This document shows, piece after piece, positions 1 through 64,000 of a stretch of DNA of 64,000 nt (positions within the stretch are counted from its first letter, which is position 1; the number at the start of each line of letters is the position of its first letter). Source of the stretch: an uncultured virus (IMG/VR IMGVR_UViG_3300042566_001492) (Duplodnaviria; Heunggongvirae; Uroviricota; Caudoviricetes); IMG/VR virus record IMGVR_UViG_3300042566_001492; one strand, 5' to 3'. The translations under genes were made by a program, and so were the position numbers. Below the pieces are notes generated by a model. That model did no database searches, was not told the origin of the DNA, and saw nothing but the letters and a program-made list of their open reading frames with translations.

Positions 1-202
1 ATTCTTCATCTTCTATCTCGAAGTCATACATATCCTCATCCTTAATCTTATCCCACTCAAGATCTTGGTTACCTTGGTAGTCTACTTCTTCAAAGAATCT
101 ATCTTGATCTTCCTCGAATAAAGCAGCTTCTTCATCCGTTAATTCTGCCGAATACTTACAAATTGTTGTGTAAGATTCAAACCATACTAATTTTTTTGCC
201 AT
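1..202 (-). CDS. Acidic hypothetical protein (67 codons visible, reaches window edge)
   Basis: Read by hand, not in the ORF track: ATG at 202, MAKKLVWFESYTTICKYSAELTDEEAALFEEDQDRFFEEV..., open to position 1. Confidence 0.6.
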   Translation of the reverse strand, partial: MAKKLVWFESYTTICKYSAELTDEEAALFEEDQDRFFEEVDYQGNQDLEWDKIKDEDMYDFEIEDEE

Positions 203-257
203 AATGTTAAATTTTAAAAGTTATAAAAAGTATATTTAAGAAATATAAAAAGTTTGA

Positions 258-821
258 CTACTTATTAGAAAATTTCATAGGATAGTTATGATGAACTTTT
301 CCTTTACTTATTTTATCTAATTTAGATTGTAGTAACTTTCGTCTTAAAGGAGCAACTTTATCAATCCACATAACTCCTTCTAAATGGTCATATTCGTGTT
401 GTAATATCCGAGCTTTTATCCCAGTAAATTCTTCTTCATGTAAATTCCACTCTTCATCAAACCAAGTCATAATAATTTTTGACGGTCTGGTAATTTCTTC
501 AGAAACACGGGGAAGTGATAAACAACCTTCTCTGAAAGTAAAGTCTTCGCCAAATTCTTCCTCAATTATTGGATTTATAAATACTCTCTTAAATTCTTCT
601 AATCCTTCTTCTAGAAAATCAGAAGACATTTCTTTAGAATTTATAACTATTAATCTTATACTTTTTCCGATTTGAGGAGCGGCTAGTCCAATACCACCAG
701 CTTTCTCCATCGTCTCAAACATATCTTTAATTAGATTGTCTAATTCCGGATAATCTTTATCAATCTCTTCTGATTCTTTTCTAAGAATCGAATTTCCATA
801 AGCGTATACAGGTAAAATCAT
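258..821 (-). CDS. def: Peptide deformylase
   Basis: Motifs GIGLAAPQIG, EGCLS and QHEYDHLEG. Confidence 0.97.
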   Translation of the reverse strand: MILPVYAYGNSILRKESEEIDKDYPELDNLIKDMFETMEKAGGIGLAAPQIGKSIRLIVINSKEMSSDFLEEGLEEFKRVFINPIIEEEFGEDFTFREGCLSLPRVSEEITRPSKIIMTWFDEEWNLHEEEFTGIKARILQHEYDHLEGVMWIDKVAPLRRKLLQSKLDKISKGKVHHNYPMKFSNK

Positions 822-969
822 ATCTATTATAACACAAAAATAAAAAAAGTTAAGTCTTCAATAAAAAATCCATAAAATATTTAAAACAAAGGATTTCAAT
901 TTTCATATATACACTTAGTGTAAAAAATATTGGTTCAGATTAATCTCTGTATCAAAAAAAAAATTTCCT

Positions 970-1806
970 ATGAGAAACACTAAAACCTATCATGAGCTCG
1001 TACAAAAGATGCGAGCATTTTTTTTGCAAAAAGGCTTCGTTGAAGTCCCAACACAATCTAGATTATCAATCTTAGCAGCGTGTGAAAATCCTCACTCAAT
1101 TACCACATTCAACTACAGTGGTGAAGTTTGGCCCCTACCACAAACCGGTCAAATGTGGCTAGAACATGAATTACTTATGAATCCAGAATGGCCTGGATGC
1201 TTTTGTATTTCAACATCTTACAGACAAGAAAAAGATCCAATTCCTGGAAGACACGAATTAATTTTCCCAATGTTTGAGTTTGAATCTAAAGGTGGTATGA
1301 AAGAACTACTTAAATTAGAATCAGAACTTTTAGAACATTTAGGATTCGACCAACCAGTTGAAGTAAATTACGATGAAGTTTGTCAAGAGTACGGTGGAGT
1401 TCCAATTTTAGAAAATGAACACGAACAAAAAATGTGGAATGAAAAAGGATCTGTTATTTCACTTCAGAACTTTCCAAGAAGAACCAATCCATTCTGGAAT
1501 ATGCAACACAACAACAATGGCATCTTCAATAAAGTAGATGTTATTCTTTATGGACAAGAAACCATTGGTTCTGCTGAAAGAAGTTGCGATGTTGAGAAAA
1601 TGAAAGAGATGTTCTACACAATCGAAGACGGTAAATACTGTGCTAAATTGTTTGAGTTGTTTAGTAAAGAAAGAGTAGAAGCAGAACTTGAAACATTCTT
1701 ACAATATGAATTCTTTCCAAGATTCGGAGGTGGAATTGGTATGACAAGATTGGCTCGAGCATATGAAATGATGAAAAGTGAAAAAGAAGTTGAAGAACTG
1801 GCTTAA
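970..1806 (+). CDS. Class IIb aminoacyl-tRNA synthetase-like catalytic domain (Asp/Asn/Lys type) with no anticodon-binding domain; AsnA(archaeal-type)/EpmA-like
   Basis: Motif 1 FFLQKGFVEVPT, motif 2 YRQE...RH..IFPMFEFE, motif 3 GGGIGMTRL; only 278 aa, no N-terminal OB fold. Confidence 0.8.
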   Translation: MRNTKTYHELVQKMRAFFLQKGFVEVPTQSRLSILAACENPHSITTFNYSGEVWPLPQTGQMWLEHELLMNPEWPGCFCISTSYRQEKDPIPGRHELIFPMFEFESKGGMKELLKLESELLEHLGFDQPVEVNYDEVCQEYGGVPILENEHEQKMWNEKGSVISLQNFPRRTNPFWNMQHNNNGIFNKVDVILYGQETIGSAERSCDVEKMKEMFYTIEDGKYCAKLFELFSKERVEAELETFLQYEFFPRFGGGIGMTRLARAYEMMKSEKEVEELA

Positions 1807-1813
1807 ATATTAG

Positions 1814-1839
1814 AAGGGAGAGTAAAATCTCCCTTTTTT
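1814..1839 (+). terminator. Rho-independent terminator
   Basis: aagggaga-gtaaaa-tctccctt followed by a T run. Confidence 0.8.
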
Positions 1840-1890
1840 ATTTTAAAACATTTACAATTTTAATAATAGAAGACTAAAATAATATCTTAA

Positions 1891-2490
1891 GTGGTGATAG
1901 TAATAGATGGTGTCGTAGGTGCAGGAAAATCTACATTAGCTCAAAAAGTAAGTAATAAATTGGGAATTCCAATTTATGAAGAACTACAAAATCAAACAAC
2001 AATGAATCTTTTAGAAGAATTCTATAAAGATAAAAAAAGATGGGCATTTACCTTACAAATACACTTTCTAAACGAAAGATTTAAGATGATTAAACAAATC
2101 CATAAAAACGGTGGTGGTATTTTAGACCGTTCTATTTTTGGGGATAGAATTTTCGCATCTATGTTGAATGAAGATGGTTATATGACAGACGATGAGTTTG
2201 CAACCTATACTACACTACTAGATAATATGTTGGAACATTCACAAAATCCACAGTTTTTAATTTATATTGATTGTGATATTGAAACAGCTATGTCTAGAAT
2301 TAAGAAAAGAGGTAGAGATATGGAACAATCAGTTGATAGATACTACTGGGGAAGATTAAATCAAAAATATCAAGACTGGTATAACAATTATGACTTATCT
2401 GATAAAATTTCCATAAGTGCGACTTCGTACCATCCAGATAATGAAGAAGATATTCAGAAAATTATTGATTTAGCTGGATTAACTATCTAA
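1891..2490 (+). CDS. Deoxynucleoside kinase
   Basis: P-loop GVVGAGKST, LDRSIFGD, RIKKRGRDME lid. Confidence 0.92.
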   Translation: MVIVIDGVVGAGKSTLAQKVSNKLGIPIYEELQNQTTMNLLEEFYKDKKRWAFTLQIHFLNERFKMIKQIHKNGGGILDRSIFGDRIFASMLNEDGYMTDDEFATYTTLLDNMLEHSQNPQFLIYIDCDIETAMSRIKKRGRDMEQSVDRYYWGRLNQKYQDWYNNYDLSDKISISATSYHPDNEEDIQKIIDLAGLTI

Positions 2491-2719
2491 ATTTATTAAT
2501 CAAGTATTTAATAGAGTCTTTTATTTCAGTAATTGGATTTGTATTAGAAAATACAAAGTAAAATCCAAAACAAAATACCGCAAGCAAGTACAAAACCAAA
2601 TTGGCTCCTAAATAAGATCCTGTTATCCTCATCAACATGATCTGTATAGCGTCGAATCCGAACGGATTGAAGAACATTCCTAACATTAGGAATAGAGTTG
2701 CTAATTTTTGTTTTTTCAT
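2483..2719 (-). CDS. Small two-TM membrane protein
   Basis: Two hydrophobic segments in 78 aa. Confidence 0.6.
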   Translation of the reverse strand: MKKQKLATLFLMLGMFFNPFGFDAIQIMLMRITGSYLGANLVLYLLAVFCFGFYFVFSNTNPITEIKDSIKYLINKFR

Positions 2720-2831
2720 TTCTCAAACTGGGACCAGGTTCCATATTACTGCTATTTTTTGACTTACTCTTCCAACAAACACAATCAACAACACCGAAGA
2801 GAAGTTATTTCTAAAAAATTATATATAAATT

Positions 2832-3479
2832 ATGAAACATCTAAAAAGGTTTTTTGAGTCTACAGATTTTAGTAAAGAAGACATACTAGAAAATTTTCTT
2901 TTTATAACTGATAAACTTGGTGATCCAGAAATATACTCATCTAAATTTGGTAATTCATCAAAGTGGATTATAAGATGGGACCTCAAAATAGATTTATCAG
3001 TTTTACAAGAAGCATCAGAGTTAATTTCAAAATTAAAAGAATTGACAGAAGATATAGATGATGTATTAACAGCCGCTGATAGAATTGGTGAATATAATAT
3101 CAATATGAGTATAACTGATCTATTAATACTCGAAATGGTTCCTAAAGACACTGGAAATAATGAATTTAATTTCATAAAAGGTTATGACAGTAGAATACTA
3201 TATGTAAGAAAAAATGAAATTGAAAGATTTTTTAACTCCAGAGGTATTAGAATAGTGAAGTGGGATAATGAAAGTTCATATAATGAGTACAATCAAAATA
3301 ATGATTTGGATATACACCTGAGTAAAAATGACATAGAGGTCACAGATGATTTTAAGAGATTAGTCAATATAGAACTGAGAAGAATAGATGATAGAGAATA
3401 TGAGTGTTCTGGTGGTGGAAGTGTAATTTCAATATGTTCTTTAGAAGAAAAGGCTTATGTAGAAATGACACTTAATTAA
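2832..3479 (+). CDS. Hypothetical protein with N-terminal MKHLKRFFES leader
   Basis: ORF; leader motif; TTATATATA 4 nt before ATG. Confidence 0.7.
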   Translation: MKHLKRFFESTDFSKEDILENFLFITDKLGDPEIYSSKFGNSSKWIIRWDLKIDLSVLQEASELISKLKELTEDIDDVLTAADRIGEYNINMSITDLLILEMVPKDTGNNEFNFIKGYDSRILYVRKNEIERFFNSRGIRIVKWDNESSYNEYNQNNDLDIHLSKNDIEVTDDFKRLVNIELRRIDDREYECSGGGSVISICSLEEKAYVEMTLN

Positions 3480-3666
3480 CATGACATTTTGTTATCTCAA
3501 CAGCATCATTTTGATATCCATCAAATAAATCTTTTCTATCTAAAGTAAAACGAGAAACCCCTAATTGTCCGGAATCATAATTTTGGAATAACTTTCCAAG
3601 ATTGACAAATGACTCAACTTTACCAGTCATTTTCCACCTAATAACAATTACCGTTTGACTTCTCAT
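3472..3666 (-). CDS. Hypothetical protein
   Basis: 64-aa ORF co-oriented with the upstream phosphoesterase. Confidence 0.5.
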   Translation of the reverse strand: MRSQTVIVIRWKMTGKVESFVNLGKLFQNYDSGQLGVSRFTLDRKDLFDGYQNDAVEITKCHVN

Positions 3667-3696
3667 ATAAATTTATAAACAAAAAAGAGAGATTGT

Positions 3697-4455
3697 TTAA
3701 TCTCTCTCTTCCCACAATTCACTAACATTTAACAATCTATGTTTAATACCATCACAGTTCATAACATCAGTTTTGTGAAAGTGTCCATAGTAATGATGCG
3801 TGATATTATTATTCATTTTAAGAATAGTAAAGGCATCGGTAACTTGTTGTCTTTCTACAAGTAAATCAGTTTTTAATTCAGTATCTCCGGTTTCTCTAAC
3901 AATTCCTTCAACAAAAGGACCAAATCCAAATGTATTATCTGGTTCACAATAATGAGGAGCCGTGTGTGTAACAACAATATCGATATCTCTCATTTCACCT
4001 AACTTATCTCTATCTAAAATAAATAATTCATCAGGCCACCAACTTTCAACACCTAAAGTTTGATTGTCAAAGTTACCGACTCTTTGAGCTTTAGTATATC
4101 TATATTTTCTATCGACACTAATAGCACCTCCTATACAAAGTATTCTTTTTCCTACTAACTCTAAAACTGTATAGTCTGGTATAAGATGAATATTTGTAAA
4201 TCCAAACGGATCATTATCAAAGTGAGGCTTGTAATCATGATTTCCACGAATTGCCCAAACATGAACATTATTTTTCACTAAAATATCATGAAACATTTCA
4301 AGCATTCTGGTTTCTTTTTCAACAGTCTTGAATCCAACTCCGAAATCACCAACTTGAATTATATGAGCGTCCTTAATACCATATAACTTCACATACTGAT
4401 GTATCAGATTAAAATTACCATGGATGTCACCCAAATAAAAAACTCTTTGTTTCAT
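3697..4455 (-). CDS. Calcineurin-like metallophosphoesterase
   Basis: GDIHG, VGDFG, RGNHD, THTAP, GHFH motifs. Confidence 0.92.
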   Translation of the reverse strand: MKQRVFYLGDIHGNFNLIHQYVKLYGIKDAHIIQVGDFGVGFKTVEKETRMLEMFHDILVKNNVHVWAIRGNHDYKPHFDNDPFGFTNIHLIPDYTVLELVGKRILCIGGAISVDRKYRYTKAQRVGNFDNQTLGVESWWPDELFILDRDKLGEMRDIDIVVTHTAPHYCEPDNTFGFGPFVEGIVRETGDTELKTDLLVERQQVTDAFTILKMNNNITHHYYGHFHKTDVMNCDGIKHRLLNVSELWEERD

Positions 4456-4461
4456 AGTTTA

Positions 4462-4493
4462 CAAATATAATTAAAACTTTTCAGACTTCCAAA
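4462..4493 (-). promoter_or_regulatory. Bacteroidota sigma70-type promoter (-33 TTTG / -7 TAnnTTTG)
   Basis: Minus strand TTTG-N20-TATATTTG, 6 nt before the ATG at 4455. Confidence 0.75.
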
Positions 4494-4555
4494 TTTATTA
4501 GATGTATATCATGATGTTACATGAAATTTAGGAAATTTTGAATATAATCAATATT

Positions 4556-4564
4556 TAATATATA
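4556..4564 (+). promoter_or_regulatory. TAATATATA motif (putative phage late promoter)
   Basis: One copy of a motif recurring just upstream of many genes. Confidence 0.6.
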
Positions 4565-4572
4565 ACATAATT

Positions 4573-5139
4573 ATGAAAAAGATTAAAACTTTCCAAACAT
4601 TTAATGATGGATTTGATAAATTCTCTTCTTACTTATATTCTATTCTTAAAAGAGGTGGTAAATTCGCATCAGATGTTTGGGAAGCGACTAAAGTAGAAGG
4701 AGAAGAAACAAAATTAGCATTACGAATTTTATCCAAAATGATTAAAGGTGAAGATGTCACTGATAGAGAAAAACAATTCTTAAAAGCTCAGTCAGGTGAT
4801 ATCATTAGGATACTACCATTGGTTGCTATATCAGGAATACCAATTCCAATTCCAATCACTCCACTACTAGTTATGTTGGGTAAAAAATATGGATTTGATT
4901 TTCTACCTAAAGATCATAGACAACTTCTTAGTAATCAAATAGAGCTTCCAGAAAATGTCAAAGTTATGTTAAATGAATTTCCAGAATCAGGAATGGGATA
5001 TCATAATGTAGATATTATACTTAAAGATGGAAAAATATTAACATCTCGAAAAATAATTAATGGAACATATTTACTCTTAAACCCTACGGAATCAATAGAT
5101 ACAAATAACATAGAAAGCCTTACCCAGACTACAAATTAA
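4573..5139 (+). CDS. Leader-tagged protein with a LETM1-like helical/TM region and a small C-terminal domain
   Basis: MKKIKTFQTFND leader; ETK..L..L...DVTDREKQFLKAQSGDIIRILP...LLVMLGKKYGFDFLP resembles the LETM1 N-terminal region; C-terminal FPESGMGYHNVDIIL. Confidence 0.55.
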   Translation: MKKIKTFQTFNDGFDKFSSYLYSILKRGGKFASDVWEATKVEGEETKLALRILSKMIKGEDVTDREKQFLKAQSGDIIRILPLVAISGIPIPIPITPLLVMLGKKYGFDFLPKDHRQLLSNQIELPENVKVMLNEFPESGMGYHNVDIILKDGKILTSRKIINGTYLLLNPTESIDTNNIESLTQTTN

Positions 5140-5184
5140 ATTTTATATTATTTTTATAAATATATAGAAAAACAATTATTTTCT

Positions 5185-7323
5185 ATGTCAATAAAGTCTA
5201 AAATTTCATTAATTATATCCATTATAATAATGAGTATTTTCTTTTTCACAAAAACCTCAGTTTTTATAGACATATTACCATCAACTCCTACAACTAGAGG
5301 AATTGAATATTTTTGCTTTTTACTTTTTGTACCCTTCTTTTATGTTGTTATAAGAGAACAACTTCATAAGAATAGATTAGAAGCAAAAATGGCTAAGTAT
5401 ATTAAAAAATTAAATAATGCACTTGTTAATCAATCTCACAATACTTTATTTTATGAAGGTAAAGTAGAACAAGGAGCTAAAGCACTAACAAAAGAAGTTA
5501 TTACAACAATGGAAGTTGATAGATGTTCTATATGGTTATATAATTCCGATAAAACATCTATAACTTGTCAACAACTTTATATAAAGTCTGAAGATAGTTG
5601 GTATCAAAATATTGAACTATTTAGAAAAGACTTCACACCATATTTCGATCATTTGTTAATAGATCCTATAATAACAGCAAATGATGCTGAAGAACATCCA
5701 GCTACAAAATGTTTTACTGAAACTTATTTAAAACCGCTTGGAATAAAATCAATGTTAGATGTTCCAATAATACACAGAGGTGAAGTTATTGGTGTTATCT
5801 GTATTGAGTCTTTTATTGGTCGTGAATGGAATAAGTCCGAAGTTGACTTTGCTCAAATGTTATCATCATTATACACATTTGCTTACTCTGTAGGTGAATC
5901 TAATAAATTATCAGAGCAGATGTTTGAGAATGATAAATTTCTTGATGCGTCTGCTATCATCTCAGTTGCTGATTCTAAAGGAAAGATAACTTATGTTAAC
6001 CAAAGATTTACAGATGTTTCTGGATATTCTTTAGAAGAAGTTATAGGAAAAGACCATAATATAGTAAACTCTGGTACACACACTAAAGAATTCTGGACAG
6101 AGATGTACAAAACCGTTATTGTAGATAAAGGTATTTGGAATGCTGTATGCACCAATCGTGCAAAAGATGGTTCCTTATATTATGTTGATACTTTTATAAA
6201 AGCTAGATTTGATAATAATAAACTTGTTGGTTTCTCTTCTATCCGACAAGATGTAACAGATTTAAAAAGAAAGGAAATGGAAATATCTAACAGGATGAAT
6301 GCTATTAATAGATCGAATGCTGTTATTGAATTTGACTTAGATGGCAACATAAGATTTGCAAATGATTCATTTTTAAATGTCTTAGGATATACACAAGATG
6401 AAATTGTTGGACAACATCATAGTTTATTTATAGAGAATGATTATAAAGATAGTGAGGAATATAAAGATTTTTGGAAATCTTTAAGAGAAGGTAACTTCTT
6501 TAGAGGTGAAATTACAAGAAGGAAAAAAGACGGAACATTGATTTACCTTCAAGCAACATACAATCCTATTTTAGGAAATGATGGCAAACCTTATCGAATA
6601 ATGAAAATTGCTACAGATATTACTGAAAGTTACAATCAACAGATGGAAATTGAAAAGAAAAATACTTACCTTGAACACTCCGCTAAGATATTAAGACATG
6701 ATATGCATAGTGGAATTAACACATATATGCCTCGTGGATTAAGCTCACTTGAAAGGAGATTATCAGATGACCAAATAAAAGAACTTAAATTGGAAGCTCC
6801 TCTTAAAATGATTAAAGAAGGTCTTCGTCATACTCAAAAAGTTTATAAAGGAGTTTATGAGTTTACGAATCTTGTTAAGAAAGATGTAGTACTCAATAGA
6901 TCTGAATGTAATCTAAAAGATATTCTTGAAGACTATCTATCAGCGACCGCCTATAGATCACAGGTAATAATTGAAGACTTAGGAACAATTGATGTCAATG
7001 AATCTCTTTTCTGCACTGCTGTAGATAACTTAATAAGAAACGGACTAAAATATAATGATTCGTCCACTAAGTTTGTTAAAATATATTCTGAAGAGAATTA
7101 TATTTACATACAAGATAATGGTAGAGGAATCACACAAGAAGATTTCGATCACTTATCTAAACCATATACAAGAAAAGAAGGTCAAAAAGAAACAGGTACT
7201 GGACTTGGTCTTAATATCTGCGTTGCTATTTTACAGGAACATGGGTTTGATATTTCTTGTGAAAAAAACGAAATAGGAACAAAAATAAAAATTAAAATAA
7301 AAAATAAATTAAAATATGATTGA
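5185..7323 (+). CDS. Sensor histidine kinase: 2 TM, GAF, 2 PAS, HisKA-like, HATPase_c
   Basis: GAF (RCSIWL...GIKSMLDVPI...IGVICIE), PAS (ITYVNQRFTDVSGYSLEEVIG; IRFANDSFLNVLGYTQDEIVGQHH), H-box LRHDM, N-box NLIRNGLKY, G1 QDNGRGI, G2 GTGLGL. Confidence 0.93.
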   Translation: MSIKSKISLIISIIIMSIFFFTKTSVFIDILPSTPTTRGIEYFCFLLFVPFFYVVIREQLHKNRLEAKMAKYIKKLNNALVNQSHNTLFYEGKVEQGAKALTKEVITTMEVDRCSIWLYNSDKTSITCQQLYIKSEDSWYQNIELFRKDFTPYFDHLLIDPIITANDAEEHPATKCFTETYLKPLGIKSMLDVPIIHRGEVIGVICIESFIGREWNKSEVDFAQMLSSLYTFAYSVGESNKLSEQMFENDKFLDASAIISVADSKGKITYVNQRFTDVSGYSLEEVIGKDHNIVNSGTHTKEFWTEMYKTVIVDKGIWNAVCTNRAKDGSLYYVDTFIKARFDNNKLVGFSSIRQDVTDLKRKEMEISNRMNAINRSNAVIEFDLDGNIRFANDSFLNVLGYTQDEIVGQHHSLFIENDYKDSEEYKDFWKSLREGNFFRGEITRRKKDGTLIYLQATYNPILGNDGKPYRIMKIATDITESYNQQMEIEKKNTYLEHSAKILRHDMHSGINTYMPRGLSSLERRLSDDQIKELKLEAPLKMIKEGLRHTQKVYKGVYEFTNLVKKDVVLNRSECNLKDILEDYLSATAYRSQVIIEDLGTIDVNESLFCTAVDNLIRNGLKYNDSSTKFVKIYSEENYIYIQDNGRGITQEDFDHLSKPYTRKEGQKETGTGLGLNICVAILQEHGFDISCEKNEIGTKIKIKIKNKLKYD

Positions 7324-7747
7324 TTCAATTTTACTAGTAGACGATGAGAATTTATTTCACTTAGTATTCGAAGACGCTTGTAGCCTCTTAGACATCTCAC
7401 TTAGTCTTGAAGGAATAGATAGCTCTGATGAGGCGGCTAAACTATTTGAGGGATGGCAAAAAGATCCTAGTGGAAAACCAGAATGTGTTTTTGTAGACTT
7501 AAATATAATTGGTTCTTCTTATGATGGGATAGAATTAATTAGAAAAATTAATTTTGAATATGGTAATCACGTAGTTATTGGTATCATATCATCATCAAAC
7601 GAACCAGAAGAACAAGCAAAAGCAATTCAAGCCGGTGCTCAATTCTGGATAATTAAATCAGATGATATAGAACCAAGACTAGAGGATTTTAGAAAAGACT
7701 ACGATAGTTATAAAAATAGAACAGCTCCATTTAAGATTTACAAATGA
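7316..7747 (+). CDS. Single-domain response regulator (receiver only)
   Basis: ILLVDD, phospho-acceptor in VFVDLN, IISSS, conserved K in WIIKS; no output domain. Confidence 0.9.
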   Translation: MIDSILLVDDENLFHLVFEDACSLLDISLSLEGIDSSDEAAKLFEGWQKDPSGKPECVFVDLNIIGSSYDGIELIRKINFEYGNHVVIGIISSSNEPEEQAKAIQAGAQFWIIKSDDIEPRLEDFRKDYDSYKNRTAPFKIYK

Positions 7748-8421
7748 TAAAACTTGACAAAAAAACCAAGGATCAATTGATTGATTTATACAAGACAAAA
7801 AAAATTGCTCTTGAAGGAAATATTTTAAAATTAATTGATCCAGATGGTGATTTAGAGTTAGAAAGTTATTTAAAAGAAACCACTGAAAAAGATAAAGATA
7901 CTAGAAGAAAAAGATTAGAAGTAACTCGTAAAGTACAAAGTCAGAATAATGATTTAGTTAAGTGGAAAGAAGAAAATGAAAAAATTCAATTAGAGTTAAA
8001 GGAATCTCTTGAGAAAACAGAAAACTCTATGAGAGAAATGGAGTCTCTTAAAGAAGAAGCTGAATGCGCAAGATTAGAAGCAGAAAGGTTAAAAGAAGAG
8101 GCAGATCAGGCAAGATTAGAAGCCGAAATATCTAAACAAGAAGCAATAAATGCTAAGAATGTAGCAGAAGGTGATTTAGAGTTAATACAAAAGAAAACTC
8201 AATTTGAGTTGATAGGAACAATAGTTAAGGTTGCTCTTTGGGTTATACTTGGTGTTGGTGGAGTAACAACAGTTATGTACTTAGTTGCACTGTCAACTGG
8301 ATTAGACACAACAGTTATTGGATCAACTTGGAGTAATATTATAGGAATTTTATTAACAAACGCATTCAGTATTGTAGGTACAATTATGGGAGTTAAGTAT
8401 GCGTCAGAGAAGAAAGACTAA
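7744..8421 (+). CDS. Coiled-coil protein with two C-terminal TM helices, translationally coupled to the receiver gene
   Basis: ATGA overlap; EAECARLEAE/EADQARLEAE repeats; hydrophobic hairpin at the C-terminus. Confidence 0.75.
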   Translation: MIKLDKKTKDQLIDLYKTKKIALEGNILKLIDPDGDLELESYLKETTEKDKDTRRKRLEVTRKVQSQNNDLVKWKEENEKIQLELKESLEKTENSMREMESLKEEAECARLEAERLKEEADQARLEAEISKQEAINAKNVAEGDLELIQKKTQFELIGTIVKVALWVILGVGGVTTVMYLVALSTGLDTTVIGSTWSNIIGILLTNAFSIVGTIMGVKYASEKKD

Positions 8422-8849
8422 TATTTCATCAAGTAATCAACTACTTGTGACCAATTCATAAATCTCTCATCTTTTCCAAAAAAGATATGTTCACCCTCGA
8501 ATTCAGTTTGACCGTGTCGGTAATCATCATCAATTAGATAATCACCTTTTACTAATGACTTATTAGGACAAAGAATTAATTTTTCAAGCATTTGTTCACC
8601 AAAATAATTTTTAATCCACTCGGCTTTTTCGGTATAACAATGTGTATTTTTAATAGATGGTCTAGTTAAAATCCAAACATCATACTTAGTCATTAATGTA
8701 TTCATACCATCAATTGCACCTTCTAATGGTTGTAAATCTAAAAAGAAACCTACTTTAGAATGTGGGTATTTTAATTTGAATTCTCCTGACTTAAATGGAC
8801 CAATGAAATCACAAAGTGTGTCGTCCATATCTACATATACTCGTTTCAT
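8418..8849 (-). CDS. 5'(3')-deoxyribonucleotidase (NT5C/HAD family)
   Basis: Likely start MKRVYVDMDD at 8849, right after TACATTTG; EKAEWI, KSLVKGDYLIDD. Confidence 0.9.
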   Translation of the reverse strand: MKRVYVDMDDTLCDFIGPFKSGEFKLKYPHSKVGFFLDLQPLEGAIDGMNTLMTKYDVWILTRPSIKNTHCYTEKAEWIKNYFGEQMLEKLILCPNKSLVKGDYLIDDDYRHGQTEFEGEHIFFGKDERFMNWSQVVDYLMKY

Positions 8850-8850
8850 A

Positions 8851-9042
8851 TTACAAATGTATGAAATTTTTCCATTCTTTCCAATTATCAAATTCTTTTA
8901 AATTCTCAATCTCTGATTCAAGTTCGATAAATAACTTTTCTCTCATACTCTTATATTGATGTAACATAAGACCACCATTAATTGAATGTAAGTCAATCAT
9001 CGCGTTGACTTTTTTAATTTCTTCTATTATATCTTGTATCAT
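8851..9042 (-). CDS. Hypothetical protein
   Basis: 63-aa ORF within an operon. Confidence 0.5.
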   Translation of the reverse strand: MIQDIIEEIKKVNAMIDLHSINGGLMLHQYKSMREKLFIELESEIENLKEFDNWKEWKNFIHL

Positions 9043-9256
9043 ATTATTTGATTTATTTTTTCGTCTCTTTTCTCACTTAACCAGTTGTAATATTTTTCCA
9101 ATTTAACTACTTCTCCAAATCCTCTAACACTTTTGGATAAATTTATAACTTTAATATCTAGCATTTTATTATGAATATCAAATGAATCACATATTATATC
9201 TTTATTATATCTAAGATGTTCATGTAGGAAGTCGGTCAACAATTCTAAAGTTATCA

Positions 9257-9257
<1 letters not shown>
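9039..9257 (-). CDS. Hypothetical protein with C-terminal KRDEKINQII motif
   Basis: ORF coupled to purA; C-terminal motif. Confidence 0.6.
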
Positions 9258-10947
<1,690 letters not shown>

Positions 10948-11007
10948 TTATACGTTTATTAATACTTTATTTTTATGAAATCAATATAATAAAGTTGTAT
11001 TGTAATT

Positions 11008-11016
11008 TAATATATA
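11008..11016 (+). promoter_or_regulatory. TAATATATA motif (putative late promoter)
   Basis: 4 nt before the ATG at 11021. Confidence 0.6.
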
Positions 11017-11020
11017 AAGT

Positions 11021-12016
11021 ATGATATCTAAATACAATGAATTTCTATTAGAGAAAGAGTTTCAGTCATTAATCGATGAAATGTATAGAATAGTTGAGTC
11101 TGAAGGAAGATGGACTTCAGATAATACTTACGAGTGGGATATATCAAATGTGTATGATAATGAAGTTGAACAACCAGATTGGATTGATAGACTTATAGAT
11201 AAAGCCGAAGATTTTATTAAAAAAATTCCTAAAGAAAAAATAAAAGAATATTTTGTAAGATTAGTAAACGCCACTAAATCAATACCAGAAATTTTTAGAA
11301 AAAGAATTCTAGCGGGATATCTTTCTATATTTTTAGCTGTTGTTAGCTTTGGATATTTAGTAACACCTAGCTCTTCTGAGGAAACCCAAAAAGTAGAACA
11401 AATAGACTCAAAAATTAAAAAAGACATAGAAGAGATACACCAAAAGGTATTTACAAAAAAAGACAAAGCATCTTTTGAGGTAGCACAAGGTTTAGTAAAA
11501 ACAGCAGAAGCTGGATACTCGGATGATAGAGGTGACACTGGAAACTGGATAACAATTCCAGGACATGGGCAAAGATTTGTAGGAACAAATCATGGAATAT
11601 CAGCACCGATTCTACATGAATATTTAGGTAGATATCCTAAAAAAGAGGATATGATTAACCTTTCTTATGAAACAGCACTAAAGATTTATAAAAGTAAATA
11701 TTGGAATGAACAAAATCTATCAGAATTTAGCAATCAATCTGTTGCAAATATTATTTATGATGGTTGTGTCAATCAGGGTCAATCAGCAATGAGAGAAATT
11801 GTTAGAGATGCTTATAGAATTAATGGAATTGATATCGGAGATAACAGTCCTTTTGCAAAGTCATCTATATCAAAAATTAATAAAATAAATCAACAAAAAC
11901 TATTTGATACAGTTAAAGAACTAAGAGAAAGCAGATATAGAGAAGCAGCAACTTGGGATAGACACGGTGATGGATGGTTGAATAGACTTAATGGAATTGA
12001 ATTTAATCAAGCATGA
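11021..12016 (+). CDS. GH108-family lysozyme-like protein with N-terminal leader and an internal TM segment
   Basis: EAGYSDDRGDTGN...GTNHGIS, IYKSKYW, YDGCVNQG, GWLNRL; leader MISKYNEFLLE. Confidence 0.8.
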   Translation: MISKYNEFLLEKEFQSLIDEMYRIVESEGRWTSDNTYEWDISNVYDNEVEQPDWIDRLIDKAEDFIKKIPKEKIKEYFVRLVNATKSIPEIFRKRILAGYLSIFLAVVSFGYLVTPSSSEETQKVEQIDSKIKKDIEEIHQKVFTKKDKASFEVAQGLVKTAEAGYSDDRGDTGNWITIPGHGQRFVGTNHGISAPILHEYLGRYPKKEDMINLSYETALKIYKSKYWNEQNLSEFSNQSVANIIYDGCVNQGQSAMREIVRDAYRINGIDIGDNSPFAKSSISKINKINQQKLFDTVKELRESRYREAATWDRHGDGWLNRLNGIEFNQA

Positions 12017-12939
12017 AGTACTTAAAGACATATAAATTATTCGAATCTAATGATGATGATCTAAACTTCGTGATGGACATTTTATTAGATATATCAGACG
12101 ATGATATATCTGTTAAAGTTAGCGATTTAAATCAAAGTACAAATTCACCTATTAAAAAAATCTCTATACTTATAGGAGACGATGAAGATGAACTTTCAGA
12201 AATTTTCTTTGATATATCAAAATATATTGAAACTTTAGAATTAACTAATAATTATTTGACTGGTGAAGGTTACTCACTTGAAAATTCACACTTTCTATAT
12301 TTTGATGAAAATGGTATGGTGACTAATTCTTTTCATAGTTCTAATTTTAATGAAATTAAAGATAAATTAAAAAATATAAACCAATTAAAGATATGTGAGA
12401 TAATTTATAAAAATTCAGAATTAAAAGAAGATATTAAAGTTCCTATTGAAATAGGAGACACTGTTCTTGGTGGTAGATTCAAGAATAAGAAAACTATTGT
12501 TAAAAAAATTGGAAAAAATAAGAAGGGTGATATTACAATTAATGATAAACCACTACTTAAATACAGAATCATAAAAGAAAACTTAGAAGAAGATGTCAAT
12601 TACTACTTTAGACACTTAGAAGATGATTATTTTATAATTCAAATAAAAGATGATTATTTTAGAATATTCAAGCCACTTGATCAATCAGATGATACAGATA
12701 GAGTAGTTTATTCCTACTCAAATTGTAAACCTTTTCAATGGTCCGAAATTAGTGGAGAAATATCAAGATATGTAAGTGAATTAGACGATAGTGAAAATAG
12801 TGAAAAATCAATTGACTACGCTTATGTTGTTAAAAGAGAAGGTGGATTAGCTAATAGAAAACAAATACATACCCAGATGTTATTAAATGACACTTTTGAT
12901 GTCGGTGAAATTTTAAGTTTTACAATAGGATTCAGATAA
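12013..12939 (+). CDS. Leader-tagged multi-module hypothetical protein
   Basis: MKYLKTYKLFES; acidic-basic-acidic modules. Confidence 0.7.
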   Translation: MKYLKTYKLFESNDDDLNFVMDILLDISDDDISVKVSDLNQSTNSPIKKISILIGDDEDELSEIFFDISKYIETLELTNNYLTGEGYSLENSHFLYFDENGMVTNSFHSSNFNEIKDKLKNINQLKICEIIYKNSELKEDIKVPIEIGDTVLGGRFKNKKTIVKKIGKNKKGDITINDKPLLKYRIIKENLEEDVNYYFRHLEDDYFIIQIKDDYFRIFKPLDQSDDTDRVVYSYSNCKPFQWSEISGEISRYVSELDDSENSEKSIDYAYVVKREGGLANRKQIHTQMLLNDTFDVGEILSFTIGFR

Positions 12940-12984
12940 ACTATTACAAAAAAAATTGATATAATCTCTAAAATAAGGTCTTGT

Positions 12985-13224
12985 ATGAAAGAAAAGGAGA
13001 TTAAAAAAGAGAAACCGGTTAAAAAAACCAGAAGAAGTTCTAAAAAGAAAAAACTATATAGAACTGATATGAATATGTTTGTTTTTAATAACGAACAGAA
13101 GTTGGAAATCATAAAAGTTCCTAACAAATATGCTAAAAACTACATCACAGACTTTGGTGTTATGACTGTAAGAACCAGAGAAGAGATCGAAACTTGGTTA
13201 TACAATCTACAAATGCAATCATGA
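12985..13224 (+). CDS. Basic hypothetical protein
   Basis: Lys/Arg-rich N-terminus; ATGA overlap with rpiB. Confidence 0.55.
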   Translation: MKEKEIKKEKPVKKTRRSSKKKKLYRTDMNMFVFNNEQKLEIIKVPNKYAKNYITDFGVMTVRTREEIETWLYNLQMQS

Positions 13225-13670
13225 AAAGAATATCTTTAGGGTCCGACCACGCTGGTTGGAAATTAAAACAAGTAATTAAAGAGTACCTACATTCCAAAAC
13301 AGGATTAGATAGATTAGAAATCAATGACTGGGGATGTTATTCAGAAGAAAGATGTGACTATCCGGACTTCGCACATAAAGTAGCTGAAGATGTTGAAAAC
13401 AAAAAGTGTGACTTTGGAATTCTTATCTGTGGTTCAGGAAACGGAATAAATATGACAGCTAACAAATGGTCAGGAGTCAGATCAGCTCTTTGTTGGGAAT
13501 CAGAAATCTCACATATGGCTCGTTTACACAACGACGCAAACATTCTCACATTACCTGGAAGATATATCAGTGAAGAAGAAGCAATCAATTGTGTTGATGA
13601 ATTTATCAATACTAATTTCGAGGGTGGAAGACACTCAGATAGAGTTGATAAAATTTGTAAAAAAAATTAA
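13221..13670 (+). CDS. rpiB: Ribose-5-phosphate isomerase B
   Basis: GSDHAG, DYPD, ICGSGNG, ANK, ARLHNDAN, FEGGRH; start moved to the ATG at 13221. Confidence 0.96.
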   Translation: MKRISLGSDHAGWKLKQVIKEYLHSKTGLDRLEINDWGCYSEERCDYPDFAHKVAEDVENKKCDFGILICGSGNGINMTANKWSGVRSALCWESEISHMARLHNDANILTLPGRYISEEEAINCVDEFINTNFEGGRHSDRVDKICKKN

Positions 13671-13803
13671 AAAAAAATTTATTTTTTTTTATCGTCTGAA
13701 ACGATTGTTTCTAAATAATTTTTTATAATTTTGTAAACTTTTTGTCAAAAACAAATTAATTTTTATTTAATACATAGTTTATAAAAAATTAAACTCCCCA
13801 AAT

Positions 13804-14034
13804 ATGAAAAACTGTCCTACTTCTCTTAGAGAACAAGCACTTAATGTTGTTAAAGGTAATTCAGAAGTAACATCTGAACAGAAAATTCTTAAAAAATTCT
13901 TTTACTTCATGGAGTGTTATTGTGTTGAACTTAAAATGACTGATTTAGATGTTCTGTTAAATGATGAGAATTACGATAGTTTTTATTCACTGTTTGATAG
14001 CGTGATGATGAAAAACCATGTTTTGGAGGCTTAA
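13804..14034 (+). CDS. Hypothetical protein
   Basis: 76-aa ORF; TAATTTTG at 13726-13733 upstream. Confidence 0.55.
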   Translation: MKNCPTSLREQALNVVKGNSEVTSEQKILKKFFYFMECYCVELKMTDLDVLLNDENYDSFYSLFDSVMMKNHVLEA

Positions 14035-14624
14035 TCCTTTGAGAATCTAACTCTTATAGCCTCATTTTCTGACATAATCATATCGTCATATAAATCATCA
14101 ACTTCTATATTAGAATATTCATCTTCTCCCGGATCAGATGAATATTCTGTAGAGAATAATAATTTATGCGAATATCCCTCACTATCCATAAATTCAATAG
14201 ATCTTTTTATACAATCTATAAAGTCTTCAGGAATTTCTTTTTGTTGATATCCATAGTCTTCTAAACCTTCTTCACCTCTATGAAGATATGGTTCATAATC
14301 ACCAAATGAAATATAAACTTCGTAGTCTTTTCCTGTCAATTTTCCAGGAGTTGAATACACCTCAACATGTGCGAACCAATCACCAATATCAGATACTTCT
14401 AAAAATATATCATTGAGGTTCTGTTCTATTAAGTCATTATTAACAGACTCATTCTTGTATTTACCACCTCTACGTTTTCTTTTACAGTATTGTTTTTGAG
14501 AGAATCCTTTTGGATTATTACAGTTGATTTTCTTTTTATACTTAACAGACCAACGACGATTACCACCAGCACGTGGTTTATTGTAAGCTTCAGTAAATAA
14601 TTCCCAATTAAGAATATTTTTCAT
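14031..14624 (-). CDS. Leader-tagged protein: basic Cys module plus acidic domain
   Basis: MKNILNWELFTE; WSVKYKKKINCNNPKGFSQKQYC; TAATATATA 5 nt upstream. Confidence 0.7.
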   Translation of the reverse strand: MKNILNWELFTEAYNKPRAGGNRRWSVKYKKKINCNNPKGFSQKQYCKRKRRGGKYKNESVNNDLIEQNLNDIFLEVSDIGDWFAHVEVYSTPGKLTGKDYEVYISFGDYEPYLHRGEEGLEDYGYQQKEIPEDFIDCIKRSIEFMDSEGYSHKLLFSTEYSSDPGEDEYSNIEVDDLYDDMIMSENEAIRVRFSKD

Positions 14625-14678
14625 GAATTTATATATTAATTCTAATTTTTTATTTATCTTTACTTAAAATTTGTATCT

Positions 14679-15302
14679 ATGTCGTATTTAAAACTAATTC
14701 TTAATTTTATTAAGTATTTAATTATTGAAAATCCAATTAAACTAATAATGACAACGGCTGCTGTTGTGGCTTTTAACTATGCAGGCACTATCAAAGGTGG
14801 TTATGAATATTATAATATAGTATCACAAGTGAAAGATGGAAACACTTATGTTTATGTTACTAATTCTAAATCAGAAAGTAATAATGGTTATGAAGTATTT
14901 ACTTCAGATAAACCAGAAGTGATTAAGAATGAGCAACTTCAAGTTTGGGACTATAATGACGGAAACGTACTTCTTTATATTGTTGGTGGTATTTTAACTT
15001 TAATTATTTTAATTGGAACAATCGTAGGACTTACAAATGACGATGATGATATCGGATGGGATATTAAAAGTTGTTATCAAAGATCAATTTCAACACTTAT
15101 TTATTGTGAGTTAGAAGGAGATACTTATTATTATATGATAATGGGTAGATTGATTGATAAGCGAAAAGACCAAATTAGATACACGTCAAATGTAGCTAGA
15201 GAAATGAGAATTTTTGATATGTCGGATGTTTATAGACTTCCAAAATTTTCCACTAAAACTCAAAAAAGAAACAACAATTTAGATAAATTAGGTATAAATT
15301 AA
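14679..15302 (+). CDS. Membrane protein with C-terminal KRNNNLDKLGIN motif
   Basis: Two hydrophobic segments; C-terminal motif. Confidence 0.65.
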   Translation: MSYLKLILNFIKYLIIENPIKLIMTTAAVVAFNYAGTIKGGYEYYNIVSQVKDGNTYVYVTNSKSESNNGYEVFTSDKPEVIKNEQLQVWDYNDGNVLLYIVGGILTLIILIGTIVGLTNDDDDIGWDIKSCYQRSISTLIYCELEGDTYYYMIMGRLIDKRKDQIRYTSNVAREMRIFDMSDVYRLPKFSTKTQKRNNNLDKLGIN

Positions 15303-15307
15303 TAATT

Positions 15308-15559
15308 ATGGCATCAAAAAGTAAATCATCAGGTATCGGATTAACAGGAGTGTTATTCGTAGTATTTTTAGTTCTTAAATTAACTGGTAATATTGACTGG
15401 TCTTGGTGGTGGGTTACTTCGCCCCTTTGGATACCAATTGCAATAGCACTATCTACAGTTTTAATTATTTTTATAATCTTTATGTTGTTTATATCACTTG
15501 GATTTGACTTTGAAGTTGTAAAAGAAAAAATTGAAAATTTAACCAAAAAAATTCGATAA
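15308..15559 (+). CDS. Small membrane protein (IDWSWWWV..PLW type)
   Basis: LKLTGNIDWSWWWVTSPLW flanked by two TM segments. Confidence 0.75.
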   Translation: MASKSKSSGIGLTGVLFVVFLVLKLTGNIDWSWWWVTSPLWIPIAIALSTVLIIFIIFMLFISLGFDFEVVKEKIENLTKKIR

Positions 15560-15574
15560 TCTAAATATTTTTAC

Positions 15575-15582
15575 TATATTTG
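15575..15582 (+). promoter_or_regulatory. Bacteroidota -7 element TATATTTG driving the candidate ncRNA
   Basis: TAnnTTTG with no downstream ORF on the + strand. Confidence 0.55.
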
Positions 15583-15587
15583 TAGTA

Positions 15588-15833
15588 AGGTATTTAAGTT
15601 ATACCGAAATCCAAAATAACAAATATCCTGTAATAAGTCGAGACGGCAATCTTTGACAAATAATAGGCTAACCTTTGCCGAGGTTAGGGGATAATAAATC
15701 TGTTGGTCCCGCAGTAGATGTCAGTATCAGTCATATCGATACGGTCGAATTAAAAGGTGTATGACATAGGTAGATGAAATGTGAATTCTGAAACCAAATC
15801 TAAACCGAGTTGATTCACACGACTCGGTTTTTT
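15588..15833 (+). ncRNA. Candidate structured ncRNA with loop-loop pseudoknot (family unknown)
   Basis: ORF-free and GC-enriched, bounded by a promoter and a terminator; several stems; loops CGGCAA (15644-49) and TTGCCG (15675-80) are exact complements. Confidence 0.6.
15802..15833. terminator. Rho-independent terminator, probably bidirectional
   Basis: aaaccgagtt-N9-gactcggttt followed by a T run. Confidence 0.8.
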
Positions 15834-15837
15834 ATTT

Positions 15838-16110
15838 TTAAAGATATTTTAGTTCACCAGACCATCTTTTACCAAACTTAATACCTAACCAGTCTTGTTC
15901 TTTATCTAATTCTATTTCTGATAAATTTTCTTCTACGAACTGATTTGGAGTTTTACCATCGTAAAAGTAATTTATAATCTGGTCTTGATAAAAATCTATA
16001 ATTTTGTTTATTAATACTGGACTTATATCATATGTTTTCAATACATCGACAACTCCACTTACGAATTCAGATTCACTTCTATATGTCTCAAATGTTTTTA
16101 TGAACTTCAT
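15838..16110 (-). CDS. Leader-tagged hypothetical protein
   Basis: Start moved to MKFIKTFETY at 16110, directly after the upstream stop. Confidence 0.65.
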   Translation of the reverse strand: MKFIKTFETYRSESEFVSGVVDVLKTYDISPVLINKIIDFYQDQIINYFYDGKTPNQFVEENLSEIELDKEQDWLGIKFGKRWSGELKYL

Positions 16111-16111
16111 C

Positions 16112-16849
16112 TTACTTTTCATCAACTGAATATAAATTTCTATCAAGAATTATGTGAACATTAATATTAATATTTCTAAGTTTATCATAAGGCATCGCAG
16201 AACCAGCTACTAAGAATTCAACCATTAAGTCACCTGATGTATATTCTAAGTGATTTATTAATTTATAAGAAGCTTCTTCAACAACATCAACAATTTCAGA
16301 TTCATAATCTTCTAATTCTTTGTTAGGTCTAAGTGTTGATATTCTTTTATTATAAACTTCATTTTTATTAAATGAATATCTTAGTTGTAGATTACCTCTC
16401 CAAAGTTTTTCAACCTGTTTAAATAGTGATATTCTTATTTCTTGAGATTTGAAATTACCTTGTTTATCATCATCAATATCATATTCTTGGTCTTCACTAT
16501 CAGTATTTACTTTATTAATTTCAAATTCCATATCAATCAACTCAGCTAAACAATCTTCAACTAATGAAGTTTCCGCTTCGGTTAATCTATATGATTCTTT
16601 AATATCCTCAACTTTAGTAATACCTTTAGCTGGTGTTAAGTCTCTCATATCCGTTACTTCAGAAGGATTTCCCTTTTTTCTTCTTTCTTTCTTAAATGTA
16701 AATCCAACATCTCCAGATCCTTCCGTTCCGGTTGTTCCAGCTAAAGCACCTGGTTGAGCAGCAGTGACCGCACCCATACCAGCAGTTGATGAAGTAGTAG
16801 AAACAGCATTTTCTAAAAACTCTTTATATCGTTTAATCTTTTTCACCAA
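16112..16849 (-). CDS. Leader-tagged hypothetical protein with Ala/Gly/Thr-rich linker
   Basis: VKKIKRYKEFLE; low-complexity linker; acidic domain after IKES. Confidence 0.7.
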   Translation of the reverse strand: MVKKIKRYKEFLENAVSTTSSTAGMGAVTAAQPGALAGTTGTEGSGDVGFTFKKERRKKGNPSEVTDMRDLTPAKGITKVEDIKESYRLTEAETSLVEDCLAELIDMEFEINKVNTDSEDQEYDIDDDKQGNFKSQEIRISLFKQVEKLWRGNLQLRYSFNKNEVYNKRISTLRPNKELEDYESEIVDVVEEASYKLINHLEYTSGDLMVEFLVAGSAMPYDKLRNININVHIILDRNLYSVDEK

Positions 16850-17066
16850 CTAATGTTGTTTTTTCTATATATTCAGAATCACAAATAGGACAATTAGTCT
16901 CTGATTGATTGTATGTGAAAAAATCATTGTTACAATCATCACACTTGAAACTCCATTTTACCTTTGGTGGAAAAATTTCCGATGTTTGAGCAACTGCTTT
17001 TTTATCATATGCGTAGATTGATCCAGCCCAAGAATCCGATTCTAAAAATTTAAACAAATATTTCAC
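16833..17066 (-). CDS. Leader-tagged zinc-ribbon protein
   Basis: GTG start (MKYLFKFLES) 5 nt after TAATATATA; CDDC...CPIC. Confidence 0.65.
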   Translation of the reverse strand: MKYLFKFLESDSWAGSIYAYDKKAVAQTSEIFPPKVKWSFKCDDCNNDFFTYNQSETNCPICDSEYIEKTTLVGEKD

Positions 17067-17071
17067 TACAT

Positions 17072-17106
17072 TATATATTAAATTAAGTAATTTTTTTTTA
17101 TCTTTG
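17072..17106. promoter_or_regulatory. Back-to-back promoters: TAATATATA (minus) and TATCTTTG (plus)
   Basis: 17072-17080 on minus; 17099-17106 on plus. Confidence 0.6.
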
Positions 17107-17121
17107 TAAAAATTTATCAAT

Positions 17122-17844
17122 ATGCCAAATTGGACTTATAACACACTTAGAGTTTCTGGAAGTAAACAACACATGAAAGAGTTTTATGATTCGGCTATAA
17201 AACCTAATGTAAATGACGAGTTGTCTTTTTCATTCTCTAATGTATTTCCTATGCCAGAGAAGATTAAAAACACAATATCTCCAAGTTCTTCTGCTTTAGG
17301 TAGAAAGTGGATGAATGAAAACTTATCTACAAAAAGAAATGAAAAACTATCAGACATTTTAGATGAAGAAGAAGATCATTCTGAGTTAATACCAGTTGAG
17401 AATAATAGTCCAGAAAAATGTGAATCTCTTAAGAAGGAATTTGGAGCTGATAATTGGTATGATTGGAATTTACATAAATATGGAACAAAGTGGGATGTTG
17501 AATCTTTAGTAAGTGATAGCGTTAAAGATGATGGTCTTTTTGAGTGTCAATTTGATACCGCTTGGTCACCACCGTCAAACTTTTTATCGAATCTACAAAA
17601 TAAATTTCCAAAATTAGATATTAAACTAATTTTTGAGTTGGAAGGATCAGATGAATGCGGAATTTTTATTACAGATAGAAGTGGTGATGAAGTCACACTT
17701 GTTTATGAACAGGATGAAGTGACTTATATTGGTTCTGATGGTAGAGAAATTTATTATGATAATAAAGATGGTGAGTGGCACTATCATGATGATGATGAGG
17801 TCTGTGAAGATTATATGCAAGTTAATCCTTTTTATGAAAATTGA
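17122..17844 (+). CDS. DUF1281/YubB-like ferredoxin-fold protein
   Basis: MPNWTYNTL, WYDWN...YGTKWD, FDTAWSPP. Confidence 0.75.
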   Translation: MPNWTYNTLRVSGSKQHMKEFYDSAIKPNVNDELSFSFSNVFPMPEKIKNTISPSSSALGRKWMNENLSTKRNEKLSDILDEEEDHSELIPVENNSPEKCESLKKEFGADNWYDWNLHKYGTKWDVESLVSDSVKDDGLFECQFDTAWSPPSNFLSNLQNKFPKLDIKLIFELEGSDECGIFITDRSGDEVTLVYEQDEVTYIGSDGREIYYDNKDGEWHYHDDDEVCEDYMQVNPFYEN

Positions 17845-18052
17845 TTTACACGGAATAAAGCACGAAAATGTCAGTAGACAACTTGACATTTTTTTCTGGG
17901 AAATGATGCAGAAGAATGTACCACAAGTTGAAGTAGTAACAGGTATTAGTAATAGAATGAAAGAAATTGTAAGAGAAACCTGTAAAGATTACAATTTCGA
18001 AGTTATAGAAAATACAATCAATATTGGTTCAGTATTTGTAAAATTAAAATAA
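17834..18052 (+). CDS. Stand-alone Smr-domain protein
   Basis: MKIDLHG...EVVTG...NIGSV; start moved to the ATG at 17834. Confidence 0.75.
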   Translation: MKIDLHGIKHENVSRQLDIFFWEMMQKNVPQVEVVTGISNRMKEIVRETCKDYNFEVIENTINIGSVFVKLK

Positions 18053-18058
18053 AAAATT

Positions 18059-18148
18059 ATGTCAACAGAAATTATTACAGCGATTCTAACACCTATTTTG
18101 ATATTTGTAGTATTTGCTTACTACATCCTTAAGAAAGATAAAAACTAA
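18059..18148 (+). CDS. 29-aa single-TM peptide
   Basis: MSTEIITAILTPILIFVVFAYYILKKDKN, read by hand. Confidence 0.45.
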   Translation: MSTEIITAILTPILIFVVFAYYILKKDKN

Positions 18149-18726
18149 TCACATTTAAATCTATAGCTTTTTCTATGGTGGTCACAAAGACCAAAAATTT
18201 TAACCGACTCTAAATGTTTTTTGGTTAAATACCCCATGTTATTTTGCCAATCATATTGAGGATACTCTTTTGATAATTCAATCATAATATCATCTCTTGT
18301 TACTTTTGCCAAAACAGAAGCTGCAGCAATTGACATGAACTTATCATCACCCTTAACAACAGTTGAGTGTTCAATATCTTTGTACTTATTAAAGTAATTA
18401 CCATCTATTATAAGATATTCTGGTTTTACATTTAATCCATCTACCGCTCGGTGCATTGCTAACATTGTTGCTTGAAGAATGTTAATATTGTCTATCTCTT
18501 GTGGTGTTGATACAGCAACACTATATGATATAGCATGTTCTTTTATGTATTGGAAGACTTCTCTTTTTTGACTTTCTGTCATTTTTTTTGAGTCTTTTAA
18601 TTTAGAGTGATAGAATCCTTTTGGTAGAATAACAGCAGCGGCGACAACTGGACCTGCTCCACATCCTCTACCAGCTTCATCTAAACCACACTCTAATACT
18701 TTACCTGAGTAGTTTTCATTTAACAT
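18145..18726 (-). CDS. rnhB: Ribonuclease HII
   Basis: GLDEAGRG, DSKK, IDGN, KGD...SIAAASVLAKVTRD, HRKSY. Confidence 0.96.
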   Translation of the reverse strand: MLNENYSGKVLECGLDEAGRGCGAGPVVAAAVILPKGFYHSKLKDSKKMTESQKREVFQYIKEHAISYSVAVSTPQEIDNINILQATMLAMHRAVDGLNVKPEYLIIDGNYFNKYKDIEHSTVVKGDDKFMSIAAASVLAKVTRDDIMIELSKEYPQYDWQNNMGYLTKKHLESVKIFGLCDHHRKSYRFKCD

Positions 18727-18795
18727 ATCACTTTTATTAATTTTTTATTTTTAAGTTGTGAAATTTAATATATAACCAAAATTGTACTTATTGAC

Positions 18796-20337
18796 GTGTT
18801 AAAAAAATACTCTGACTTTGTAAGTGAATCAATAGAATTTATTATAGAATCTGACGTTGTCTATTCCGATAAATTCAGACTAGCGCTTAATAAAATTGAA
18901 AGTCCAATATCAAAATCACTTTTAGATATTGAAAATAAAGACTTTAATGTTCAATCTAATTTCTTTGATATTAGCACGGATAAAAATGATACAGTTTCAT
19001 TTACTCCAGATAGAAAAGCTCAAGAAATCCTAAAGGATAAAAAGGATCTAGTAAGATTCTCAGGAAGTGCTGGTTTCTTAAAACACAAAGAATCTAACCA
19101 AGAACTATTTGATAAATTAGGTTATACCTATACATCAGATGAACCACATAGACCAAACTCATCAGAAATTGGTGAAGTTGTTAATAGAGTGACATCCGAA
19201 ACATCAGGTAATACTTACGCTTGGGTTAAATGGGGTAAAAATCAAGACGGTACCGATAAAGAAGGTGTTTATAATGTACAAAAATTAGTACCGACTGAAG
19301 ATAATAAACTAAAACAGATATTTTCTTCTGGTAGACAAGAACTTAAAGTTGGTAGAGCAATTAGAGCTTTACTTAAAGTAGCTGAAGTAGACTTTATCGA
19401 TAAAGACATCGAATCATTTGTAAACCAATATAAAGCATTTATTGATAAATTAAATGATAAGTTTTCTTTGTTTGATATAGTTAAAGAAGAAGAAATTGGA
19501 TACTGGTACAATTATTCAAGATATTATGAAAGAAAAGGAACATTAGGTCAGTCTTGTATGAGTAACGTACCAACAAGATACTTTGACATCTATATGAAAA
19601 ATCCCGATGTTTGTAGTTTAGTAATTTTTAGAAGTGTTGAGGAAAACGACAAAATCATCGGAAGAGCTATTCTTTGGAAGTTAAGAGATGGTAAAGAATT
19701 TTTAGATAGAATTTATACAATAAATGATTCTGATGTACAATTATTTAGAGATTACGCTAAAGAAATGGGTTGGTATGTAAAGTACTACAATTCAAGCTCA
19801 GATAGTAATCAAGCAATAGACTCTAATGGTAATACAGTAAGATTAAATCTAATAGTAGATATTAAAAAAGGTAAGTATGACTCTTATCCTTATTTAGATA
19901 CATTAAAATACTGGCTTCCAGATGATGGTACACTTAGCTCGGAAAAAAGTTCAGGGGATTATGTACTAGAAGATACTGGTGGTGATTATTTAACAGGATG
20001 TGATTACTGTGATGGTGGTGGAAGAACTACTTGTAGTAACTGTGATGGCGACGGAAACTACGAGTGTCACGAGTGTGATGGTCGTGGTAAAGAGGACTGT
20101 GATGATTGTGATGGTAACGGTAGTATCAGTTGTGGAAGCTGTGATGGTGAAGGACAAACAGAAGATGAAGAAGGAAATGAAATAGACTGTTCTGATTGTG
20201 ATGGTACCGGAAAAGTAGACTGTTCTGATTGTGATGGAAATGGATCAGTTGATTGTTCATACTGTGATGGAGATGGTACAAGAGAGTGCTATGAGTGTGA
20301 TGGGAATGGATCAGTTGATTGTCCCGAATGTTCTTAA
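18796..20337 (+). CDS. Leader-tagged protein with a C-terminal DnaJ-type CxxCDGxG zinc-repeat array
   Basis: MLKKYSDFVSE; central SCM...GRAILW...DRIY domain; 9 CxxCDGxG plus a terminal CxxC; TAATATATA at 18766. Confidence 0.75.
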   Translation: MLKKYSDFVSESIEFIIESDVVYSDKFRLALNKIESPISKSLLDIENKDFNVQSNFFDISTDKNDTVSFTPDRKAQEILKDKKDLVRFSGSAGFLKHKESNQELFDKLGYTYTSDEPHRPNSSEIGEVVNRVTSETSGNTYAWVKWGKNQDGTDKEGVYNVQKLVPTEDNKLKQIFSSGRQELKVGRAIRALLKVAEVDFIDKDIESFVNQYKAFIDKLNDKFSLFDIVKEEEIGYWYNYSRYYERKGTLGQSCMSNVPTRYFDIYMKNPDVCSLVIFRSVEENDKIIGRAILWKLRDGKEFLDRIYTINDSDVQLFRDYAKEMGWYVKYYNSSSDSNQAIDSNGNTVRLNLIVDIKKGKYDSYPYLDTLKYWLPDDGTLSSEKSSGDYVLEDTGGDYLTGCDYCDGGGRTTCSNCDGDGNYECHECDGRGKEDCDDCDGNGSISCGSCDGEGQTEDEEGNEIDCSDCDGTGKVDCSDCDGNGSVDCSYCDGDGTRECYECDGNGSVDCPECS

Positions 20338-20355
20338 AAAAAATAAATTAAATAT

Positions 20356-21189
20356 ATGTTATTAAAAGTTGGAAGTAAAGGAGAAGATGTTAAAAAACTC
20401 CAATCAAAATTAGGACTAACAGCTGATGGTTCATTCGGACCAGGCACAGAAAAAGCTGTTAAAGCATGGCAAACAGCCAATGGATTAAAAGCGGATGGTA
20501 TCGTAGGTGACGGTACTTGGGCAAAAATGTTTAGTGGAGAAACACCAGCTACAAAACCAGCAGCGGCTCCGGTAGTAATTCCACCATCTGAATTTAAATT
20601 AGAAGCTCTTAAAGGACACGTTCCTGATGCAGTTATTGCTCAGATACCTGATACAGCTGCTAAATTTAATATTACAAATCCATTGAGATTAGCTCATTTC
20701 TTAGCTCAGTGTGGACACGAGTCTGGTGGGTTCAGAGCTGTTTCTGAAAACTTAAATTATTCAGCTAAAGGTTTATTAGGAACTTTTGGAAAATACTTTA
20801 ACTCAACAACAGCCGCTCAATATGAAAGAAAACCAGAAATGATTGCTTCAAGAGTTTATGGCGGAAGAATGGGTAATGGTGATGAGGCTTCTAAAGAAGG
20901 TTTTAAATTCAGAGGTAGGGGTTATATTCAATTAACCGGTAAATCAAACTATACTAACTTTACTAAATTTATCGGTGAAGATTGTATTGCTAATCCAGAT
21001 TTAGTTGCTACTAAATATCCTTTAGCATCAGCAGCATTCTTCTTCGATTCTAATAAATTATGGTCTATCTGTGATAAAGGTGCGACTGACGCTGATGTTA
21101 CTGCAGTTACAAAAAGAGTTAATGGTGGAACTATTGGATTAGCTGATAGAATTAAACACTTTAAAGAATATTACGCATTATTGAAATAA
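20356..21189 (+). CDS. Endolysin: peptidoglycan-binding domain plus GH19 (chitinase/lysozyme-like) domain
   Basis: ADGSFGPGT, GLKADGIVGDGTW; HFLAQCGHESG, FRGRGYIQLTG, TKRVNGG. Confidence 0.92.
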   Translation: MLLKVGSKGEDVKKLQSKLGLTADGSFGPGTEKAVKAWQTANGLKADGIVGDGTWAKMFSGETPATKPAAAPVVIPPSEFKLEALKGHVPDAVIAQIPDTAAKFNITNPLRLAHFLAQCGHESGGFRAVSENLNYSAKGLLGTFGKYFNSTTAAQYERKPEMIASRVYGGRMGNGDEASKEGFKFRGRGYIQLTGKSNYTNFTKFIGEDCIANPDLVATKYPLASAAFFFDSNKLWSICDKGATDADVTAVTKRVNGGTIGLADRIKHFKEYYALLK

Positions 21190-21192
21190 AAC

Positions 21193-21220
21193 AAAAACCC
21201 ACTCAATTGAGTGGGTTTTT
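21193..21220. terminator. Bidirectional terminator
   Basis: Perfect palindrome aaaaacccactc-aatt-gagtgggttttt between convergent genes. Confidence 0.88.
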
Positions 21221-21939
21221 TAATTTAATAAATCTTCTAATTTAATCTCTCTTAATATAGATTTATAAACTTCCGGTGTGTTATTATTTAGAAATTCAAC
21301 TATTCTTGTTTTATTGAAAAATCCCTTTTGCATGTAAACCATATCTTTACCATAGTCACTTATAGTCAAATTCATACATAAATTCGGTTTTAATCTCAAA
21401 GTACAGTTATAGGTATAATGCCCATCTTCATCAATTCTCAGAACGTAAGACTGCTCAAACTCAGGACCTAGATTAGATAACCCAGGTTGAAATTGAAGTT
21501 TCTCAAAGAAGTTAACAACTTGATTATATCTTTTCCATCGACAAGTCATTTTAGTCTCTGTATCATAAAATGAAAATCTCGATGGCATCTCATCAAATTC
21601 GGAATAATCTGAAATATAATATTCATCAGAGTCAGAGTTAAGTATAGAATCGATTGTAATATCTCTAGATTCTTCTACACTTTTATTTTTCTTATTAATT
21701 AAATTAGTAGTTAATCTATCAAAGATAAATCTGTGATTACCATCAGTGAGATATAATCTTTCACACTCATCAATTAAATATTGTGGAATCCGGTCTTTCG
21801 GAGAATAAATATTGGAAATATCTTCAACATAATCAATAGGATTACTACCATCATCGATCTCTATATCAATAAATATTTTACTTCTATCAAAGTTCATATT
21901 TATTATACCATAGTCATTACAAATGTTTATTATTGACAA
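21220..21939 (-). CDS. Hypothetical protein with C-terminal LREIKLEDLLN and internal SRDITIDSILN motifs
   Basis: ORF; true start probably downstream (MNFDRS). Confidence 0.6.
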   Translation of the reverse strand: MSIINICNDYGIINMNFDRSKIFIDIEIDDGSNPIDYVEDISNIYSPKDRIPQYLIDECERLYLTDGNHRFIFDRLTTNLINKKNKSVEESRDITIDSILNSDSDEYYISDYSEFDEMPSRFSFYDTETKMTCRWKRYNQVVNFFEKLQFQPGLSNLGPEFEQSYVLRIDEDGHYTYNCTLRLKPNLCMNLTISDYGKDMVYMQKGFFNKTRIVEFLNNNTPEVYKSILREIKLEDLLN

Positions 21940-21994
21940 ACAAAACTTACTTTAAATAATACAATATCATAGATATAAATTTAAAAAATAGACT

Positions 21995-22729
21995 ATGAAT
22001 TACGAAAAAGAATTTAAGAAATTTGCACTTAGCGAAGGAATATCATCTATGAACCTTCATTATTATCAACAACAAATTGAAGGAAGTATGACTCCATACA
22101 TTCTTGAAGAAAGAGAAATGAGAGTAACTCAAATGGATATCTTTTCAAGATTGATGAGAGATAGAATTCTTTGGGTAGCTGGAGCGGTAAATGACCAAAT
22201 GTCAACTATTGTTCAGGCACAGTTGATGTTTTTAGACTCTACTGAAAAGAAAGACATCACAATGCACATTGACTCACCAGGTGGATCAGTAAAGTCTGGA
22301 TTATCTATGATTGATGTTATGAATTATATAAATTCGGATATTATCACTGTTAATACGGGAATGGCTGCTTCAATGGGATCTGTTCTTCTTTCATCAGGTA
22401 CTAAAGGTAAAAGATCATCACTTAAGTTTTCTAAAGTAATGACACACCAAGTATCACATGGAACTCAAGGTAATGTTCAAGATACTCGTATCAATCAACT
22501 TGAAGCTGAAAAGTACAACTTTATTTTGTTTAAGATGTTGGGTGAGAATTGTGGTAAAACATATCAAGAAGTTATTGAGTGGTCTAGAAGAGACCGTTGG
22601 TATAACTCGGATGAAGCATTAGCTTTCGGATTAATCGATGAGGTTATTGGAGTTGATGAAAAAACAACAATCACTTCAATGTTAGATGGTTTTGATGAGT
22701 ATTACAAAAATGAAGTAATGAAGTCGTAA
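21995..22729 (+). CDS. clpP: ATP-dependent Clp protease proteolytic subunit
   Basis: MDIFSRLMRDRI, IDSPGGSV, GMAASMG (catalytic Ser), MTHQ (His), RDRW, FGLIDEV. Confidence 0.95.
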   Translation: MNYEKEFKKFALSEGISSMNLHYYQQQIEGSMTPYILEEREMRVTQMDIFSRLMRDRILWVAGAVNDQMSTIVQAQLMFLDSTEKKDITMHIDSPGGSVKSGLSMIDVMNYINSDIITVNTGMAASMGSVLLSSGTKGKRSSLKFSKVMTHQVSHGTQGNVQDTRINQLEAEKYNFILFKMLGENCGKTYQEVIEWSRRDRWYNSDEALAFGLIDEVIGVDEKTTITSMLDGFDEYYKNEVMKS

Positions 22730-23256
22730 TGAAAACCTATAAAATATCTTTAGGTGGTAGAGGTTCAGAGTGTTTTATTTTTCCTATAAATGAAACACAA
22801 TATCAAAAATTACTTAACGGTGATGTTGAAAGTGATAAAATGGAACTTGATGACATCTTAGAAACTATTGAAGTTGAGGATATATTTGACTCTGAAATTT
22901 CAGTTTTAGGAGCTTATGATACCGAATACTACATTACTGTATCAGATGAGAATGGTGATGAAATTTGGAATTCAGAAACCGAATCAATTGACCACGATGA
23001 TATGCAATGGGTTGACGTAGAGATAGAAGGAGATTATCTTGTAATAGAAGACTACTCTAAAGGTAATTTTTTTAACTTTTATGTCGAAACAGAAGATGAT
23101 TTTAATCCAAATAAAATTGGATTTATAATTACTGAAGTAGCTGATAGTAGAGATATTATTACATCTATTAAATATGACAACGAAGATCTCTCAGATACAA
23201 AAGAATATGATGATTACTGGTCAAAAGGTCTTTATTATATTCTTAAAAAAAGATAA
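22729..23256 (+). CDS. Acidic hypothetical protein
   Basis: 175-aa ORF coupled to clpP. Confidence 0.65.
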   Translation: MKTYKISLGGRGSECFIFPINETQYQKLLNGDVESDKMELDDILETIEVEDIFDSEISVLGAYDTEYYITVSDENGDEIWNSETESIDHDDMQWVDVEIEGDYLVIEDYSKGNFFNFYVETEDDFNPNKIGFIITEVADSRDIITSIKYDNEDLSDTKEYDDYWSKGLYYILKKR

Positions 23257-23261
23257 AAATA

Positions 23262-25394
23262 ATGAAGAAAATTTTATTTATAACTCCACATTTATCAACC
23301 GGTGGACAACCACAATATCTTTATAAAAAAATAGAACATTTTAACAACCAGTTTGATGTTTATTGTGTTGAACACAGCAACTTTTCTGATGAATATGTTG
23401 TACAAAGGAACAGAATAAAAAATTTAATAGGTGAAAAGTTAATTGCTTTAGGACCATACAAAAGTGATCTTCTTAATATAATTTCAGAAATCAAACCTGA
23501 TGTTATTCATATAGAAGAAATACCAGAAACATTTTTAGATAGATACCTACTAAAGTCTATTTATAATGAGGACAGAGATTATCACATAGTTGTAACAACT
23601 CATACCTCAGGAACTGTTCCAAGTGAATTAAGATTTTTAGCTGATAAATTTGTACTGGTTTCTACATGGAGTAAAAGAATTTTTGATGAACACTTTAAGG
23701 GTGAAATACCTTGTGAGATTTGGGAATATCCAGTAGAAAATCTAAAACCAAATAAAGAAGAAGCTCAAGAAATTCTTGGATTTGAGAAAGATTGGAAACA
23801 TGTTATCAACGTAGGTTTATTCACACCCGGAAAGAACCAAGGTGAGTTATTTAATTTAGCATCATTGTTACAGAGATATAAGATTAAATTTCATTTTATT
23901 GGTAACCAAGCTGATAATTTTAGTGACTACTGGTCACCAATTATGAAAATTAAACCGGATAACTGTATAGTACACGGTGAAAGAAGTGACGTTGATTTAT
24001 TTTATCAAGCAGCAGACGCTTTCTACTTTACTTCCAACCATGAACTCAATCCGTTAGTAGTAAAAGAATCATTATCTTGGGGTATTCCTACCTTCATAAA
24101 AAAACTCTTTACATATGAAGAAACTTATGATGGTTTAGTAACTTACATAGATAAAGACCAAAATATCAATATAAAAAATCTTATTGACATTTTAAGACCT
24201 GAAAGAGTTGAAGAAATTCCAGGTTGGTTTTCATACCAATCATTATATGACTTTTTTGTTAGACAATCCAGTGATGATTCAATAATCGTTGAAATTGGTA
24301 GTTTCTTAGGAAAGTCAACAAAATATCTTGTTGATAAAGTTAAAGCATCAAGTAAAAATATTCATGTAGTCGCAATAGATACTTTCAAGGGAACTACAAA
24401 TGAAGACTTTCACGTAAACTTTGTTTCACAACATGATGGTGATTTATATCAAGAATTTTCACAAAATGTTGACGTGACTAATCTAACTGTACTTAAAGAA
24501 AACTCAAATGACGCTTGTCAGTATTTTGGTAACGGAACAATCGACTTTTTAATGATTGATGGTGACCATTCTTACGAGGGAGTAACCTCAGATATTAAGA
24601 ACTATTTTTATAAAATGAAACCAGGTGGTTTTATTTCGGGAGACGATTACAATGTTTTTGATAGCACAACTCAGGCAGTTAATGATTTTTTCAGAGGAAC
24701 TCACCACTTATCACATAATGGTATTAATTGGTATTATAGAATTCCTAGAATTCAGTTGATTCACTTATCAACCACACCGATGAGTGAAAGAGCGATTAAA
24801 TCCTTAGCTAATATCAAAAATCTTGATAAGTATAATATTGATGTTAGAATGATACAAAATGAACCATATACTGGTAAAATAGATATGGATACTTATAGAA
24901 ATCCATTCTCAACTACTGTAAAACCAGCTCATTATGGTTGTTACTTAGCACACTGTGAGGCTTTACTTTCAATAGACGATGTTAACTATGATTACACAAT
25001 AGTTATGGAAGAGGATGCTTACTTAGATTGTACTCTAAAAGAATTTGCTGATATGGTGCATAGAGTTATCTTCGCTTGTGAAAAAGAATCAATCTATTTT
25101 GTCGGACTTGGAAATGAAAACTTTGTAGAGTCACATGATTTCAATGATGAACTCACAAGATGTTGGCATCAAAATTTAGCTCATTGTTATCTAATACCTA
25201 ATAGATACAAAAGTTGGTATGTTGATAAAATTTCATCTTCTAGTTGGGATGTTGCTGATATTTGGTACAATCACATTTTTAACATGGATAGACAAACTAG
25301 ATTAGCAACAAAAAAAGTTTATTCTAAACAAATTGCAGGAGTTTCAATAATAGATAATGTTTATAAACAATACAAAGAAGGATTAATGATATGA
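23262..25394 (+). CDS. Fusion: GT-B (GT4-like) glycosyltransferase, class I SAM methyltransferase and GT-A/GT25-like domain
   Basis: TPHLSTGG, KNQ, ELNPLVVKES; VEIGSFLGKS, IDGDHSY, GDDY; GCYLAH...MEEDA. Confidence 0.85.
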   Translation: MKKILFITPHLSTGGQPQYLYKKIEHFNNQFDVYCVEHSNFSDEYVVQRNRIKNLIGEKLIALGPYKSDLLNIISEIKPDVIHIEEIPETFLDRYLLKSIYNEDRDYHIVVTTHTSGTVPSELRFLADKFVLVSTWSKRIFDEHFKGEIPCEIWEYPVENLKPNKEEAQEILGFEKDWKHVINVGLFTPGKNQGELFNLASLLQRYKIKFHFIGNQADNFSDYWSPIMKIKPDNCIVHGERSDVDLFYQAADAFYFTSNHELNPLVVKESLSWGIPTFIKKLFTYEETYDGLVTYIDKDQNINIKNLIDILRPERVEEIPGWFSYQSLYDFFVRQSSDDSIIVEIGSFLGKSTKYLVDKVKASSKNIHVVAIDTFKGTTNEDFHVNFVSQHDGDLYQEFSQNVDVTNLTVLKENSNDACQYFGNGTIDFLMIDGDHSYEGVTSDIKNYFYKMKPGGFISGDDYNVFDSTTQAVNDFFRGTHHLSHNGINWYYRIPRIQLIHLSTTPMSERAIKSLANIKNLDKYNIDVRMIQNEPYTGKIDMDTYRNPFSTTVKPAHYGCYLAHCEALLSIDDVNYDYTIVMEEDAYLDCTLKEFADMVHRVIFACEKESIYFVGLGNENFVESHDFNDELTRCWHQNLAHCYLIPNRYKSWYVDKISSSSWDVADIWYNHIFNMDRQTRLATKKVYSKQIAGVSIIDNVYKQYKEGLMI

Positions 25395-26542
25395 TATATG
25401 ATAATTTAACATTTAATAAAAATATTGTAAGAAAATTACAACCAAAGGTATCAATTAATAATATCTTTGGACCAAAAGTTGAAATTAACAACTCACCAGA
25501 TGATACATTCAAAGTTTCTTTCATAGATAAAGACACAGATACACTACATCATAGTGGTGAGATTGGAAATAACTGTTGGATAAGTTGTAACATGTTATAT
25601 TATAAGAGATGGTTGATAAAAATTGAAAAGAACGGAGGTGAAGAAGAATTCACATATGAATTAGACTTGAATGGAAAATCAGTATTGATTAGTTTCGAAT
25701 CTAAGGCACTTGGTGACAATCTTTCTTGGATGGCATACGTCGAGGAATTTAGAAAAAAACATAACTGTAAAGTTTACTGTTCGACATTTTGGAATCACTT
25801 GTTTCAATTAAACTATCCAGAAATTAATTTTGTTAGCCCTGGTTCGGTTGTACATGGTATTACCGCTCAGTATAGATTAGGATGGTTCTATGGTGTCAAT
25901 CACGAAATAGATTATTGGAGACATCCAAGTAATATTAGAGTACAACCTTTACAAAAAGCAGCTTCTGATATATTAGGACTTGAATATAAAGAATTGAGAC
26001 CTCTTATAAATCTCTCCAAAGATATTGAAAAAGAAAATATAGTTTCAATTGCAATACATGGAACTTGTCAAGCTAAGTACTGGAATAATCCAAATGGTTG
26101 GCAAGAAGTTGTTGATTATCTTAAGTCTATTGGATATCAGGTGATACTTTTATCAAAAGAAGATCAAGGATATATGGGTAATCATCATCCAGTCGGAGTT
26201 GAAAAATTACCAGCTGGACCAATTGAAACCGTTATTGAAACTTTACAGAAGTCAAAACTATTTATAGGTATTGGCTCAGGTCTTTCTTGGTTAAGTTGGT
26301 CAACTGGAATACCAACTTGTATAATTTCTGGATTCAGTTACGATTACACAGAACCTGTTGGTGAGGGAGTTATTAGAATAAAAGCACCAGAGAATTCATG
26401 TACGGGTTGTTTTAACACACACAGACTTAATCCAGGTGATTGGAATTGGTGTCCGGTTCATAAAGGAACAGAAAAACAGTTTGAGTGTAGTAAACTAATT
26501 ACATCACAAATGGTAATAGACGCTATTAAATCATACTTATAA
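25391..26542 (+). CDS. Aah/TibC-like (autotransporter strand-loop-strand) O-heptosyltransferase homologue
   Basis: SKALGD, PLQK..DILG, AKYWNNPNGW, FIGIGSGLSWL, C-terminal CTGCFN...WCP.H...FECS. Confidence 0.82.
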   Translation: MIYDNLTFNKNIVRKLQPKVSINNIFGPKVEINNSPDDTFKVSFIDKDTDTLHHSGEIGNNCWISCNMLYYKRWLIKIEKNGGEEEFTYELDLNGKSVLISFESKALGDNLSWMAYVEEFRKKHNCKVYCSTFWNHLFQLNYPEINFVSPGSVVHGITAQYRLGWFYGVNHEIDYWRHPSNIRVQPLQKAASDILGLEYKELRPLINLSKDIEKENIVSIAIHGTCQAKYWNNPNGWQEVVDYLKSIGYQVILLSKEDQGYMGNHHPVGVEKLPAGPIETVIETLQKSKLFIGIGSGLSWLSWSTGIPTCIISGFSYDYTEPVGEGVIRIKAPENSCTGCFNTHRLNPGDWNWCPVHKGTEKQFECSKLITSQMVIDAIKSYL

Positions 26543-26544
26543 AA

Positions 26545-26569
26545 AAACCCTCTCAATTTGAGAGGGTTT
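26545..26569. terminator. Bidirectional terminator
   Basis: aaaccctctcaa-t-ttgagagggttt between convergent genes. Confidence 0.8.
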
Positions 26570-26591
26570 AGTTTTTAAAATAGAAATTATT

Positions 26592-26759
26592 TTATTTTTT
26601 GTTAATAACTGACCAGATGGTACCAGTAAGTGTCATAACACCACCAATAATTTCAGTTACAACTGCCTCATCAACAAGACCTCTCATAACCAAAATACCA
26701 CCTACGAATGTAAGAGTGTGTCTTACAATACCTAAAATTTGTTCTTTAGTAAGTTTCAT
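26592..26759 (-). CDS. 55-aa two-TM holin-like protein (below ORF-track cutoff)
   Basis: MKLTKEQILGIVRHTLTFVGGILVMRGLVDEAVVTEIIGGVMTLTGTIWSVINKK; CAATATATA upstream. Confidence 0.7.
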   Translation of the reverse strand: MKLTKEQILGIVRHTLTFVGGILVMRGLVDEAVVTEIIGGVMTLTGTIWSVINKK

Positions 26760-26839
26760 AGTATATTTTTATTTTTATATATTGACCTGAAAAAATCTAA
26801 TTTTTCTAAATTAATATATACTTAAAAAATTCGAGGATT

Positions 26840-27274
26840 ATGACTTATAAAGATAATACACCTACCTATAATGTTAATAGAAAAGTAGTTAATTTTGGAG
26901 ACTTTGCTAACAACTTAGAGGCAGAGAAGGAAAAATTGAAAAAAGTTAAAAGATCTTTTCAACCAAATTCAGATAGACAGAATTTTCCATCAAATACCAG
27001 AAATGAGTTTGATCCTATAACTCGTAAAATCACAGCTTACACAGAAGATGAAATTGATGATAAACTTACCCAAATCGAAAACTATGAAGGTTTAGAAGAA
27101 TCGAAATCCGAGAAAGCAGAAACTTTAGAAGATTGTCCATCTTATAAAGATTTCAATAAGGCAATATCCGAACTAAAGAAAGTAACTAAAAAGATTCACT
27201 CAGAATTGAAAAGAGGAACTAAAGGAGAGATTGATGATTATATCGAGAAGAAGATTTTTGGCAGAGATGTTTAA
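26840..27274 (+). CDS. Hypothetical protein
   Basis: TAATATATA at 26812-26820; 144-aa ORF. Confidence 0.65.
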   Translation: MTYKDNTPTYNVNRKVVNFGDFANNLEAEKEKLKKVKRSFQPNSDRQNFPSNTRNEFDPITRKITAYTEDEIDDKLTQIENYEGLEESKSEKAETLEDCPSYKDFNKAISELKKVTKKIHSELKRGTKGEIDDYIEKKIFGRDV

Positions 27275-27298
27275 TTTAGTTAATTTTTATTATAACTC

Positions 27299-27463
27299 AT
27301 GAAAACAGTATTCTTAATTTATTTAATATCATTTATTATTGGATTATCACTAATATCTTTAGTAATTTTATCTTTTTACATATCAAAACAATATCCTGAT
27401 TCTAAATTAGATAAGTTTCTTAAAAGACATGTAGTTGATAACTACGAAGGAGACAATTTTTAG
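27299..27463 (+). CDS. 54-aa single-TM protein
   Basis: MKTVFLIYLISFIIGLSLISLVILSFYISKQYPDSK..., read by hand. Confidence 0.5.
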   Translation: MKTVFLIYLISFIIGLSLISLVILSFYISKQYPDSKLDKFLKRHVVDNYEGDNF

Positions 27464-27690
27464 ATCCTACCTTCAGGATATACTCCATCAATACATATAA
27501 TGTAATTAACACCACCTGGTGTATTCAGATTCGGTAATTGAAAATTCTTATCATCACCACCATACATCACACCAACAATTGAAAATAAAAGTGGGTACTT
27601 TGTTGAAGAAAGATTTCTCCCATCACAGAACAACCAACCCTTTGGTTCAAAGTTTCCTGAAAATATTTTAATTTCACCTATAAAGTTCAT
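27460..27690 (-). CDS. Phage tail-collar domain protein
   Basis: FIGEIKIFSGNFEPKGWLFCDG...YPLLFSIVG..YGGD...FQLPNL; TAATATATA 4 nt upstream. Confidence 0.88.
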   Translation of the reverse strand: MNFIGEIKIFSGNFEPKGWLFCDGRNLSSTKYPLLFSIVGVMYGGDDKNFQLPNLNTPGGVNYIICIDGVYPEGRI

Positions 27691-27708
27691 AGTGTATATA
27701 TTAAATAA

Positions 27709-28515
27709 TTAAAACAAATCTACAGATTCACCGTCGTTACTTCCAAAAACTATAGAAATATTTTCTATGTAGTTTTTATTTGGTATCATTTTCTCAAGAG
27801 CTTTTGCTGTTCGATAGTCTGCTCCAGACCATTCATCCCAAACAGTATAATCTAAATACTTTGAATGAAAGCAAAAACAAGAAGTTCCAAAATCATGTAA
27901 TATAACTGGATGACCGGATTTAATTTTACTCCAAGATATCTCAGAAGGCATAGTTTTACCAACAGTGCTTATCTTTCTGAAAATATGAAGAGTATCTTCA
28001 TTATTTTCCAATATATTTAGTTTTAAAATTTGTAAAAAGTCATCTGAATGAAAGTAATCATCGTCATCTAAATAAAAAACCCAACCGTCATTGATTTTTG
28101 ATTCCGCTATCTTAACATAAGAGTTGTAAGGGCAGTGTCTTAACTTTGGTCTGGAAGTAAAGGATGATGATTTATACTCACCATATTGTTTTTGTTCGAC
28201 AGGTATTTTTTTATCACGAAAGTCTTTCATCAAAGTATGTGCAAGCTTTTGTTGAAATTCCCAATCTGGATTAACAAAGTCATCAAGTAAGTCATGGTGA
28301 TTATATGAATAAAATAAGTTTGGAATACGTTTGAAGTTTGGAACTTTAACTAAACTTAAATCAGTAAAACTTTGCAAAAAATCTCCTATTTCTTTAGACT
28401 CATGTGTACAAATATGATTAACGTTTTTGTAGTTCTGACTTAGTAAAGACTCGCGACATCTTTTAAAAAAATTTTTACGAGATACTCTAGTTATTACATT
28501 GATTAACGGATCCAT
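27709..28515 (-). CDS. GT-A (GT2-like) glycosyltransferase
   Basis: INVITR...SLLSQNY, FYLDDDD, SGADY. Confidence 0.75.
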   Translation of the reverse strand: MDPLINVITRVSRKNFFKRCRESLLSQNYKNVNHICTHESKEIGDFLQSFTDLSLVKVPNFKRIPNLFYSYNHHDLLDDFVNPDWEFQQKLAHTLMKDFRDKKIPVEQKQYGEYKSSSFTSRPKLRHCPYNSYVKIAESKINDGWVFYLDDDDYFHSDDFLQILKLNILENNEDTLHIFRKISTVGKTMPSEISWSKIKSGHPVILHDFGTSCFCFHSKYLDYTVWDEWSGADYRTAKALEKMIPNKNYIENISIVFGSNDGESVDLF

Positions 28516-28583
28516 ATAGATTTATATAAATTTATTTACTATAGTTTTTTCAACCAACATCTTATTTTAGATATAATTAAGGT

Positions 28584-30551
28584 ATGAAAATAGTTTATGT
28601 AACTCCGCACTTATCAACGGGTGGTATGCCAGAATACTTAAGAAAAAAAGTTGAATTACTCAAAGATGATAATGAAGTTTGGGTAATTGAAAAAAACTTT
28701 GAACCAGCATATAGAACAGTAAGAGATAAAATTGAGAATCTAATTGGTGATAAACTTGTAAACTTAGGAAGTAATCTACAAAAACTACCTAACCTTATTA
28801 ACTCAATCAATCCAGATATTATTCACTTTGAGGAACTTTCTGATTATCACTTTACAGATGATATTCTAAATCAAATTTATAAACAAAACAGAAGTTGGAA
28901 AATATTTGAGACCTTACATGATTCGTCAATTGACCACACTGAAAAAAGATTTATACCCGATAAAATGTTGGTTGTTAGTCCGTGGCAAATCAAAAATTTC
29001 TTACCACTAAATATACCAATTGAAATAATACAACACGAAATAGAAGGAGGTATACGAGATAGAGAAAGTGTTTTAAGAAAACTCGAGTTAGACACAAATA
29101 AAAAACACATTTTACAAGTTGGACTTTTCTCTAATAGAAAAAATCAATCAGAAACTATTGAGTTAGCAAGAAAACTACCTGAAGTGAATTTTCATTTTGT
29201 TGGATCACTTACTGAAAACTATAGTTCATACTGGAAACCATTATTAGATAATCTACCAAGTAATTGTAAAGTTTGGGGAGAAAGATCAGACCCTGAAACA
29301 TTTTACAGTTGTATGGATATGGTTATTTTCCCATCAAGAGGTAATTATGGTGATAGAGAAACCAACCCACTTGTTATTAGAGAATCTATATCATGGGGTG
29401 TGCCTTTATTAGTTAGAGACCTACCTTTTTACTTAGGTCAGTATAACGAAGGTGATAAAGTAAAATTTATGTCTGATGACATTGAAGAGAATAAGAAAAT
29501 TATAAACGATATGCTTAATATAGAAACAAATCAAACAATAAACATAACCGAGGAAAATTTCTTTAGAAAAAAACTTTTTAATATAGAGTTTAAACCAGAA
29601 GAAAATAATAAAATTAATTTTACGTATTTAGAAGATAAACCAATCTCTACAAAAGTTTGTGTAAGAGATATTGACACTGAAGTTCCAATTTATTCATTTG
29701 ATGCAAATTTTGAGTATAAAAATAGTTATTGGTGTGTTCCTATTCCGGTTGAATATTATGACTTTAAAAACAATCCTAATTTTGGTGGCTTCTTATATGA
29801 CTTTTATGTTGATGGTGAGAAAGTATATTCAATGACCACAAGAATAAAATCAACAATAACTCCTAAAAGAAAGTTTAGATTAGAAACATTCGAACCGGCT
29901 TTTGTAAACTATGAACAATTTTTTACAACTAAAATTTATGAAGATTTCTTTAATGAGGTTGGTAAAATTGATAGTGTTATAGATGTTGGTTCTAATATTG
30001 GTTTATTTACTGAATTGTGTTTAGACAAAGGTGCTATTTCAGTAATTTGTTTAGAAATAAATAAATCAGCAATTAATACATTTGATAGTCTTTATGGTCA
30101 AAGAGATAATATAAAACTAATACAAAAAGCAATTTCTGACAAAAATGGTTTAATAGAAATTTATGAAGATCCTGAGAATTCACTTATAAGTTCAATATCA
30201 AAAAGTCATGGTGAAAACCTATCTGTTACTAATGTAGTTGAATCAATAACAATGGATAAGTTATTTAGTTCTGAAAATATTGAAAATGTTGGTTTACTTA
30301 AAATCGATATCGAAGGAGCTGAGTATGGAGCATTTGAGTCTTTATCAGATAGTAACCTATCTAAAGTCAATTCTATAATATTAGAGTTTCATGATAATTA
30401 TGGTGGAATCTTAAGAGATAAAATCTTAAATAAACTTGATAAAAATGGATTTACATATAATCTATACCAAGCAGATTGTAAATCACAGTCATATGAATAT
30501 GAAGAAAGTGGTACAATATTCGCACTAAATCAAAAAATATCTAATAAATGA
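28584..30551 (+). CDS. Fusion: GT4-like glycosyltransferase plus FkbM-family methyltransferase
   Basis: TPHLSTGGMP, RKNQ, ETNPLVIRES; IDVGSNIG, LKIDIEGAE, LEFH. Confidence 0.87.
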   Translation: MKIVYVTPHLSTGGMPEYLRKKVELLKDDNEVWVIEKNFEPAYRTVRDKIENLIGDKLVNLGSNLQKLPNLINSINPDIIHFEELSDYHFTDDILNQIYKQNRSWKIFETLHDSSIDHTEKRFIPDKMLVVSPWQIKNFLPLNIPIEIIQHEIEGGIRDRESVLRKLELDTNKKHILQVGLFSNRKNQSETIELARKLPEVNFHFVGSLTENYSSYWKPLLDNLPSNCKVWGERSDPETFYSCMDMVIFPSRGNYGDRETNPLVIRESISWGVPLLVRDLPFYLGQYNEGDKVKFMSDDIEENKKIINDMLNIETNQTINITEENFFRKKLFNIEFKPEENNKINFTYLEDKPISTKVCVRDIDTEVPIYSFDANFEYKNSYWCVPIPVEYYDFKNNPNFGGFLYDFYVDGEKVYSMTTRIKSTITPKRKFRLETFEPAFVNYEQFFTTKIYEDFFNEVGKIDSVIDVGSNIGLFTELCLDKGAISVICLEINKSAINTFDSLYGQRDNIKLIQKAISDKNGLIEIYEDPENSLISSISKSHGENLSVTNVVESITMDKLFSSENIENVGLLKIDIEGAEYGAFESLSDSNLSKVNSIILEFHDNYGGILRDKILNKLDKNGFTYNLYQADCKSQSYEYEESGTIFALNQKISNK

Positions 30552-33376
30552 TGAAATTAAGTGTTATTGTACCGAGTTATAAATTCTCAAAATATATTGA
30601 CGATTGTTTAAACTCAATAGTTAACCAAAAAACAAATTTTCAATTTGAGATTTTAGTAAGAGATGACTTTTCTCAAGATGGAAGTGAAGGGTTGATAGAA
30701 AGAATTATTAATCAGAATTCTAATCCAAATATTGTTTTTAGATATTTTAAGTCTTCTGAAAACTTAGGATGTTTTGGAAATATACAACTTTTGTTGAATA
30801 AATGTTCTGGTGAATATATCGCTTATATAGATGGTGATGATTACTTTACTGATGAGTATAAGTTACAGAAACAAGTTGATTTTTTAGACGAAAATCCGGA
30901 ATTCTCACTACACTGTACTTCTTGTTACTACATTGAAGAAAATGGTGAACTAGTTAATCCGGATTGGCCACACTTAGACCCATCACAGGAGATTGTTACT
31001 TTAGATGATTTATTAAAGACAAATTTGATAACTTTTGGTAGAGTCTTTAGAAATATACCCAATATCTTAGAAGATTCCTTCTCAAAAGCTCAATTTGTAG
31101 ATTATTTAATAAATTATAAGATTCTACTACATGGAAAAGCTAAGTGTGAAAAGTGGGTTAGTGGTGCTTATAGACACACTAATTATGGTGAAATAACAAA
31201 ACTTCAACAATCCGAAATAGATAAACAAAATGAATATATTAGAGAATTAATGATGGATAATTACAATTTTTTTAACACCGACTTTTCACAACACGGTGAA
31301 CAAAAAATCATACTTGATTTTTTTAAGAACGATAATCCAAATGATTTAGTATTTCTTGATATTGGTGCCAATGATGGGTTGTCATATAGTAATACATTAG
31401 CCTTATCTCTTAGAAGTTGGAGAGGATACTGCATTGAACCAAGCAAACAGGCCTTCAATAAACTAAATAATTTATATAAAAATAACAATAGAGTTTCTTG
31501 TTACAACGTTGGGATATCTAATGAAACCGGATTAAAAAAATTCTATGAGTCAAGAAATTGGATTGACTCAGAAGCTCCAGTAAGCGTACTTTCATCATTA
31601 CATTCAGAACATGTAAACAGATTCGTTAATATGGAGTGGGAAGAAACTAATTGTAATTTCTTAACTTTTGAAGATTGGACTCAGTTAAATAACTTAGAGA
31701 ATGAAAAATTTGACTTTATCTCAATAGATTGTAAAGGACACGATTTTATAGTACTTCAACAACTATCAACTAAACTACAAGATATAAGACTTTTATGTGT
31801 AGAGAGTTCGTCAGCTCCTGTTAAAGAAATAGAGAACTATTTATCAAAATTTGGTTTTAGAATAATTGGACGAACAAAAGATAATTTATTTTTTGGTAAT
31901 TTAAATAAGAAAAGTACTTTAACAAATTCTGTATTTGATGGTGATGAGTTTTTATCAAATAAGATTTTACAACTTAAAGATAGTTGGTTAGCAAATACAA
32001 TTGTACATAACATTGACTCAACTGATACAATTCAATTGTTAAATAACTATTTTACTAAGCAAATAAAAATATCGAATTCCTTTGATCTTTCTAAATCAGT
32101 AGAAGATTTATCCGAAAACACAATTTTCTTTATTAACACTGATGATAGTGATATTTTAGATAACTTAAAACTGATTTCTAAAATTAAAGCTCAACCGGTA
32201 GTTATTATAAATAGGTCTAAATTTAAGTATGATGATTGTAAAGGAATTACATCTGATATAATAAATGTTTGTAAGAAAATATTTCCAATTGGATATGATT
32301 ACTGTTACAATCAATTTTCGGATAATAAAAATTTAATCTTTATAACACCTAAAGTACGTAAGAAAGATGTTGTAATTATAGATTCATTTATTTTCAACTC
32401 TGACATCGAAAATAAATTATTATCACAAATAGACAATTTTAAATCAAACGGATATGATGTAATTTTAATTTCTAATAGTACAGTAAATACCGACTTAATG
32501 AATAGATGTGATTATTTCATTTACGATTCGAGGAATCAATTATTTGAAGAGTCTTATGATAATATTGAAAAAGTTAATTTTTTTACAAAGTATCAAAATT
32601 TCACTGTTTGTACATTTAAGCCAGGCTTACAAAGACACGGACTCTCTGTTTTAATTAATTTACATAATGCGGTAAACTTTGCTAAAAGTCTTGGATATGA
32701 AAATTTCTTAAGAATTGAAGCTGATGATATTTTTGGTAAAAATTCAATTGACTTTATGAAATCTGTACCAGAAATACTTAATAAAGAAAATAAAAAGTCA
32801 CTACTCTTTTATAACGACTATGAGAATGAATATAATATTTCATTTCACTTTATGTATTTTAACATAGATCATTATTTATCTAAAGTAATTCAGTTAAAAA
32901 ATGAGTCTGATTATAGAAGTTATCTAAATAATAATTTTGGTAATAATGATTTTCAGATAGCTGAGAAATATATTTATAATAACCTAAAGCTTAAAGGTGA
33001 TTCTGAAGTTTTTGTATTAGACGGTCATCAATTTGATAAGTACTTTCCAGACTCGTCAATCAACACATCAACATCTTTGAGTAATTTAGATCCAAAATAT
33101 AATGGATGTGTCACCACAATTTATAGAAATAATAAAAATGAAAATAACGTTGTTATTTTTTCATCCAACTCAACTAATGTATCTATAATAAGAAAGATAA
33201 ATCTTGTATTTAGTAATAGGACTGAATCTATTGAACATGATTTACCTTATTTTGGATCTTGGGTTTATCATACATTTGATAAAAATTTGTTACAGATTGA
33301 AGTATATGATGATAAAAACTCATTACTTTACATAGAAAAAAACTCTAATTTAGAAAGTTATGTCGAATTCGATTAA
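30548..33376 (+). CDS. Fusion: GT2 glycosyltransferase, FkbM methyltransferase and an unnamed C-terminal domain
   Basis: SVIVPSY, DDFSQD, YIDGDDY...KLQKQ; SQHGEQ, FLDIGANDG..SNT, IEP. Confidence 0.85.
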   Translation: MMKLSVIVPSYKFSKYIDDCLNSIVNQKTNFQFEILVRDDFSQDGSEGLIERIINQNSNPNIVFRYFKSSENLGCFGNIQLLLNKCSGEYIAYIDGDDYFTDEYKLQKQVDFLDENPEFSLHCTSCYYIEENGELVNPDWPHLDPSQEIVTLDDLLKTNLITFGRVFRNIPNILEDSFSKAQFVDYLINYKILLHGKAKCEKWVSGAYRHTNYGEITKLQQSEIDKQNEYIRELMMDNYNFFNTDFSQHGEQKIILDFFKNDNPNDLVFLDIGANDGLSYSNTLALSLRSWRGYCIEPSKQAFNKLNNLYKNNNRVSCYNVGISNETGLKKFYESRNWIDSEAPVSVLSSLHSEHVNRFVNMEWEETNCNFLTFEDWTQLNNLENEKFDFISIDCKGHDFIVLQQLSTKLQDIRLLCVESSSAPVKEIENYLSKFGFRIIGRTKDNLFFGNLNKKSTLTNSVFDGDEFLSNKILQLKDSWLANTIVHNIDSTDTIQLLNNYFTKQIKISNSFDLSKSVEDLSENTIFFINTDDSDILDNLKLISKIKAQPVVIINRSKFKYDDCKGITSDIINVCKKIFPIGYDYCYNQFSDNKNLIFITPKVRKKDVVIIDSFIFNSDIENKLLSQIDNFKSNGYDVILISNSTVNTDLMNRCDYFIYDSRNQLFEESYDNIEKVNFFTKYQNFTVCTFKPGLQRHGLSVLINLHNAVNFAKSLGYENFLRIEADDIFGKNSIDFMKSVPEILNKENKKSLLFYNDYENEYNISFHFMYFNIDHYLSKVIQLKNESDYRSYLNNNFGNNDFQIAEKYIYNNLKLKGDSEVFVLDGHQFDKYFPDSSINTSTSLSNLDPKYNGCVTTIYRNNKNENNVVIFSSNSTNVSIIRKINLVFSNRTESIEHDLPYFGSWVYHTFDKNLLQIEVYDDKNSLLYIEKNSNLESYVEFD

Positions 33377-35705
33377 AATTATTCAAATAACACCTGGTGT
33401 TATACCAATTCCCCCAAATGGATGGGGAGCTGTTGAGAAAATTATCTGGGAATATAAACTTGTTCTTGATAGATTAGGATATCACACAGAAATAAAATAC
33501 TGCGATGATGTTCAAAAGTCAGACAATCAGGTAGTTCACGTACATATGGCAAATTTGGCTAACATTCTTAGTCAAAAAGGAATAGATTATGTTTTTTCTT
33601 TACATGACCATCATGTAGAATACTTCGGTAAAGACTCCGAATGTTACAAAGAAAATTTTAATGCAATTAAAAACTCCAAGTTAACCTTTGTTCACTCAAA
33701 ACATCTTATAGAATACTTTGATAATCTTCCTCAAATTGTTTACTTACCACACGGTGCTAATCAATTTGACTATCAGTTTAGTCCTCGTAAAAAAAATGTT
33801 ACCCCAAAACTTTTAATGATGGCTAATAATGGCGTAGGTGGAGATTCCTTATCTGATAGAAAAGGATTTCTAATAGGTATAGAAGCCGCTAAATATTTAG
33901 ACTTACCTATAACGATTATTTGCCCATCTAATAATAAAGTATTTTTTGATCATCATAAACCTGATTATAAAAATCTAACCATAATCTATGACTTAGATTA
34001 TAAGGATTCGGTCAGTAAACTATATGAGTTTGATATATTTCTACATCCATCAAATTTAGAGGCTGGTCATCCTAATTTAACAATAACAGAATCAATATCT
34101 ACTGGTATGCCAGTAGTTGGTACAATCAATACTAATGTATCTGGTATGATATCAGTTGAAAGAAATGTGGAAAGTTTTGTAGATGGTATAAAAAAATGTA
34201 TAAAAAAATACGACTCACTAACAGCTGAAATAGAACATAATAGATATTTATTTTCTTGGGAAATAATAGTTTCTAAGATGATTGAATCTTATAAGACATT
34301 TCTAAAAATCAGTGAGAAACAACAACTATTACATAACTATCACAATGTTAAAATAACTAACAAACCAAAGGATGTAAAACCATCGTCTGTAGTTAGTTTC
34401 TCAGGTGGAAAAGCTTTTTGTAAAACATCATTCTTTTCAGACGGAGCATTTATTTTATTTAAAGATAGAAGAACCGGAGATATCATATTTGATTGTAAAG
34501 TTGGTAAAGAACCAGGTCAATGGGCTTATGCTTACGCGAATGATAAATCATTTGTAGACTGGTTAGTAGAAGTAAAACAAGGTACACAGATAATCTATTC
34601 AGAATCATTAAATCTTAGTAATAAAAAAGTTCTACTTAAAGTTGATGATTTATTTTTTGGTATAGAGTCAATGATATTAGAATTCATCAAAAAGACCAAT
34701 TGTCAGATAACGATTAAAAGTAAATTTAATTTACCAGTAGATGGAATTTGTTTTGATAATGAGGCTGATGATGAATTTTTTTACTTCTCACTTAATCAGA
34801 ATCAACTATCAGATTTCTTTGTTGAAAAAAATAGAAAACCAGAAAAATATTTAAACGTATTACAATCAAACTCATTAGGTGATACAATTGGTTTTATTCC
34901 TTACTGTCAAAAGTGGGCTGAAGAAAAGGGAATCATAGTTGATTTGTCAATTAAAAGATCAGAGCTATTTAATCCCGAAGATTATAAGAATATTAATTTT
35001 GTTACTGAAAGTGAAATTAAATCAGACTACACAGATATTAATAGGTTTGAGTATATTTTTGACAAACCACTACAGAAAGGTTACTCTGATCAATTTGGAT
35101 TAACCTATGAGGAAATAAGAGCAAAAATTAAAAATGTAAAAAAGGAAAGACCAATCAAATCAAAATATGTTTGTTTGGGTGTACATACTACCTCACAATG
35201 TAAGTATTGGAATTATCCTGATGGATGGGAAACTATTTCTAAAAAACTAAGAAGTATTGATATAACACCAGTTGCTGTTGATCTTTATGAGGTATTTGGA
35301 ATTGAAGGTTGTTGGAATGAATTACCACATTCAGCAGTTAAAAAAGTTGGATTACAATTTGATGATGTTATAAACTATTTACAACACTGTGAATTTTTTA
35401 TAGGAGTGAGTAGTGGTCTTTCTTGGTTGGCTTGGGCTTTAGGTAAAAAAGTAATTATGATTTCCGGAACAACTACCGAAGATAATGAGTTTACTAGTAA
35501 TTGTACAAGAATAATTAACAAAAAAGTTTGTCATGGTTGTTTTAACAAATCAAGTGTTTATCCATTCAATGCTGGTGACTGGTTATGTTGTCCAATAAAT
35601 AGAGACACGAGTAAGTGGTTTGAGTGTACTAAGACAATATCACCAGAAGATGTTTGGAATGAAACTGTTAAACTAATTAAAACAGAGGATGAATACACAA
35701 TATAA
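33360..35705 (+). CDS. Fusion: GT4 glycosyltransferase plus Aah/TibC-like heptosyltransferase homologue
   Basis: IPPNGWGAVE, RKG, EAGHPNLTITES; SLGDTIG, KYWNYPDGW, FIGVSSGLSWLAW, CHGCFN...CCP...FECT. Confidence 0.82.
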   Translation: MSNSIKIIQITPGVIPIPPNGWGAVEKIIWEYKLVLDRLGYHTEIKYCDDVQKSDNQVVHVHMANLANILSQKGIDYVFSLHDHHVEYFGKDSECYKENFNAIKNSKLTFVHSKHLIEYFDNLPQIVYLPHGANQFDYQFSPRKKNVTPKLLMMANNGVGGDSLSDRKGFLIGIEAAKYLDLPITIICPSNNKVFFDHHKPDYKNLTIIYDLDYKDSVSKLYEFDIFLHPSNLEAGHPNLTITESISTGMPVVGTINTNVSGMISVERNVESFVDGIKKCIKKYDSLTAEIEHNRYLFSWEIIVSKMIESYKTFLKISEKQQLLHNYHNVKITNKPKDVKPSSVVSFSGGKAFCKTSFFSDGAFILFKDRRTGDIIFDCKVGKEPGQWAYAYANDKSFVDWLVEVKQGTQIIYSESLNLSNKKVLLKVDDLFFGIESMILEFIKKTNCQITIKSKFNLPVDGICFDNEADDEFFYFSLNQNQLSDFFVEKNRKPEKYLNVLQSNSLGDTIGFIPYCQKWAEEKGIIVDLSIKRSELFNPEDYKNINFVTESEIKSDYTDINRFEYIFDKPLQKGYSDQFGLTYEEIRAKIKNVKKERPIKSKYVCLGVHTTSQCKYWNYPDGWETISKKLRSIDITPVAVDLYEVFGIEGCWNELPHSAVKKVGLQFDDVINYLQHCEFFIGVSSGLSWLAWALGKKVIMISGTTTEDNEFTSNCTRIINKKVCHGCFNKSSVYPFNAGDWLCCPINRDTSKWFECTKTISPEDVWNETVKLIKTEDEYTI

Positions 35706-35828
35706 GTAAAAATCAAATATTTAAACTTTTTAACAATAAATGACTATGATATATAAATAAAATTGTGACTTGACATACTGTCATCTATATCCTTTTCTTT
35801 TTGTCACAACAAAAAATCAATCTTATTT

Positions 35829-36416
35829 ATGAAAAATTTAATAATCTTACTAATTATTTTTTTGTCATTTACTAATTGCTTAATGACCACAAATGCATCC
35901 GTTACAAGATATGCACAAAAAATTCAAGAACAATCCGTATCACTAAATGCTCTAAAAGCTCTAAAAGAAGAGAAAAGATGTCAAGAATATTATGATTATA
36001 TTGTAGCAGCTGATTTAGTATTATCAACTAAAAATACAAAAATGACTGGTAAAATGTTAGCGGATGCTTGGTATGAAACTTTGATCAATTTTAATATTGA
36101 TGTACCCGTTACTTTAGCATTAGCACAAGCTTATCTTGAATCCAGTTTTTGTAATTCTAAATTATCAAAACAAAAAAATAACCCATACAGTCTAAAGTCT
36201 GGTAAGAGTTACGCTAGTTATTCATCATTAGAACTCGGAGTAAGCTCGTATTATAAAGTCATAGCAAAAAGATATCTTCAATGTAAGACTTTAGATCAAC
36301 TATTAAAAGACTTTTCTACTTGTGAAGGATACAGATATGCTGGATCTAAAAACTATGAGTACATATTAAAAAATCAAATACAGAGTTACGATATAATTTT
36401 AGCCGAAAATAAATAA
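35829..36416 (+). CDS. Glucosaminidase (GH73-like) with signal peptide
   Basis: LALAQAYLES, KNNPY, Y.S...GV..Y, RYA...Y; hydrophobic N-terminus. Confidence 0.75.
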   Translation: MKNLIILLIIFLSFTNCLMTTNASVTRYAQKIQEQSVSLNALKALKEEKRCQEYYDYIVAADLVLSTKNTKMTGKMLADAWYETLINFNIDVPVTLALAQAYLESSFCNSKLSKQKNNPYSLKSGKSYASYSSLELGVSSYYKVIAKRYLQCKTLDQLLKDFSTCEGYRYAGSKNYEYILKNQIQSYDIILAENK

Positions 36417-36493
36417 TTATTTTTTCTCTTTTGTATCAACTAATCAAAAAATTATTGTTATATTTGTAGAGTTAAATACAAAACAATAATATT

Positions 36494-36913
36494 ATGAAAA
36501 AAGAATTACATCTTACAAAAAGGTTTTTTCAGAAAATTGGAATACGTCTTATAAGAATGGTTAATATTGACCGAGTAAAAGGTATGACAGAGGCTGAAAG
36601 AGAAGCTGGTGGTATTCTTAGAAAACTCATGTCTGATGAAGAAACCGAACTTCTAACAAGTCCCATCACCGGAAAGTACTATATTAAATGCAACAAAAGA
36701 AGTATGTTGTTGGTAATTGGTGATGGCGAGTTGTCTATTATTAACCACGTTTATGGTTACAATGTGCATTTGGCACAAAGAGTAGAGAACTTATTTAGAG
36801 ATCAATTTTTAGACGAGATTGAAAAAAGAAGAGAATCGATGGAAAGTGAATTCCGAAACAGTGTAAAACACAGCTTAAAAGAAATCTATAAAAATCTAGA
36901 AAATGAAAAATAA
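36494..36913 (+). CDS. Hypothetical protein
   Basis: ORF after TATATTTG (36459-36466). Confidence 0.65.
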   Translation: MKKELHLTKRFFQKIGIRLIRMVNIDRVKGMTEAEREAGGILRKLMSDEETELLTSPITGKYYIKCNKRSMLLVIGDGELSIINHVYGYNVHLAQRVENLFRDQFLDEIEKRRESMESEFRNSVKHSLKEIYKNLENEK

Positions 36914-37190
36914 TAAAACTAAATCTACCTTTAGAAACTCGTTAATTGTGGGTTTAATACCAATTTCGATAATTTTGGTTATTGGACTTTTTGTCGTTTG
37001 GGGATTATCCGAAAAAAATAAAAAGTATGTTGACCAATCAATCAACACCCGTGAGGTTGTACATGATACAGTTTTTGTAAAAGTAACTTGTCAAAAAAAC
37101 CACTTTGAGTATCCACCAGTTGAGACTAAACGAAAAAAAAATCCTGTAGTAGAACAGGCACCTGAAGTAAATACCGATACGACTAAATAA
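36903..37190 (+). CDS. Single-TM hypothetical protein
   Basis: One hydrophobic segment; operonic. Confidence 0.6.
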   Translation: MKNNKTKSTFRNSLIVGLIPISIILVIGLFVVWGLSEKNKKYVDQSINTREVVHDTVFVKVTCQKNHFEYPPVETKRKKNPVVEQAPEVNTDTTK

Positions 37191-37606
37191 TGACTCAATT
37201 TATATTAATATCAATAGTTTTTTTAGTTTATGAATTTGGTATATTACTAAATCCGAAAAAAATCATAAACCTAAAAAAGAAATTAGATGAAGTTAAAAAT
37301 CTAGAAGGTGAGCAAAAAACTAAGATGTCCAGGGAAATAATTTCCTCTGGACTTTCTCTTATCTTATTTAATTTATTTTACTTCAGTTGGTTAATAACAG
37401 GAATAATAATTTATCAACATTGGTACTTATTCTTTTTTATTATTTTTCTATCATTCTTTTCATCATTTATCACAAAACAAATTTTATTTTTAGATAAACC
37501 AGTATTTTATTACAAGATATTCGAGACAATTTTATCAATTATAGTATTATTATTAATACTAATTAGCTTTTTTTATCCTAATTTATATAACAATTTAATT
37601 TTTTAA
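37190..37606 (+). CDS. Multi-TM hypothetical protein
   Basis: About four hydrophobic segments. Confidence 0.6.
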   Translation: MTQFILISIVFLVYEFGILLNPKKIINLKKKLDEVKNLEGEQKTKMSREIISSGLSLILFNLFYFSWLITGIIIYQHWYLFFFIIFLSFFSSFITKQILFLDKPVFYYKIFETILSIIVLLLILISFFYPNLYNNLIF

Positions 37607-37608
37607 CT

Positions 37609-38169
37609 ATGGCAAATGACTGCGACTGTAAGGTAAGAATCACCGGTGAGCCTGAAGACTTACAAAGATTATTCGACAAACTTCAAATTGATGAAGTTAA
37701 AAATACCGGATCTCTTAACTCAACAAACTATGAACTCTTATTTGAGTCAATTGATGATGTTGAAGATTGGGGATCAAAGTGGCAAGTATTCTCTAATATC
37801 GACTACACTGATGGAGATACTATGATGTTTATAGATGGATACTCTGCATGGGGTCCGGCTGATGGTTTGTGGAAAAAAATTTCTGCAGATTTTAATGTAC
37901 AAATTGTTTTAGATTACTCTGAACCAGGAATGGATTTTGCCGGAGTCACCGAATTCAATGATGGATCTGAAACCATGAGAGAAGAAATGTCTTATTGGGA
38001 ATACCTATATACAAGAGACTATGAATACTTCTGGGAAGAAGTTTCTTATCGATGTGAGTGTTTCACACTTGAAGAGATTAAAGAGAGCTTAGGTGATGTT
38101 TTTACTAATCTTAGTAACGATGAATCTAAGAGATTAGAGGAAATACACGAAGAGAATTTTTCAGAATAA
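37609..38169 (+). CDS. DUF1281/YubB-like protein (paralogue)
   Basis: MANDC...V.ITG, WGSKW, SAWGP, YSEPGMDFAG. Confidence 0.7.
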   Translation: MANDCDCKVRITGEPEDLQRLFDKLQIDEVKNTGSLNSTNYELLFESIDDVEDWGSKWQVFSNIDYTDGDTMMFIDGYSAWGPADGLWKKISADFNVQIVLDYSEPGMDFAGVTEFNDGSETMREEMSYWEYLYTRDYEYFWEEVSYRCECFTLEEIKESLGDVFTNLSNDESKRLEEIHEENFSE

Positions 38170-38274
38170 TGAATTGGATTAAGAAATTAGGAGTCATTGG
38201 ATTTCTATTTTTTCTTATCAAAGGATTAGTTTGGATAGGAATTGCATTAACCGTTTATTTTTTTAGTAAATAAT

Positions 38275-38305
38275 TTTGGCAATTAAAATATTATTTATAT
38301 ATTTG
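38275..38305 (+). promoter_or_regulatory. Bacteroidota-type promoter
   Basis: TTTG-N19-TATATTTG. Confidence 0.75.
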
Positions 38306-38350
38306 TAGAAGTAAACATATTAATTAATCTTAAAAAACAAAAAATTAAAA

Positions 38351-38569
38351 ATGGCAACAAAAAGAGCAGACGCAGGAAAAGTAATTGGTCAAGTTGGTGG
38401 ATTCCGTATTCGTCAAACTGAAAAAACTGGAAGAGTTGGTGGTAAAACACAAGTAACTGGAACAGTAATTGGAATCTACACCGGTAAAAACATGTTAGAG
38501 TCTGGATTTAAAAACAAAGAGTCAGCTATTGTCAGAGCAAAAGAAATACAATCACAAATTGTGAAATAA
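38351..38569 (+). CDS. Small basic protein, monocistronic
   Basis: Own consensus promoter and own terminator. Confidence 0.7.
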   Translation: MATKRADAGKVIGQVGGFRIRQTEKTGRVGGKTQVTGTVIGIYTGKNMLESGFKNKESAIVRAKEIQSQIVK

Positions 38570-38571
38570 TT

Positions 38572-38595
38572 AAAAGAGTCTTCGGACTCTTTTTT
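38572..38595 (+). terminator. Rho-independent terminator
   Basis: aaaagagtc-TTCG-gactctttt (UUCG tetraloop). Confidence 0.9.
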
Positions 38596-38650
38596 CTTTT
38601 TAAACTATTACTATAAAAATTAATAAAATTATAAAATAAAACTTTTTAAT

Positions 38651-39982
38651 ATGTCAGACTTGTGGTCTATATCACCGATTGATGGTAGGTATAAAAATTC
38701 AACTGAGGAATTCAGAAATTATTTTTCTGAAGCAGCCTTAATCAAATATAGAATAATTGTGGAGTGTGAGTATTTCATTTCACTTTGTGAAGTTATACCA
38801 CCACTATTCAATATAAACGATAACACATTCTCAGTTATTAGAGAACGACTAAATAATATAACCGAAGAAGATTTACAAAAAGTAAAAGATTACGAAAAAG
38901 AAACGGCTCATGATGTAAAAGCAGTTGAGTATTTTATAAAAGATATTTTTACTGAATTAGGACTTTCTGATGTTAAAGAGTTTATACACTTTGGGCTGAC
39001 ATCACAGGATATAAATAATACATCCATACCACTTCTTTTAAAGAAATCACACTATGAGGTAATAAACAAAGAGATAGGTTATCTTATAGATTTTTTAGAT
39101 GAGCTTGGAAGACAATGGGTTACAATTCCTATGTTAGCGAGAACACATGGTCAACCAGCTAGTCCTACCAGACTTGGAAAAGAAATTTTAGTTTTTGTAG
39201 AAAGATTAGAAAGACAATTACAACTATTAAATGAAGTTCCTCATTGTTGCAAATTTGGAGGAGCAACTGGTAATTTCAACGCACATAGTGTTGCTTATCC
39301 AAATATTGATTGGAATGTTTTTGCTGATAACTTTGCTAGTAAACTTGGACTAAACAGAAGTTTTCCAACAACACAAATAGAACACTATGATAATATGGCT
39401 GCTTATTTTGATGGTGTTAAAAGAATTAACAATATTCTAATTGATTTATCAAGAGATATTTGGCAATACATATCTATGAGTTACTTTACACAAAAGACAG
39501 TATCCAACGAGGTTGGCTCATCAGCGATGCCACATAAAGTTAATCCTATTGATTTTGAGAACGCTGAGGGAAACCTTGGAATAGCTAACGCAATATTTGA
39601 ACATCTTTCTTCTAAGTTACCTATTAGTAGGTTACAAAGAGACTTGACAGATTCTACTGTTCTTAGAAATGTTGGAGTTCCCATGTCACATACTTTATTG
39701 TCTATTAAGTCTTTAAATAAAGGATTGAACAAGTTGGTTGTTAATTTTGATAAGATTGAGGAAGACTTGGAAAATAACTGGGCCGTTGTTGCTGAAGGTA
39801 TACAAACAATACTAAGAAGAGAAAAATATAACGAACCGTACGAGGCTCTTAAAAAGCTAACAAGAGGAAAAGATGTTATAAATCAGGAAAATATAACAAA
39901 ATTTATTGACGAATTGGAAGTATCTGATGAAATTAAAAATGAATTGAAATCGATAACTCCACATAATTATATTGGAATTTGA
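38651..39982 (+). CDS. purB: Adenylosuccinate lyase
   Basis: SPIDGRY, HDVKAVEY, HFGLTSQD, RTHGQPA, GSSAMPHKVNPIDFEN, SRLQRDLTDS. Confidence 0.98.
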   Translation: MSDLWSISPIDGRYKNSTEEFRNYFSEAALIKYRIIVECEYFISLCEVIPPLFNINDNTFSVIRERLNNITEEDLQKVKDYEKETAHDVKAVEYFIKDIFTELGLSDVKEFIHFGLTSQDINNTSIPLLLKKSHYEVINKEIGYLIDFLDELGRQWVTIPMLARTHGQPASPTRLGKEILVFVERLERQLQLLNEVPHCCKFGGATGNFNAHSVAYPNIDWNVFADNFASKLGLNRSFPTTQIEHYDNMAAYFDGVKRINNILIDLSRDIWQYISMSYFTQKTVSNEVGSSAMPHKVNPIDFENAEGNLGIANAIFEHLSSKLPISRLQRDLTDSTVLRNVGVPMSHTLLSIKSLNKGLNKLVVNFDKIEEDLENNWAVVAEGIQTILRREKYNEPYEALKKLTRGKDVINQENITKFIDELEVSDEIKNELKSITPHNYIGI

Positions 39983-40004
39983 TTTTTTTTTGTATATTTG
40001 CATT

Positions 40005-40271
40005 ATGATAAAAGAAAGTGTTACTTATATAACAAAGGTCGAAGAGTGTCCGTACTGTCTTAAAAAAATCAAATTTCATAGTTTATCGAAAGACAGTGTG
40101 AGAGATTCAATAAAACAACTTTATGAACATATGAATTCGCACTTTGATGAGTGTGAATTTAAGAAATTGAATGATGAAAAACAGTTAGTAAAGGTTAGTA
40201 TCAATACCAAAAAAAACAGTGAAAAACTTTATTCATCTTGTTTTGATACACACCAACTTTTAGTTGGTTAA
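40005..40271 (+). CDS. Hypothetical protein, possibly zinc-binding (CPYC...H...H...C)
   Basis: Start moved to the ATG at 40005, after TATATTTG (39993-40000). Confidence 0.55.
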   Translation: MIKESVTYITKVEECPYCLKKIKFHSLSKDSVRDSIKQLYEHMNSHFDECEFKKLNDEKQLVKVSINTKKNSEKLYSSCFDTHQLLVG

Positions 40272-40498
40272 AAATCTTCTCTAAAGAAAGGAGCATCATC
40301 ATCCTCGTCTTCATCTGAATAGATATCTGTTTTACTTACAACATCACCATCAGATTTCATAAGCCTGTATCGAACACCATCATAAACTATAAATGAGTTT
40401 TCATCGCCACTCCATCTTGACCATGTTTCAACAAGTCCATCTTTTTTGGTGATGATTCTATCATCTAAAATTTTAATTGTTCCTAAAACTTCTGACAT
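40268..40498 (-). CDS. Acidic hypothetical protein
   Basis: 76-aa ORF. Confidence 0.55.
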   Translation of the reverse strand: MSEVLGTIKILDDRIITKKDGLVETWSRWSGDENSFIVYDGVRYRLMKSDGDVVSKTDIYSDEDEDDDAPFFREDF

Positions 40499-40638
40499 AA
40501 TTTTTTATTTTTTTTTATATATCAATAAATAATTCTTATTTTTTTAAAATAAAAACTACATCTAATTAATCAGGTGTAATTACTAATTAAATAGATAAAC
40601 ATTATAAAGTATTGTGAATATAAAAAATAAAAGAGTTT

Positions 40639-41010
40639 ATGCAAAAGTATATTGTTATTAAAGCGGATGAGGGTAACTCAGATTTTGTAATAGAAGTCAA
40701 TCCAATTACTGATGATGAAATTGAGTCAATTCGACCAGTAATAATGGCTTTATTTGAAAGAAGAGAAACTCTACACGAAAATTTATCACAGAATTGGAGA
40801 AAATGGAGGTATAATTGGGTAACCAATATAGATCTTATTATTAAATCAAGTGATGACATTACATTTATGAGACCCCTTAGTTATGTTGAACAAGATATCT
40901 TCGGAGAAGCCTCAATGAACACATTCGCTCCTTTTGTACCATATGGTGTTAAAGGAGTTCACACAATAGTATCAGTTGATATTTTTACACTTGATGAGAA
41001 ATTATTCTAA
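40639..41010 (+). CDS. Hypothetical protein
   Basis: 123-aa ORF. Confidence 0.6.
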   Translation: MQKYIVIKADEGNSDFVIEVNPITDDEIESIRPVIMALFERRETLHENLSQNWRKWRYNWVTNIDLIIKSSDDITFMRPLSYVEQDIFGEASMNTFAPFVPYGVKGVHTIVSVDIFTLDEKLF

Positions 41011-41231
41011 TGAAACTTAACCAATTAAAAAAAGAACAGATAGGGATAATAACTAATATTTTAGATAGTCCAATTTCTATTGTAATATTAGAAAGAGGAT
41101 TCTATGTAGGTCAGAAAATAAAATTATATCAATCAGATATCTTTGATAGTGTTAAGATATTTGATATTGGAACTTTATTCATGTTAAGAAAAGAAGAGGC
41201 TGAATTAGTTGAAATTGAATTACTTAACTGA
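41010..41231 (+). CDS. FeoA-domain protein
   Basis: MKLNQLK..Q.GII...LERGF..G..I...LRKEEAE.V.I. Confidence 0.75.
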   Translation: MKLNQLKKEQIGIITNILDSPISIVILERGFYVGQKIKLYQSDIFDSVKIFDIGTLFMLRKEEAELVEIELLN

Positions 41232-41342
41232 TTCAGATTTCATTTTAGCAATTACTTCTTCGTTGTTAGCTATTCTTTTAAGATTCTTAACTAAATTTCT
41301 TCTGTTTCTTTTTGGTTTACCTTCTTTTCTTGCCTTTGCCAT
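41220..41342 (-). CDS. 40-aa highly basic peptide
   Basis: MAKARKEGKPKRNRRNLVKNLKRI...; TAATATATA at 41365-41373. Confidence 0.55.
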   Translation of the reverse strand: MAKARKEGKPKRNRRNLVKNLKRIANNEEVIAKMKSESVK

Positions 41343-41449
41343 AGTGATTAACATTATTTTAGAATATATATTAAAATAATTTATAAAATGCTTGTCAATC
41401 AAAAAAACTTTTGTATATTTGTATAAATAAATAAATAATCACTACAGAC

Positions 41450-41809
41450 ATGAAAACAGTAATCTTAAAAGGTCAAGAAATCAAAATCGGTTCACAAGTA
41501 CGTTTTGTTAACGATAGAGATCTTTATGTTGATGTTAAAGACATCGTTAAACCAGTTGTTGGTCAAGTATACACAGTTCGTGGTTTTACTGACTTAAATG
41601 GTTTTCTTCTTGAAGAAGTTAAGAATATCAACTTCGAGTGGACTGACGATAATGGTGACGTTGAGTCTGTTTCTGAGCCAGGATTTGCAATTTGGAGATT
41701 TGAGCCAGCTACACCACTTGGACAAATGTCAATTGATGAAAAAGCATTGGCTGATGAGTTCTCAAAAATCCTTGAGCAAGTATCAAAGACTATCAAAGTA
41801 ACTCAATAA
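41450..41809 (+). CDS. Hypothetical protein
   Basis: Follows CTTG-N19-TATATTTG (41391-41421). Confidence 0.65.
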   Translation: MKTVILKGQEIKIGSQVRFVNDRDLYVDVKDIVKPVVGQVYTVRGFTDLNGFLLEEVKNINFEWTDDNGDVESVSEPGFAIWRFEPATPLGQMSIDEKALADEFSKILEQVSKTIKVTQ

Positions 41810-41816
41810 TACATTT

Positions 41817-42083
41817 ATGAAAAATATTTTATTATTACTTTTCTTAAGTATCACTCTTTTTAGTTGTAAAGTCTACAAAGAAACATATGTGTTGGAAAAA
41901 TATCCAATAGAGTGGTATGATGAAATTGTAATTCCAAGTGAGCATTTCCACTACAAAGATGATTCTAGTAGTTGGAAATGCTTTTACTATGAATCAGATA
42001 CGGTTTGTTGGCATTATGTGGACACTATACAAGTATGTACTCTGATAAAAGTAGAAAAAGTTAAAAGGTATACAATAAGATGA
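41817..42083 (+). CDS. Putative lipoprotein
   Basis: Lipobox-like TLFSC after a hydrophobic signal. Confidence 0.6.
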   Translation: MKNILLLLFLSITLFSCKVYKETYVLEKYPIEWYDEIVIPSEHFHYKDDSSSWKCFYYESDTVCWHYVDTIQVCTLIKVEKVKRYTIR

Positions 42084-42400
42084 AAATGTATGAACTAGTA
42101 GGAAAAGATTTTAGAAAGACTAATGATATCCAAAAATCAAAGTCTACTAGTTTATTTTTCACATTATATGGTGAAGTTTCAGTATCAACAGTCTTTTTGG
42201 GATGGGACCATTCTTTTGACTCAGAACCAATATTGTTTGAGACTATGGTATTTGGTGGTGTCTATAATGAATATCAAATAAGATATCACACTTATGACGA
42301 TGCTGAATTAGGACATGAAGATGTCTGTAAAATGATTTCTGATGATCCTATAGTAATGGAATTCACGAGAAATCAAAAACTTGGAAATTTACTCAAATGA
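42080..42400 (+). CDS. Conserved phage-type protein (VSTVFLG.DH...LFETMVFG) with C-terminal TRNQKLGNLLK motif
   Basis: ORF; C-terminal motif. Confidence 0.65.
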   Translation: MKMYELVGKDFRKTNDIQKSKSTSLFFTLYGEVSVSTVFLGWDHSFDSEPILFETMVFGGVYNEYQIRYHTYDDAELGHEDVCKMISDDPIVMEFTRNQKLGNLLK

Positions 42401-42910
42401 TTCTTTAGTGAACTGCTTGTCAATATCAGGCAATCCTTCCTTAAATTCTTTAGCCCATTTAGATTGACCTAATAAATATTTAATGAATTTTTCTTGGTGT
42501 TCTTCATCAACATAACCATAAATAACTTTATCACTACTAGCCGATCCAACTCTCACAAATTTATCTTTCTTTAGTTTGAATGACATTTCAATAGGTTGTT
42601 TCAATAATTCACTTTCTAACTTAAAAACCATTGATGTGCTATCAGCAAATAATTTACTGAAGAATCCCTTTTTCTCTTCAGCAAGAAATACTTCACAATC
42701 GACTAATTTACAGTTATAACTACCCCATTTTTTCATAATAGGATTAACGAGACCATTACAAAGGAATTCATCTGGTTTATCTGAAGCCTTTTCTTCTGTA
42801 GGTTTTTTTGACTTATACTGACCACCAGCTATAGCACCCATTGATCCTGGTACCATTTCATTAACCTTATATGATTCGAATGTTTTGATATATCTCACCT
42901 TTAATTTCAA
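42389..42910 (-). CDS. Leader-tagged hypothetical protein
   Basis: VRYIKTFESY; TAATATATA at 42918-42926. Confidence 0.7.
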   Translation of the reverse strand: MKLKVRYIKTFESYKVNEMVPGSMGAIAGGQYKSKKPTEEKASDKPDEFLCNGLVNPIMKKWGSYNCKLVDCEVFLAEEKKGFFSKLFADSTSMVFKLESELLKQPIEMSFKLKKDKFVRVGSASSDKVIYGYVDEEHQEKFIKYLLGQSKWAKEFKEGLPDIDKQFTKESFE

Positions 42911-42933
42911 TTTTTTTTATATATTAAAAAAAA

Positions 42934-43152
42934 TTAAAAATTTTCCCACCAAACTAAATATTTAATTGAATCATTGTTTGGATTGTCTACTATTAAAAGA
43001 TGTTCTGCATCACTTGGTGGAGTTTTACCGATTAAAAATTTGTAAAGATTTGAAGACTCGATATATTCAACTTTTCTTACTATTCGATTATTATCTATTT
43101 TATCACCTACTTTTGGATAGTTAGTGTCTTCTAAATGATTATACTTACTCAT
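42934..43152 (-). CDS. Hypothetical protein
   Basis: 72-aa ORF within an operon. Confidence 0.5.
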   Translation of the reverse strand: MSKYNHLEDTNYPKVGDKIDNNRIVRKVEYIESSNLYKFLIGKTPPSDAEHLLIVDNPNNDSIKYLVWWENF

Positions 43153-43496
43153 TTTACTATCTGTTTTATTTTTTTATTTCTAATTATTATTTTCCAGTCT
43201 TCTTCTGATATAACTTCTCTACTTATTGATGAGTAGAATCGATTTTTACAACATTCACAATAAAATTGATTGTTAACGAATCTATCTGGCCTGAAATCTG
43301 AGATGTACTTACCATAATTGCACTTTCTACAAACACCATTATTCCACAAAATTGTGTTTATATAGTTTATTGGTTTTAGAAGTAAAGTGATTAAAAAATG
43401 TATTACAATTATAAAAAATAGTCTTATATAATTAGTAATATTTTTTAGATTTATTTCCAGAGAACTTGAACGAGTAGAATTCCTGCGGCTAAACAT
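43149..43496 (-). CDS. Zinc-ribbon membrane protein with C-terminal IRNKKIKQIVK motif (start uncertain)
   Basis: CRKC...CECC; C-terminal motif. Confidence 0.55.
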   Translation of the reverse strand: MFSRRNSTRSSSLEINLKNITNYIRLFFIIVIHFLITLLLKPINYINTILWNNGVCRKCNYGKYISDFRPDRFVNNQFYCECCKNRFYSSISREVISEEDWKIIIRNKKIKQIVK

Positions 43497-43792
43497 AAAC
43501 TTACAATAGTTTTTGTCGTGAGTGTTTCACTCATGATGAAATGCGAAAGAACTGCAAAAACAATTGCACCAACCGCGAATCCGATTAGCCTACCAGGCCA
43601 AACTTGACCATCAAACGCCATAGAACAATACTTTGTAAAATAAATTAAAAGTATAGAAATAGGAATACCTGTTAGTGACATCAATAAAGGATGTTCTCTT
43701 GCCCAACTCCAAAAGAATTGACCTTGTGTTTGTAGATATGCTAATATCTGAGCAAACACAATTGTAACCAATGATATTATGAAATTCCTCAT
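43451..43792 (-). CDS. Four-TM SMR/EamA-like small membrane protein
   Basis: Four hydrophobic helices in 113 aa. Confidence 0.6.
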   Translation of the reverse strand: MRNFIISLVTIVFAQILAYLQTQGQFFWSWAREHPLLMSLTGIPISILLIYFTKYCSMAFDGQVWPGRLIGFAVGAIVFAVLSHFIMSETLTTKTIVSLCLAAGILLVQVLWK

Positions 43793-43960
43793 CTTTTATA
43801 ATTCAGTTAAAATCTTTTTTATTTTTTTCTTTATTATCTTCAGATTTAAGGTAAAAGTAAGTCATAAATACACCTAATACTATCGAAACTGGTAAAATAA
43901 TATACCAATAATTCAATAACAAAAAGTTAGATATATCAATCATTTCATAAATAAATTCCA

Positions 43961-44392
43961 TCATATTCCTAAATTTTTAATTTTTTTATTTCTATTAAAC
44001 TCTATAATCTCAGACTTAAAGTTTTCATCGTATCCAGTCATGCTATGAGACAAATCAGACTTGGTTATAATTCCTTTACTGTTTACTTCAATCCAATCAC
44101 AGGTCCAGGTAGTTTTATTTATTCTACTTCTCACCTTAACAAATACTTTATAACAATCTTTAGAAACTTTAGATGTTGTGAAAAATCCAATCAGTGTTAT
44201 TCGCCAATGTGAAGGAACTAATTTTTTTAATGACCTATAAGTTCTTAAAAATAATATAATTCTATGGATTGGAAAAACTTTAGTTTGTGAATAAAGAACA
44301 CCAGACACGATTAAAAACATAAGTATAAACAAAGGAACGTATCCAGTGAGTACAAAACCTACATTACTACCTTGTGAATAAAAATCTATCAT
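43961..44392 (-). CDS. Membrane protein with C-terminal NRNKKIKNLGI motif
   Basis: N-terminal TM; C-terminal motif. Confidence 0.6.
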   Translation of the reverse strand: MIDFYSQGSNVGFVLTGYVPLFILMFLIVSGVLYSQTKVFPIHRIILFLRTYRSLKKLVPSHWRITLIGFFTTSKVSKDCYKVFVKVRSRINKTTWTCDWIEVNSKGIITKSDLSHSMTGYDENFKSEIIEFNRNKKIKNLGI

Positions 44393-44452
44393 GTCTTATA
44401 GGTTTATTAATTAATTAACAAATAGTTTATTTTTATTTTGATCAAATCACTT

Positions 44453-45154
44453 CTATAAGTGACACAACCAAGCTTGTAAATTAAATCTTCTATTTATCCA
44501 CTCAGTATTTTCATCCATAGTAATTTCAGTAACAGAATGATAAACATCTGATGGGAAAATAACTAATCTGTTGTTTTTAGATTCTATACTAACAATCTTT
44601 CCATCCTTCATAAAAAGTTGTTCACCTCCTGATATTAAACTTTCATCTTTTAGTAGAGTTAGTGCAAATGTAAAGGTGGTTTGTTTGTCAACTGGAAAAC
44701 CAGCCCAACTCATACCAGAAACATTACTGTCTTGATGCCAGTTGTAATATCCACCGTTTTTATAATTAATTAGATGATAAAGACAGTTATAATTATATTT
44801 TGAGTAACAATTTAATTCAGGACTTTTACAATGTCTGAGAAATTCTCTAATACCGGTGTGATAAAAATATTGATATAAATTTATAATAGAATCTCCGATA
44901 TGTTCGTTTTTATCATCTTCTTCCAACTCAAATGGTAACCATAAATCCTCTCCGGTACAATTATGACTTATCTTTTCTTGAACCTCATCTGGAGTACCAA
45001 CTCCTGTTTTCCATCTAGACTTTCCGAAAAATGGTTTTAGATTTTCAATATCTGAAAAAAGACTTTCAATATAGTCTTTTGGAAGAAAGTTATCTATGAC
45101 AACAACTGGTACTTCTTCTAATTCTACTGGTATATACATACTACTTATATACAA
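44453..45154 (-). CDS. 2OG-Fe(II) oxygenase (prolyl-4-hydroxylase-like)
   Basis: VIDNFL, YNWHQD (HxD), GGE, LVIFPS..YHSV, RFN. Confidence 0.88.
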   Translation of the reverse strand: MYISSMYIPVELEEVPVVVIDNFLPKDYIESLFSDIENLKPFFGKSRWKTGVGTPDEVQEKISHNCTGEDLWLPFELEEDDKNEHIGDSIINLYQYFYHTGIREFLRHCKSPELNCYSKYNYNCLYHLINYKNGGYYNWHQDSNVSGMSWAGFPVDKQTTFTFALTLLKDESLISGGEQLFMKDGKIVSIESKNNRLVIFPSDVYHSVTEITMDENTEWINRRFNLQAWLCHL

Positions 45155-45276
45155 TATGAATTATAATGTTTACAAAACAATTTTTTTAGAGTTATCAACA
45201 TTCGTTGGTAGTTATTAACATGTAGACAACCTTTCGATTACAAAACCGTATCTTTGTTAAATAAAATCTCAATATT

Positions 45277-45519
45277 ATGGTAAATCAAGTTTTTTTCTGG
45301 CTAATGTTTTATTTAGTCTACTCGTTCAATCTTCAAGTTTTAACCGCTATGATTAAAGACGGTTATTTTAATCATCGATTCTGGACACGGTCAATGCGTT
45401 CAGTTTTTATGGTTCCACCATTTGCTTTAGTTGTAGCTGGTCTAATCTTTTTAGTCTATAGCTTAAAGGAAAATTTTAAGAATTTTCTTTTTGTTATGGA
45501 GAAAAGATCCGAAGATTAA
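45277..45519 (+). CDS. Small membrane protein
   Basis: Follows TATCTTTG (45249-45256); followed by a terminator. Confidence 0.6.
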   Translation: MVNQVFFWLMFYLVYSFNLQVLTAMIKDGYFNHRFWTRSMRSVFMVPPFALVVAGLIFLVYSLKENFKNFLFVMEKRSED

Positions 45520-45526
45520 TTAAACT

Positions 45527-45556
45527 TTAAGTGGGGTAAAACCCACTTAATTTTTT
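45527..45556 (+). terminator. Rho-independent terminator
   Basis: ttaagtggg...cccacttaa followed by a T run. Confidence 0.75.
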
Positions 45557-45661
45557 ATTTTAGAGAATAATTGTTATATTTGTATAAATTCTAACTAATG
45601 GGTATATTAATTCTTCTTCTTTTATTTTTCGGTTTTATTGTAAGTCTTTATATAGCCATAC

Positions 45662-45958
45662 TTGAAGAAAAACATAGAAGACGTGAATAATAAAATTTTA
45701 CATTATATTCAAGGTAATGTCAGATACTTAACTGACCAGTATAATCTATTACCTAATCACTTAAAAGAACAAGTTAGATATAGAGCATCAATCTGCAAAG
45801 AAAGTTGTTTACAATATGGTAAATGTCAAAGATGTGGATGTGATTTACCAGGTAAACTATATGTTACTGAATCGTGTAATCGAGGAGAAAAATTTCCTAA
45901 CTTAATGAGTTTAGATGAATGGGAAGTTTATAAAAGAGATAATGATATTAGTCTGTAA
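45662..45958 (+). CDS. Cys-rich hypothetical protein
   Basis: CKESC...CQRCGC...C. Confidence 0.6.
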   Translation: MKKNIEDVNNKILHYIQGNVRYLTDQYNLLPNHLKEQVRYRASICKESCLQYGKCQRCGCDLPGKLYVTESCNRGEKFPNLMSLDEWEVYKRDNDISL

Positions 45959-46676
45959 TTCTATCTTCAGCTAATTGACAGTAATTATCAGTTATATCAT
46001 AACCAATAAATCTTCTACCTAATTTATTTGCGACTGAAGTTGTTGTACCGCTACCATTAAACGGATCTAAAACAACAGCACCAATATATGAGTGCATCTT
46101 AATACATCTTTTTACTAACTCCTCTGGGAATGGAGCTGGATGATTTCTTTTTTTAGCACTCTCAGGTGCCATAACCCAAAGACCATTTGTCCACTGAACA
46201 AACTCTTCTTTAGTTAAATCAGTTTCACCTTTTTCTACTATCTTAGGACTACCTTTGTGGAAGTTGATAATCATCTCAAATGGTGGTGATATTCTTGGAT
46301 TTGATGGACTTTTCCAACTACCCCAAGCGGTTCTTTTAGGAATTGTATTTTTATTCCATATAATAAATTCTCTGAAGGTAAAACCGGACTTCTTAAATAA
46401 CTCCGTAAATGTAGAATAAGTAGGTTCATTTAAGTTAGATTGAAAGCAACCAATTTGTAAACAAAATCTACCTCCATTTTTTAACACTCTAAAACTCTCA
46501 TCAATCCATTCTTTACACCAATCATAGTAATTTGATAAATCCATTGAGTCATTGTGTTCAGCGTATTGAATACTTAGATTATATGGTGGTGATGTGACAA
46601 TTAGATCAACGGAATTAGAGGGTAATTTTTTCATACCCTCTATACAATCCTCGTTATAAATTTTATTTACCTCCAT
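45948..46676 (-). CDS. Site-specific DNA methyltransferase (N4-C/N6-A, beta class), orphan
   Basis: DLIVTSPPY, HPAPFP, VLDPFNGSGTT; no adjacent restriction endonuclease. Confidence 0.93.
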   Translation of the reverse strand: MEVNKIYNEDCIEGMKKLPSNSVDLIVTSPPYNLSIQYAEHNDSMDLSNYYDWCKEWIDESFRVLKNGGRFCLQIGCFQSNLNEPTYSTFTELFKKSGFTFREFIIWNKNTIPKRTAWGSWKSPSNPRISPPFEMIINFHKGSPKIVEKGETDLTKEEFVQWTNGLWVMAPESAKKRNHPAPFPEELVKRCIKMHSYIGAVVLDPFNGSGTTTSVANKLGRRFIGYDITDNYCQLAEDRITD

Positions 46677-47443
46677 TAGAAAGGATAACAATTTTCAATC
46701 ATAGTGAATTTCTTATTTGCAATTCTTTTAACTTTGGATATTGGAAACTCAAAGTCTTCTGTATCAATTGCTTCTTCACAAGAGTAGTACATTGACTCCT
46801 GACGTTCTGAGATATAATCCCATTTACCTTGTCTTTTCCAATCCTCAAATAACTCTCTTAACTCTTCTTCATCCATTTCCTCAACTTCTTCCGACTTCGT
46901 ATAGGAATCCTCAGTGATTTGATCTAAAATCCATACTTTTACCTCATCAATATCTTCTTCTCCGGTGATTTCGTATGCTGGGTCAGAAATGTCTTCATCA
47001 TCTAAATTCTCTTCGTCTTCAGTATAAACACCATTCCAGATAACCGCTGTTCCACATTGAGTTTCTGTTTCATCATACCACTTACAAGTCAATCTAACAT
47101 CATCAAACTCATCAACACAAAGTGAATAAAGTTTAATTAAAAATCCATCAGAGATATAAGAAGGTGATTCAATTCTAATAGTATCATCTATACCAACAGT
47201 AATCCATTTAGTACCAACATTATCATAAAGCCATCCGTGCATCACACCACTATCAGTGATTGGATATTGAGTTTCACCACCGTTGTAAGGTCTGTTAAGT
47301 TCTTCTTCAGTGTAAAATGTTTTAACAACTTGTGTTGTTTCTTTACCATATTCTGCGCGAGGCATGGATTCAATCATATCACAGATTTTGTCCATAGCTT
47401 CTTCGGGTTCAATAGTAACTTGAGAGTAAATAAAATTTGCCAT
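46676..47443 (-). CDS. DUF1281/YubB-like acidic protein (divergent paralogue)
   Basis: MANFIYSQV, W.YDNVGTKW; very acidic C-terminal half. Confidence 0.55.
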   Translation of the reverse strand: MANFIYSQVTIEPEEAMDKICDMIESMPRAEYGKETTQVVKTFYTEEELNRPYNGGETQYPITDSGVMHGWLYDNVGTKWITVGIDDTIRIESPSYISDGFLIKLYSLCVDEFDDVRLTCKWYDETETQCGTAVIWNGVYTEDEENLDDEDISDPAYEITGEEDIDEVKVWILDQITEDSYTKSEEVEEMDEEELRELFEDWKRQGKWDYISERQESMYYSCEEAIDTEDFEFPISKVKRIANKKFTMIENCYPF

Positions 47444-47499
47444 AATTATAATTTTTTTTAAGATATAAATATCATATCACTGATTGGGTAAAAGTTTAA

Positions 47500-48111
47500 T
47501 TATAGATTAATTAAACTATCTAAATTTTTACCAATTACTTTATAGATAGGTTTGTTACCATGTGGTTCAATATTACCAATTGGTGGTTCAACAATTATTA
47601 CACCTAAATCTTTGTATTTTTGATAATAAGTTCTAACCTCAGATTCTTTTATGTTTTTTAATCCACCCCATCCCCAAGACCCTTGAACAGCATAAACTGT
47701 AGCATTTGGAAACTTTTCTTTTACTAATGAAATAAGAGTTGAGACATCATCATTAATAAATTTACCAAATCCACCGTTTGTTCCAATAGAAAGAATAATA
47801 CTACTAACTTCATTGTTTACTTTATACTTCTTAAGTGCTCCAATTAACCAAGAAACAGTTCTACCACCAAGCCATAAAGAAGATTCACTACCAGTAGTTG
47901 ATAATAACTTTGCTTTTTCAGAAGCATTTGCTATATAAGGAGATTGTGAGTCACCTATTACGATATGAAGTGAATCTATTTCTGGAACTTGTACTTTTGG
48001 TTCTTCTTTTTTATTTAATACTACATTAAAATCATTATAATCACTAGTATTTTTGTTACTTATACTAGTTGATAAAAAAAGAACTGAAACAAATAAAACG
48101 AAATTTTTCAT
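47500..48111 (-). CDS. Secreted SGNH/GDSL hydrolase-like protein
   Basis: Signal peptide; IGDSQS, SIGTN, terminal PH. Confidence 0.6.
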   Translation of the reverse strand: MKNFVLFVSVLFLSTSISNKNTSDYNDFNVVLNKKEEPKVQVPEIDSLHIVIGDSQSPYIANASEKAKLLSTTGSESSLWLGGRTVSWLIGALKKYKVNNEVSSIILSIGTNGGFGKFINDDVSTLISLVKEKFPNATVYAVQGSWGWGGLKNIKESEVRTYYQKYKDLGVIIVEPPIGNIEPHGNKPIYKVIGKNLDSLINL

Positions 48112-49379
48112 TATAACACAGGTATTACCAGTTTATCAATTGCTGATTTGATTGAAATTAAAATCGAATAGATATCTTCTTCCTTTAATGTACCAACTGA
48201 TACTCTAAACCAATTAGAATCCTCAGATGCTCCAAAAGCATAAAAAGGAACTATTGCGATTGATGCCTCATCAAGAAGATACTTTGTAATGTCTCTAACA
48301 GATTTTATTTCTTCTCCTGATTTAGTTTTATAACCCATCAAATCAAATTGAACTGTTAAATAAATTGCCGCTTCGGGTTTAATAACATCAATGGGATATC
48401 CATCCGACTTTAAGTCATTAATACCAGAATATAAAGTAAATAGTCTGTGGCTGATTTTATCTCTTTGTTTAATAAGAAAATTAGAATATGATTTTGAGTT
48501 ATTCAGAAAGTTAGCTGTTGCTATTTGTTCAGCCTTTGGTGCCCATGCCCCAACGTGAGTTAAAATAGATTTCATTTTATTAATAACTACTTTAGGACCA
48601 AAAGACCAACCAACTCTCACACCAGTAGCTGAAAGAGATTTAGAAATTCCATCGACAAAAATAGTCCATTGTTTCATTTCGGGTCTTAAAGTAACTGGAT
48701 TGTAGTGAACTGTTTTACCTAATGTAAGTTCCCAATAAATCTGGTCATACATTAAATAAACCGGTTTGGAATCACCTCTTCTTTTATTTTCTTCAATTAT
48801 TAAATCACAAATTTCTAAAAGAGACTCTTTTGTAAAAGTTGTACCAGTTGGATTTTGTGGAGAACAAAGTGCTATCAGAGACAATTCTGAGATATGTGGC
48901 TTAATATCATCCGCTGTTGGTAAAAAATTATTTTCCGGTGTTGTCTCAACAATAACTTGTTGAGCTTGATTAAGATAAGTATAGTGATTATTGTTCCAAG
49001 ATGGTGTCGCGAAAAATACTTTATCACCAGCATCTACAATAGCTCTAAATATAGAATAGATGATAGGACGAGCTCCACCCGCAATTAAAACTTCATCAGT
49101 TGAATAATCTAATTCACCTCTTTCTTTAAGTAGACTACAAACTGATTCTCTTAGCTCAAGTACACCTTCAGATGGTGGGTAGTTAGTTTGGTCATTTAAA
49201 ATCTGATTAACAATTTCAGACTTTAAGTCATCAGGAATCGGAAAGATTTTTGGATCAAAATCACCAACTGTTAGGTTGTAAACTTTTTCACCACGTTTAA
49301 TCTTTTGATTGACTTCGGCCGCAATCTTCAGGATCTCTGAGCCGATAATATTTTCTGCTAATTTAGATACATTTCTCAT
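48111..49379 (-). CDS. PLP-dependent aminotransferase class I/II (aspartate aminotransferase-like)
   Basis: SPQNPTG, YDQIY, GISKSLSATGVRVGW, WFRVS. Confidence 0.93.
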   Translation of the reverse strand: MRNVSKLAENIIGSEILKIAAEVNQKIKRGEKVYNLTVGDFDPKIFPIPDDLKSEIVNQILNDQTNYPPSEGVLELRESVCSLLKERGELDYSTDEVLIAGGARPIIYSIFRAIVDAGDKVFFATPSWNNNHYTYLNQAQQVIVETTPENNFLPTADDIKPHISELSLIALCSPQNPTGTTFTKESLLEICDLIIEENKRRGDSKPVYLMYDQIYWELTLGKTVHYNPVTLRPEMKQWTIFVDGISKSLSATGVRVGWSFGPKVVINKMKSILTHVGAWAPKAEQIATANFLNNSKSYSNFLIKQRDKISHRLFTLYSGINDLKSDGYPIDVIKPEAAIYLTVQFDLMGYKTKSGEEIKSVRDITKYLLDEASIAIVPFYAFGASEDSNWFRVSVGTLKEEDIYSILISIKSAIDKLVIPVL

Positions 49380-49429
49380 CAGATATTATACTCATTTTTT
49401 TGTTGAGGTTGACATTTAATATATAACTT

Positions 49430-50005
49430 ATGAAATATTTACAAACATATAAGCTATTTGAGGACTTAGATAATTCTACACAAGTATCTATTGATCAATT
49501 CTTAGAAAAAATAAGAATTCCTGAATTTAAGAGACCTGAAATTATTAGTTGGTGGAATCAAAATAGAACTGATTTTGTTATTCATTATTTTGACTTTTCT
49601 TCTCCCCAACCAATTGCTGGTGTGTTTTTAGGTGAGAATATTATCGCTATCAATTCAAGACTACCAATGCCACCACACATTAAATTATTTTTAGCTTTAC
49701 ATGAGTCTAGACACTGTGATCAACACAGAGAAGGTCGTTTTATGGAAGGTTATTATAATACTGTTGTAAATGGTGATAAAGAATCATTTTTACAAACATA
49801 TATGGACTCAGAAAGAGATGCCAATGACTTCGCCATTCAATCAATGAGAGAGTGTGGATTTGATTCAGAAATGAATTTTGAAGAGATGAGACTTAGAGGA
49901 AATGAAAGAGCTGGTGATATGGTTTATAGAATGATGTCTAATGATATTCAGAGATTGAATCCAGTTGACTTCTTTGATTTACTTAAAAAACAAATTGGTG
50001 TGTGA
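49430..50005 (+). CDS. Leader-tagged putative zinc metallopeptidase (HExxH)
   Basis: MKYLQTYKLFE; ALHESRHCDQ...ERDANDFA; TAATATATA 4 nt upstream. Confidence 0.7.
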   Translation: MKYLQTYKLFEDLDNSTQVSIDQFLEKIRIPEFKRPEIISWWNQNRTDFVIHYFDFSSPQPIAGVFLGENIIAINSRLPMPPHIKLFLALHESRHCDQHREGRFMEGYYNTVVNGDKESFLQTYMDSERDANDFAIQSMRECGFDSEMNFEEMRLRGNERAGDMVYRMMSNDIQRLNPVDFFDLLKKQIGV

Positions 50006-50454
50006 GATATTTACAAACATATAAATTATTTGAGAATAGTGGTAATACATCATTTGATTGGTTAGTAAGACAGAATAATGAAAACTATCTACAACTACTT
50101 GACTTAGTTCAATCAGAAATACTTGATGATCTTAATATAATACCTAAAACAGATGAAACATTCTCAATGGGTTACGACTCAGAAGGCTATCCAGAACACA
50201 AATTCTGGACATTTAGATTTAAAAATCAACCCAATTCAGATGATGATACATCTGAATTTATACCAGATAAAGAAATTGATTGTATTATAATATTTAATAT
50301 AACACCAGATGAGACAGGTGATGTTCTTTCTAAATTAGAAGATTGTAAGAAAAGAATAGAGACACATACTGGTAAAAAATTGTCTATTGAAGAGGAACCA
50401 AGTGGACCAACAGAGTCTCCAGAATTCTACGACTATGTACTTAAATTGAAATAA
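50002..50454 (+). CDS. Leader-tagged acidic hypothetical protein
   Basis: MRYLQTYKLFE. Confidence 0.7.
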   Translation: MRYLQTYKLFENSGNTSFDWLVRQNNENYLQLLDLVQSEILDDLNIIPKTDETFSMGYDSEGYPEHKFWTFRFKNQPNSDDDTSEFIPDKEIDCIIIFNITPDETGDVLSKLEDCKKRIETHTGKKLSIEEEPSGPTESPEFYDYVLKLK

Positions 50455-50726
50455 TGAGAATTAAAAGATATAAAATATTTGAGTCTACGAATACAAACTG
50501 GAACGAAGTAGATGGAAAACTAGAAAGAAATTTTGAGTTTGAGGACTTTTTACATGCACTTGATTTCATAAATAATATATCTACTATTTGTGAAAGTGAA
50601 AATCATCATCCAGAAATTAATTGGATATATAATAAAATCACGATAAAACTTTCAACTCACGATGCTGGTGATATTATTACTGAAAAAGACATAAAATTAG
50701 CCAATTTAATTGATGAAATATATTAA
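50454..50726 (+). CDS. Pterin-4a-carbinolamine dehydratase (PhhB/PCD) fused to the leader
   Basis: LERNFEFEDF..ALDFIN...ENHHPEI...LSTHDAG..ITEKDI.LA; leader MRIKRYKIFES. Confidence 0.9.
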   Translation: MRIKRYKIFESTNTNWNEVDGKLERNFEFEDFLHALDFINNISTICESENHHPEINWIYNKITIKLSTHDAGDIITEKDIKLANLIDEIY

Positions 50727-51222
50727 ATCATATAAAATATTTGAGTCTAATATAGATGATATAGAAGACATTATCAAAGACTTATTAGTTGAATTAGAAG
50801 ATGATGGTTTGATGATTTCGATAGATAGAACTCTCAAAGATGTTGAAGATGGTACATTACAGAGAAAAATTAAAAGAAGTGATATCTATCTAGAAGTTTA
50901 TATTAACAGACCTTGGGGTTCTTTAGATAGAGAAATGCCTAACTTACCCATACCACCAAGTGGTAAGTATCCGGGAAATCTTTTCTTTTGGTTTGAGATT
51001 AAAGATGCTATCACTAGACTCACTGAGTGGTATTATTCACAATCAATTTATGACCCAATTGCTAAAAATCCAAACTTATACAGATGGGAGAAAGATGAAT
51101 CACCTTTAAGATTTTTTGGATCTGGTATTGAAATGTGTTTTGGCTTTACCAATACAAAAGACTTTGAGAATGTTGGTGACTTAATATCTTTTAGTAATTT
51201 TAGAATACTAATCAAATTATAA
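50713..51222 (+). CDS. Leader-tagged hypothetical protein
   Basis: MKYIKSYKIFES, followed by IKDLLVELEDDG domain. Confidence 0.7.
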   Translation: MKYIKSYKIFESNIDDIEDIIKDLLVELEDDGLMISIDRTLKDVEDGTLQRKIKRSDIYLEVYINRPWGSLDREMPNLPIPPSGKYPGNLFFWFEIKDAITRLTEWYYSQSIYDPIAKNPNLYRWEKDESPLRFFGSGIEMCFGFTNTKDFENVGDLISFSNFRILIKL

Positions 51223-51258
51223 CCAAAACTTAATCTATTTTTATATTAAAACTAATAT

Positions 51259-51762
51259 ATGTTAGATTTTAATTTAGATAACAAAACTTTAATGTTATTA
51301 AACTCGAAGAAAGCCTTCGAGAGTTTAGACGCTGATGATTTTATTTCAGAAGATAACTTTATTGTAGAAGATTTAGATGGTGTTTTAATTTATAAACATA
51401 TAGACACTATTGGTGAAAATACTTGGTCACCAAATTATCGTAATTTTTTTGATGAAATTAAAAGCGATAAGTATGATTTAATGATAGAGTGTACTTATGG
51501 AAGATATGACTCACTCGAAAAATTTAAAATAAATCCACGCAAGATTATCTCTCTAAAATTTATGACTTATGAAATTTTAGATGTTTCTATTAAGAATGAA
51601 TTTGATAATAATAGTTTGATAAAAAAAGTAACAAAAACTTCTACAATAAAAGTTAAATCAAAATACGTCATGGAAAAAGACATCGAAGGTAGTGTCAATG
51701 GATTAGAAATGTTCATTAAAGAATTTCAGAGAGACAATAAACTAAATAATTTAGGAATCTAA
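51259..51762 (+). CDS. Hypothetical protein with C-terminal QRDNKLNNLGI motif
   Basis: ORF; C-terminal motif. Confidence 0.65.
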   Translation: MLDFNLDNKTLMLLNSKKAFESLDADDFISEDNFIVEDLDGVLIYKHIDTIGENTWSPNYRNFFDEIKSDKYDLMIECTYGRYDSLEKFKINPRKIISLKFMTYEILDVSIKNEFDNNSLIKKVTKTSTIKVKSKYVMEKDIEGSVNGLEMFIKEFQRDNKLNNLGI

Positions 51763-51788
51763 TTATGTTTTTCCTATATTTGTGAATT

Positions 51789-52394
51789 ATGTTACCAACT
51801 GCACAAGATATAATACTCAATTCAGGACTTCACTCAAAACGAGTCCATAACATATATGTCTTTGGAAGTCGTGTTTATAAAACGAATTCAGATAATTCTG
51901 ATTGGGATATCATAATGGTTGCAAACAATTCAGTAGAAGCAATTGAGTTGAAATTAGAAAAATATAACATTCATATTTATACACCAGATAAGTTTAAGGA
52001 AGATTTAGAGTGGCATCGTATAAACAACTTAGAATGTATTTATGCTCCAACTTGGGCTAAAATTCAAGAAAATATAAAATACAATTTAGATATAGACCTT
52101 CCTAAACTAAGACATGCGACTTCTCATATAAGTTCCAATAGTTGGGTAAAGTGTAAAAAGAAATTGGAAATTGGAGAGTATCAAACTGGAATAAAATCTA
52201 TTTTTCATTCACTTAGAATTCCAATGTTTGCAACTCAAGTTGCAACTAAAGGAACTATTTATGACTTCGGGGTGGCTAATCCGATTTGGAAAGAGTTAAT
52301 GAGTAAAGAATGGACTTGGAAAGAATTGGATAATGAGTTTAGAGAAATGAGAAATGGTGTCTTAACTGAATTTAGAAAAGTGTGTGAGAAATGA
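51789..52394 (+). CDS. Pol-beta superfamily nucleotidyltransferase
   Basis: YVFGSRVY...SDWDII; TATATTTG 6 nt upstream. Confidence 0.8.
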   Translation: MLPTAQDIILNSGLHSKRVHNIYVFGSRVYKTNSDNSDWDIIMVANNSVEAIELKLEKYNIHIYTPDKFKEDLEWHRINNLECIYAPTWAKIQENIKYNLDIDLPKLRHATSHISSNSWVKCKKKLEIGEYQTGIKSIFHSLRIPMFATQVATKGTIYDFGVANPIWKELMSKEWTWKELDNEFREMRNGVLTEFRKVCEK

Positions 52395-52525
52395 ATGAAC
52401 GAGAAATAGAAAAGGCTGTTGAGAAGATGTATGAAGCTTTCAATCCAAAGAATGGAATTACTGCTAGATACTTTAGAAATTATATAAGAAAAAGAAAGAT
52501 TAAAAATATTTTCAATGAAAAATAA
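52391..52525 (+). CDS. 44-aa protein ending IRKRKIKNIFNEK
   Basis: Read by hand; ATGA overlap with the NTase gene; terminator follows. Confidence 0.55.
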   Translation: MNEREIEKAVEKMYEAFNPKNGITARYFRNYIRKRKIKNIFNEK

Positions 52526-52529
52526 GATT

Positions 52530-52556
52530 AAATCCGAGATTTCTCTCGGATTTTTT
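52530..52556 (+). terminator. Rho-independent terminator
   Basis: aaatccgaga...tctcggattt followed by a T run. Confidence 0.8.
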
Positions 52557-52613
52557 GTTTTTAACAAGTTAAAAAAGTATATAAAAAAATTAATATATAC
52601 AAAAAAGTAATAA

Positions 52614-53147
52614 ATGAAAATGAGATATCTAAAAACATTTGAAAACTTTGGCGAAGGTGTAGGATCCACTAACGCGGAAGAAGTAGTTAACTCTCCTGAA
52701 ATGCAAGCAGCTTTGGATAAAATTGCTAAAGAAGAAGGAATTGATCCAGAACAAGTAAAAGTAGAAGCAGAAGAAATTGCTGCTGAAGAAGCACCTAAGG
52801 GAGTTTTTGATTTAGATATGGAAAATGCTTACAATGAAGAAGAAGAGCCTATCACACTTGGTTTAATCTTAGGAGTTGCTGCTGGTTTAGTGGCACTTTG
52901 GGGTGGATCTATGGGCATTGTTAAATTAGGCCAAAACAGAGAAGTTAAATATCTTATTCATAAAAAAGCTGTACAAAAAGTTCAAGATTTAATTAAAAAA
53001 GATCCTTCTATTATCACTAAAGGATATGAGAACTTAGTTAAGACAGCATTTACTGAAATGATGGCTGATAAAGAACTTGTAGAAAAAACTCACAAAATAG
53101 TTAATCCACAAGGTAACTTCAGAGTTGGTGGTGGGGCTCCACTATAA
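52614..53147 (+). CDS. Leader-tagged protein with one TM helix
   Basis: MRYLKTFENF; TAATATATA at 52591. Confidence 0.7.
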   Translation: MKMRYLKTFENFGEGVGSTNAEEVVNSPEMQAALDKIAKEEGIDPEQVKVEAEEIAAEEAPKGVFDLDMENAYNEEEEPITLGLILGVAAGLVALWGGSMGIVKLGQNREVKYLIHKKAVQKVQDLIKKDPSIITKGYENLVKTAFTEMMADKELVEKTHKIVNPQGNFRVGGGAPL

Positions 53148-53167
53148 TAAAAAATAGTATAAGTAAA

Positions 53168-53842
53168 ATGAGATATATTAAAACTTACGAATCATTTAAT
53201 GTTAATGAAACTATGGATATGATGTTTATGCCGGTTGATCCAATTGCTGGCGCTGCTGATGTTTATAAAGAAATAGGAAACTATATTAAAACTAAAATGA
53301 CTGACTTGGTTAAATTTTTAGGAGATAAGGTTGATTTATTCATTGAAAAATTAACTTCACTTGCTGATTCAATCGTTGGTGCAATAGGAGATGGTGCTGA
53401 GAAAGTCTTAGAAAATATTGAAAAAATGTTTGGACCAGTTGGATCACTTTCTTACGAAGATGTTAGAAAAATTATTGAATTGAAATTCAAAGGACAAATT
53501 GAAACTGCAGTGAAATCAAATGAGGGTTACTATTGGGAACCTTCACCAGAGGCTAAAAAGAATATTCATAGAGAACAAGAATCTGGTCAAGGAAATGCAA
53601 CAACATCCCTTCCAAAAGATTCGGGACCGGTTCAAGCTGTATTAGCTATTTTACAAAATATTTTTGGACTTAATCTTTATGCATGTGGTCTTCCTATAGG
53701 ATATGTTTTATATTTAATATTCGGAAATGTAGCAATGGGAGCATTTGTTTTTGCAATAGGTTCTTTTGTAGTTACAGCAATCGCACTTGCGGTGATAATC
53801 ACAGCAAGAAAATTAGTTTACAATTTAGAACACGGTAAATAA
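53168..53842 (+). CDS. Leader-tagged protein with a C-terminal hydrophobic hairpin
   Basis: MRYIKTYESF; about 55-aa hydrophobic C-terminus. Confidence 0.7.
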   Translation: MRYIKTYESFNVNETMDMMFMPVDPIAGAADVYKEIGNYIKTKMTDLVKFLGDKVDLFIEKLTSLADSIVGAIGDGAEKVLENIEKMFGPVGSLSYEDVRKIIELKFKGQIETAVKSNEGYYWEPSPEAKKNIHREQESGQGNATTSLPKDSGPVQAVLAILQNIFGLNLYACGLPIGYVLYLIFGNVAMGAFVFAIGSFVVTAIALAVIITARKLVYNLEHGK

Positions 53843-53863
53843 TAAATGAAATTATTAATAATC

Positions 53864-53891
53864 AAAAACCCACCAATTCGGTGGGTTTTTT
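53864..53891. terminator. Bidirectional terminator
   Basis: aaaaacccacc-aattc-ggtgggttttt between convergent genes. Confidence 0.85.
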
Positions 53892-53893
53892 AT

Positions 53894-54214
53894 TTATAAC
53901 ATAGTAGTTAATTTGTCAATAACGAACTTAAATTTATTTGACTGATGTGTGTTCTTCAATAAGAAAAACAACATAACTACATTGATAGAACCGAAGTAGA
54001 TACCAGAGTATAATCCAGGTGAAGACATAAATCCAACTACAGAAACCACCATTACAAATGCCATCACTTTCTTATAAGATGAAAGACGAACATCAATAGA
54101 TGATTTAACATCAGACAACTCATTTAATAATTGACGTTTGTCAAAGATGTTAAGAGTGTTGAAGTATTCAACAAGTGTCATTCCTTCTGGTTGGTTTAAT
54201 AATACTGATTCCAT
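53894..54214 (-). CDS. Two-TM hypothetical protein
   Basis: Probable start MESVLL at 54214. Confidence 0.55.
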   Translation of the reverse strand: MESVLLNQPEGMTLVEYFNTLNIFDKRQLLNELSDVKSSIDVRLSSYKKVMAFVMVVSVVGFMSSPGLYSGIYFGSINVVMLFFLLKNTHQSNKFKFVIDKLTTML

Positions 54215-54283
54215 TTTTGTAGTGATTTTTGTGTTATTATTTAATAGTATAAAGATAATATCAAAATACTTAAAAACCAAATT

Positions 54284-54871
54284 TTATTTAATCTTTTTTA
54301 CCGGAGTACCAACATAAACTCCAGATTCTACAATATCACTAACAACACCGGAGTTTAGACCAATAATCACGTCATCACAAATAGATATTTTTTCACGAAT
54401 AGATGAATTTGTGCCTACATAAACATTATCAGATATATTACAATCACCAGATACAATCGCACCAGGCATTAATGTTAAGTAGTCTCCAATTTGACAATCA
54501 TGACCTATGTGATTCGATCTATTTAGTAAACTATGTTTACCAACTTTAATATTAGTCGTGAGTACCGAATAAGCACCGATAAATGTTCCATCACCTATCT
54601 GAATCGAATCATCTAAAATCAAAACAGTATTATGAATAAATGAAAAATATTTGGTTTCTTTCGGTAATTTTTTTGATATGTTTAACCTATCATCACTACT
54701 ACCAACCGCAATCATAACTTCATAAATTTCTGGATCAAAATCAGATAAAGGAAGTAACTTATCATCACCTTCAATCCAATATTTATCATCAACGAATCTA
54801 ATTAATCTTTGATTCATCTGTGCCATTACTTCTCTTGCATGGCCACCATTTCCAATTAGTGCTTTAATCAT
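54284..54871 (-). CDS. Sugar N/O-acetyltransferase, NeuD/PglD family
   Basis: IGNGGHAREV, hexapeptide repeats, IGHDC, YVGTPVK. Confidence 0.9.
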   Translation of the reverse strand: MIKALIGNGGHAREVMAQMNQRLIRFVDDKYWIEGDDKLLPLSDFDPEIYEVMIAVGSSDDRLNISKKLPKETKYFSFIHNTVLILDDSIQIGDGTFIGAYSVLTTNIKVGKHSLLNRSNHIGHDCQIGDYLTLMPGAIVSGDCNISDNVYVGTNSSIREKISICDDVIIGLNSGVVSDIVESGVYVGTPVKKIK

Positions 54872-56568
54872 TTTTGTAAAAAAACAGTTTGATTAATTAT
54901 GTTAGTATCTTGTTGTAGATTTGTTTTAATTATCTCTTTACCATTACAAACTATTAAAAAATCACCAGGATTAGTTCCTATTGTATTTAGATTCCAGTTG
55001 TGAGGTGGTAATGATATTGTATTACTATACCCATCGATTCCTATTTCTATAGATATAGAATCATCACTGATATTATGTAGAAAGAGGTCTACATTATTAC
55101 CATTCCTGAAAACAGACCAGTTCAACTTTCTATTATTAAAGTTCTGAGAATATCTTCCCCAAAGTTCTCTTTTAGATTCATCTAAAAAGTGAGTTACCTT
55201 TTTACCATCAATTAACATTTCACTTATTAATCTTTCAGCCAAATAAGAATTTTTAGACAATTCTTTCAATATATCACTATCAGTAAGTTTTATAAAATTA
55301 GAATTAACTTTTTTATTTAAGAAAGAAAATCTAGATCCTATGCCATAAAATATAAAGTCATTGTGTTGTAATTCGTAATTTGCATTTGAGTTCATTTCTA
55401 AGTCTGGTATTGAATCATACTCTATCCAATGAACGATCTCATAGTCTGTCGACTGAATATACTTAATACCATTAATAAGTAATCTAATGACACCTACGTG
55501 ATAGTAATCTTCTGATCCATAACCAATGTGTGGGGAATCTATAGTAAAATTATTAGAATCAAACCTAAACTTTGGAAAATTCAGAAGATTCCATGTTTTG
55601 TATTTAGGATTAACAGAATCGTAAATAAAACCTACACTTTTCATTAGAATGTCTTCTGGTATAGAAGTATGACTACTAATAATAAACGATTTATCATTAC
55701 TTTCTAAAAAATCTACTAATTCATATAATAAATCTTTTTGAGTTTGATTTTCAATATGACAACCTATAAGATAAACCTCTTTTCTACTTTCTTTTAAAAT
55801 AGTGTTTTTAATGTTATCAATTGCAACTTTATATTGAATATATGGTCTAGCACAATGACAATCTATGAAGGTGTCTAAATTAATTTCTTTTTCTAAATCA
55901 ATTGAAAAAATATTAGAATTGTAAAAATTATGTTTCTCAATTCTGTTTGGACAAAAGAAATTAGAACTATAACCTCGTGAAATTTTATGAACTTTAACTT
56001 GACTCTGTGAATTAACACAACGACCAAAATACATTTCATCAGTGTCCCAATTTAAGTTTAGTTGTAATAATCTATTACAATATTCATCAAAATTTATATC
56101 ATTATTAATTATTTGATTAAATGTTGAACCTTTTCCAATAACATAACAAATGGGATATCTATCCGGTCCAGAATGTATTCCAACACATTCAGGTCTTTGT
56201 GGATCATATGCGTCACTATTAAGAATAACTAAGTCATTATCTGGAATTGAATCGATATGTTTAGTTAAATATTCTTTACTAAAAAGTAACATATCAATAT
56301 CACTAGTCATCACTGTCTCATCGATAAAATACTTAGTACCGTACATTCTATAAATCTGAGCTTGGAATCCAGTTTTTACACCCTCAATTGCCTTTACTTT
56401 TTTTACGATTCCAAATTTATCTTCATAAAAATCAGACTCTGTATTTCCTATCTTGAATAATACTGGTGTTACTCCAAGCTTTTTTTTACAAATCTCAGAA
56501 TTAATTTCCCAGAATCCAGAATATTCTGGATTATCATCGATAGCAAATATTATTTTATCTAATTTCAT
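54868..56568 (-). CDS. Two-domain putative glycosyltransferase
   Basis: N-domain AQIYR...TSDIDM...WDTDE...DCH; C-domain similar to the C-terminus of 30548..33376. Confidence 0.55.
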   Translation of the reverse strand: MKLDKIIFAIDDNPEYSGFWEINSEICKKKLGVTPVLFKIGNTESDFYEDKFGIVKKVKAIEGVKTGFQAQIYRMYGTKYFIDETVMTSDIDMLLFSKEYLTKHIDSIPDNDLVILNSDAYDPQRPECVGIHSGPDRYPICYVIGKGSTFNQIINNDINFDEYCNRLLQLNLNWDTDEMYFGRCVNSQSQVKVHKISRGYSSNFFCPNRIEKHNFYNSNIFSIDLEKEINLDTFIDCHCARPYIQYKVAIDNIKNTILKESRKEVYLIGCHIENQTQKDLLYELVDFLESNDKSFIISSHTSIPEDILMKSVGFIYDSVNPKYKTWNLLNFPKFRFDSNNFTIDSPHIGYGSEDYYHVGVIRLLINGIKYIQSTDYEIVHWIEYDSIPDLEMNSNANYELQHNDFIFYGIGSRFSFLNKKVNSNFIKLTDSDILKELSKNSYLAERLISEMLIDGKKVTHFLDESKRELWGRYSQNFNNRKLNWSVFRNGNNVDLFLHNISDDSISIEIGIDGYSNTISLPPHNWNLNTIGTNPGDFLIVCNGKEIIKTNLQQDTNIINQTVFLQK

Positions 56569-57148
56569 ACTTTTCTACAATAATCTCATGTTTTGTCTTT
56601 AGAACTATGGTATATCCTGATTCGATTAGTCTTTTTAATGTTCTTTTTACAATTTCAGAGTCTGTTAAAATATTAGCCTCAAAGTGTATTTTATTTGGTA
56701 ATGCACTACCAGTATTTAATATTGAATTTATTATTTCACAGTCGTGTCCTTCTGTATCTATTTTTAATAAATTGACCGACTCTATGTTATATCTATTAAC
56801 TAAAGTTTTCCAACTCAAACATTCACATTTATGAATTTGTATAAGATTTTCTAAACCTCTATTACTTAATTCGTTGAGTGATGTGGGGTGTGGTTTGTTA
56901 ATAGAGTTACAACCTCTAAGCCAATTTGGCAATTGATGATTCTCAATATCTAAAGGATTTATGTAATAGATATCAATATAACCATCATAATCAGTAATAG
57001 CACAATTTACTTTTATAACCGTAGGACTATTTGGTAAATTATTTAAGTAAAAAGGTAATGGTTCGATAGTGAGACCGATTTTACCTGAACTATCTTCTAT
57101 TAGAGTGTCAAAGTCTGATGTACCTATCTCAATAAAATCATAAATCAC
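56555..57148 (-). CDS. FkbM-family methyltransferase
   Basis: FIEIG, IEP, VNCAI, LKIDTEGHD, IHFE. Confidence 0.85.
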   Translation of the reverse strand: MIYDFIEIGTSDFDTLIEDSSGKIGLTIEPLPFYLNNLPNSPTVIKVNCAITDYDGYIDIYYINPLDIENHQLPNWLRGCNSINKPHPTSLNELSNRGLENLIQIHKCECLSWKTLVNRYNIESVNLLKIDTEGHDCEIINSILNTGSALPNKIHFEANILTDSEIVKRTLKRLIESGYTIVLKTKHEIIVEKYEIR

Positions 57149-57774
57149 TGTTTGTAAATATCAAATTTTGATAAATCTGGATAAGGCAATTCTAAATCCT
57201 CATTATTCTTTTTTGTACCATCAGTATTGTAAAACTGATTAATAAGTAATAAACCTCTGGCTGCTAATTCCGGCATCATATAAAAGTTCCAACCTAACAT
57301 ATCAAAGTGATCATCGTGATAAGAACACTCACGTCTACCTGAGTAACGAGCTCTCTTAAACCAAAGATAAGCCTCATAGTTATCTGTTAAGATAGCACCA
57401 CCCTTAGATAACTTAAAGTGTTTATAAGGTCCAGTAAATGAAATACACATATGAGTTCCTGGTTTATACATATCGGCAGTAAAAGATAAGGCAGAATCCC
57501 AAACATTTGTTGGTGCTAATTGATAGGAACCTTTAATAGTCTTTCCCTCAACTGGTGTGAATTTTACCTTAGCCCCAGCGTGTATTATCTCACAAGGAAC
57601 TGATGGATAAGTTCTAGCCGGAATAGTGATTTCTTTACCCTTAACATCTTCATACATTAGCGCTAAGAAAAGTGCGTTTGATTGATTATCTACCGTTACT
57701 ACATAAGGTGCTCCGGTGTAATCTCCGAGTGCTTTCTCGAAGTCTTCTGTTACTTTATAAATACCATTTGCCAT
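57145..57774 (-). CDS. Short DegT/DnrJ-type PLP-dependent sugar aminotransferase
   Basis: FEKAL..Y.GAPY, ALFLAL, PARTY.SVP, WDSA, SF...KH...GGAILTD, GWNFYM. Confidence 0.82.
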   Translation of the reverse strand: MANGIYKVTEDFEKALGDYTGAPYVVTVDNQSNALFLALMYEDVKGKEITIPARTYPSVPCEIIHAGAKVKFTPVEGKTIKGSYQLAPTNVWDSALSFTADMYKPGTHMCISFTGPYKHFKLSKGGAILTDNYEAYLWFKRARYSGRRECSYHDDHFDMLGWNFYMMPELAARGLLLINQFYNTDGTKKNNEDLELPYPDLSKFDIYKQ

Positions 57775-57992
57775 AGTGATTGTATAATCACCTATTAAAA
57801 AAGTTTTATTACTACTTATAGAATAATAATTGAAAATGGTGTTTTGCTCATTTTACTTGATAATTAGTAATACATTGATATTTAGAACAATATATACATT
57901 ATGGAAAAAGAAGATAAAGTAGCAATCTTAGTATTAATTACTTGGGTAGTTGTAATAAGCTTGATTGCAATTTTAGTTACTTAAATATATTC

Positions 57993-58190
57993 TTAGATAA
58001 CTAATACAAATCCACCGGCTTCCACAAAAGACTGCCATCCACCTATCCACTCAACTGTTTCGTTATTGTCGATCCAAAGAATTTGAGTAAATTCATCATC
58101 TAATAAACATCCATATCTGTTATTTAGACCAACACTATCACCTTTAGTTGGTTTGTAATTTATATCATTTATTTGTCTTAGATTTTCCAT
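57993..58190 (-). CDS. Hypothetical protein
   Basis: 65-aa ORF. Confidence 0.5.
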   Translation of the reverse strand: MENLRQINDINYKPTKGDSVGLNNRYGCLLDDEFTQILWIDNNETVEWIGGWQSFVEAGGFVLVI

Positions 58191-58198
58191 AATTAATT

Positions 58199-59287
58199 TT
58201 ATTTAATATAAACAGCATATGTTTTAATATCTGACCTAAGTGAAGTAGTGGTAGCGGCAACATCTGCCATACCATAAATATTATTATTTAAAATATTTGT
58301 CCATGAACCTGATCCTTGAGCATTACCACTACGACCATCTATGGACAACTGAGTAGATGGACCACAAACTGTCCACCAACTATTAACAGAATAAATCCAA
58401 TCACCTGGTGCATTTACAGCTAAGCTAGTATTCATTAAAGTGTGACCTTTAATACCTGACCAAGTTCCTGTCATAGGTGTGTTATTATTTAGTGTGGTAG
58501 AGAAGGTAGCACTTAATTTTAAGTTATTTGGATTACTATAAACAACTTTATTAGCAATCTGAACATTAGATACCAAAGGAACTAATGAAGCAGTTGTTGA
58601 TGCCATCTTCATTACTTGAGTACATTGAGCCAATCCGTTATTATACCACAAATCTCTAACATCAACACAGAATTTATTAGAGAATGAACCACCAACACCA
58701 GATGTCCAAGTATTAGGATAAGCGTTACCAACAGTCAATGTATTAGTTGGGTTATAACTTATTAACATCCAACCACCACCTTGATCGGTCATATTACAAT
58801 AAACATTTCTAGCAGATGCCATAGTCGATGTTTTAATCCAATACCACCCGGAAGTAGTTTGACCTGAATCATAAATAGCTTGAGCACTAACTGCTGGATT
58901 TCCTAAAGATCCTAAATCTGAAATGCTTGTATATGATGTCCAATATCCATTTGATTGTAACCAAGCAGACGCAACAGAAGCTGTTAAAAAACTTTGACCA
59001 GTTAGAACATTTGATAGTGAGACAAAAGCTGGATCTGTTTTAGATGGTGTTCTCATAAAACCAACTGCCGTTCCGGTAATAACAATCGAACCACTACCCG
59101 CGGTTCTTGGTGGACTTGCTGGGTATCCTATCACATAACCAGGATCCTCATCAGGTCCATTGTACCAATTTAATCCTCCGGAACTCGAAGTCCATCCAGT
59201 TCCTTGGACAGATAAGTTACCAAACTGAGAGGCTCCAGTTGGTGGATTTTCTGATGGGTTGTAAGCAAATGCTCTTGATGTTGGCAT
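58199..59287 (-). CDS. Ser/Thr/Gly-rich protein with fibrinogen-like motif, probably virion surface or fibre
   Basis: SGWYWIK...VYCNMTDQGGGWMLI; GAATATATA upstream. Confidence 0.7.
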   Translation of the reverse strand: MPTSRAFAYNPSENPPTGASQFGNLSVQGTGWTSSSGGLNWYNGPDEDPGYVIGYPASPPRTAGSGSIVITGTAVGFMRTPSKTDPAFVSLSNVLTGQSFLTASVASAWLQSNGYWTSYTSISDLGSLGNPAVSAQAIYDSGQTTSGWYWIKTSTMASARNVYCNMTDQGGGWMLISYNPTNTLTVGNAYPNTWTSGVGGSFSNKFCVDVRDLWYNNGLAQCTQVMKMASTTASLVPLVSNVQIANKVVYSNPNNLKLSATFSTTLNNNTPMTGTWSGIKGHTLMNTSLAVNAPGDWIYSVNSWWTVCGPSTQLSIDGRSGNAQGSGSWTNILNNNIYGMADVAATTTSLRSDIKTYAVYIK

Positions 59288-59329
59288 AATCTATATATTC
59301 GTAATTGAGTTAGTAAAATATATAATCTT

Positions 59330-59566
59330 ATGATCAATAAAGTAGTTTGTATTAATAATGTTGAGTTGATAAAAGACTTTAAGAAGAAAAGTTCATATAA
59401 AAAACTACCTCTAACTATTGGTAAAACTTATACCGAAGATTTAGAAAACAAAATTAATATGGTAAAAATTATAGAAGATGATAACGGTGAAACTAAACTT
59501 TATAATTATCATCACTTTGTAACTTTAAGTGTTTGGAGAGAAATGCAACTAAACAAAGTAATTTAA
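59330..59566 (+). CDS. Hypothetical protein (VVCINN...LTIGKTY) ending WREMQLNKVI
   Basis: ORF; C-terminal motif variant. Confidence 0.6.
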   Translation: MINKVVCINNVELIKDFKKKSSYKKLPLTIGKTYTEDLENKINMVKIIEDDNGETKLYNYHHFVTLSVWREMQLNKVI

Positions 59567-59604
59567 TTTTTTTTTATTCATTTAATTTTACTATATTTGT
59601 GGTT

Positions 59605-59922
59605 ATGAATGTAAGATCTGAAATAAGAACACAAATAGTAAATCATCTCAATCGGTACGATATAGTTAGTAATCATGTTGGTGATGATATTATTGACTCA
59701 GTATTAGCAGGTAATAGTGCATTTCAGATAATACACGATGATTTTTCAATTACAAGTTGGACAATTTTAGATAGATCATTAATTAAGTCAATGCCTGGAA
59801 TCGATGGTGGTACTATCTATTCATATGACGGAGGAAAACGGTATCAATGGTTTGAGAGCGAAACTTTACTAATTGATTTGAAACTACTAAGAGAATACAA
59901 ATTGAATGAAATTTTAAGATGA
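59605..59922 (+). CDS. Hypothetical protein ending LREYKLNEILR
   Basis: Start moved to the ATG at 59605, 5 nt after TATATTTG (59592-59599). Confidence 0.65.
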   Translation: MNVRSEIRTQIVNHLNRYDIVSNHVGDDIIDSVLAGNSAFQIIHDDFSITSWTILDRSLIKSMPGIDGGTIYSYDGGKRYQWFESETLLIDLKLLREYKLNEILR

Positions 59923-60437
59923 AAGAGTTTATAAGTTATTTTAATTCACCATTTAAGAGGCCTAAGTTAAAGCTATACTTTGGTAAAGTTGCTATTGGCA
60001 CACCATATTTCTATCCAAGAAGGTTAGTAAAGGACCCAGATAAACCAGATCGACTCAAGTATATCAATAAGAAAGTAGGATATGATTTTGTTAGATTAGG
60101 TTGGAAAACTAAATGGAGTGATACCGATTACCGGTACGAATGGTCACCTATCTTTTCATTTGTGTGCATTGGTTTACAATTTGCTATTACTATTTCAGTT
60201 GATAATCCAGATCATTACTGGAGCTCTTGGCTTTACTATACAAATGATACAGATAAGACTAAATCAACTAAAGAAAGAGTTAAACAGTGTGTCAAAGACT
60301 ATCCACAAATTTGGAAAGTTAGTTCAAGAGGTACTGAAAAAACTGTAAATTATTACGATGTAATTCTTAAAAAGAAATGGAGAGTACTTACCACCGAAGA
60401 AGAAAGAGATAATAAATTAAAAAAGTTAGGAGTATAA
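59919..60437 (+). CDS. Hypothetical protein ending ERDNKLKKLGV
   Basis: ATGA-coupled ORF. Confidence 0.7.
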   Translation: MKEFISYFNSPFKRPKLKLYFGKVAIGTPYFYPRRLVKDPDKPDRLKYINKKVGYDFVRLGWKTKWSDTDYRYEWSPIFSFVCIGLQFAITISVDNPDHYWSSWLYYTNDTDKTKSTKERVKQCVKDYPQIWKVSSRGTEKTVNYYDVILKKKWRVLTTEEERDNKLKKLGV

Positions 60438-60440
60438 TTT

Positions 60441-60737
60441 ATGACAAAGTACTATTTACAAGTTCTAAAAGACAATGTAAGTATCTGTTTAGATTCGGAT
60501 GTGAGTTATCACCATGAATATGTAGTAGGAGATATTATTACTATTCATATGTACTCTGATAAAGGCCCAAAGGTTGTATTTGGTGGTTATGCTGAGTATG
60601 ATGCTGAATTTACTTTAGATTGGAATAAGACTTGTAGTTTTAGATTATCGGTGGTTAGTTGTATTAATAAAGGATATCTGGTTGATATTACAAAAAATAT
60701 AGAACGACAAAATAAGTTAAAATTAATTGGTATATGA
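60441..60737 (+). CDS. Hypothetical protein ending ERQNKLKLIGI
   Basis: Operonic ORF. Confidence 0.65.
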   Translation: MTKYYLQVLKDNVSICLDSDVSYHHEYVVGDIITIHMYSDKGPKVVFGGYAEYDAEFTLDWNKTCSFRLSVVSCINKGYLVDITKNIERQNKLKLIGI

Positions 60738-61021
60738 CATTAGATGAATTAAAGTCTCTCAGAGTTGGTGAGGTGGTTGTTTTTACTAAAGCAGATGAAA
60801 AGATACGTGAATATCACAATCATCAGGTTGGTGATTTTATGGTTTTTTTAGGAATTGAAGATGCTAATAAGATTGGAGCAATTGGTGATGTTGTTAATTT
60901 TGGTAGAAATGGTAGCGATAATATACCTATTATTTCACACTTTTCTTATGAGATTTGCCACTACATTGAAAGAAAAGTCCAATTAGAAAGAAATAATAAA
61001 TTAAACGAATTAGGAGTATGA
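60734..61021 (+). CDS. Hypothetical protein ending ERNNKLNELGV
   Basis: ATGA-coupled ORF. Confidence 0.65.
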   Translation: MTLDELKSLRVGEVVVFTKADEKIREYHNHQVGDFMVFLGIEDANKIGAIGDVVNFGRNGSDNIPIISHFSYEICHYIERKVQLERNNKLNELGV

Positions 61022-61371
61022 TTGAACTAGAACGAGATATTAAATTAGATATAATTTCTGGTAAGTATAAATGTATATCTGCTTATAAAATACCTAAAGA
61101 CATCAGTGAGTGGTTAGATTGCCCTAAATGCGGTCTTAAACCACTAACCTGGGAATTCAACAATGGTCGTTCAACCGGATGCGGTTGTGGCGAAAATGAA
61201 TATAATCACTTTTCAATTTGGGCAGAATCAATTATGTCACACGTAACAAGAAACGATGGATCTGCTTTAGAATATGATTCACATGAGTTAAAAAAGAATT
61301 GGAATTACTGGGTAGAAACCGGTGAAGAATTAGTTACAAGAGAACAATTATTAAAAGAAAAAAAATGGTAA
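61018..61371 (+). CDS. Zinc-binding hypothetical protein with the motif at its N-terminus (ERDIKLDIIS)
   Basis: CPKCG...CGC. Confidence 0.65.
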   Translation: MIELERDIKLDIISGKYKCISAYKIPKDISEWLDCPKCGLKPLTWEFNNGRSTGCGCGENEYNHFSIWAESIMSHVTRNDGSALEYDSHELKKNWNYWVETGEELVTREQLLKEKKW

Positions 61372-61391
61372 AATTAATAAAATAATATAAT

Positions 61392-61889
61392 ATGGGATGT
61401 GATATACATTTTTTCGTAGAACATTGGACTTCATCAAATAATTACGGAGGACCTAAAGACCTAGAAGATGATAGAGACCAAAAAATTAATGAAGTATTAG
61501 ACGAAGTACCGGTAAGATTTAGATGGATATCTGCTGATAAATGGCAAATTGAAGACGGTGAATGGGAAATCGATTGGAATGATGAATATTACGGTGGTAG
61601 AAACTATGAATTATTTTCATTGCTCGCAGGTGTCAGAGGTGATTTAGAACCAATTAAAGATATAAGAGGTATTCCAGAGGATGCATCAACTGGATATTTA
61701 TATAAATGTAATAAGTGGAAAGGAGATGCACATTCACATTCATATTATACTTTAGATGAACTTCTTAATGTTGATTGGTCTAAATACCAATATATGTATA
61801 TTGATGATTTTATCAAATCTTTAGATAGAATGAAAGAAATAGATACTGATTATAAAAAGGTTAGATGTTGTTTCTTTTTTGATAACTAA
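61392..61889 (+). CDS. Conserved phage protein (MGCDIH...RNYELF..LAGVR...FFDN) with internal DRDQKINEVLD motif
   Basis: Recognisable phage family pattern. Confidence 0.7.
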   Translation: MGCDIHFFVEHWTSSNNYGGPKDLEDDRDQKINEVLDEVPVRFRWISADKWQIEDGEWEIDWNDEYYGGRNYELFSLLAGVRGDLEPIKDIRGIPEDASTGYLYKCNKWKGDAHSHSYYTLDELLNVDWSKYQYMYIDDFIKSLDRMKEIDTDYKKVRCCFFFDN

Positions 61890-62342
61890 TTACCATTGAC
61901 CAAGTGACATCGCTTCATCATAATCTCTTTCACATCTACTAGAACAAAAAGGATTGTTTCTATTGGTTTGTGTAAAAACTTGATTACATTTATGACAGTT
62001 TTTTTCACCTTCTCTAAAAGAATGGTCTGCATAAATTCTTGACAACTCATGCATAATATATTCAACCGTGTCTGAATCTGATGTCCACATTGGAAACCAT
62101 TCTTCATCAGCAGTTGGAGGTGATGAATAGTAATAATCTAATTCTTCTCTGAGTCTCTCTGGATCATAACTAGATGATGGTTCACTAACATTTAACCAAT
62201 AGTCATAAAAAGAAAATAATTCATCTACATTATTAATAGATTCTTTAGATTTAAGTTCTTCTAATGCTGATTCCCAAATACTTCCTGGTATAGACTTCCA
62301 GTTTCTGGACTCAAATAGGTTAAATGATTTTAGATATTTCAT
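61890..62342 (-). CDS. Leader-tagged protein with a C-terminal CxxC...CSxxC zinc finger
   Basis: Start moved to MKYLKSFNLFES at 62342, 4 nt after TAATATATA. Confidence 0.7.
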   Translation of the reverse strand: MKYLKSFNLFESRNWKSIPGSIWESALEELKSKESINNVDELFSFYDYWLNVSEPSSSYDPERLREELDYYYSSPPTADEEWFPMWTSDSDTVEYIMHELSRIYADHSFREGEKNCHKCNQVFTQTNRNNPFCSSRCERDYDEAMSLGQW

Positions 62343-62346
62343 TTTG

Positions 62347-62373
62347 TATATATTAAAAATAAGATTATATTTG
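62347..62373. promoter_or_regulatory. Back-to-back promoters: TAATATATA (minus) and TATATTTG (plus)
   Basis: 62347-62355 on minus; 62366-62373 on plus. Confidence 0.6.
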
Positions 62374-62378
62374 TAGGT

Positions 62379-62717
62379 ATGCAAATCATATTAGGAGATA
62401 TTACAATTAAAATGACATCAAATGGACGTGATGAAGATTTTAATACACTTAATTGTATATTCTCAAAAGGTTTCAAAAAAGGTAATGGTTCTAGAGAAGT
62501 AAAAAATTTTTACTTTTATCACCAAAGAGGAAAGGGATTAATATTTAAGGGCGGAATGGATTGGTCACCACAAGAAATGAAAGAATATATGGAATTCCTT
62601 AAATTAGAATACCAAGAGTTACAAAAGATAAACGATGATATTTCAACAGTAGATTTCTTATCTTATCTAATCTCTAAAAGAAGAACAGAAATTATTAATG
62701 ATATAACTAAATTATGA
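62379..62717 (+). CDS. Hypothetical protein ending KRRTEIINDITKL
   Basis: ORF 5 nt after TATATTTG. Confidence 0.6.
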   Translation: MQIILGDITIKMTSNGRDEDFNTLNCIFSKGFKKGNGSREVKNFYFYHQRGKGLIFKGGMDWSPQEMKEYMEFLKLEYQELQKINDDISTVDFLSYLISKRRTEIINDITKL

Positions 62718-63325
62718 AAGTAATATTCTTAGACATAGATGGTGTGATGAACTCACAGGTCTTTTATAAAGAAAGACACTATCGTAGATGGAGAAAACCA
62801 ATTACATATTGGTATGAATTGAAAAGAATTACAAGAAAAGTTTTAGGTATAAAATCTAAACCCATTTCGCTTGCTAATTATAAAACTCCAGACCATCACT
62901 ACGAATTTCCTTATCAATTTAATAGATTAGTAGAAGAGACTTGTAAAGAAAAATGGGAATGGTTAAGTGAGTTCTGTAATGATAATAATGTCAAAATCTG
63001 TATCTCATCTACTTGGAAACATCATTTTGGAGACAAAGAGTATAGATTAAAATCAGAACAATGGGGTGATGCTCTTAATCTTTTAGGGTTTAAGACCGAC
63101 ACATTTGTTGGTATCACTCCAAACAAACCATCAAGAATTCGTGGTGAAGAAATAAAAGCTTGGTTAGATAATCATTCAGAAGTAGTCGATTATGCTATTT
63201 TAGATGATGATTCTGATATGTTACCGGAACAAATGGTAAAGTTTCACCACTGTGATGGTTGGTTTGGGATGTCACCAAACCATCTTTATAGAATCAAAAG
63301 ACAGTTTGATGGAAAGAATAACTAG
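62714..63325 (+). CDS. HAD-superfamily protein (Swiss-Army-knife RNA-repair-like HAD domain)
   Basis: VIFLDIDGV, ISSTW, RGEEI..WL, YAILDDDSDM. Confidence 0.82.
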   Translation: MKVIFLDIDGVMNSQVFYKERHYRRWRKPITYWYELKRITRKVLGIKSKPISLANYKTPDHHYEFPYQFNRLVEETCKEKWEWLSEFCNDNNVKICISSTWKHHFGDKEYRLKSEQWGDALNLLGFKTDTFVGITPNKPSRIRGEEIKAWLDNHSEVVDYAILDDDSDMLPEQMVKFHHCDGWFGMSPNHLYRIKRQFDGKNN

Positions 63326-63448
63326 TTTTATAAAACGTCAGGTATTGAAATTAGCACTTTGGTGGTCGTATAAATTTCCTAAAAGTAAAAATAAAGATAT
63401 ATGGAGATTAGATTAATTTATAATTCATAAATTTTAATATATAAATCT

Positions 63449-64000
63449 ATGAAACATATTAAACTATTTGAGAACTTAGAAGACTTAGTGTATGGTGAAG
63501 TCCAATCACTAATCGACAATAACCAATTCCTTAAAGGCAAGGTAGAGGCTACTAAAGACACTGTATTTGAGGCAGGTGATTACATCTTACTACTTGGTGA
63601 CCTTTCACATATTACAGACGCACACGTTGATGAAACAGTACCAGGTTCTAAATTTAATAAAGGAGTTGATCTCAAAAAGGCTATCATCGAATTAGTTAGT
63701 AATAACAAACCAACTGAAATGACTAAAGGCTTTGGTACAAGTGAAACGAAAGTTGCCGATTCCAAAGAAGCTGAGAAATTTAAGTGGTTAGGATTAGATA
63801 GTAAAAATAAAGTAGGTCAAGAAAATGTACACAAATTAGATCCTAACTCTGATGAATTTAAGTCTATGAATATTTACACTTATAAAGATTCTAGAGGTAA
63901 TGAGTTTAGTATTAAAGTAAAAGAAGGTGCTGGCGAAGAAACTACATTCTTAAGTTTTATTGGAGCTAAGATTGGTGATATTGGAAACAAACCAGTTCTT
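63449..64000 (+). CDS. Leader-tagged hypothetical protein, truncated by the window end
   Basis: MKHIKLFENLEDL..., open to 64000; TAATATATA at 63435-63443. Confidence 0.65.
   Translation, partial: MKHIKLFENLEDLVYGEVQSLIDNNQFLKGKVEATKDTVFEAGDYILLLGDLSHITDAHVDETVPGSKFNKGVDLKKAIIELVSNNKPTEMTKGFGTSETKVADSKEAEKFKWLGLDSKNKVGQENVHKLDPNSDEFKSMNIYTYKDSRGNEFSIKVKEGAGEETTFLSFIGAKIGDIGNKPVL

Follow-up and report, generated by a model that had tools for sequence, protein, structure and literature searches.

The locus that we have studied lies in a stretch of 64,000 nucleotides from an uncultured virus (hereafter the window). Three open reading frames follow one another on the + strand, to which all coordinates below refer. 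The first (5185-7323) encodes a sensor histidine kinase of 712 aa (P0001), the second (7316-7747) a stand-alone receiver of 143 aa (P0002), and the third (7744-8421) a protein of 225 aa that we call X. The kinase and receiver genes overlap by 8 nt, and those of the receiver and X by 4 nt. A first-pass annotation, made from the sequence alone, had proposed these three overlapping genes, and the ORF calls and translations show that they are real.

The kinase was assigned from its ORF, Pfam matches, an alignment of 19 sequences (A1) and matches to structures in the PDB. Residues 1-57 (5185-5355) include two hydrophobic segments in hydropathy windows 1-32 and 38-57, which we read as a putative membrane anchor whose outer loop is very short. 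The hydrophobic pair had been absent from the earlier description of the protein. The anchor is present in related kinases of 525-560 aa and of 700-730 aa, and is absent from those of 640-646 aa, a class of ten ORFs. It is followed by a GAF domain at residues 98-229 (5476-5871; Pfam GAF, E = 2.9e-17), which is optional in the family, being missing from the 525-560-aa kinases (52 of 89 kinase-type ORFs).

Two PAS domains come next. PAS1 (residues ~249-361; 5929-6267) resembles the flavin sensors. Comparison with the PDB by phmmer gave matches to 3ewk, which we take to be MmoS (E = 1.1e-25), to Aer (8dik, E = 8.2e-15) and to NifL (2gj3, E = 5.8e-12), aligning over the whole length of the domain. 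The likeness to Aer and NifL that had been suggested is thus confirmed, and by phmmer PAS1 belongs in sequence to the flavin-binding PAS subgroup of MmoS, NifL and Aer, although its domain context (anchor-GAF-PAS-PAS-kinase) differs from theirs. The NCBIfam NifL model also matches the kinase with E = 5e-36, but the score of 124 bits is far under the 242-bit cut-off. The PAS domains of MmoS, NifL and Aer bind FAD, and PAS1 may bind flavin too. PAS2 (residues 379-481; 6319-6627) is matched by Pfam PAS_9, PAS and PAS_3 with E ~1e-23, and weakly matches LOV domains in the PDB. The adduct-forming cysteine of a LOV domain sits in a GXNCRFLQ motif. PAS2 has GQHHSLF at this place, where H412 is invariant, and by our reading it lacks the cysteine expected of a blue-light LOV domain.

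The dimerisation and phosphoacceptor helices, including the H-box, were located at 6646-6894 by the near-total invariance of residues 492-525 across the 19 aligned sequences and by the alignment of helix 2 with HK853 and QseC, both of which are fitted by the spacing between the H-box and helix 2. The H-box LRHDMHSGIN corresponds to residues 503-512, and the proposed acceptor is His505 (codon 6697-6699), followed by Asp506. H505-D506 is invariant in 19/19 aligned homologues; 80 related loci encode 89 kinase-type ORFs, each of which has RHDMH. None of Pfam HisKA, HisKA_2 or HisKA_3 matches the kinase at E ≤ 0.01, so that His505 was chosen from a visual alignment together with invariance, and the earlier wording of an intact but atypical H-box is fair. 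The ATP-binding catalytic domain (7006-7302) is matched at residues 608-706 by Pfam HATPase_c (E = 4.5e-16; 59.7 bits against a cut-off of 26.4). As had been claimed, the N and G boxes expected of a class I kinase are complete; the N box (DNLIRNGLKYN), G1 (DNGRG) and G2 (GxGLGLN), lying in the stretches N615..N624, D644-G648 and G671-N677, are invariant in all 19 sequences. The domain can be aligned with the solved structures of QseC and HK853 (PDB 2c2a, 3dge, 3jz3), which have a like class I-type core.

Response_reg is the sole Pfam domain of the receiver (37.8 bits against a cut-off of 30.2), in agreement with its description as a protein without an output domain. Among 55 sequences, with a mean column identity of 89%, the catalytic residues D9, D10, D61, S92-S94 and K114 are invariant, providing the acidic pair, phospho-accepting aspartate, Ser/Thr and lysine of a CheY-like protein. 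The receiver also has a conserved C-terminal tail of 25 residues, in which P120, R121, L122, F125, D128, Y132, F139 and Y142 are invariant in the same set. From the translational coupling and co-conservation of the two genes we infer that the kinase would transfer phosphate to the receiver.

In protein X a long coiled coil connects a small N-domain to a membrane hairpin of two helices. It falls into no family in Pfam, PHROGs or NCBIfam, where the matches were sub-threshold coiled-coil noise; the best in PHROGs was phrog_1544, of unknown function, with E = 0.007. A Foldseek search of the PDB with the modelled structure gave no match at E ≤ 0.001. The N-domain (residues 1-75; 7744-7968) was delimited by conserved residues, a profile search and its fusions to kinase cores. 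LEGN, Y42, D50, R54, R57, L58, T61, Q65, N68 and L71 are conserved, and the profile found 201 representatives, with the match at the N terminus in nearly all. In five of these the N-domain is fused to HisKA/HATPase_c, once directly behind a receiver (locus L101). Its fusion elsewhere to a kinase core marks it as a putative signal-input domain, and we propose that in X it could serve as the docking site for the receiver. The predicted complex of the receiver with X(1-155) had a median score of 0.26, under the mark of 0.32, and speaks neither for nor against their contact.

The coiled-coil rod (residues ~76-152; 7969-8199) is placed by the AlphaFold2 model, in which a single continuous helix runs from 37 to 185 with a mean pLDDT of 86, and by variation of its length in whole heptads. 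The spacing from N68 to Q149 in 56 X sequences is 81 (n = 37), 74 (n = 6), 67 (n = 2) or 46 (n = 11) residues; spacers differ solely by multiples of 7, in X and the kinase-core fusions alike. The hairpin (helices at ~153-186 and 199-217 by hydropathy) and short charged tail occupy 8200-8421, with W196, N198, G201-N206, F208-I210, G212-I214, G216, K218 and Y219 invariant in the 56 sequences. A search for longer proteins with the hairpin gave a single match, a protein of 458 aa in which a complete X follows an unrelated N-terminal part, and none of the 120 matches listed in a second hairpin search had a Pfam domain; both speak, weakly, against direct fusion of sensor domains to the hairpin. The hydropathy segments and the modelled helix bear out the coiled coil with a two-helix C terminus. 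As to the further comparison with a holin or antiholin, X has the two helices and a charged tail (KYASEKKD), but it matches no described holin family in Pfam or PHROGs, and its length of 225 aa, with a cytoplasmic N-terminal part of 150 residues, is atypical for a holin.

The first-pass annotation had further placed the trio behind a AAATATATA motif (5158-5166), which proved to carry no demonstrable signal. The window has three copies against 5.6 expected by shuffling, and 96 of 100 shuffles reached at least three. This is chance level, and we have discarded the motif as a promoter. A scan of 4400-9300 for promoter-like sites found 24 against 30.1 expected, and scans for sigma-70-type promoters and terminators gave no excess over shuffled sequences.

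Could the contig be cellular, with the trio a two-component operon of the usual bacterial kind? A scan of 63 ORFs of the window against PHROGs showed no capsid, portal or terminase, the window is rich in metabolic genes, and four related contigs lie in MAG bins. Despite these points a cellular source is very improbable, for the nearest relatives of the window in IMG/VR, G001 and G002, are syntenic with it over 970-10947 and have baseplate-hub and virion genes. Moreover, on another IMG/VR contig, G003, a trio whose kinase, receiver and X are 82%, 91% and 52% identical to those of the window lies together with a terminase large subunit, tail sheath, two portal-like genes, sigma factors, UvsX and DnaB. 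The trio is thus found directly with terminase, portal and tail genes in G003, and the window is tied to tailed phages through its synteny with G001 and G002. In a MAG contig of 66% G+C (L103) a virion structural protein is encoded two genes from the trio. The N-domain of X was found in none of 401 sampled Bacteroidota genomes (positive control 4/4), and a single-protein scan of GTDB genomes gave no close kinase. The element is viral, as had been proposed, and the window probably derives from an uncultured jumbo myophage with a host among the Bacteroidota. The phage-type flanks that had been described are borne out only loosely: phage identity is established by related contigs, and the direct neighbours of the trio in the window are genes for a metallophosphoesterase, an NT5C nucleotidase, PurA and a deoxynucleoside kinase.

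A search for the three-gene synteny showed that the trio is conserved. In 80 related loci, which are mutually related so that the counts are not independent events, the receiver is present in 79 and X in 78, the misses falling at contig ends. The gap between receiver and X is -4 to +6 nt in 77/77 loci, and that between kinase and receiver is -8 to +22 nt in 64 of 74, with inserts of 727-2045 nt in the other ten. When loci were collected by X instead, a receiver gene came immediately before it in 72/74, both misses being at contig starts. Four loci (L198, L199, L201 and L251) have the receiver and X with no kinase within ~3.5 kb upstream. The fixed core of the module is the receiver and X.

The module is widespread in viral sequences. 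A relative of the kinase is encoded on 522 IMG/VR contigs, the hairpin of X is matched by 5642 protein clusters, and the Atlas clusters of X are 94-100% viral. The INPHARED phages gave no match to the receiver and no close kinase; ten records matched PAS parts only, all at <60% identity. Among the 401 Bacteroidota genomes a close receiver occurs in one, and this cellular locus has a kinase and receiver without X. The pair on a Bacteroidetes chromosome (a 967-kb contig with ribosomal protein S7), whose kinase and receiver share 60% and 62% identity with their phage counterparts, raised a host-to-phage origin for these two genes, but with a single genome having a close receiver the transfer may have run in either direction. 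The same chromosome, together with the four loci that keep the receiver and X with no kinase nearby, could suggest that the module mainly hijacks host signalling for takeover of the cell, by exchange of phosphate with host two-component proteins or by mimicry of a receiver, with X being secondary. There is a slim chance that this is correct. With a close receiver in 1/401 genomes, the majority of hosts would have no such pathway to imitate, and the H-box of the kinase, the receiver and X are co-conserved on viral contigs ranging from 28 to 66% G+C.

X might instead act on the input side, adjusting the kinase as a membrane-bound accessory or scaffold, like the third genes of many two-component operons, in which case the phosphorylated receiver would have a different target in the phage or host. 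X and most of the kinases are both membrane proteins, and the conserved tail of the receiver could dock elsewhere. Furthermore, the lone cellular pair manages without X, so that this family of receivers can have another target. Yet X abuts the receiver and not the kinase in every one of the 77 loci, even where there are inserts or no kinase nearby, and the kinases of 640-646 aa have no anchor, so that X need not encounter the kinase within the membrane. In L101 the N-domain fronts a soluble kinase core behind a receiver, which fits a flow of signal from receiver to N-domain. On balance we consider an input role for X unlikely.

The reading that we prefer, and to which we would give an even chance, is that the phage owns a phosphorelay running from sensor to receiver to the membrane hairpin of X, acting post-translationally at the inner membrane. 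The membrane-anchored kinase would read the state of the infected cell through its cytoplasmic GAF and PAS domains; since PAS1 groups with the flavin-binding domains of MmoS, NifL and Aer, what is sensed is probably the redox or energy state. The kinase would autophosphorylate on His505 and pass the phosphate to Asp61 of the receiver. Having no DNA-binding part, the receiver would act through protein-protein contact with the N-domain of X, and the resulting change would run down the heptad-registered rod into the two-helix hairpin, which would then alter something in the inner membrane. The ligand, the phosphotransfer, the binding of receiver to X, the effect on the membrane and the link to lysis are each putative.

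What might the hairpin do? In counting lysis-type genes we included lysins with GH19 or PG_binding_1 domains, GH24 lysozymes and holins. Such a gene is the immediate neighbour of the trio in 45 of the 80 related loci, lies within two ORFs in 49 and is found anywhere in the locus in 56, leaving 24 with no recognised lysis gene. These genes stand in at least eight different arrangements. The earlier suggestion of a role in lysis timing draws support from these loci, but not from the window or its two closest relatives (L020 and L021), where the trio has no lysis gene next to it; in the window a GH108-domain gene at a distance of 2.6 kb and a GH19 lysin at 12 kb come closest. Small two-helix holin-like ORFs also occur near the trio in relatives. 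With other holin candidates beside the trio (Phage_holin_4_1 and cluster c5), X need not be the holin, and comparison of its hairpin with the neighbouring two-helix holin-like cluster gave an hhalign probability of 0.7%. Our favoured sub-reading, which is possible and no firmer than tentative, is that the hairpin sets or gates the time of lysis.

X could alternatively be a membrane-damaging effector directed against competitors or used for early abort, as in superinfection exclusion or altruistic shut-down, and have no part in normal lysis timing. Two-helix membrane effectors under the control of a sensor are common in defence systems, and the hairpin of X is nearly invariant. However, the neighbours of the trio are lysins and holins and not defence genes, and its sensors are of cytoplasmic redox or ligand types and not nucleic-acid sensors, making such a role quite improbable. 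The lysis-timing reading in its broadest form would be a post-translational 'sense-and-lyse' circuit, endemic to viruses and present in large phages of several host phyla, in which a flavin/GAF kinase measures energy state, and the receiver and rod open or block the hairpin and so trigger or hold back lysis. We regard this as doubtful, but if true it would be the first known phosphorelay-gated lysis clock in any virus.

Aspects of the proposed pathway have known counterparts. In bacteria, LytR is a DNA-binding transcriptional regulator. The LytSR two-component system of staphylococci, with the holin/antiholin-like LrgAB and CidAB, is linked to the activity of murein hydrolases and to cell death and is alike in concept in that a sensor kinase governs holin-like membrane proteins (PMC2996381). 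In contrast, the phage receiver has no DNA-binding domain and the genes are viral; Pfam and PHROGs reveal no relationship between X and Cid/Lrg. In lysis inhibition by phage T4, involving holin T and antiholin RI, the phage likewise adjusts its lysis time to a signal by means of a protein that targets a lysis protein in the membrane, but by direct periplasmic binding, with superinfection as the signal and no phosphorylation (PMC11413866). X has no sequence likeness to the T4 lysis-inhibition proteins.

In the usual view, virulent phages rely on holin clocks and simple antiholins for the timing of lysis and leave environmental sensing to the host. The agr set of the Clostridioides difficile phage phiCDHM1 is not known to include a cognate regulator. 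This phage carries agr quorum-sensing genes that include the kinase AgrC, and so has a bacterial-type histidine kinase gene in a phage genome, but is temperate with agr genes derived from its host (PMC3901668). The present module differs in being complete, with kinase, receiver and dedicated partner, in being endemic to large virulent-type phages, and in its rarity in cells. A literature search of main texts found no paper describing such a phage cassette. A complete kinase-receiver pathway with a dedicated membrane output is endemic to large uncultured phages and nearly absent from the sampled cellular genomes. If the reading is right, phages could sense the redox or energy state of the host and act within seconds, without transcription.

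The output of the receiver is likely to be its binding to another protein. CheA-CheY-FliM and DivJ/PleC-DivK-DivL similarly employ a single-domain receiver that acts by protein contact. Compared with the CheY and DivK pathways, the phage module is virus-borne, its H-box lies outside Pfam HisKA and its partner is a new membrane protein. If the proposed pathway is correct, what single-domain receivers bind would become directly testable with three small proteins, and the N-domain of X would be a new input domain that drives either a membrane hairpin or a kinase core. DivK acts on DivL, and the arrangement in L101, where the N-domain precedes a second kinase core, recalls this.

The first-pass annotation had described three overlapping genes, and the open reading frames with their translations bear this out. 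The kinase (712 aa) is encoded at 5185-7323, the receiver (143 aa) at 7316-7747 and the third protein, here termed X (225 aa), at 7744-8421, all on the plus strand, with overlaps of 8 nt between kinase and receiver and 4 nt between receiver and X. The AAATATATA motif noted ahead of these genes is present at chance level, with 3 copies seen against 5.6 expected. With the exception of this motif the earlier observations were confirmed, while their interpretation was supported in part.

The kinase was expected to have a GAF-PAS-PAS architecture. Pfam gives GAF at residues 98-229, PAS at approximately 249-361 and 379-481, and HATPase_c at 608-706. Hydropathy analysis reveals two further hydrophobic segments near the N-terminus (residues 1-57) that were missing from the original description. 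PAS1 matches the solved PAS domains of 3ewk (E 1e-25), Aer and NifL, all of which bind FAD, in agreement with the proposed likeness to Aer and NifL. PAS2 weakly resembles LOV domains, but has GQHHSLF at the site where LOV domains carry the motif GXNCRFL.

The H-box had been called intact but atypical, and the N and G boxes complete. Across 19 homologues of 68-94% identity almost no change is seen in the stretch KNTYLEH.AKILRHDMHSGINTY.PRGL or in the boxes N, G1 and G2. No HisKA-type model matches the kinase in the Pfam scan, so that 'atypical' is a fair description of the H-box. Aligned by eye, H505-D506 occupies the His-Glu position of the HisKA pattern. The second helix of the dimerisation/phosphoacceptor (DHp) region aligns with HK853 and QseC, and its distance from H505-D506 fits this placement. 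The receiver protein is a bare receiver domain by Pfam, as had been claimed, with no output domain. Among 55 sequences no variation is seen at D9, D10, D61, S92-94 or K114, nor in the 25-residue C-terminal tail.

We examined the conservation of the trio by an alignment search of IMG/VR with the kinase. Relatives were encoded in 522 of 545 pattern matches, and the best 80 of these 522 loci were analyzed. By tblastn the receiver is found in 79 and X in 78 of the 80 loci, the misses lying at contig ends (locus L062, and L031 for X), so that the triad is indeed conserved. At these loci the receiver shares 78-91% identity with its window counterpart, the kinase 66-85% and X 46-75%. Receiver and X adjoin in 77 of 77 loci, the gap between their genes ranging from -4 to +6 nt. 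The gap between kinase and receiver is -8 to +22 nt in 64 of 74 loci; in the other 10 the two genes are 727-2045 nt apart, with a second kinase-like ORF inside in nine. A reverse survey, comprising 74 viral loci seeded by the X N-domain, found the receiver directly upstream of X in 72, the two misses beginning at X, and the kinase present in 66. In four of these loci (L198, L199, L201 and L251) no kinase lies within about 3.5 kb upstream, and receiver and X are kept. L251 is otherwise syntenic with the window, having a tRNA-synthetase-like gene, metallophosphoesterase, receiver, X, NT5C and PurA, and in L198 a divergent GH19 lysin lies upstream of the receiver.

The 80 viral loci contain 89 kinase-type ORFs, all with the sequence RHDMH. 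Their sensor part is modular: 52 are anchor-PAS-PAS, 13 have the anchor-GAF-PAS-PAS form of the window, 10 are GAF-PAS-PAS lacking the anchor, and the remainder are shorter forms. In nine of the 80 loci (L035, L067, L068, L070-L074 and L083) a second kinase of 407-467 aa separates the first from the receiver, and likewise in L100, a contig from a metagenome-assembled genome (MAG), at 6287-7510. It shares the RHDMH H-box and HATPase_c with the first kinase; its N-terminal part is unrelated and in most cases starts with a signal-peptide-like segment. A 204-aa ORF (cluster c18) with a hydrophobic segment at its N-terminus accompanies it in seven of the nine loci. Two sensors may thus feed one receiver.

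Is the trio truly phage-borne? The window has a G+C content of about 30% and contains lysins as well as numerous metabolic genes such as large phages carry; a PHROGs scan of 63 window ORFs gave no match to capsid, portal or terminase. The kinase is also found at 82-85% identity on three IMG/VR contigs (G001, G002 and G003). G002 is syntenic with the window over 970-10947, with proteins 37-84% identical, and both G001 and G002 carry baseplate-hub, tape-measure-like and virion-protein genes. G003 (115.8 kb, CheckV completeness 42%) unites the trio with a terminase large subunit, a tail sheath and two portal-like genes, and it further encodes three sigma factors, UvsX, DnaB, SbcCD, ligase and a clamp loader. 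These contigs uphold the assignment to phages. Uncultured phage records of 462-642 kb hold the nearest relatives (37-39%) of the G003 terminase, and Sphingomonas phage PAU and Tenacibaculum phage PTm1 come next. In the Atlas, the clusters that include X are 94-100% viral.

The phage probably infects a member of the Bacteroidota, judging by the likeness of the window PurA and on type IX secretion sorting domains in proteins of the related phage loci. Bacteroidota names are attached to 68 of the 80 PurA matches listed, including every listed match of at least 57% identity. Large type IX cargo proteins with SprB/PKD/Ig repeats and CHU_C or Por_Secre_tail sorting domains are encoded beside the trio (L051:2552-4879, L101:376-4506 and related loci), and Hsp70/DnaK (12 loci) and FKBP (nine loci) genes occur on those phage contigs. 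The trio is spread more widely than Bacteroidota phages, being also present in L103, a contig of 66% G+C in a Gemmatimonadota MAG bin. Two genes away from the trio it encodes a virion structural protein (phrog_1645, E 5e-82), and thus L103 at least resembles a phage contig misplaced in the bin.

Cellular occurrence is sparse. Scanning GTDB species genomes with a single protein gave PAS-level matches only, and an alignment scan found five loci (L100-L104). L100 and L103 are complete trios on short MAG contigs, and L104 is a 2-kb fragment; the bins holding short trio contigs (L100, L103, perhaps L101, L104) are Verrucomicrobia, Gemmatimonadota, Bacteroidetes and Proteobacteria MAGs. The sole cellular locus is L102 (G004:C1, about 506.9-519.8 kb), on a 967-kb Bacteroidetes contig that also encodes ribosomal protein S7. 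Its multi-PAS kinase, apparently split into ORFs of 515 and 425 aa, shares 60% identity with the phage kinase, and its receiver 62% with the phage receiver; a TetR gene follows, and X is lacking. Sulfur-transport and cytochrome c genes lie on one side of it, with the TetR gene on the other. Among 401 sampled Bacteroidota genomes the X N-domain profile found no match (positive control 4/4), and the only close receiver was that of the L102 genome. The trio family thus resides mainly in phages, and X is phage-specific within the genomes searched.

X was assigned to no family in Pfam, PHROGs or NCBIfam searches. An AlphaFold2 model (alignment of 56 sequences, mean pLDDT 86) has a small N-terminal helical unit followed by an unbroken helix of residues 37-185. 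Read together with hydropathy, this helix extends out of the cytoplasm to form the first membrane segment; a turn of four residues then leads into the second membrane helix (190-222). The earlier description of a membrane-anchored coiled coil with two C-terminal transmembrane segments is thereby borne out. X contains no histidine and hence is no phosphotransfer protein. Hardly any variation is seen in the outer loop and the second membrane helix, which points to a specific membrane contact, through self-assembly or with a conserved partner. Source names of X homologues (clusters P0274-P0392) include 'Fe2+ transport system protein B', 'flagellar biosynthesis GTPase FlhF', 'Rad3-related DNA helicase' and 'LptF'. 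These are plainly spurious, and probably stem from the coiled-coil or membrane bias of automatic naming.

A profile of residues 1-80 found 201 representatives among 1.84 billion proteins, and in nearly all of the 150 matches listed (of 201) the match is N-terminal. Most full-length members close with the hairpin ...LLTN.FSI.GTIMGVKYA. Five of the 25 longest members scanned with Pfam (P0164, P0179, P0180, P0210 and P0212) instead join the N-domain to a HisKA/HATPase_c kinase core through a heptad-registered coiled coil; three have a HisKA match and all five a canonical SHNLRGP H-box. In the alignment search the 74 viral loci matched no further than the N-domain and rod. L101 comprises kinase, receiver and a fusion of this type (7189-8238), a 349-aa protein that shares 37% identity with X over its first 91 residues (E 1e-15) and consists of HisKA plus HATPase_c in the remainder. 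The fusion gene immediately follows kinase and receiver on a Bacteroidetes MAG contig that also bears genes for type IX secretion cargo, and its product may be a receiver-controlled second kinase.

Residues N68 and Q149 of X are invariant, and the spacing between them is 81, 74, 67 or 46 residues in 37, 6, 2 and 11 of the 56 sequences, i.e., differences of 7, 14 and 35. In the five kinase fusions the spacing from N68 to the acceptor histidine is 54, 54, 47, 47 and 33, with differences of 7 and 21. The length of the rod therefore changes by whole heptads only, as expected if the phase between the N-domain and its output, whether hairpin or DHp, must stay fixed. We infer that this marks the N-domain as a signal-input domain acting through a rigid coiled coil. 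Since the X gene always sits at the receiver stop codon, the receiver is the obvious putative ligand of the N-domain.

The first-pass annotation had suggested that the output might be lysis timing. ORFs flanking the trio in the 80 loci were grouped into clusters, which were named by Pfam and PHROGs. A GH19 lysin with PG_binding_1 occurs in 44 loci, a 280-aa PG_binding_1 plus phrog_3000 protein in 27, a GH24 lysozyme in nine, and a Phage_holin_4_1 protein directly upstream of the kinase in six. One of these four directly adjoins the trio in 45 of the 80 loci; the number rises to 49 when a distance of up to two ORFs is allowed, and to 56 when the whole locus is considered. The loci are mutually related, so these counts are not independent. 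For scale, three of the 85 window ORFs of at least 90 aa are of peptidoglycan-hydrolase type. The arrangements are diverse, upstream or downstream of the trio and on either strand, and small two-helix holin-like ORFs near the trio are common (cluster c5, 17 loci). However, no lysis gene adjoins the trio in the window or in its two closest relatives, L020 and L021; the GH19 lysin gene of the window is at 20356-21189. We therefore give signaling through a membrane output about an even chance, and regard lysis timing, as a narrower reading of it, as a tentative and rather doubtful proposal.

From its sequences the trio appears to be a two-component pathway whose membrane output is new and specific to phages. 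Many large uncultured phages carry it, and full-text searches of main articles yielded no description of a phage kinase-receiver cassette. In the passages covered, a jumbo-phage survey mentions only a divergent receiver, never linked to kinases (PMC7824862). The words kinase, two-component and sensor are absent from the main text of 'Clades of huge phages' (PMC7162821) and from a 2026 preprint on large-phage envelope proteins (10.64898/2026.10.24.761521). A kinase gene, agrC, is known in phage phiCDHM1 (PMC3901668), and LytSR (PMC2996381) and the T4 holin/antiholin (PMC11413866) serve as comparison systems.

The window also encodes a phage purine and nucleotide set, consisting of PurA (9257-10543, minus strand), PurB (38651-39982, plus), deoxynucleoside kinase (1891-2490, plus), NT5C nucleotidase (8418-8891, minus) and RpiB (13194-13670, plus). 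The PHROGs family of the window PurA is annotated as a 2-aminoadenine-pathway synthetase. The protein is full-length (Pfam E 1e-168) and 53-62% identical to cellular (Bacteroidota) PurA, a strong likeness that argues for an ordinary PurA. Five large glycosyltransferase-domain genes occupy 23262-35705 on the plus strand (GT1+Methyltransf_24, GT9, GT1+FkbM, GT2+FkbM and GT9), three of the five proteins (655-942 aa) having methyltransferase domains. With a second sugar-modification cluster at 54284-57774 (minus), these look like a factory for surface-glycan or DNA/virion glycosylation. Peptide deformylase (258-821, minus), a ClpP-type protease (21995-22729, plus; Pfam E 3e-52) and RNase HII (18145-18726, minus) are also present. 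Lastly, a 278-aa protein resembling class II aminoacyl-tRNA synthetases (970-1806, plus; phrog_29758, E 1e-99) shares 51-54% identity with the 'tRNA ligase' of Prochlorococcus phages P-SSM7, P-SSM2 and P-SSM5, and 46-50% with parts of 484-735-kb records from uncultured phages.

Follow-up and report, generated by a model that had tools for sequence, protein, structure and literature searches.

A predicted free-standing RNA gene with two covarying loop-loop pairs in large freshwater phages of Bacteroidota

Positions 15587-15836 (+) of the window, by which we mean the whole 64,000-nt stretch of uncultured-virus DNA that was analyzed (IMGVR_UViG_3300042566_001492), very likely (probability above 0.9) constitute a free-standing, structure-constrained non-coding RNA gene that is independently transcribed. 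The predicted transcript is about 250 nt in length, with ends inferred from the promoter and the terminator, and it quite probably acts in trans. Its fold has two kissing loops that pair in full and, besides these, one or two pseudoknots; it is better conserved than the neighboring proteins and was found in roughly a hundred phage contigs from the environment. By the usual standard the RNA is a new class, having no Rfam model and no published description that we could find, and it belongs to a lineage of large freshwater Bacteroidota phages. It offers a marker for a jumbo-phage lineage of freshwater Bacteroidota, a compact target for cryo-EM or crystallography that is rich in covariation, and a test of whether quaternary contacts are the general rule for the loop-loop pairs of phage RNAs.

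The RNA gene, its signals and its relatives

The RNA lies in a gap (15560-15837) that separates two genes, and no ORF of at least 30 aa was found between these positions on either strand. Across the 78 full-length homologues, the longest internal ORFs range from 23 to 76 aa and shift in strand and frame, indicating that there is no conserved coding inside the RNA. The GC content is 36.4% over 15587-15836 and 41.7% over its core part (15627-15765), relative to 29.7% for the window. An earlier reading made from the sequence alone had described an ORF-free, GC-enriched unit with its own promoter and terminator, and this description agrees with our data; as to the kind of RNA, that reading is largely correct. 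A covariance model of the RNA, R1, matches 15584-15840 (+) with 282 bits as its sole match within the window, and members of the family measure 250-279 nt (n = 78). The signals that delimit the transcript are as follows.

15552..15555 (+), -33-like promoter element, read by eye; TTCG here, with most homologues having TTTG or TTG
15575..15582 (+), -7 promoter box TATATTTG (TAnnTTTG), of the sigma-A type of Flavobacterium/Bacteroidota
15802-12 / 15820-30 (+), P7, intrinsic terminator hairpin; 11 pairs and the 7-nt loop AUUCACA (15813-19) in the terminator scan
15831-40 (+), U-run after P7, seen as the T-run in the terminator scan

The TAnnTTTG box precedes P1, the first hairpin of the RNA, in 78/78 homologues, at a distance of 14 nt in 76 sequences and 13 nt in the other two, with a spacer that varies. 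The -33-like element overlaps the 3' end of the upstream gene. In PMC9723704, TAnnTTTG is given as the sigma-A box consensus of Flavobacterium at positions -12 to -5, which would place the start of transcription near 15587, two bases 5' of P1. A scan for sigma-70 promoters returned 12 sites vs. 9.2 expected and is uninformative here, since the host type uses another consensus. The terminator was identified in the window copy. In three studies, metatranscriptome libraries yielded assembled contigs that cover the RNA; because such contigs may hold DNA, this coverage shows presence only. One contig from an RNA library (X15, 15401-15790) bridges the upstream gene and the RNA, which read-through would also fit. 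The contigs of RNA libraries share a common stop near 15790-15792 in two studies and leave parts uncovered, neither of which we count as evidence.

When 15300-16100 was compared by blastn with 50,697 phage records, two uncultured GenBank phages (634 and 642 kb) were hit, with 75-79% identity and with alignments confined to the non-coding part. An 18-base pattern from the core of the RNA found six IMG/VR contigs, all of them true members, and a second pattern (eight stretches) added one true contig (L012) and one false one. With one degenerate letter, the core pattern returned 109 metagenome stretches and nine genome stretches, among which an nhmmer profile recognized 91 and one, respectively, as true homologues. 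Overall, the homologues therefore comprise two huge GenBank phages, seven IMG/VR contigs and 91 of the 109 metagenome stretches. Patterns that avoid the core gave no true homologue among the 100 stretches listed in a first search, and a second search that avoided stem P4 gave five among 79 stretches, all of them known contigs with the same core. All comparisons below use alignment A3, made with MAFFT from 78 distinct full-length sequences and not fitted to any structure. R1 detects the RNA once in the window and once in every one of four large phage records (155-642 kb). Identity is 82-88% for the RNA at loci where the proteins encoded on either side share 41-56%. The window itself is phage-like, with genes for a head maturation protease, endolysins and methyltransferases. 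Besides the RNA, the sole DNA match to a GenBank phage in its first 25 kb is an endolysin segment (20746-21191), which is 74% identical to LR756500 and falls on the endolysin gene at 20356-21189 (+). Among the relatives, an IMG/VR contig of 436 kb with an estimated completeness of 95% (L003 / G001) is classed as a provirus, which is unexpected at such a size.

The only hit in a bacterial genome is L129, a contig of a Bacteroidetes MAG (1-420). Its homology to the RNA ends at about nt 215, and the contig continues as rpsE from about codon 12. When compared with genomes of the same family, 38 of 40 match only from nt 195 on, and the RNA part matches none of the 40. The 41 genomes in this tally include one that is flagged as unpublished (G184), on which our reading of L129 does not depend. 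We considered L129 as a bacterial copy and read it instead as a mis-joined contig, since its RNA part is absent from the 40 family genomes; as a probable assembly chimera, it gives no evidence for a bacterial copy. A near-identical stretch occurs at the join, in the pseudoknot loop of the RNA and in rpsE codons ~12-18 of that family. The row was kept in A3, where it contributes unpaired cells in the 3' half. Under strict filters, R1 matched none of 150 other genomes sampled from the phylum of this MAG.

The Rfam search suggested along with the sequence-only reading placed the RNA in no family. With the 4227 models of Rfam 15 at the gathering threshold, there was no match in the whole window, and with E-values of up to 10, 15450-15950 yielded only four sub-threshold matches, all on the terminator part (15765-15854). 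No description of the RNA was found in the literature searched; the catalog of 10,006 short RNA candidates in PMC10690425 could still hold fragments of it.

Comparative support for the fold

Single-sequence folding gave an MFE z-score of -1.6 for the + strand and -0.8 for the - strand, and 15 of 200 shuffles of the + strand folded as well as the native sequence. Since a single sequence is not significantly better folded than its shuffles, the case for a structure rests on comparison. In A3, 90.1% of the cells pair vs. 83.5% after shuffling, a level that none of 500 shuffles reached, and controls with slid partners paired at 35-41%. Double-sided changes occur at 49 of 75 pairs. G-U pairs are frequent (for example, GU 27 at columns 61-83 and UG 22 at columns 100-109), which fits an RNA read from the + strand. 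We consider this evidence, drawn from aligned sequences, to be decisive for a structure. In the predicted fold, the modules follow one another in a chain that starts with P1. Next come the P2/P2a arm and P3, joined by the loop-loop pair KL1, then the core, an H-type pseudoknot, and finally the P6/P6a arm with the terminator hairpin, joined by a second loop-loop pair, KL2.

15589-93 / 15601-05 (+), P1 hairpin GGUAU/AUACC; 94.9% paired, three of five pairs covary
15606..15626 (+), J1/2, A-rich single-stranded joiner (AA.AA.AAAUAU) with invariant columns in A3
15627-31 / 15663-67 (+), P2, CCUGU/AUAGG; all five pairs covary
15632-36 / 15658-62 (+), P2 internal loop; AUAA identical in 78/78
15637-43 / 15650-57 (+), P2a hairpin with loop L2a, CGGCAA (15644-49); six of seven pairs covary
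15668..15687 (+), P3 hairpin CUAACCU/AGGUUAG with loop L3, UUGCCG (15675-80); all seven pairs covary
15688..15719 (+), core: GGGAU (15688-92), A-rich linker, P4 and loop GUCCCG (15706-11); most conserved part, nearly invariant
15698-705 / 15712-19 (+), P4, AUCUGUUG/CAGUAGAU; 95% paired, nearly invariant
15724-28 / 15738-42 (+), H-type pseudoknot, stem S1, GUAUC/GAUAC; 97.2% paired, all five pairs covary
15730-36 / 15759-65 (+), H-type pseudoknot, stem S2, GUCAUAU/GUAUGAC; 98.4% paired, six of seven pairs covary
15743-58 (+), A-rich third loop of the H-type pseudoknot
15769-71 / 15793-95 (+), P6, GGU/ACC; all three pairs covary
within 15769..15795 (+), P6 arm, 4x4 internal loop AGAU/UGAA
15776-78 / 15786-88 (+), P6a, GAA/UUC, with loop AUGUGAA (15779-85); 97.8% paired

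All stems, hairpins and loops listed in the sequence-only reading were found at the positions it gives, and its two hairpins (P2a and P3), ggtat/atacc (P1) and gtcatat/gtatgac (S2) covary on A3. Its central proposal, a 6-bp kissing loop, proved to be real: in KL1, L2a (CGGCAA, 15644-49) and L3 (TTGCCG in the DNA, 15675-80) are exact reverse complements and the six positions are fully paired in all 78 sequences. Compensatory changes are seen at three of the six positions, where the pairs are CG in 77 and UA in one sequence, GC in 76 and AU in two, and CG in 70 and UA in eight. To the earlier list we add KL2, the H-type pseudoknot and a probable pseudoknot between GGGAU and the P4 loop. In KL2, the P6a loop contributes UGUGAA (15780-85) and the loop of P7, the terminator hairpin, contributes UUCACA (15814-19). 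Its elements are present in 76 of the 78 sequences, the exceptions being L073 and the chimeric L129; the central four pairs are Watson-Crick throughout, position 3 is UA in 57 sequences and CG in 19, and 2000 permutations never paired as well as the actual sequences. In KL1, complementarity extends over the full length of two 6-nt loops; in KL2, six bases of each of two 7-nt loops take part.

The pairing of the core differs in part from what had been drawn. The P4 stem had been listed and is indeed 95% paired, but its near-invariance is in part due to the use of P4 as a search pattern. GGGAU is 100% paired with GUCCC (15706-10) in the P4 loop, and the two GGGGC variants keep both of the altered pairs through one-sided changes; judging from the alignment, the two elements probably form a second pseudoknot. 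The outer helix tatcct/gggata, which was to close a three-way junction around the two hairpins, is not supported. It is 98.3% pairable in A3, but it has no double change, it shares bases with the covarying P2 (15627-31 / 15663-67), and it is broken by the two GGGGC sequences, the sole ones that vary in GGGAU. For these reasons, we have replaced the three-way junction with the chain of modules given above. GGGAU (15688-15692) is complementary both to UAUCC (in the region 15624-15629) and to GUCCC (15706-15710), and the two pairings are mutually exclusive. From sequence, these alternative pairings of GGGAU could amount to a conformational switch.

Two internal loops deserve mention. In the P2 arm, AUAA stands opposite A/G-AA-U/A-A, and in 34 of the 78 sequences the loop resembles the UAA/GAN internal-loop motif. 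The internal loop of the P6 arm may be a tandem G.A, on a reading by eye.

Proposed mode of action and alternatives

We would give roughly even odds to a monomeric, clamped particle that acts in trans and binds a partner via the core. The RNA would be a monomer in which two loop-loop helices and the pseudoknots clamp a rigid body, with KL2 fastening the 3' terminator hairpin to that body. The invariant 30-nt core would form the working surface; the partner bound there, most likely a protein of the host or the phage and otherwise a small ligand, would be held or sequestered during infection. Such a stable folded particle would work in trans and would be no switch for a neighboring gene.

It is also possible, if somewhat doubtful, that one or both kissing pairs form between copies, and that the RNA assembles with itself in head-to-tail fashion, giving rings, chains or a cage. 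P3, P2, the internal loop and P2a would then make up a rod with complementary loops at its ends, and KL2 would provide a second, orthogonal connector. Each RNA carries two loop-loop pairs, with the fully complementary 6-nt loops of KL1 and the six bases of KL2, and intermolecular kissing loops have precedents in ROOL, GOLLD and manA, RNA-only homo-oligomers whose defined multimers rely on loop-loop and A-minor contacts between molecules. Bridge B4 of ROOL and bridge B7 of GOLLD are kissing loops that were found by covariation and later turned out to be intermolecular (PMC12286853), and in manA, pentamers and a 60-mer are assembled through two kissing loops between molecules, L5-L7' and L8-L9' (10.64898/2026.07.01.735769, a preprint). 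In the present family, P7 ranges from 10 to 24 predicted pairs, and the short linker shows no matching change in length (Spearman -0.01 with arm length, on fold-derived linker lengths that are unreliable); in the variants with a long P7, a fixed intramolecular KL2 would be an awkward fit. For KL1, helix lengths are suggestive. With A-form dimensions, the stack of P2a (7 bp), KL1 (6 bp) and P3 (7 bp) would measure ~56 Å, and P2 (5 bp) with the 5-nt internal loop could bridge at most ~45-49 Å. Closure of KL1 in cis would thus require a strong bend of about 120 degrees, with no linker between P2 and P3. Among the roles that the sequence-only reading had listed (protein decoy, antitoxin or anti-defense RNA, ribozyme, oligomerizing RNA), the oligomerizing one alone gains indirect support, from these precedents and helix lengths. 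Weighing against assembly, most known natural loop-loop pairs are intramolecular, including those of the lysine and purine riboswitches and of group I introns. In the P2 arm of the lysine riboswitch, a turn permits closure in cis, and the AUAA internal loop, invariant in 78/78, could likewise be a sharp turn that brings L2a and L3 of one molecule together.

The other readings are less probable. The sequence-only reading had judged a cis riboswitch unlikely, and the gene context bears this out. The nearest supported downstream gene is convergent at 46 of 62 loci, as it is in the window (15838-16146, -), and the nearest supported upstream gene is divergent at 27 of 58 loci and on the same strand at the other 31. 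The commonest upstream neighbors are a same-strand gene for an 83-aa protein (29 loci) and a divergent AdoMet decarboxylase gene (20 loci). Control of the downstream gene by a riboswitch or attenuator, or a role as a structured 3' UTR for the membrane-protein gene upstream, would find some support in the 16 of 62 loci at which a same-strand gene starts ~30 nt past the terminator, in the 83-aa gene itself and in the one RNA-library contig that spans this gene and the RNA. The layout of KL2 also recalls the guanidine-IV riboswitch, where the loop of the terminator hairpin is paired with that of another hairpin. However, the RNA has its own promoter box in 78/78 homologues, its flanks in LR756502 are unrelated and differ completely, and no riboswitch family of Rfam 15 was matched. 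Together with the convergent and divergent neighbors, these observations make a cis element quite improbable. A ribozyme, self-cleaving or otherwise catalytic, with the invariant core as its active site, is unlikely as well. Catalytic RNAs typically have pseudoknots, tertiary loop contacts and an invariant core, and the 30-nt core kept through 78/78 sequences would suit one, but no ribozyme family was matched at E-values of up to 10 and no conserved cleavage-site signature was recognized. Least probable is a signal at the DNA level (an origin, a packaging site or a protein-binding site) or conservation with no structural role. The z-score of -1.6 would allow for it, the folding being not significantly better than that of shuffles. 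Opposed to it are the double-sided changes at 49 of 75 pairs, set beside 35-41% pairing in the slid controls, the G-U pairs of the + strand, which are A-C mismatches on the other strand, and the promoter and terminator that frame the conserved block exactly. The covariation analysis has already largely refuted this reading.

The RNA resembles GOLLD and ROOL (as well as OLE and raiA) in that it is phage-linked and heavily structured, with A-rich joiners, covarying loop-loop pairs and an orphan function, and GOLLD and ROOL were likewise first found in lake and other metagenomes. It matches no model of these families, is about 250 nt in length whereas they exceed 500 nt, and they often lie beside tRNA genes, whereas ARAGORN detected neither tRNA nor tmRNA genes in the 64-kb window. 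Like manA, a phage-linked RNA of less than 200 nt, it has two separate loop-loop pairs per molecule; unlike manA, a putative 5' UTR element, it is free-standing with its own terminator, and Rfam returned no match. The pRNA of phi29-type phages is also a phage RNA with its own promoter and two mutually complementary loops, which in pRNA pair between copies into a ring on the packaging motor. Our RNA does not match its Rfam model and differs from it in fold, host phylum, genome size and gene context, and the loops of phi29 pRNA form four pairs, vs. the 6-7-nt loops seen here. The 3' module, consisting of the P6a loop and the P7 terminator loop, has the same layout as the guanidine-IV riboswitch, but it matches no family, sits at the 3' end of a larger RNA and, at 46 of 62 loci, is not followed by a same-strand gene. 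The L2-L3 contact of the lysine riboswitch is a 6-bp loop-loop helix between neighboring arms, one of which has an internal-loop turn, and KL1 is similarly a 6-bp loop helix with an internal loop in one arm. There is no homology to the lysine riboswitch and no regulated gene here, and the arms (5 + 7 bp vs. 7 bp) look too short for closure.

Should the favored clamped particle sequester a host factor, or should the RNA self-assemble, either would represent a new use of RNA by phages. Self-assembly would make this a further family of phage RNAs with an RNA-only quaternary structure, after GOLLD, ROOL and manA. In that case the terminator hairpin would itself be a connector, the GC-rich KL1 and the AU-rich KL2 would act as orthogonal pairs, and rings, filaments or a cage would be expected inside the infected cell.

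Proteins encoded near the RNA

The gene upstream of the RNA (15308-15559, +) encodes the 83-aa membrane protein mentioned above, which belongs to phrog_1374, a PHROG with no assigned function. No gene for an RNA-binding protein was found beside the RNA gene, where the neighbors are a transmembrane protein, the AdoMet decarboxylase, an Smr protein, a zinc ribbon protein and unknowns. The S-adenosylmethionine decarboxylase (PF02675, E = 3e-26; L003:1926-2303, -) is the gene that lies divergent beside the RNA at 20 loci. Another neighbor, which we call c0, is near the RNA at 53 of 78 loci. It is one ORF of ~326 aa in most relatives and is split into 245 aa and 102 aa in the close relative L045 and in the window (15838-16849, -), as follows.

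16112-16849 (-), 245-aa piece of c0
15838-16146 (-), 102-aa piece of c0

The protein has 306 relatives, all unnamed, and corresponds to no Pfam family, and an AF2 model of the protein (mean pLDDT 64.4) had no Foldseek match in the PDB at E <= 0.001. Its adjacency to the RNA may be plain synteny.

Elsewhere in the window, a gene at 9257-10543 (-) strongly matches phrog_1211 (E = 1.4e-116), for which PHROGs gives the label 2-aminooxy adenylosuccinate synthetase; this PurA/PurZ-like gene could be relevant to base modification or to the supply of nucleotides. Like the decarboxylase, a second metabolic gene is located close to the RNA, that for a ribose-5-phosphate isomerase B in the window (13194-13670, +; PF02502, E = 8.9e-56). 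Finally, several small proteins around the RNA that are otherwise unrelated have a similar N-terminus, M-K/R-x-L/I-K-x-F/Y-x-x-F, which occurs in the products of 15838-16146 and 16112-16849 and at loci L003, L004, L005 and L032, and which may be a signal shared within the phage lineage.
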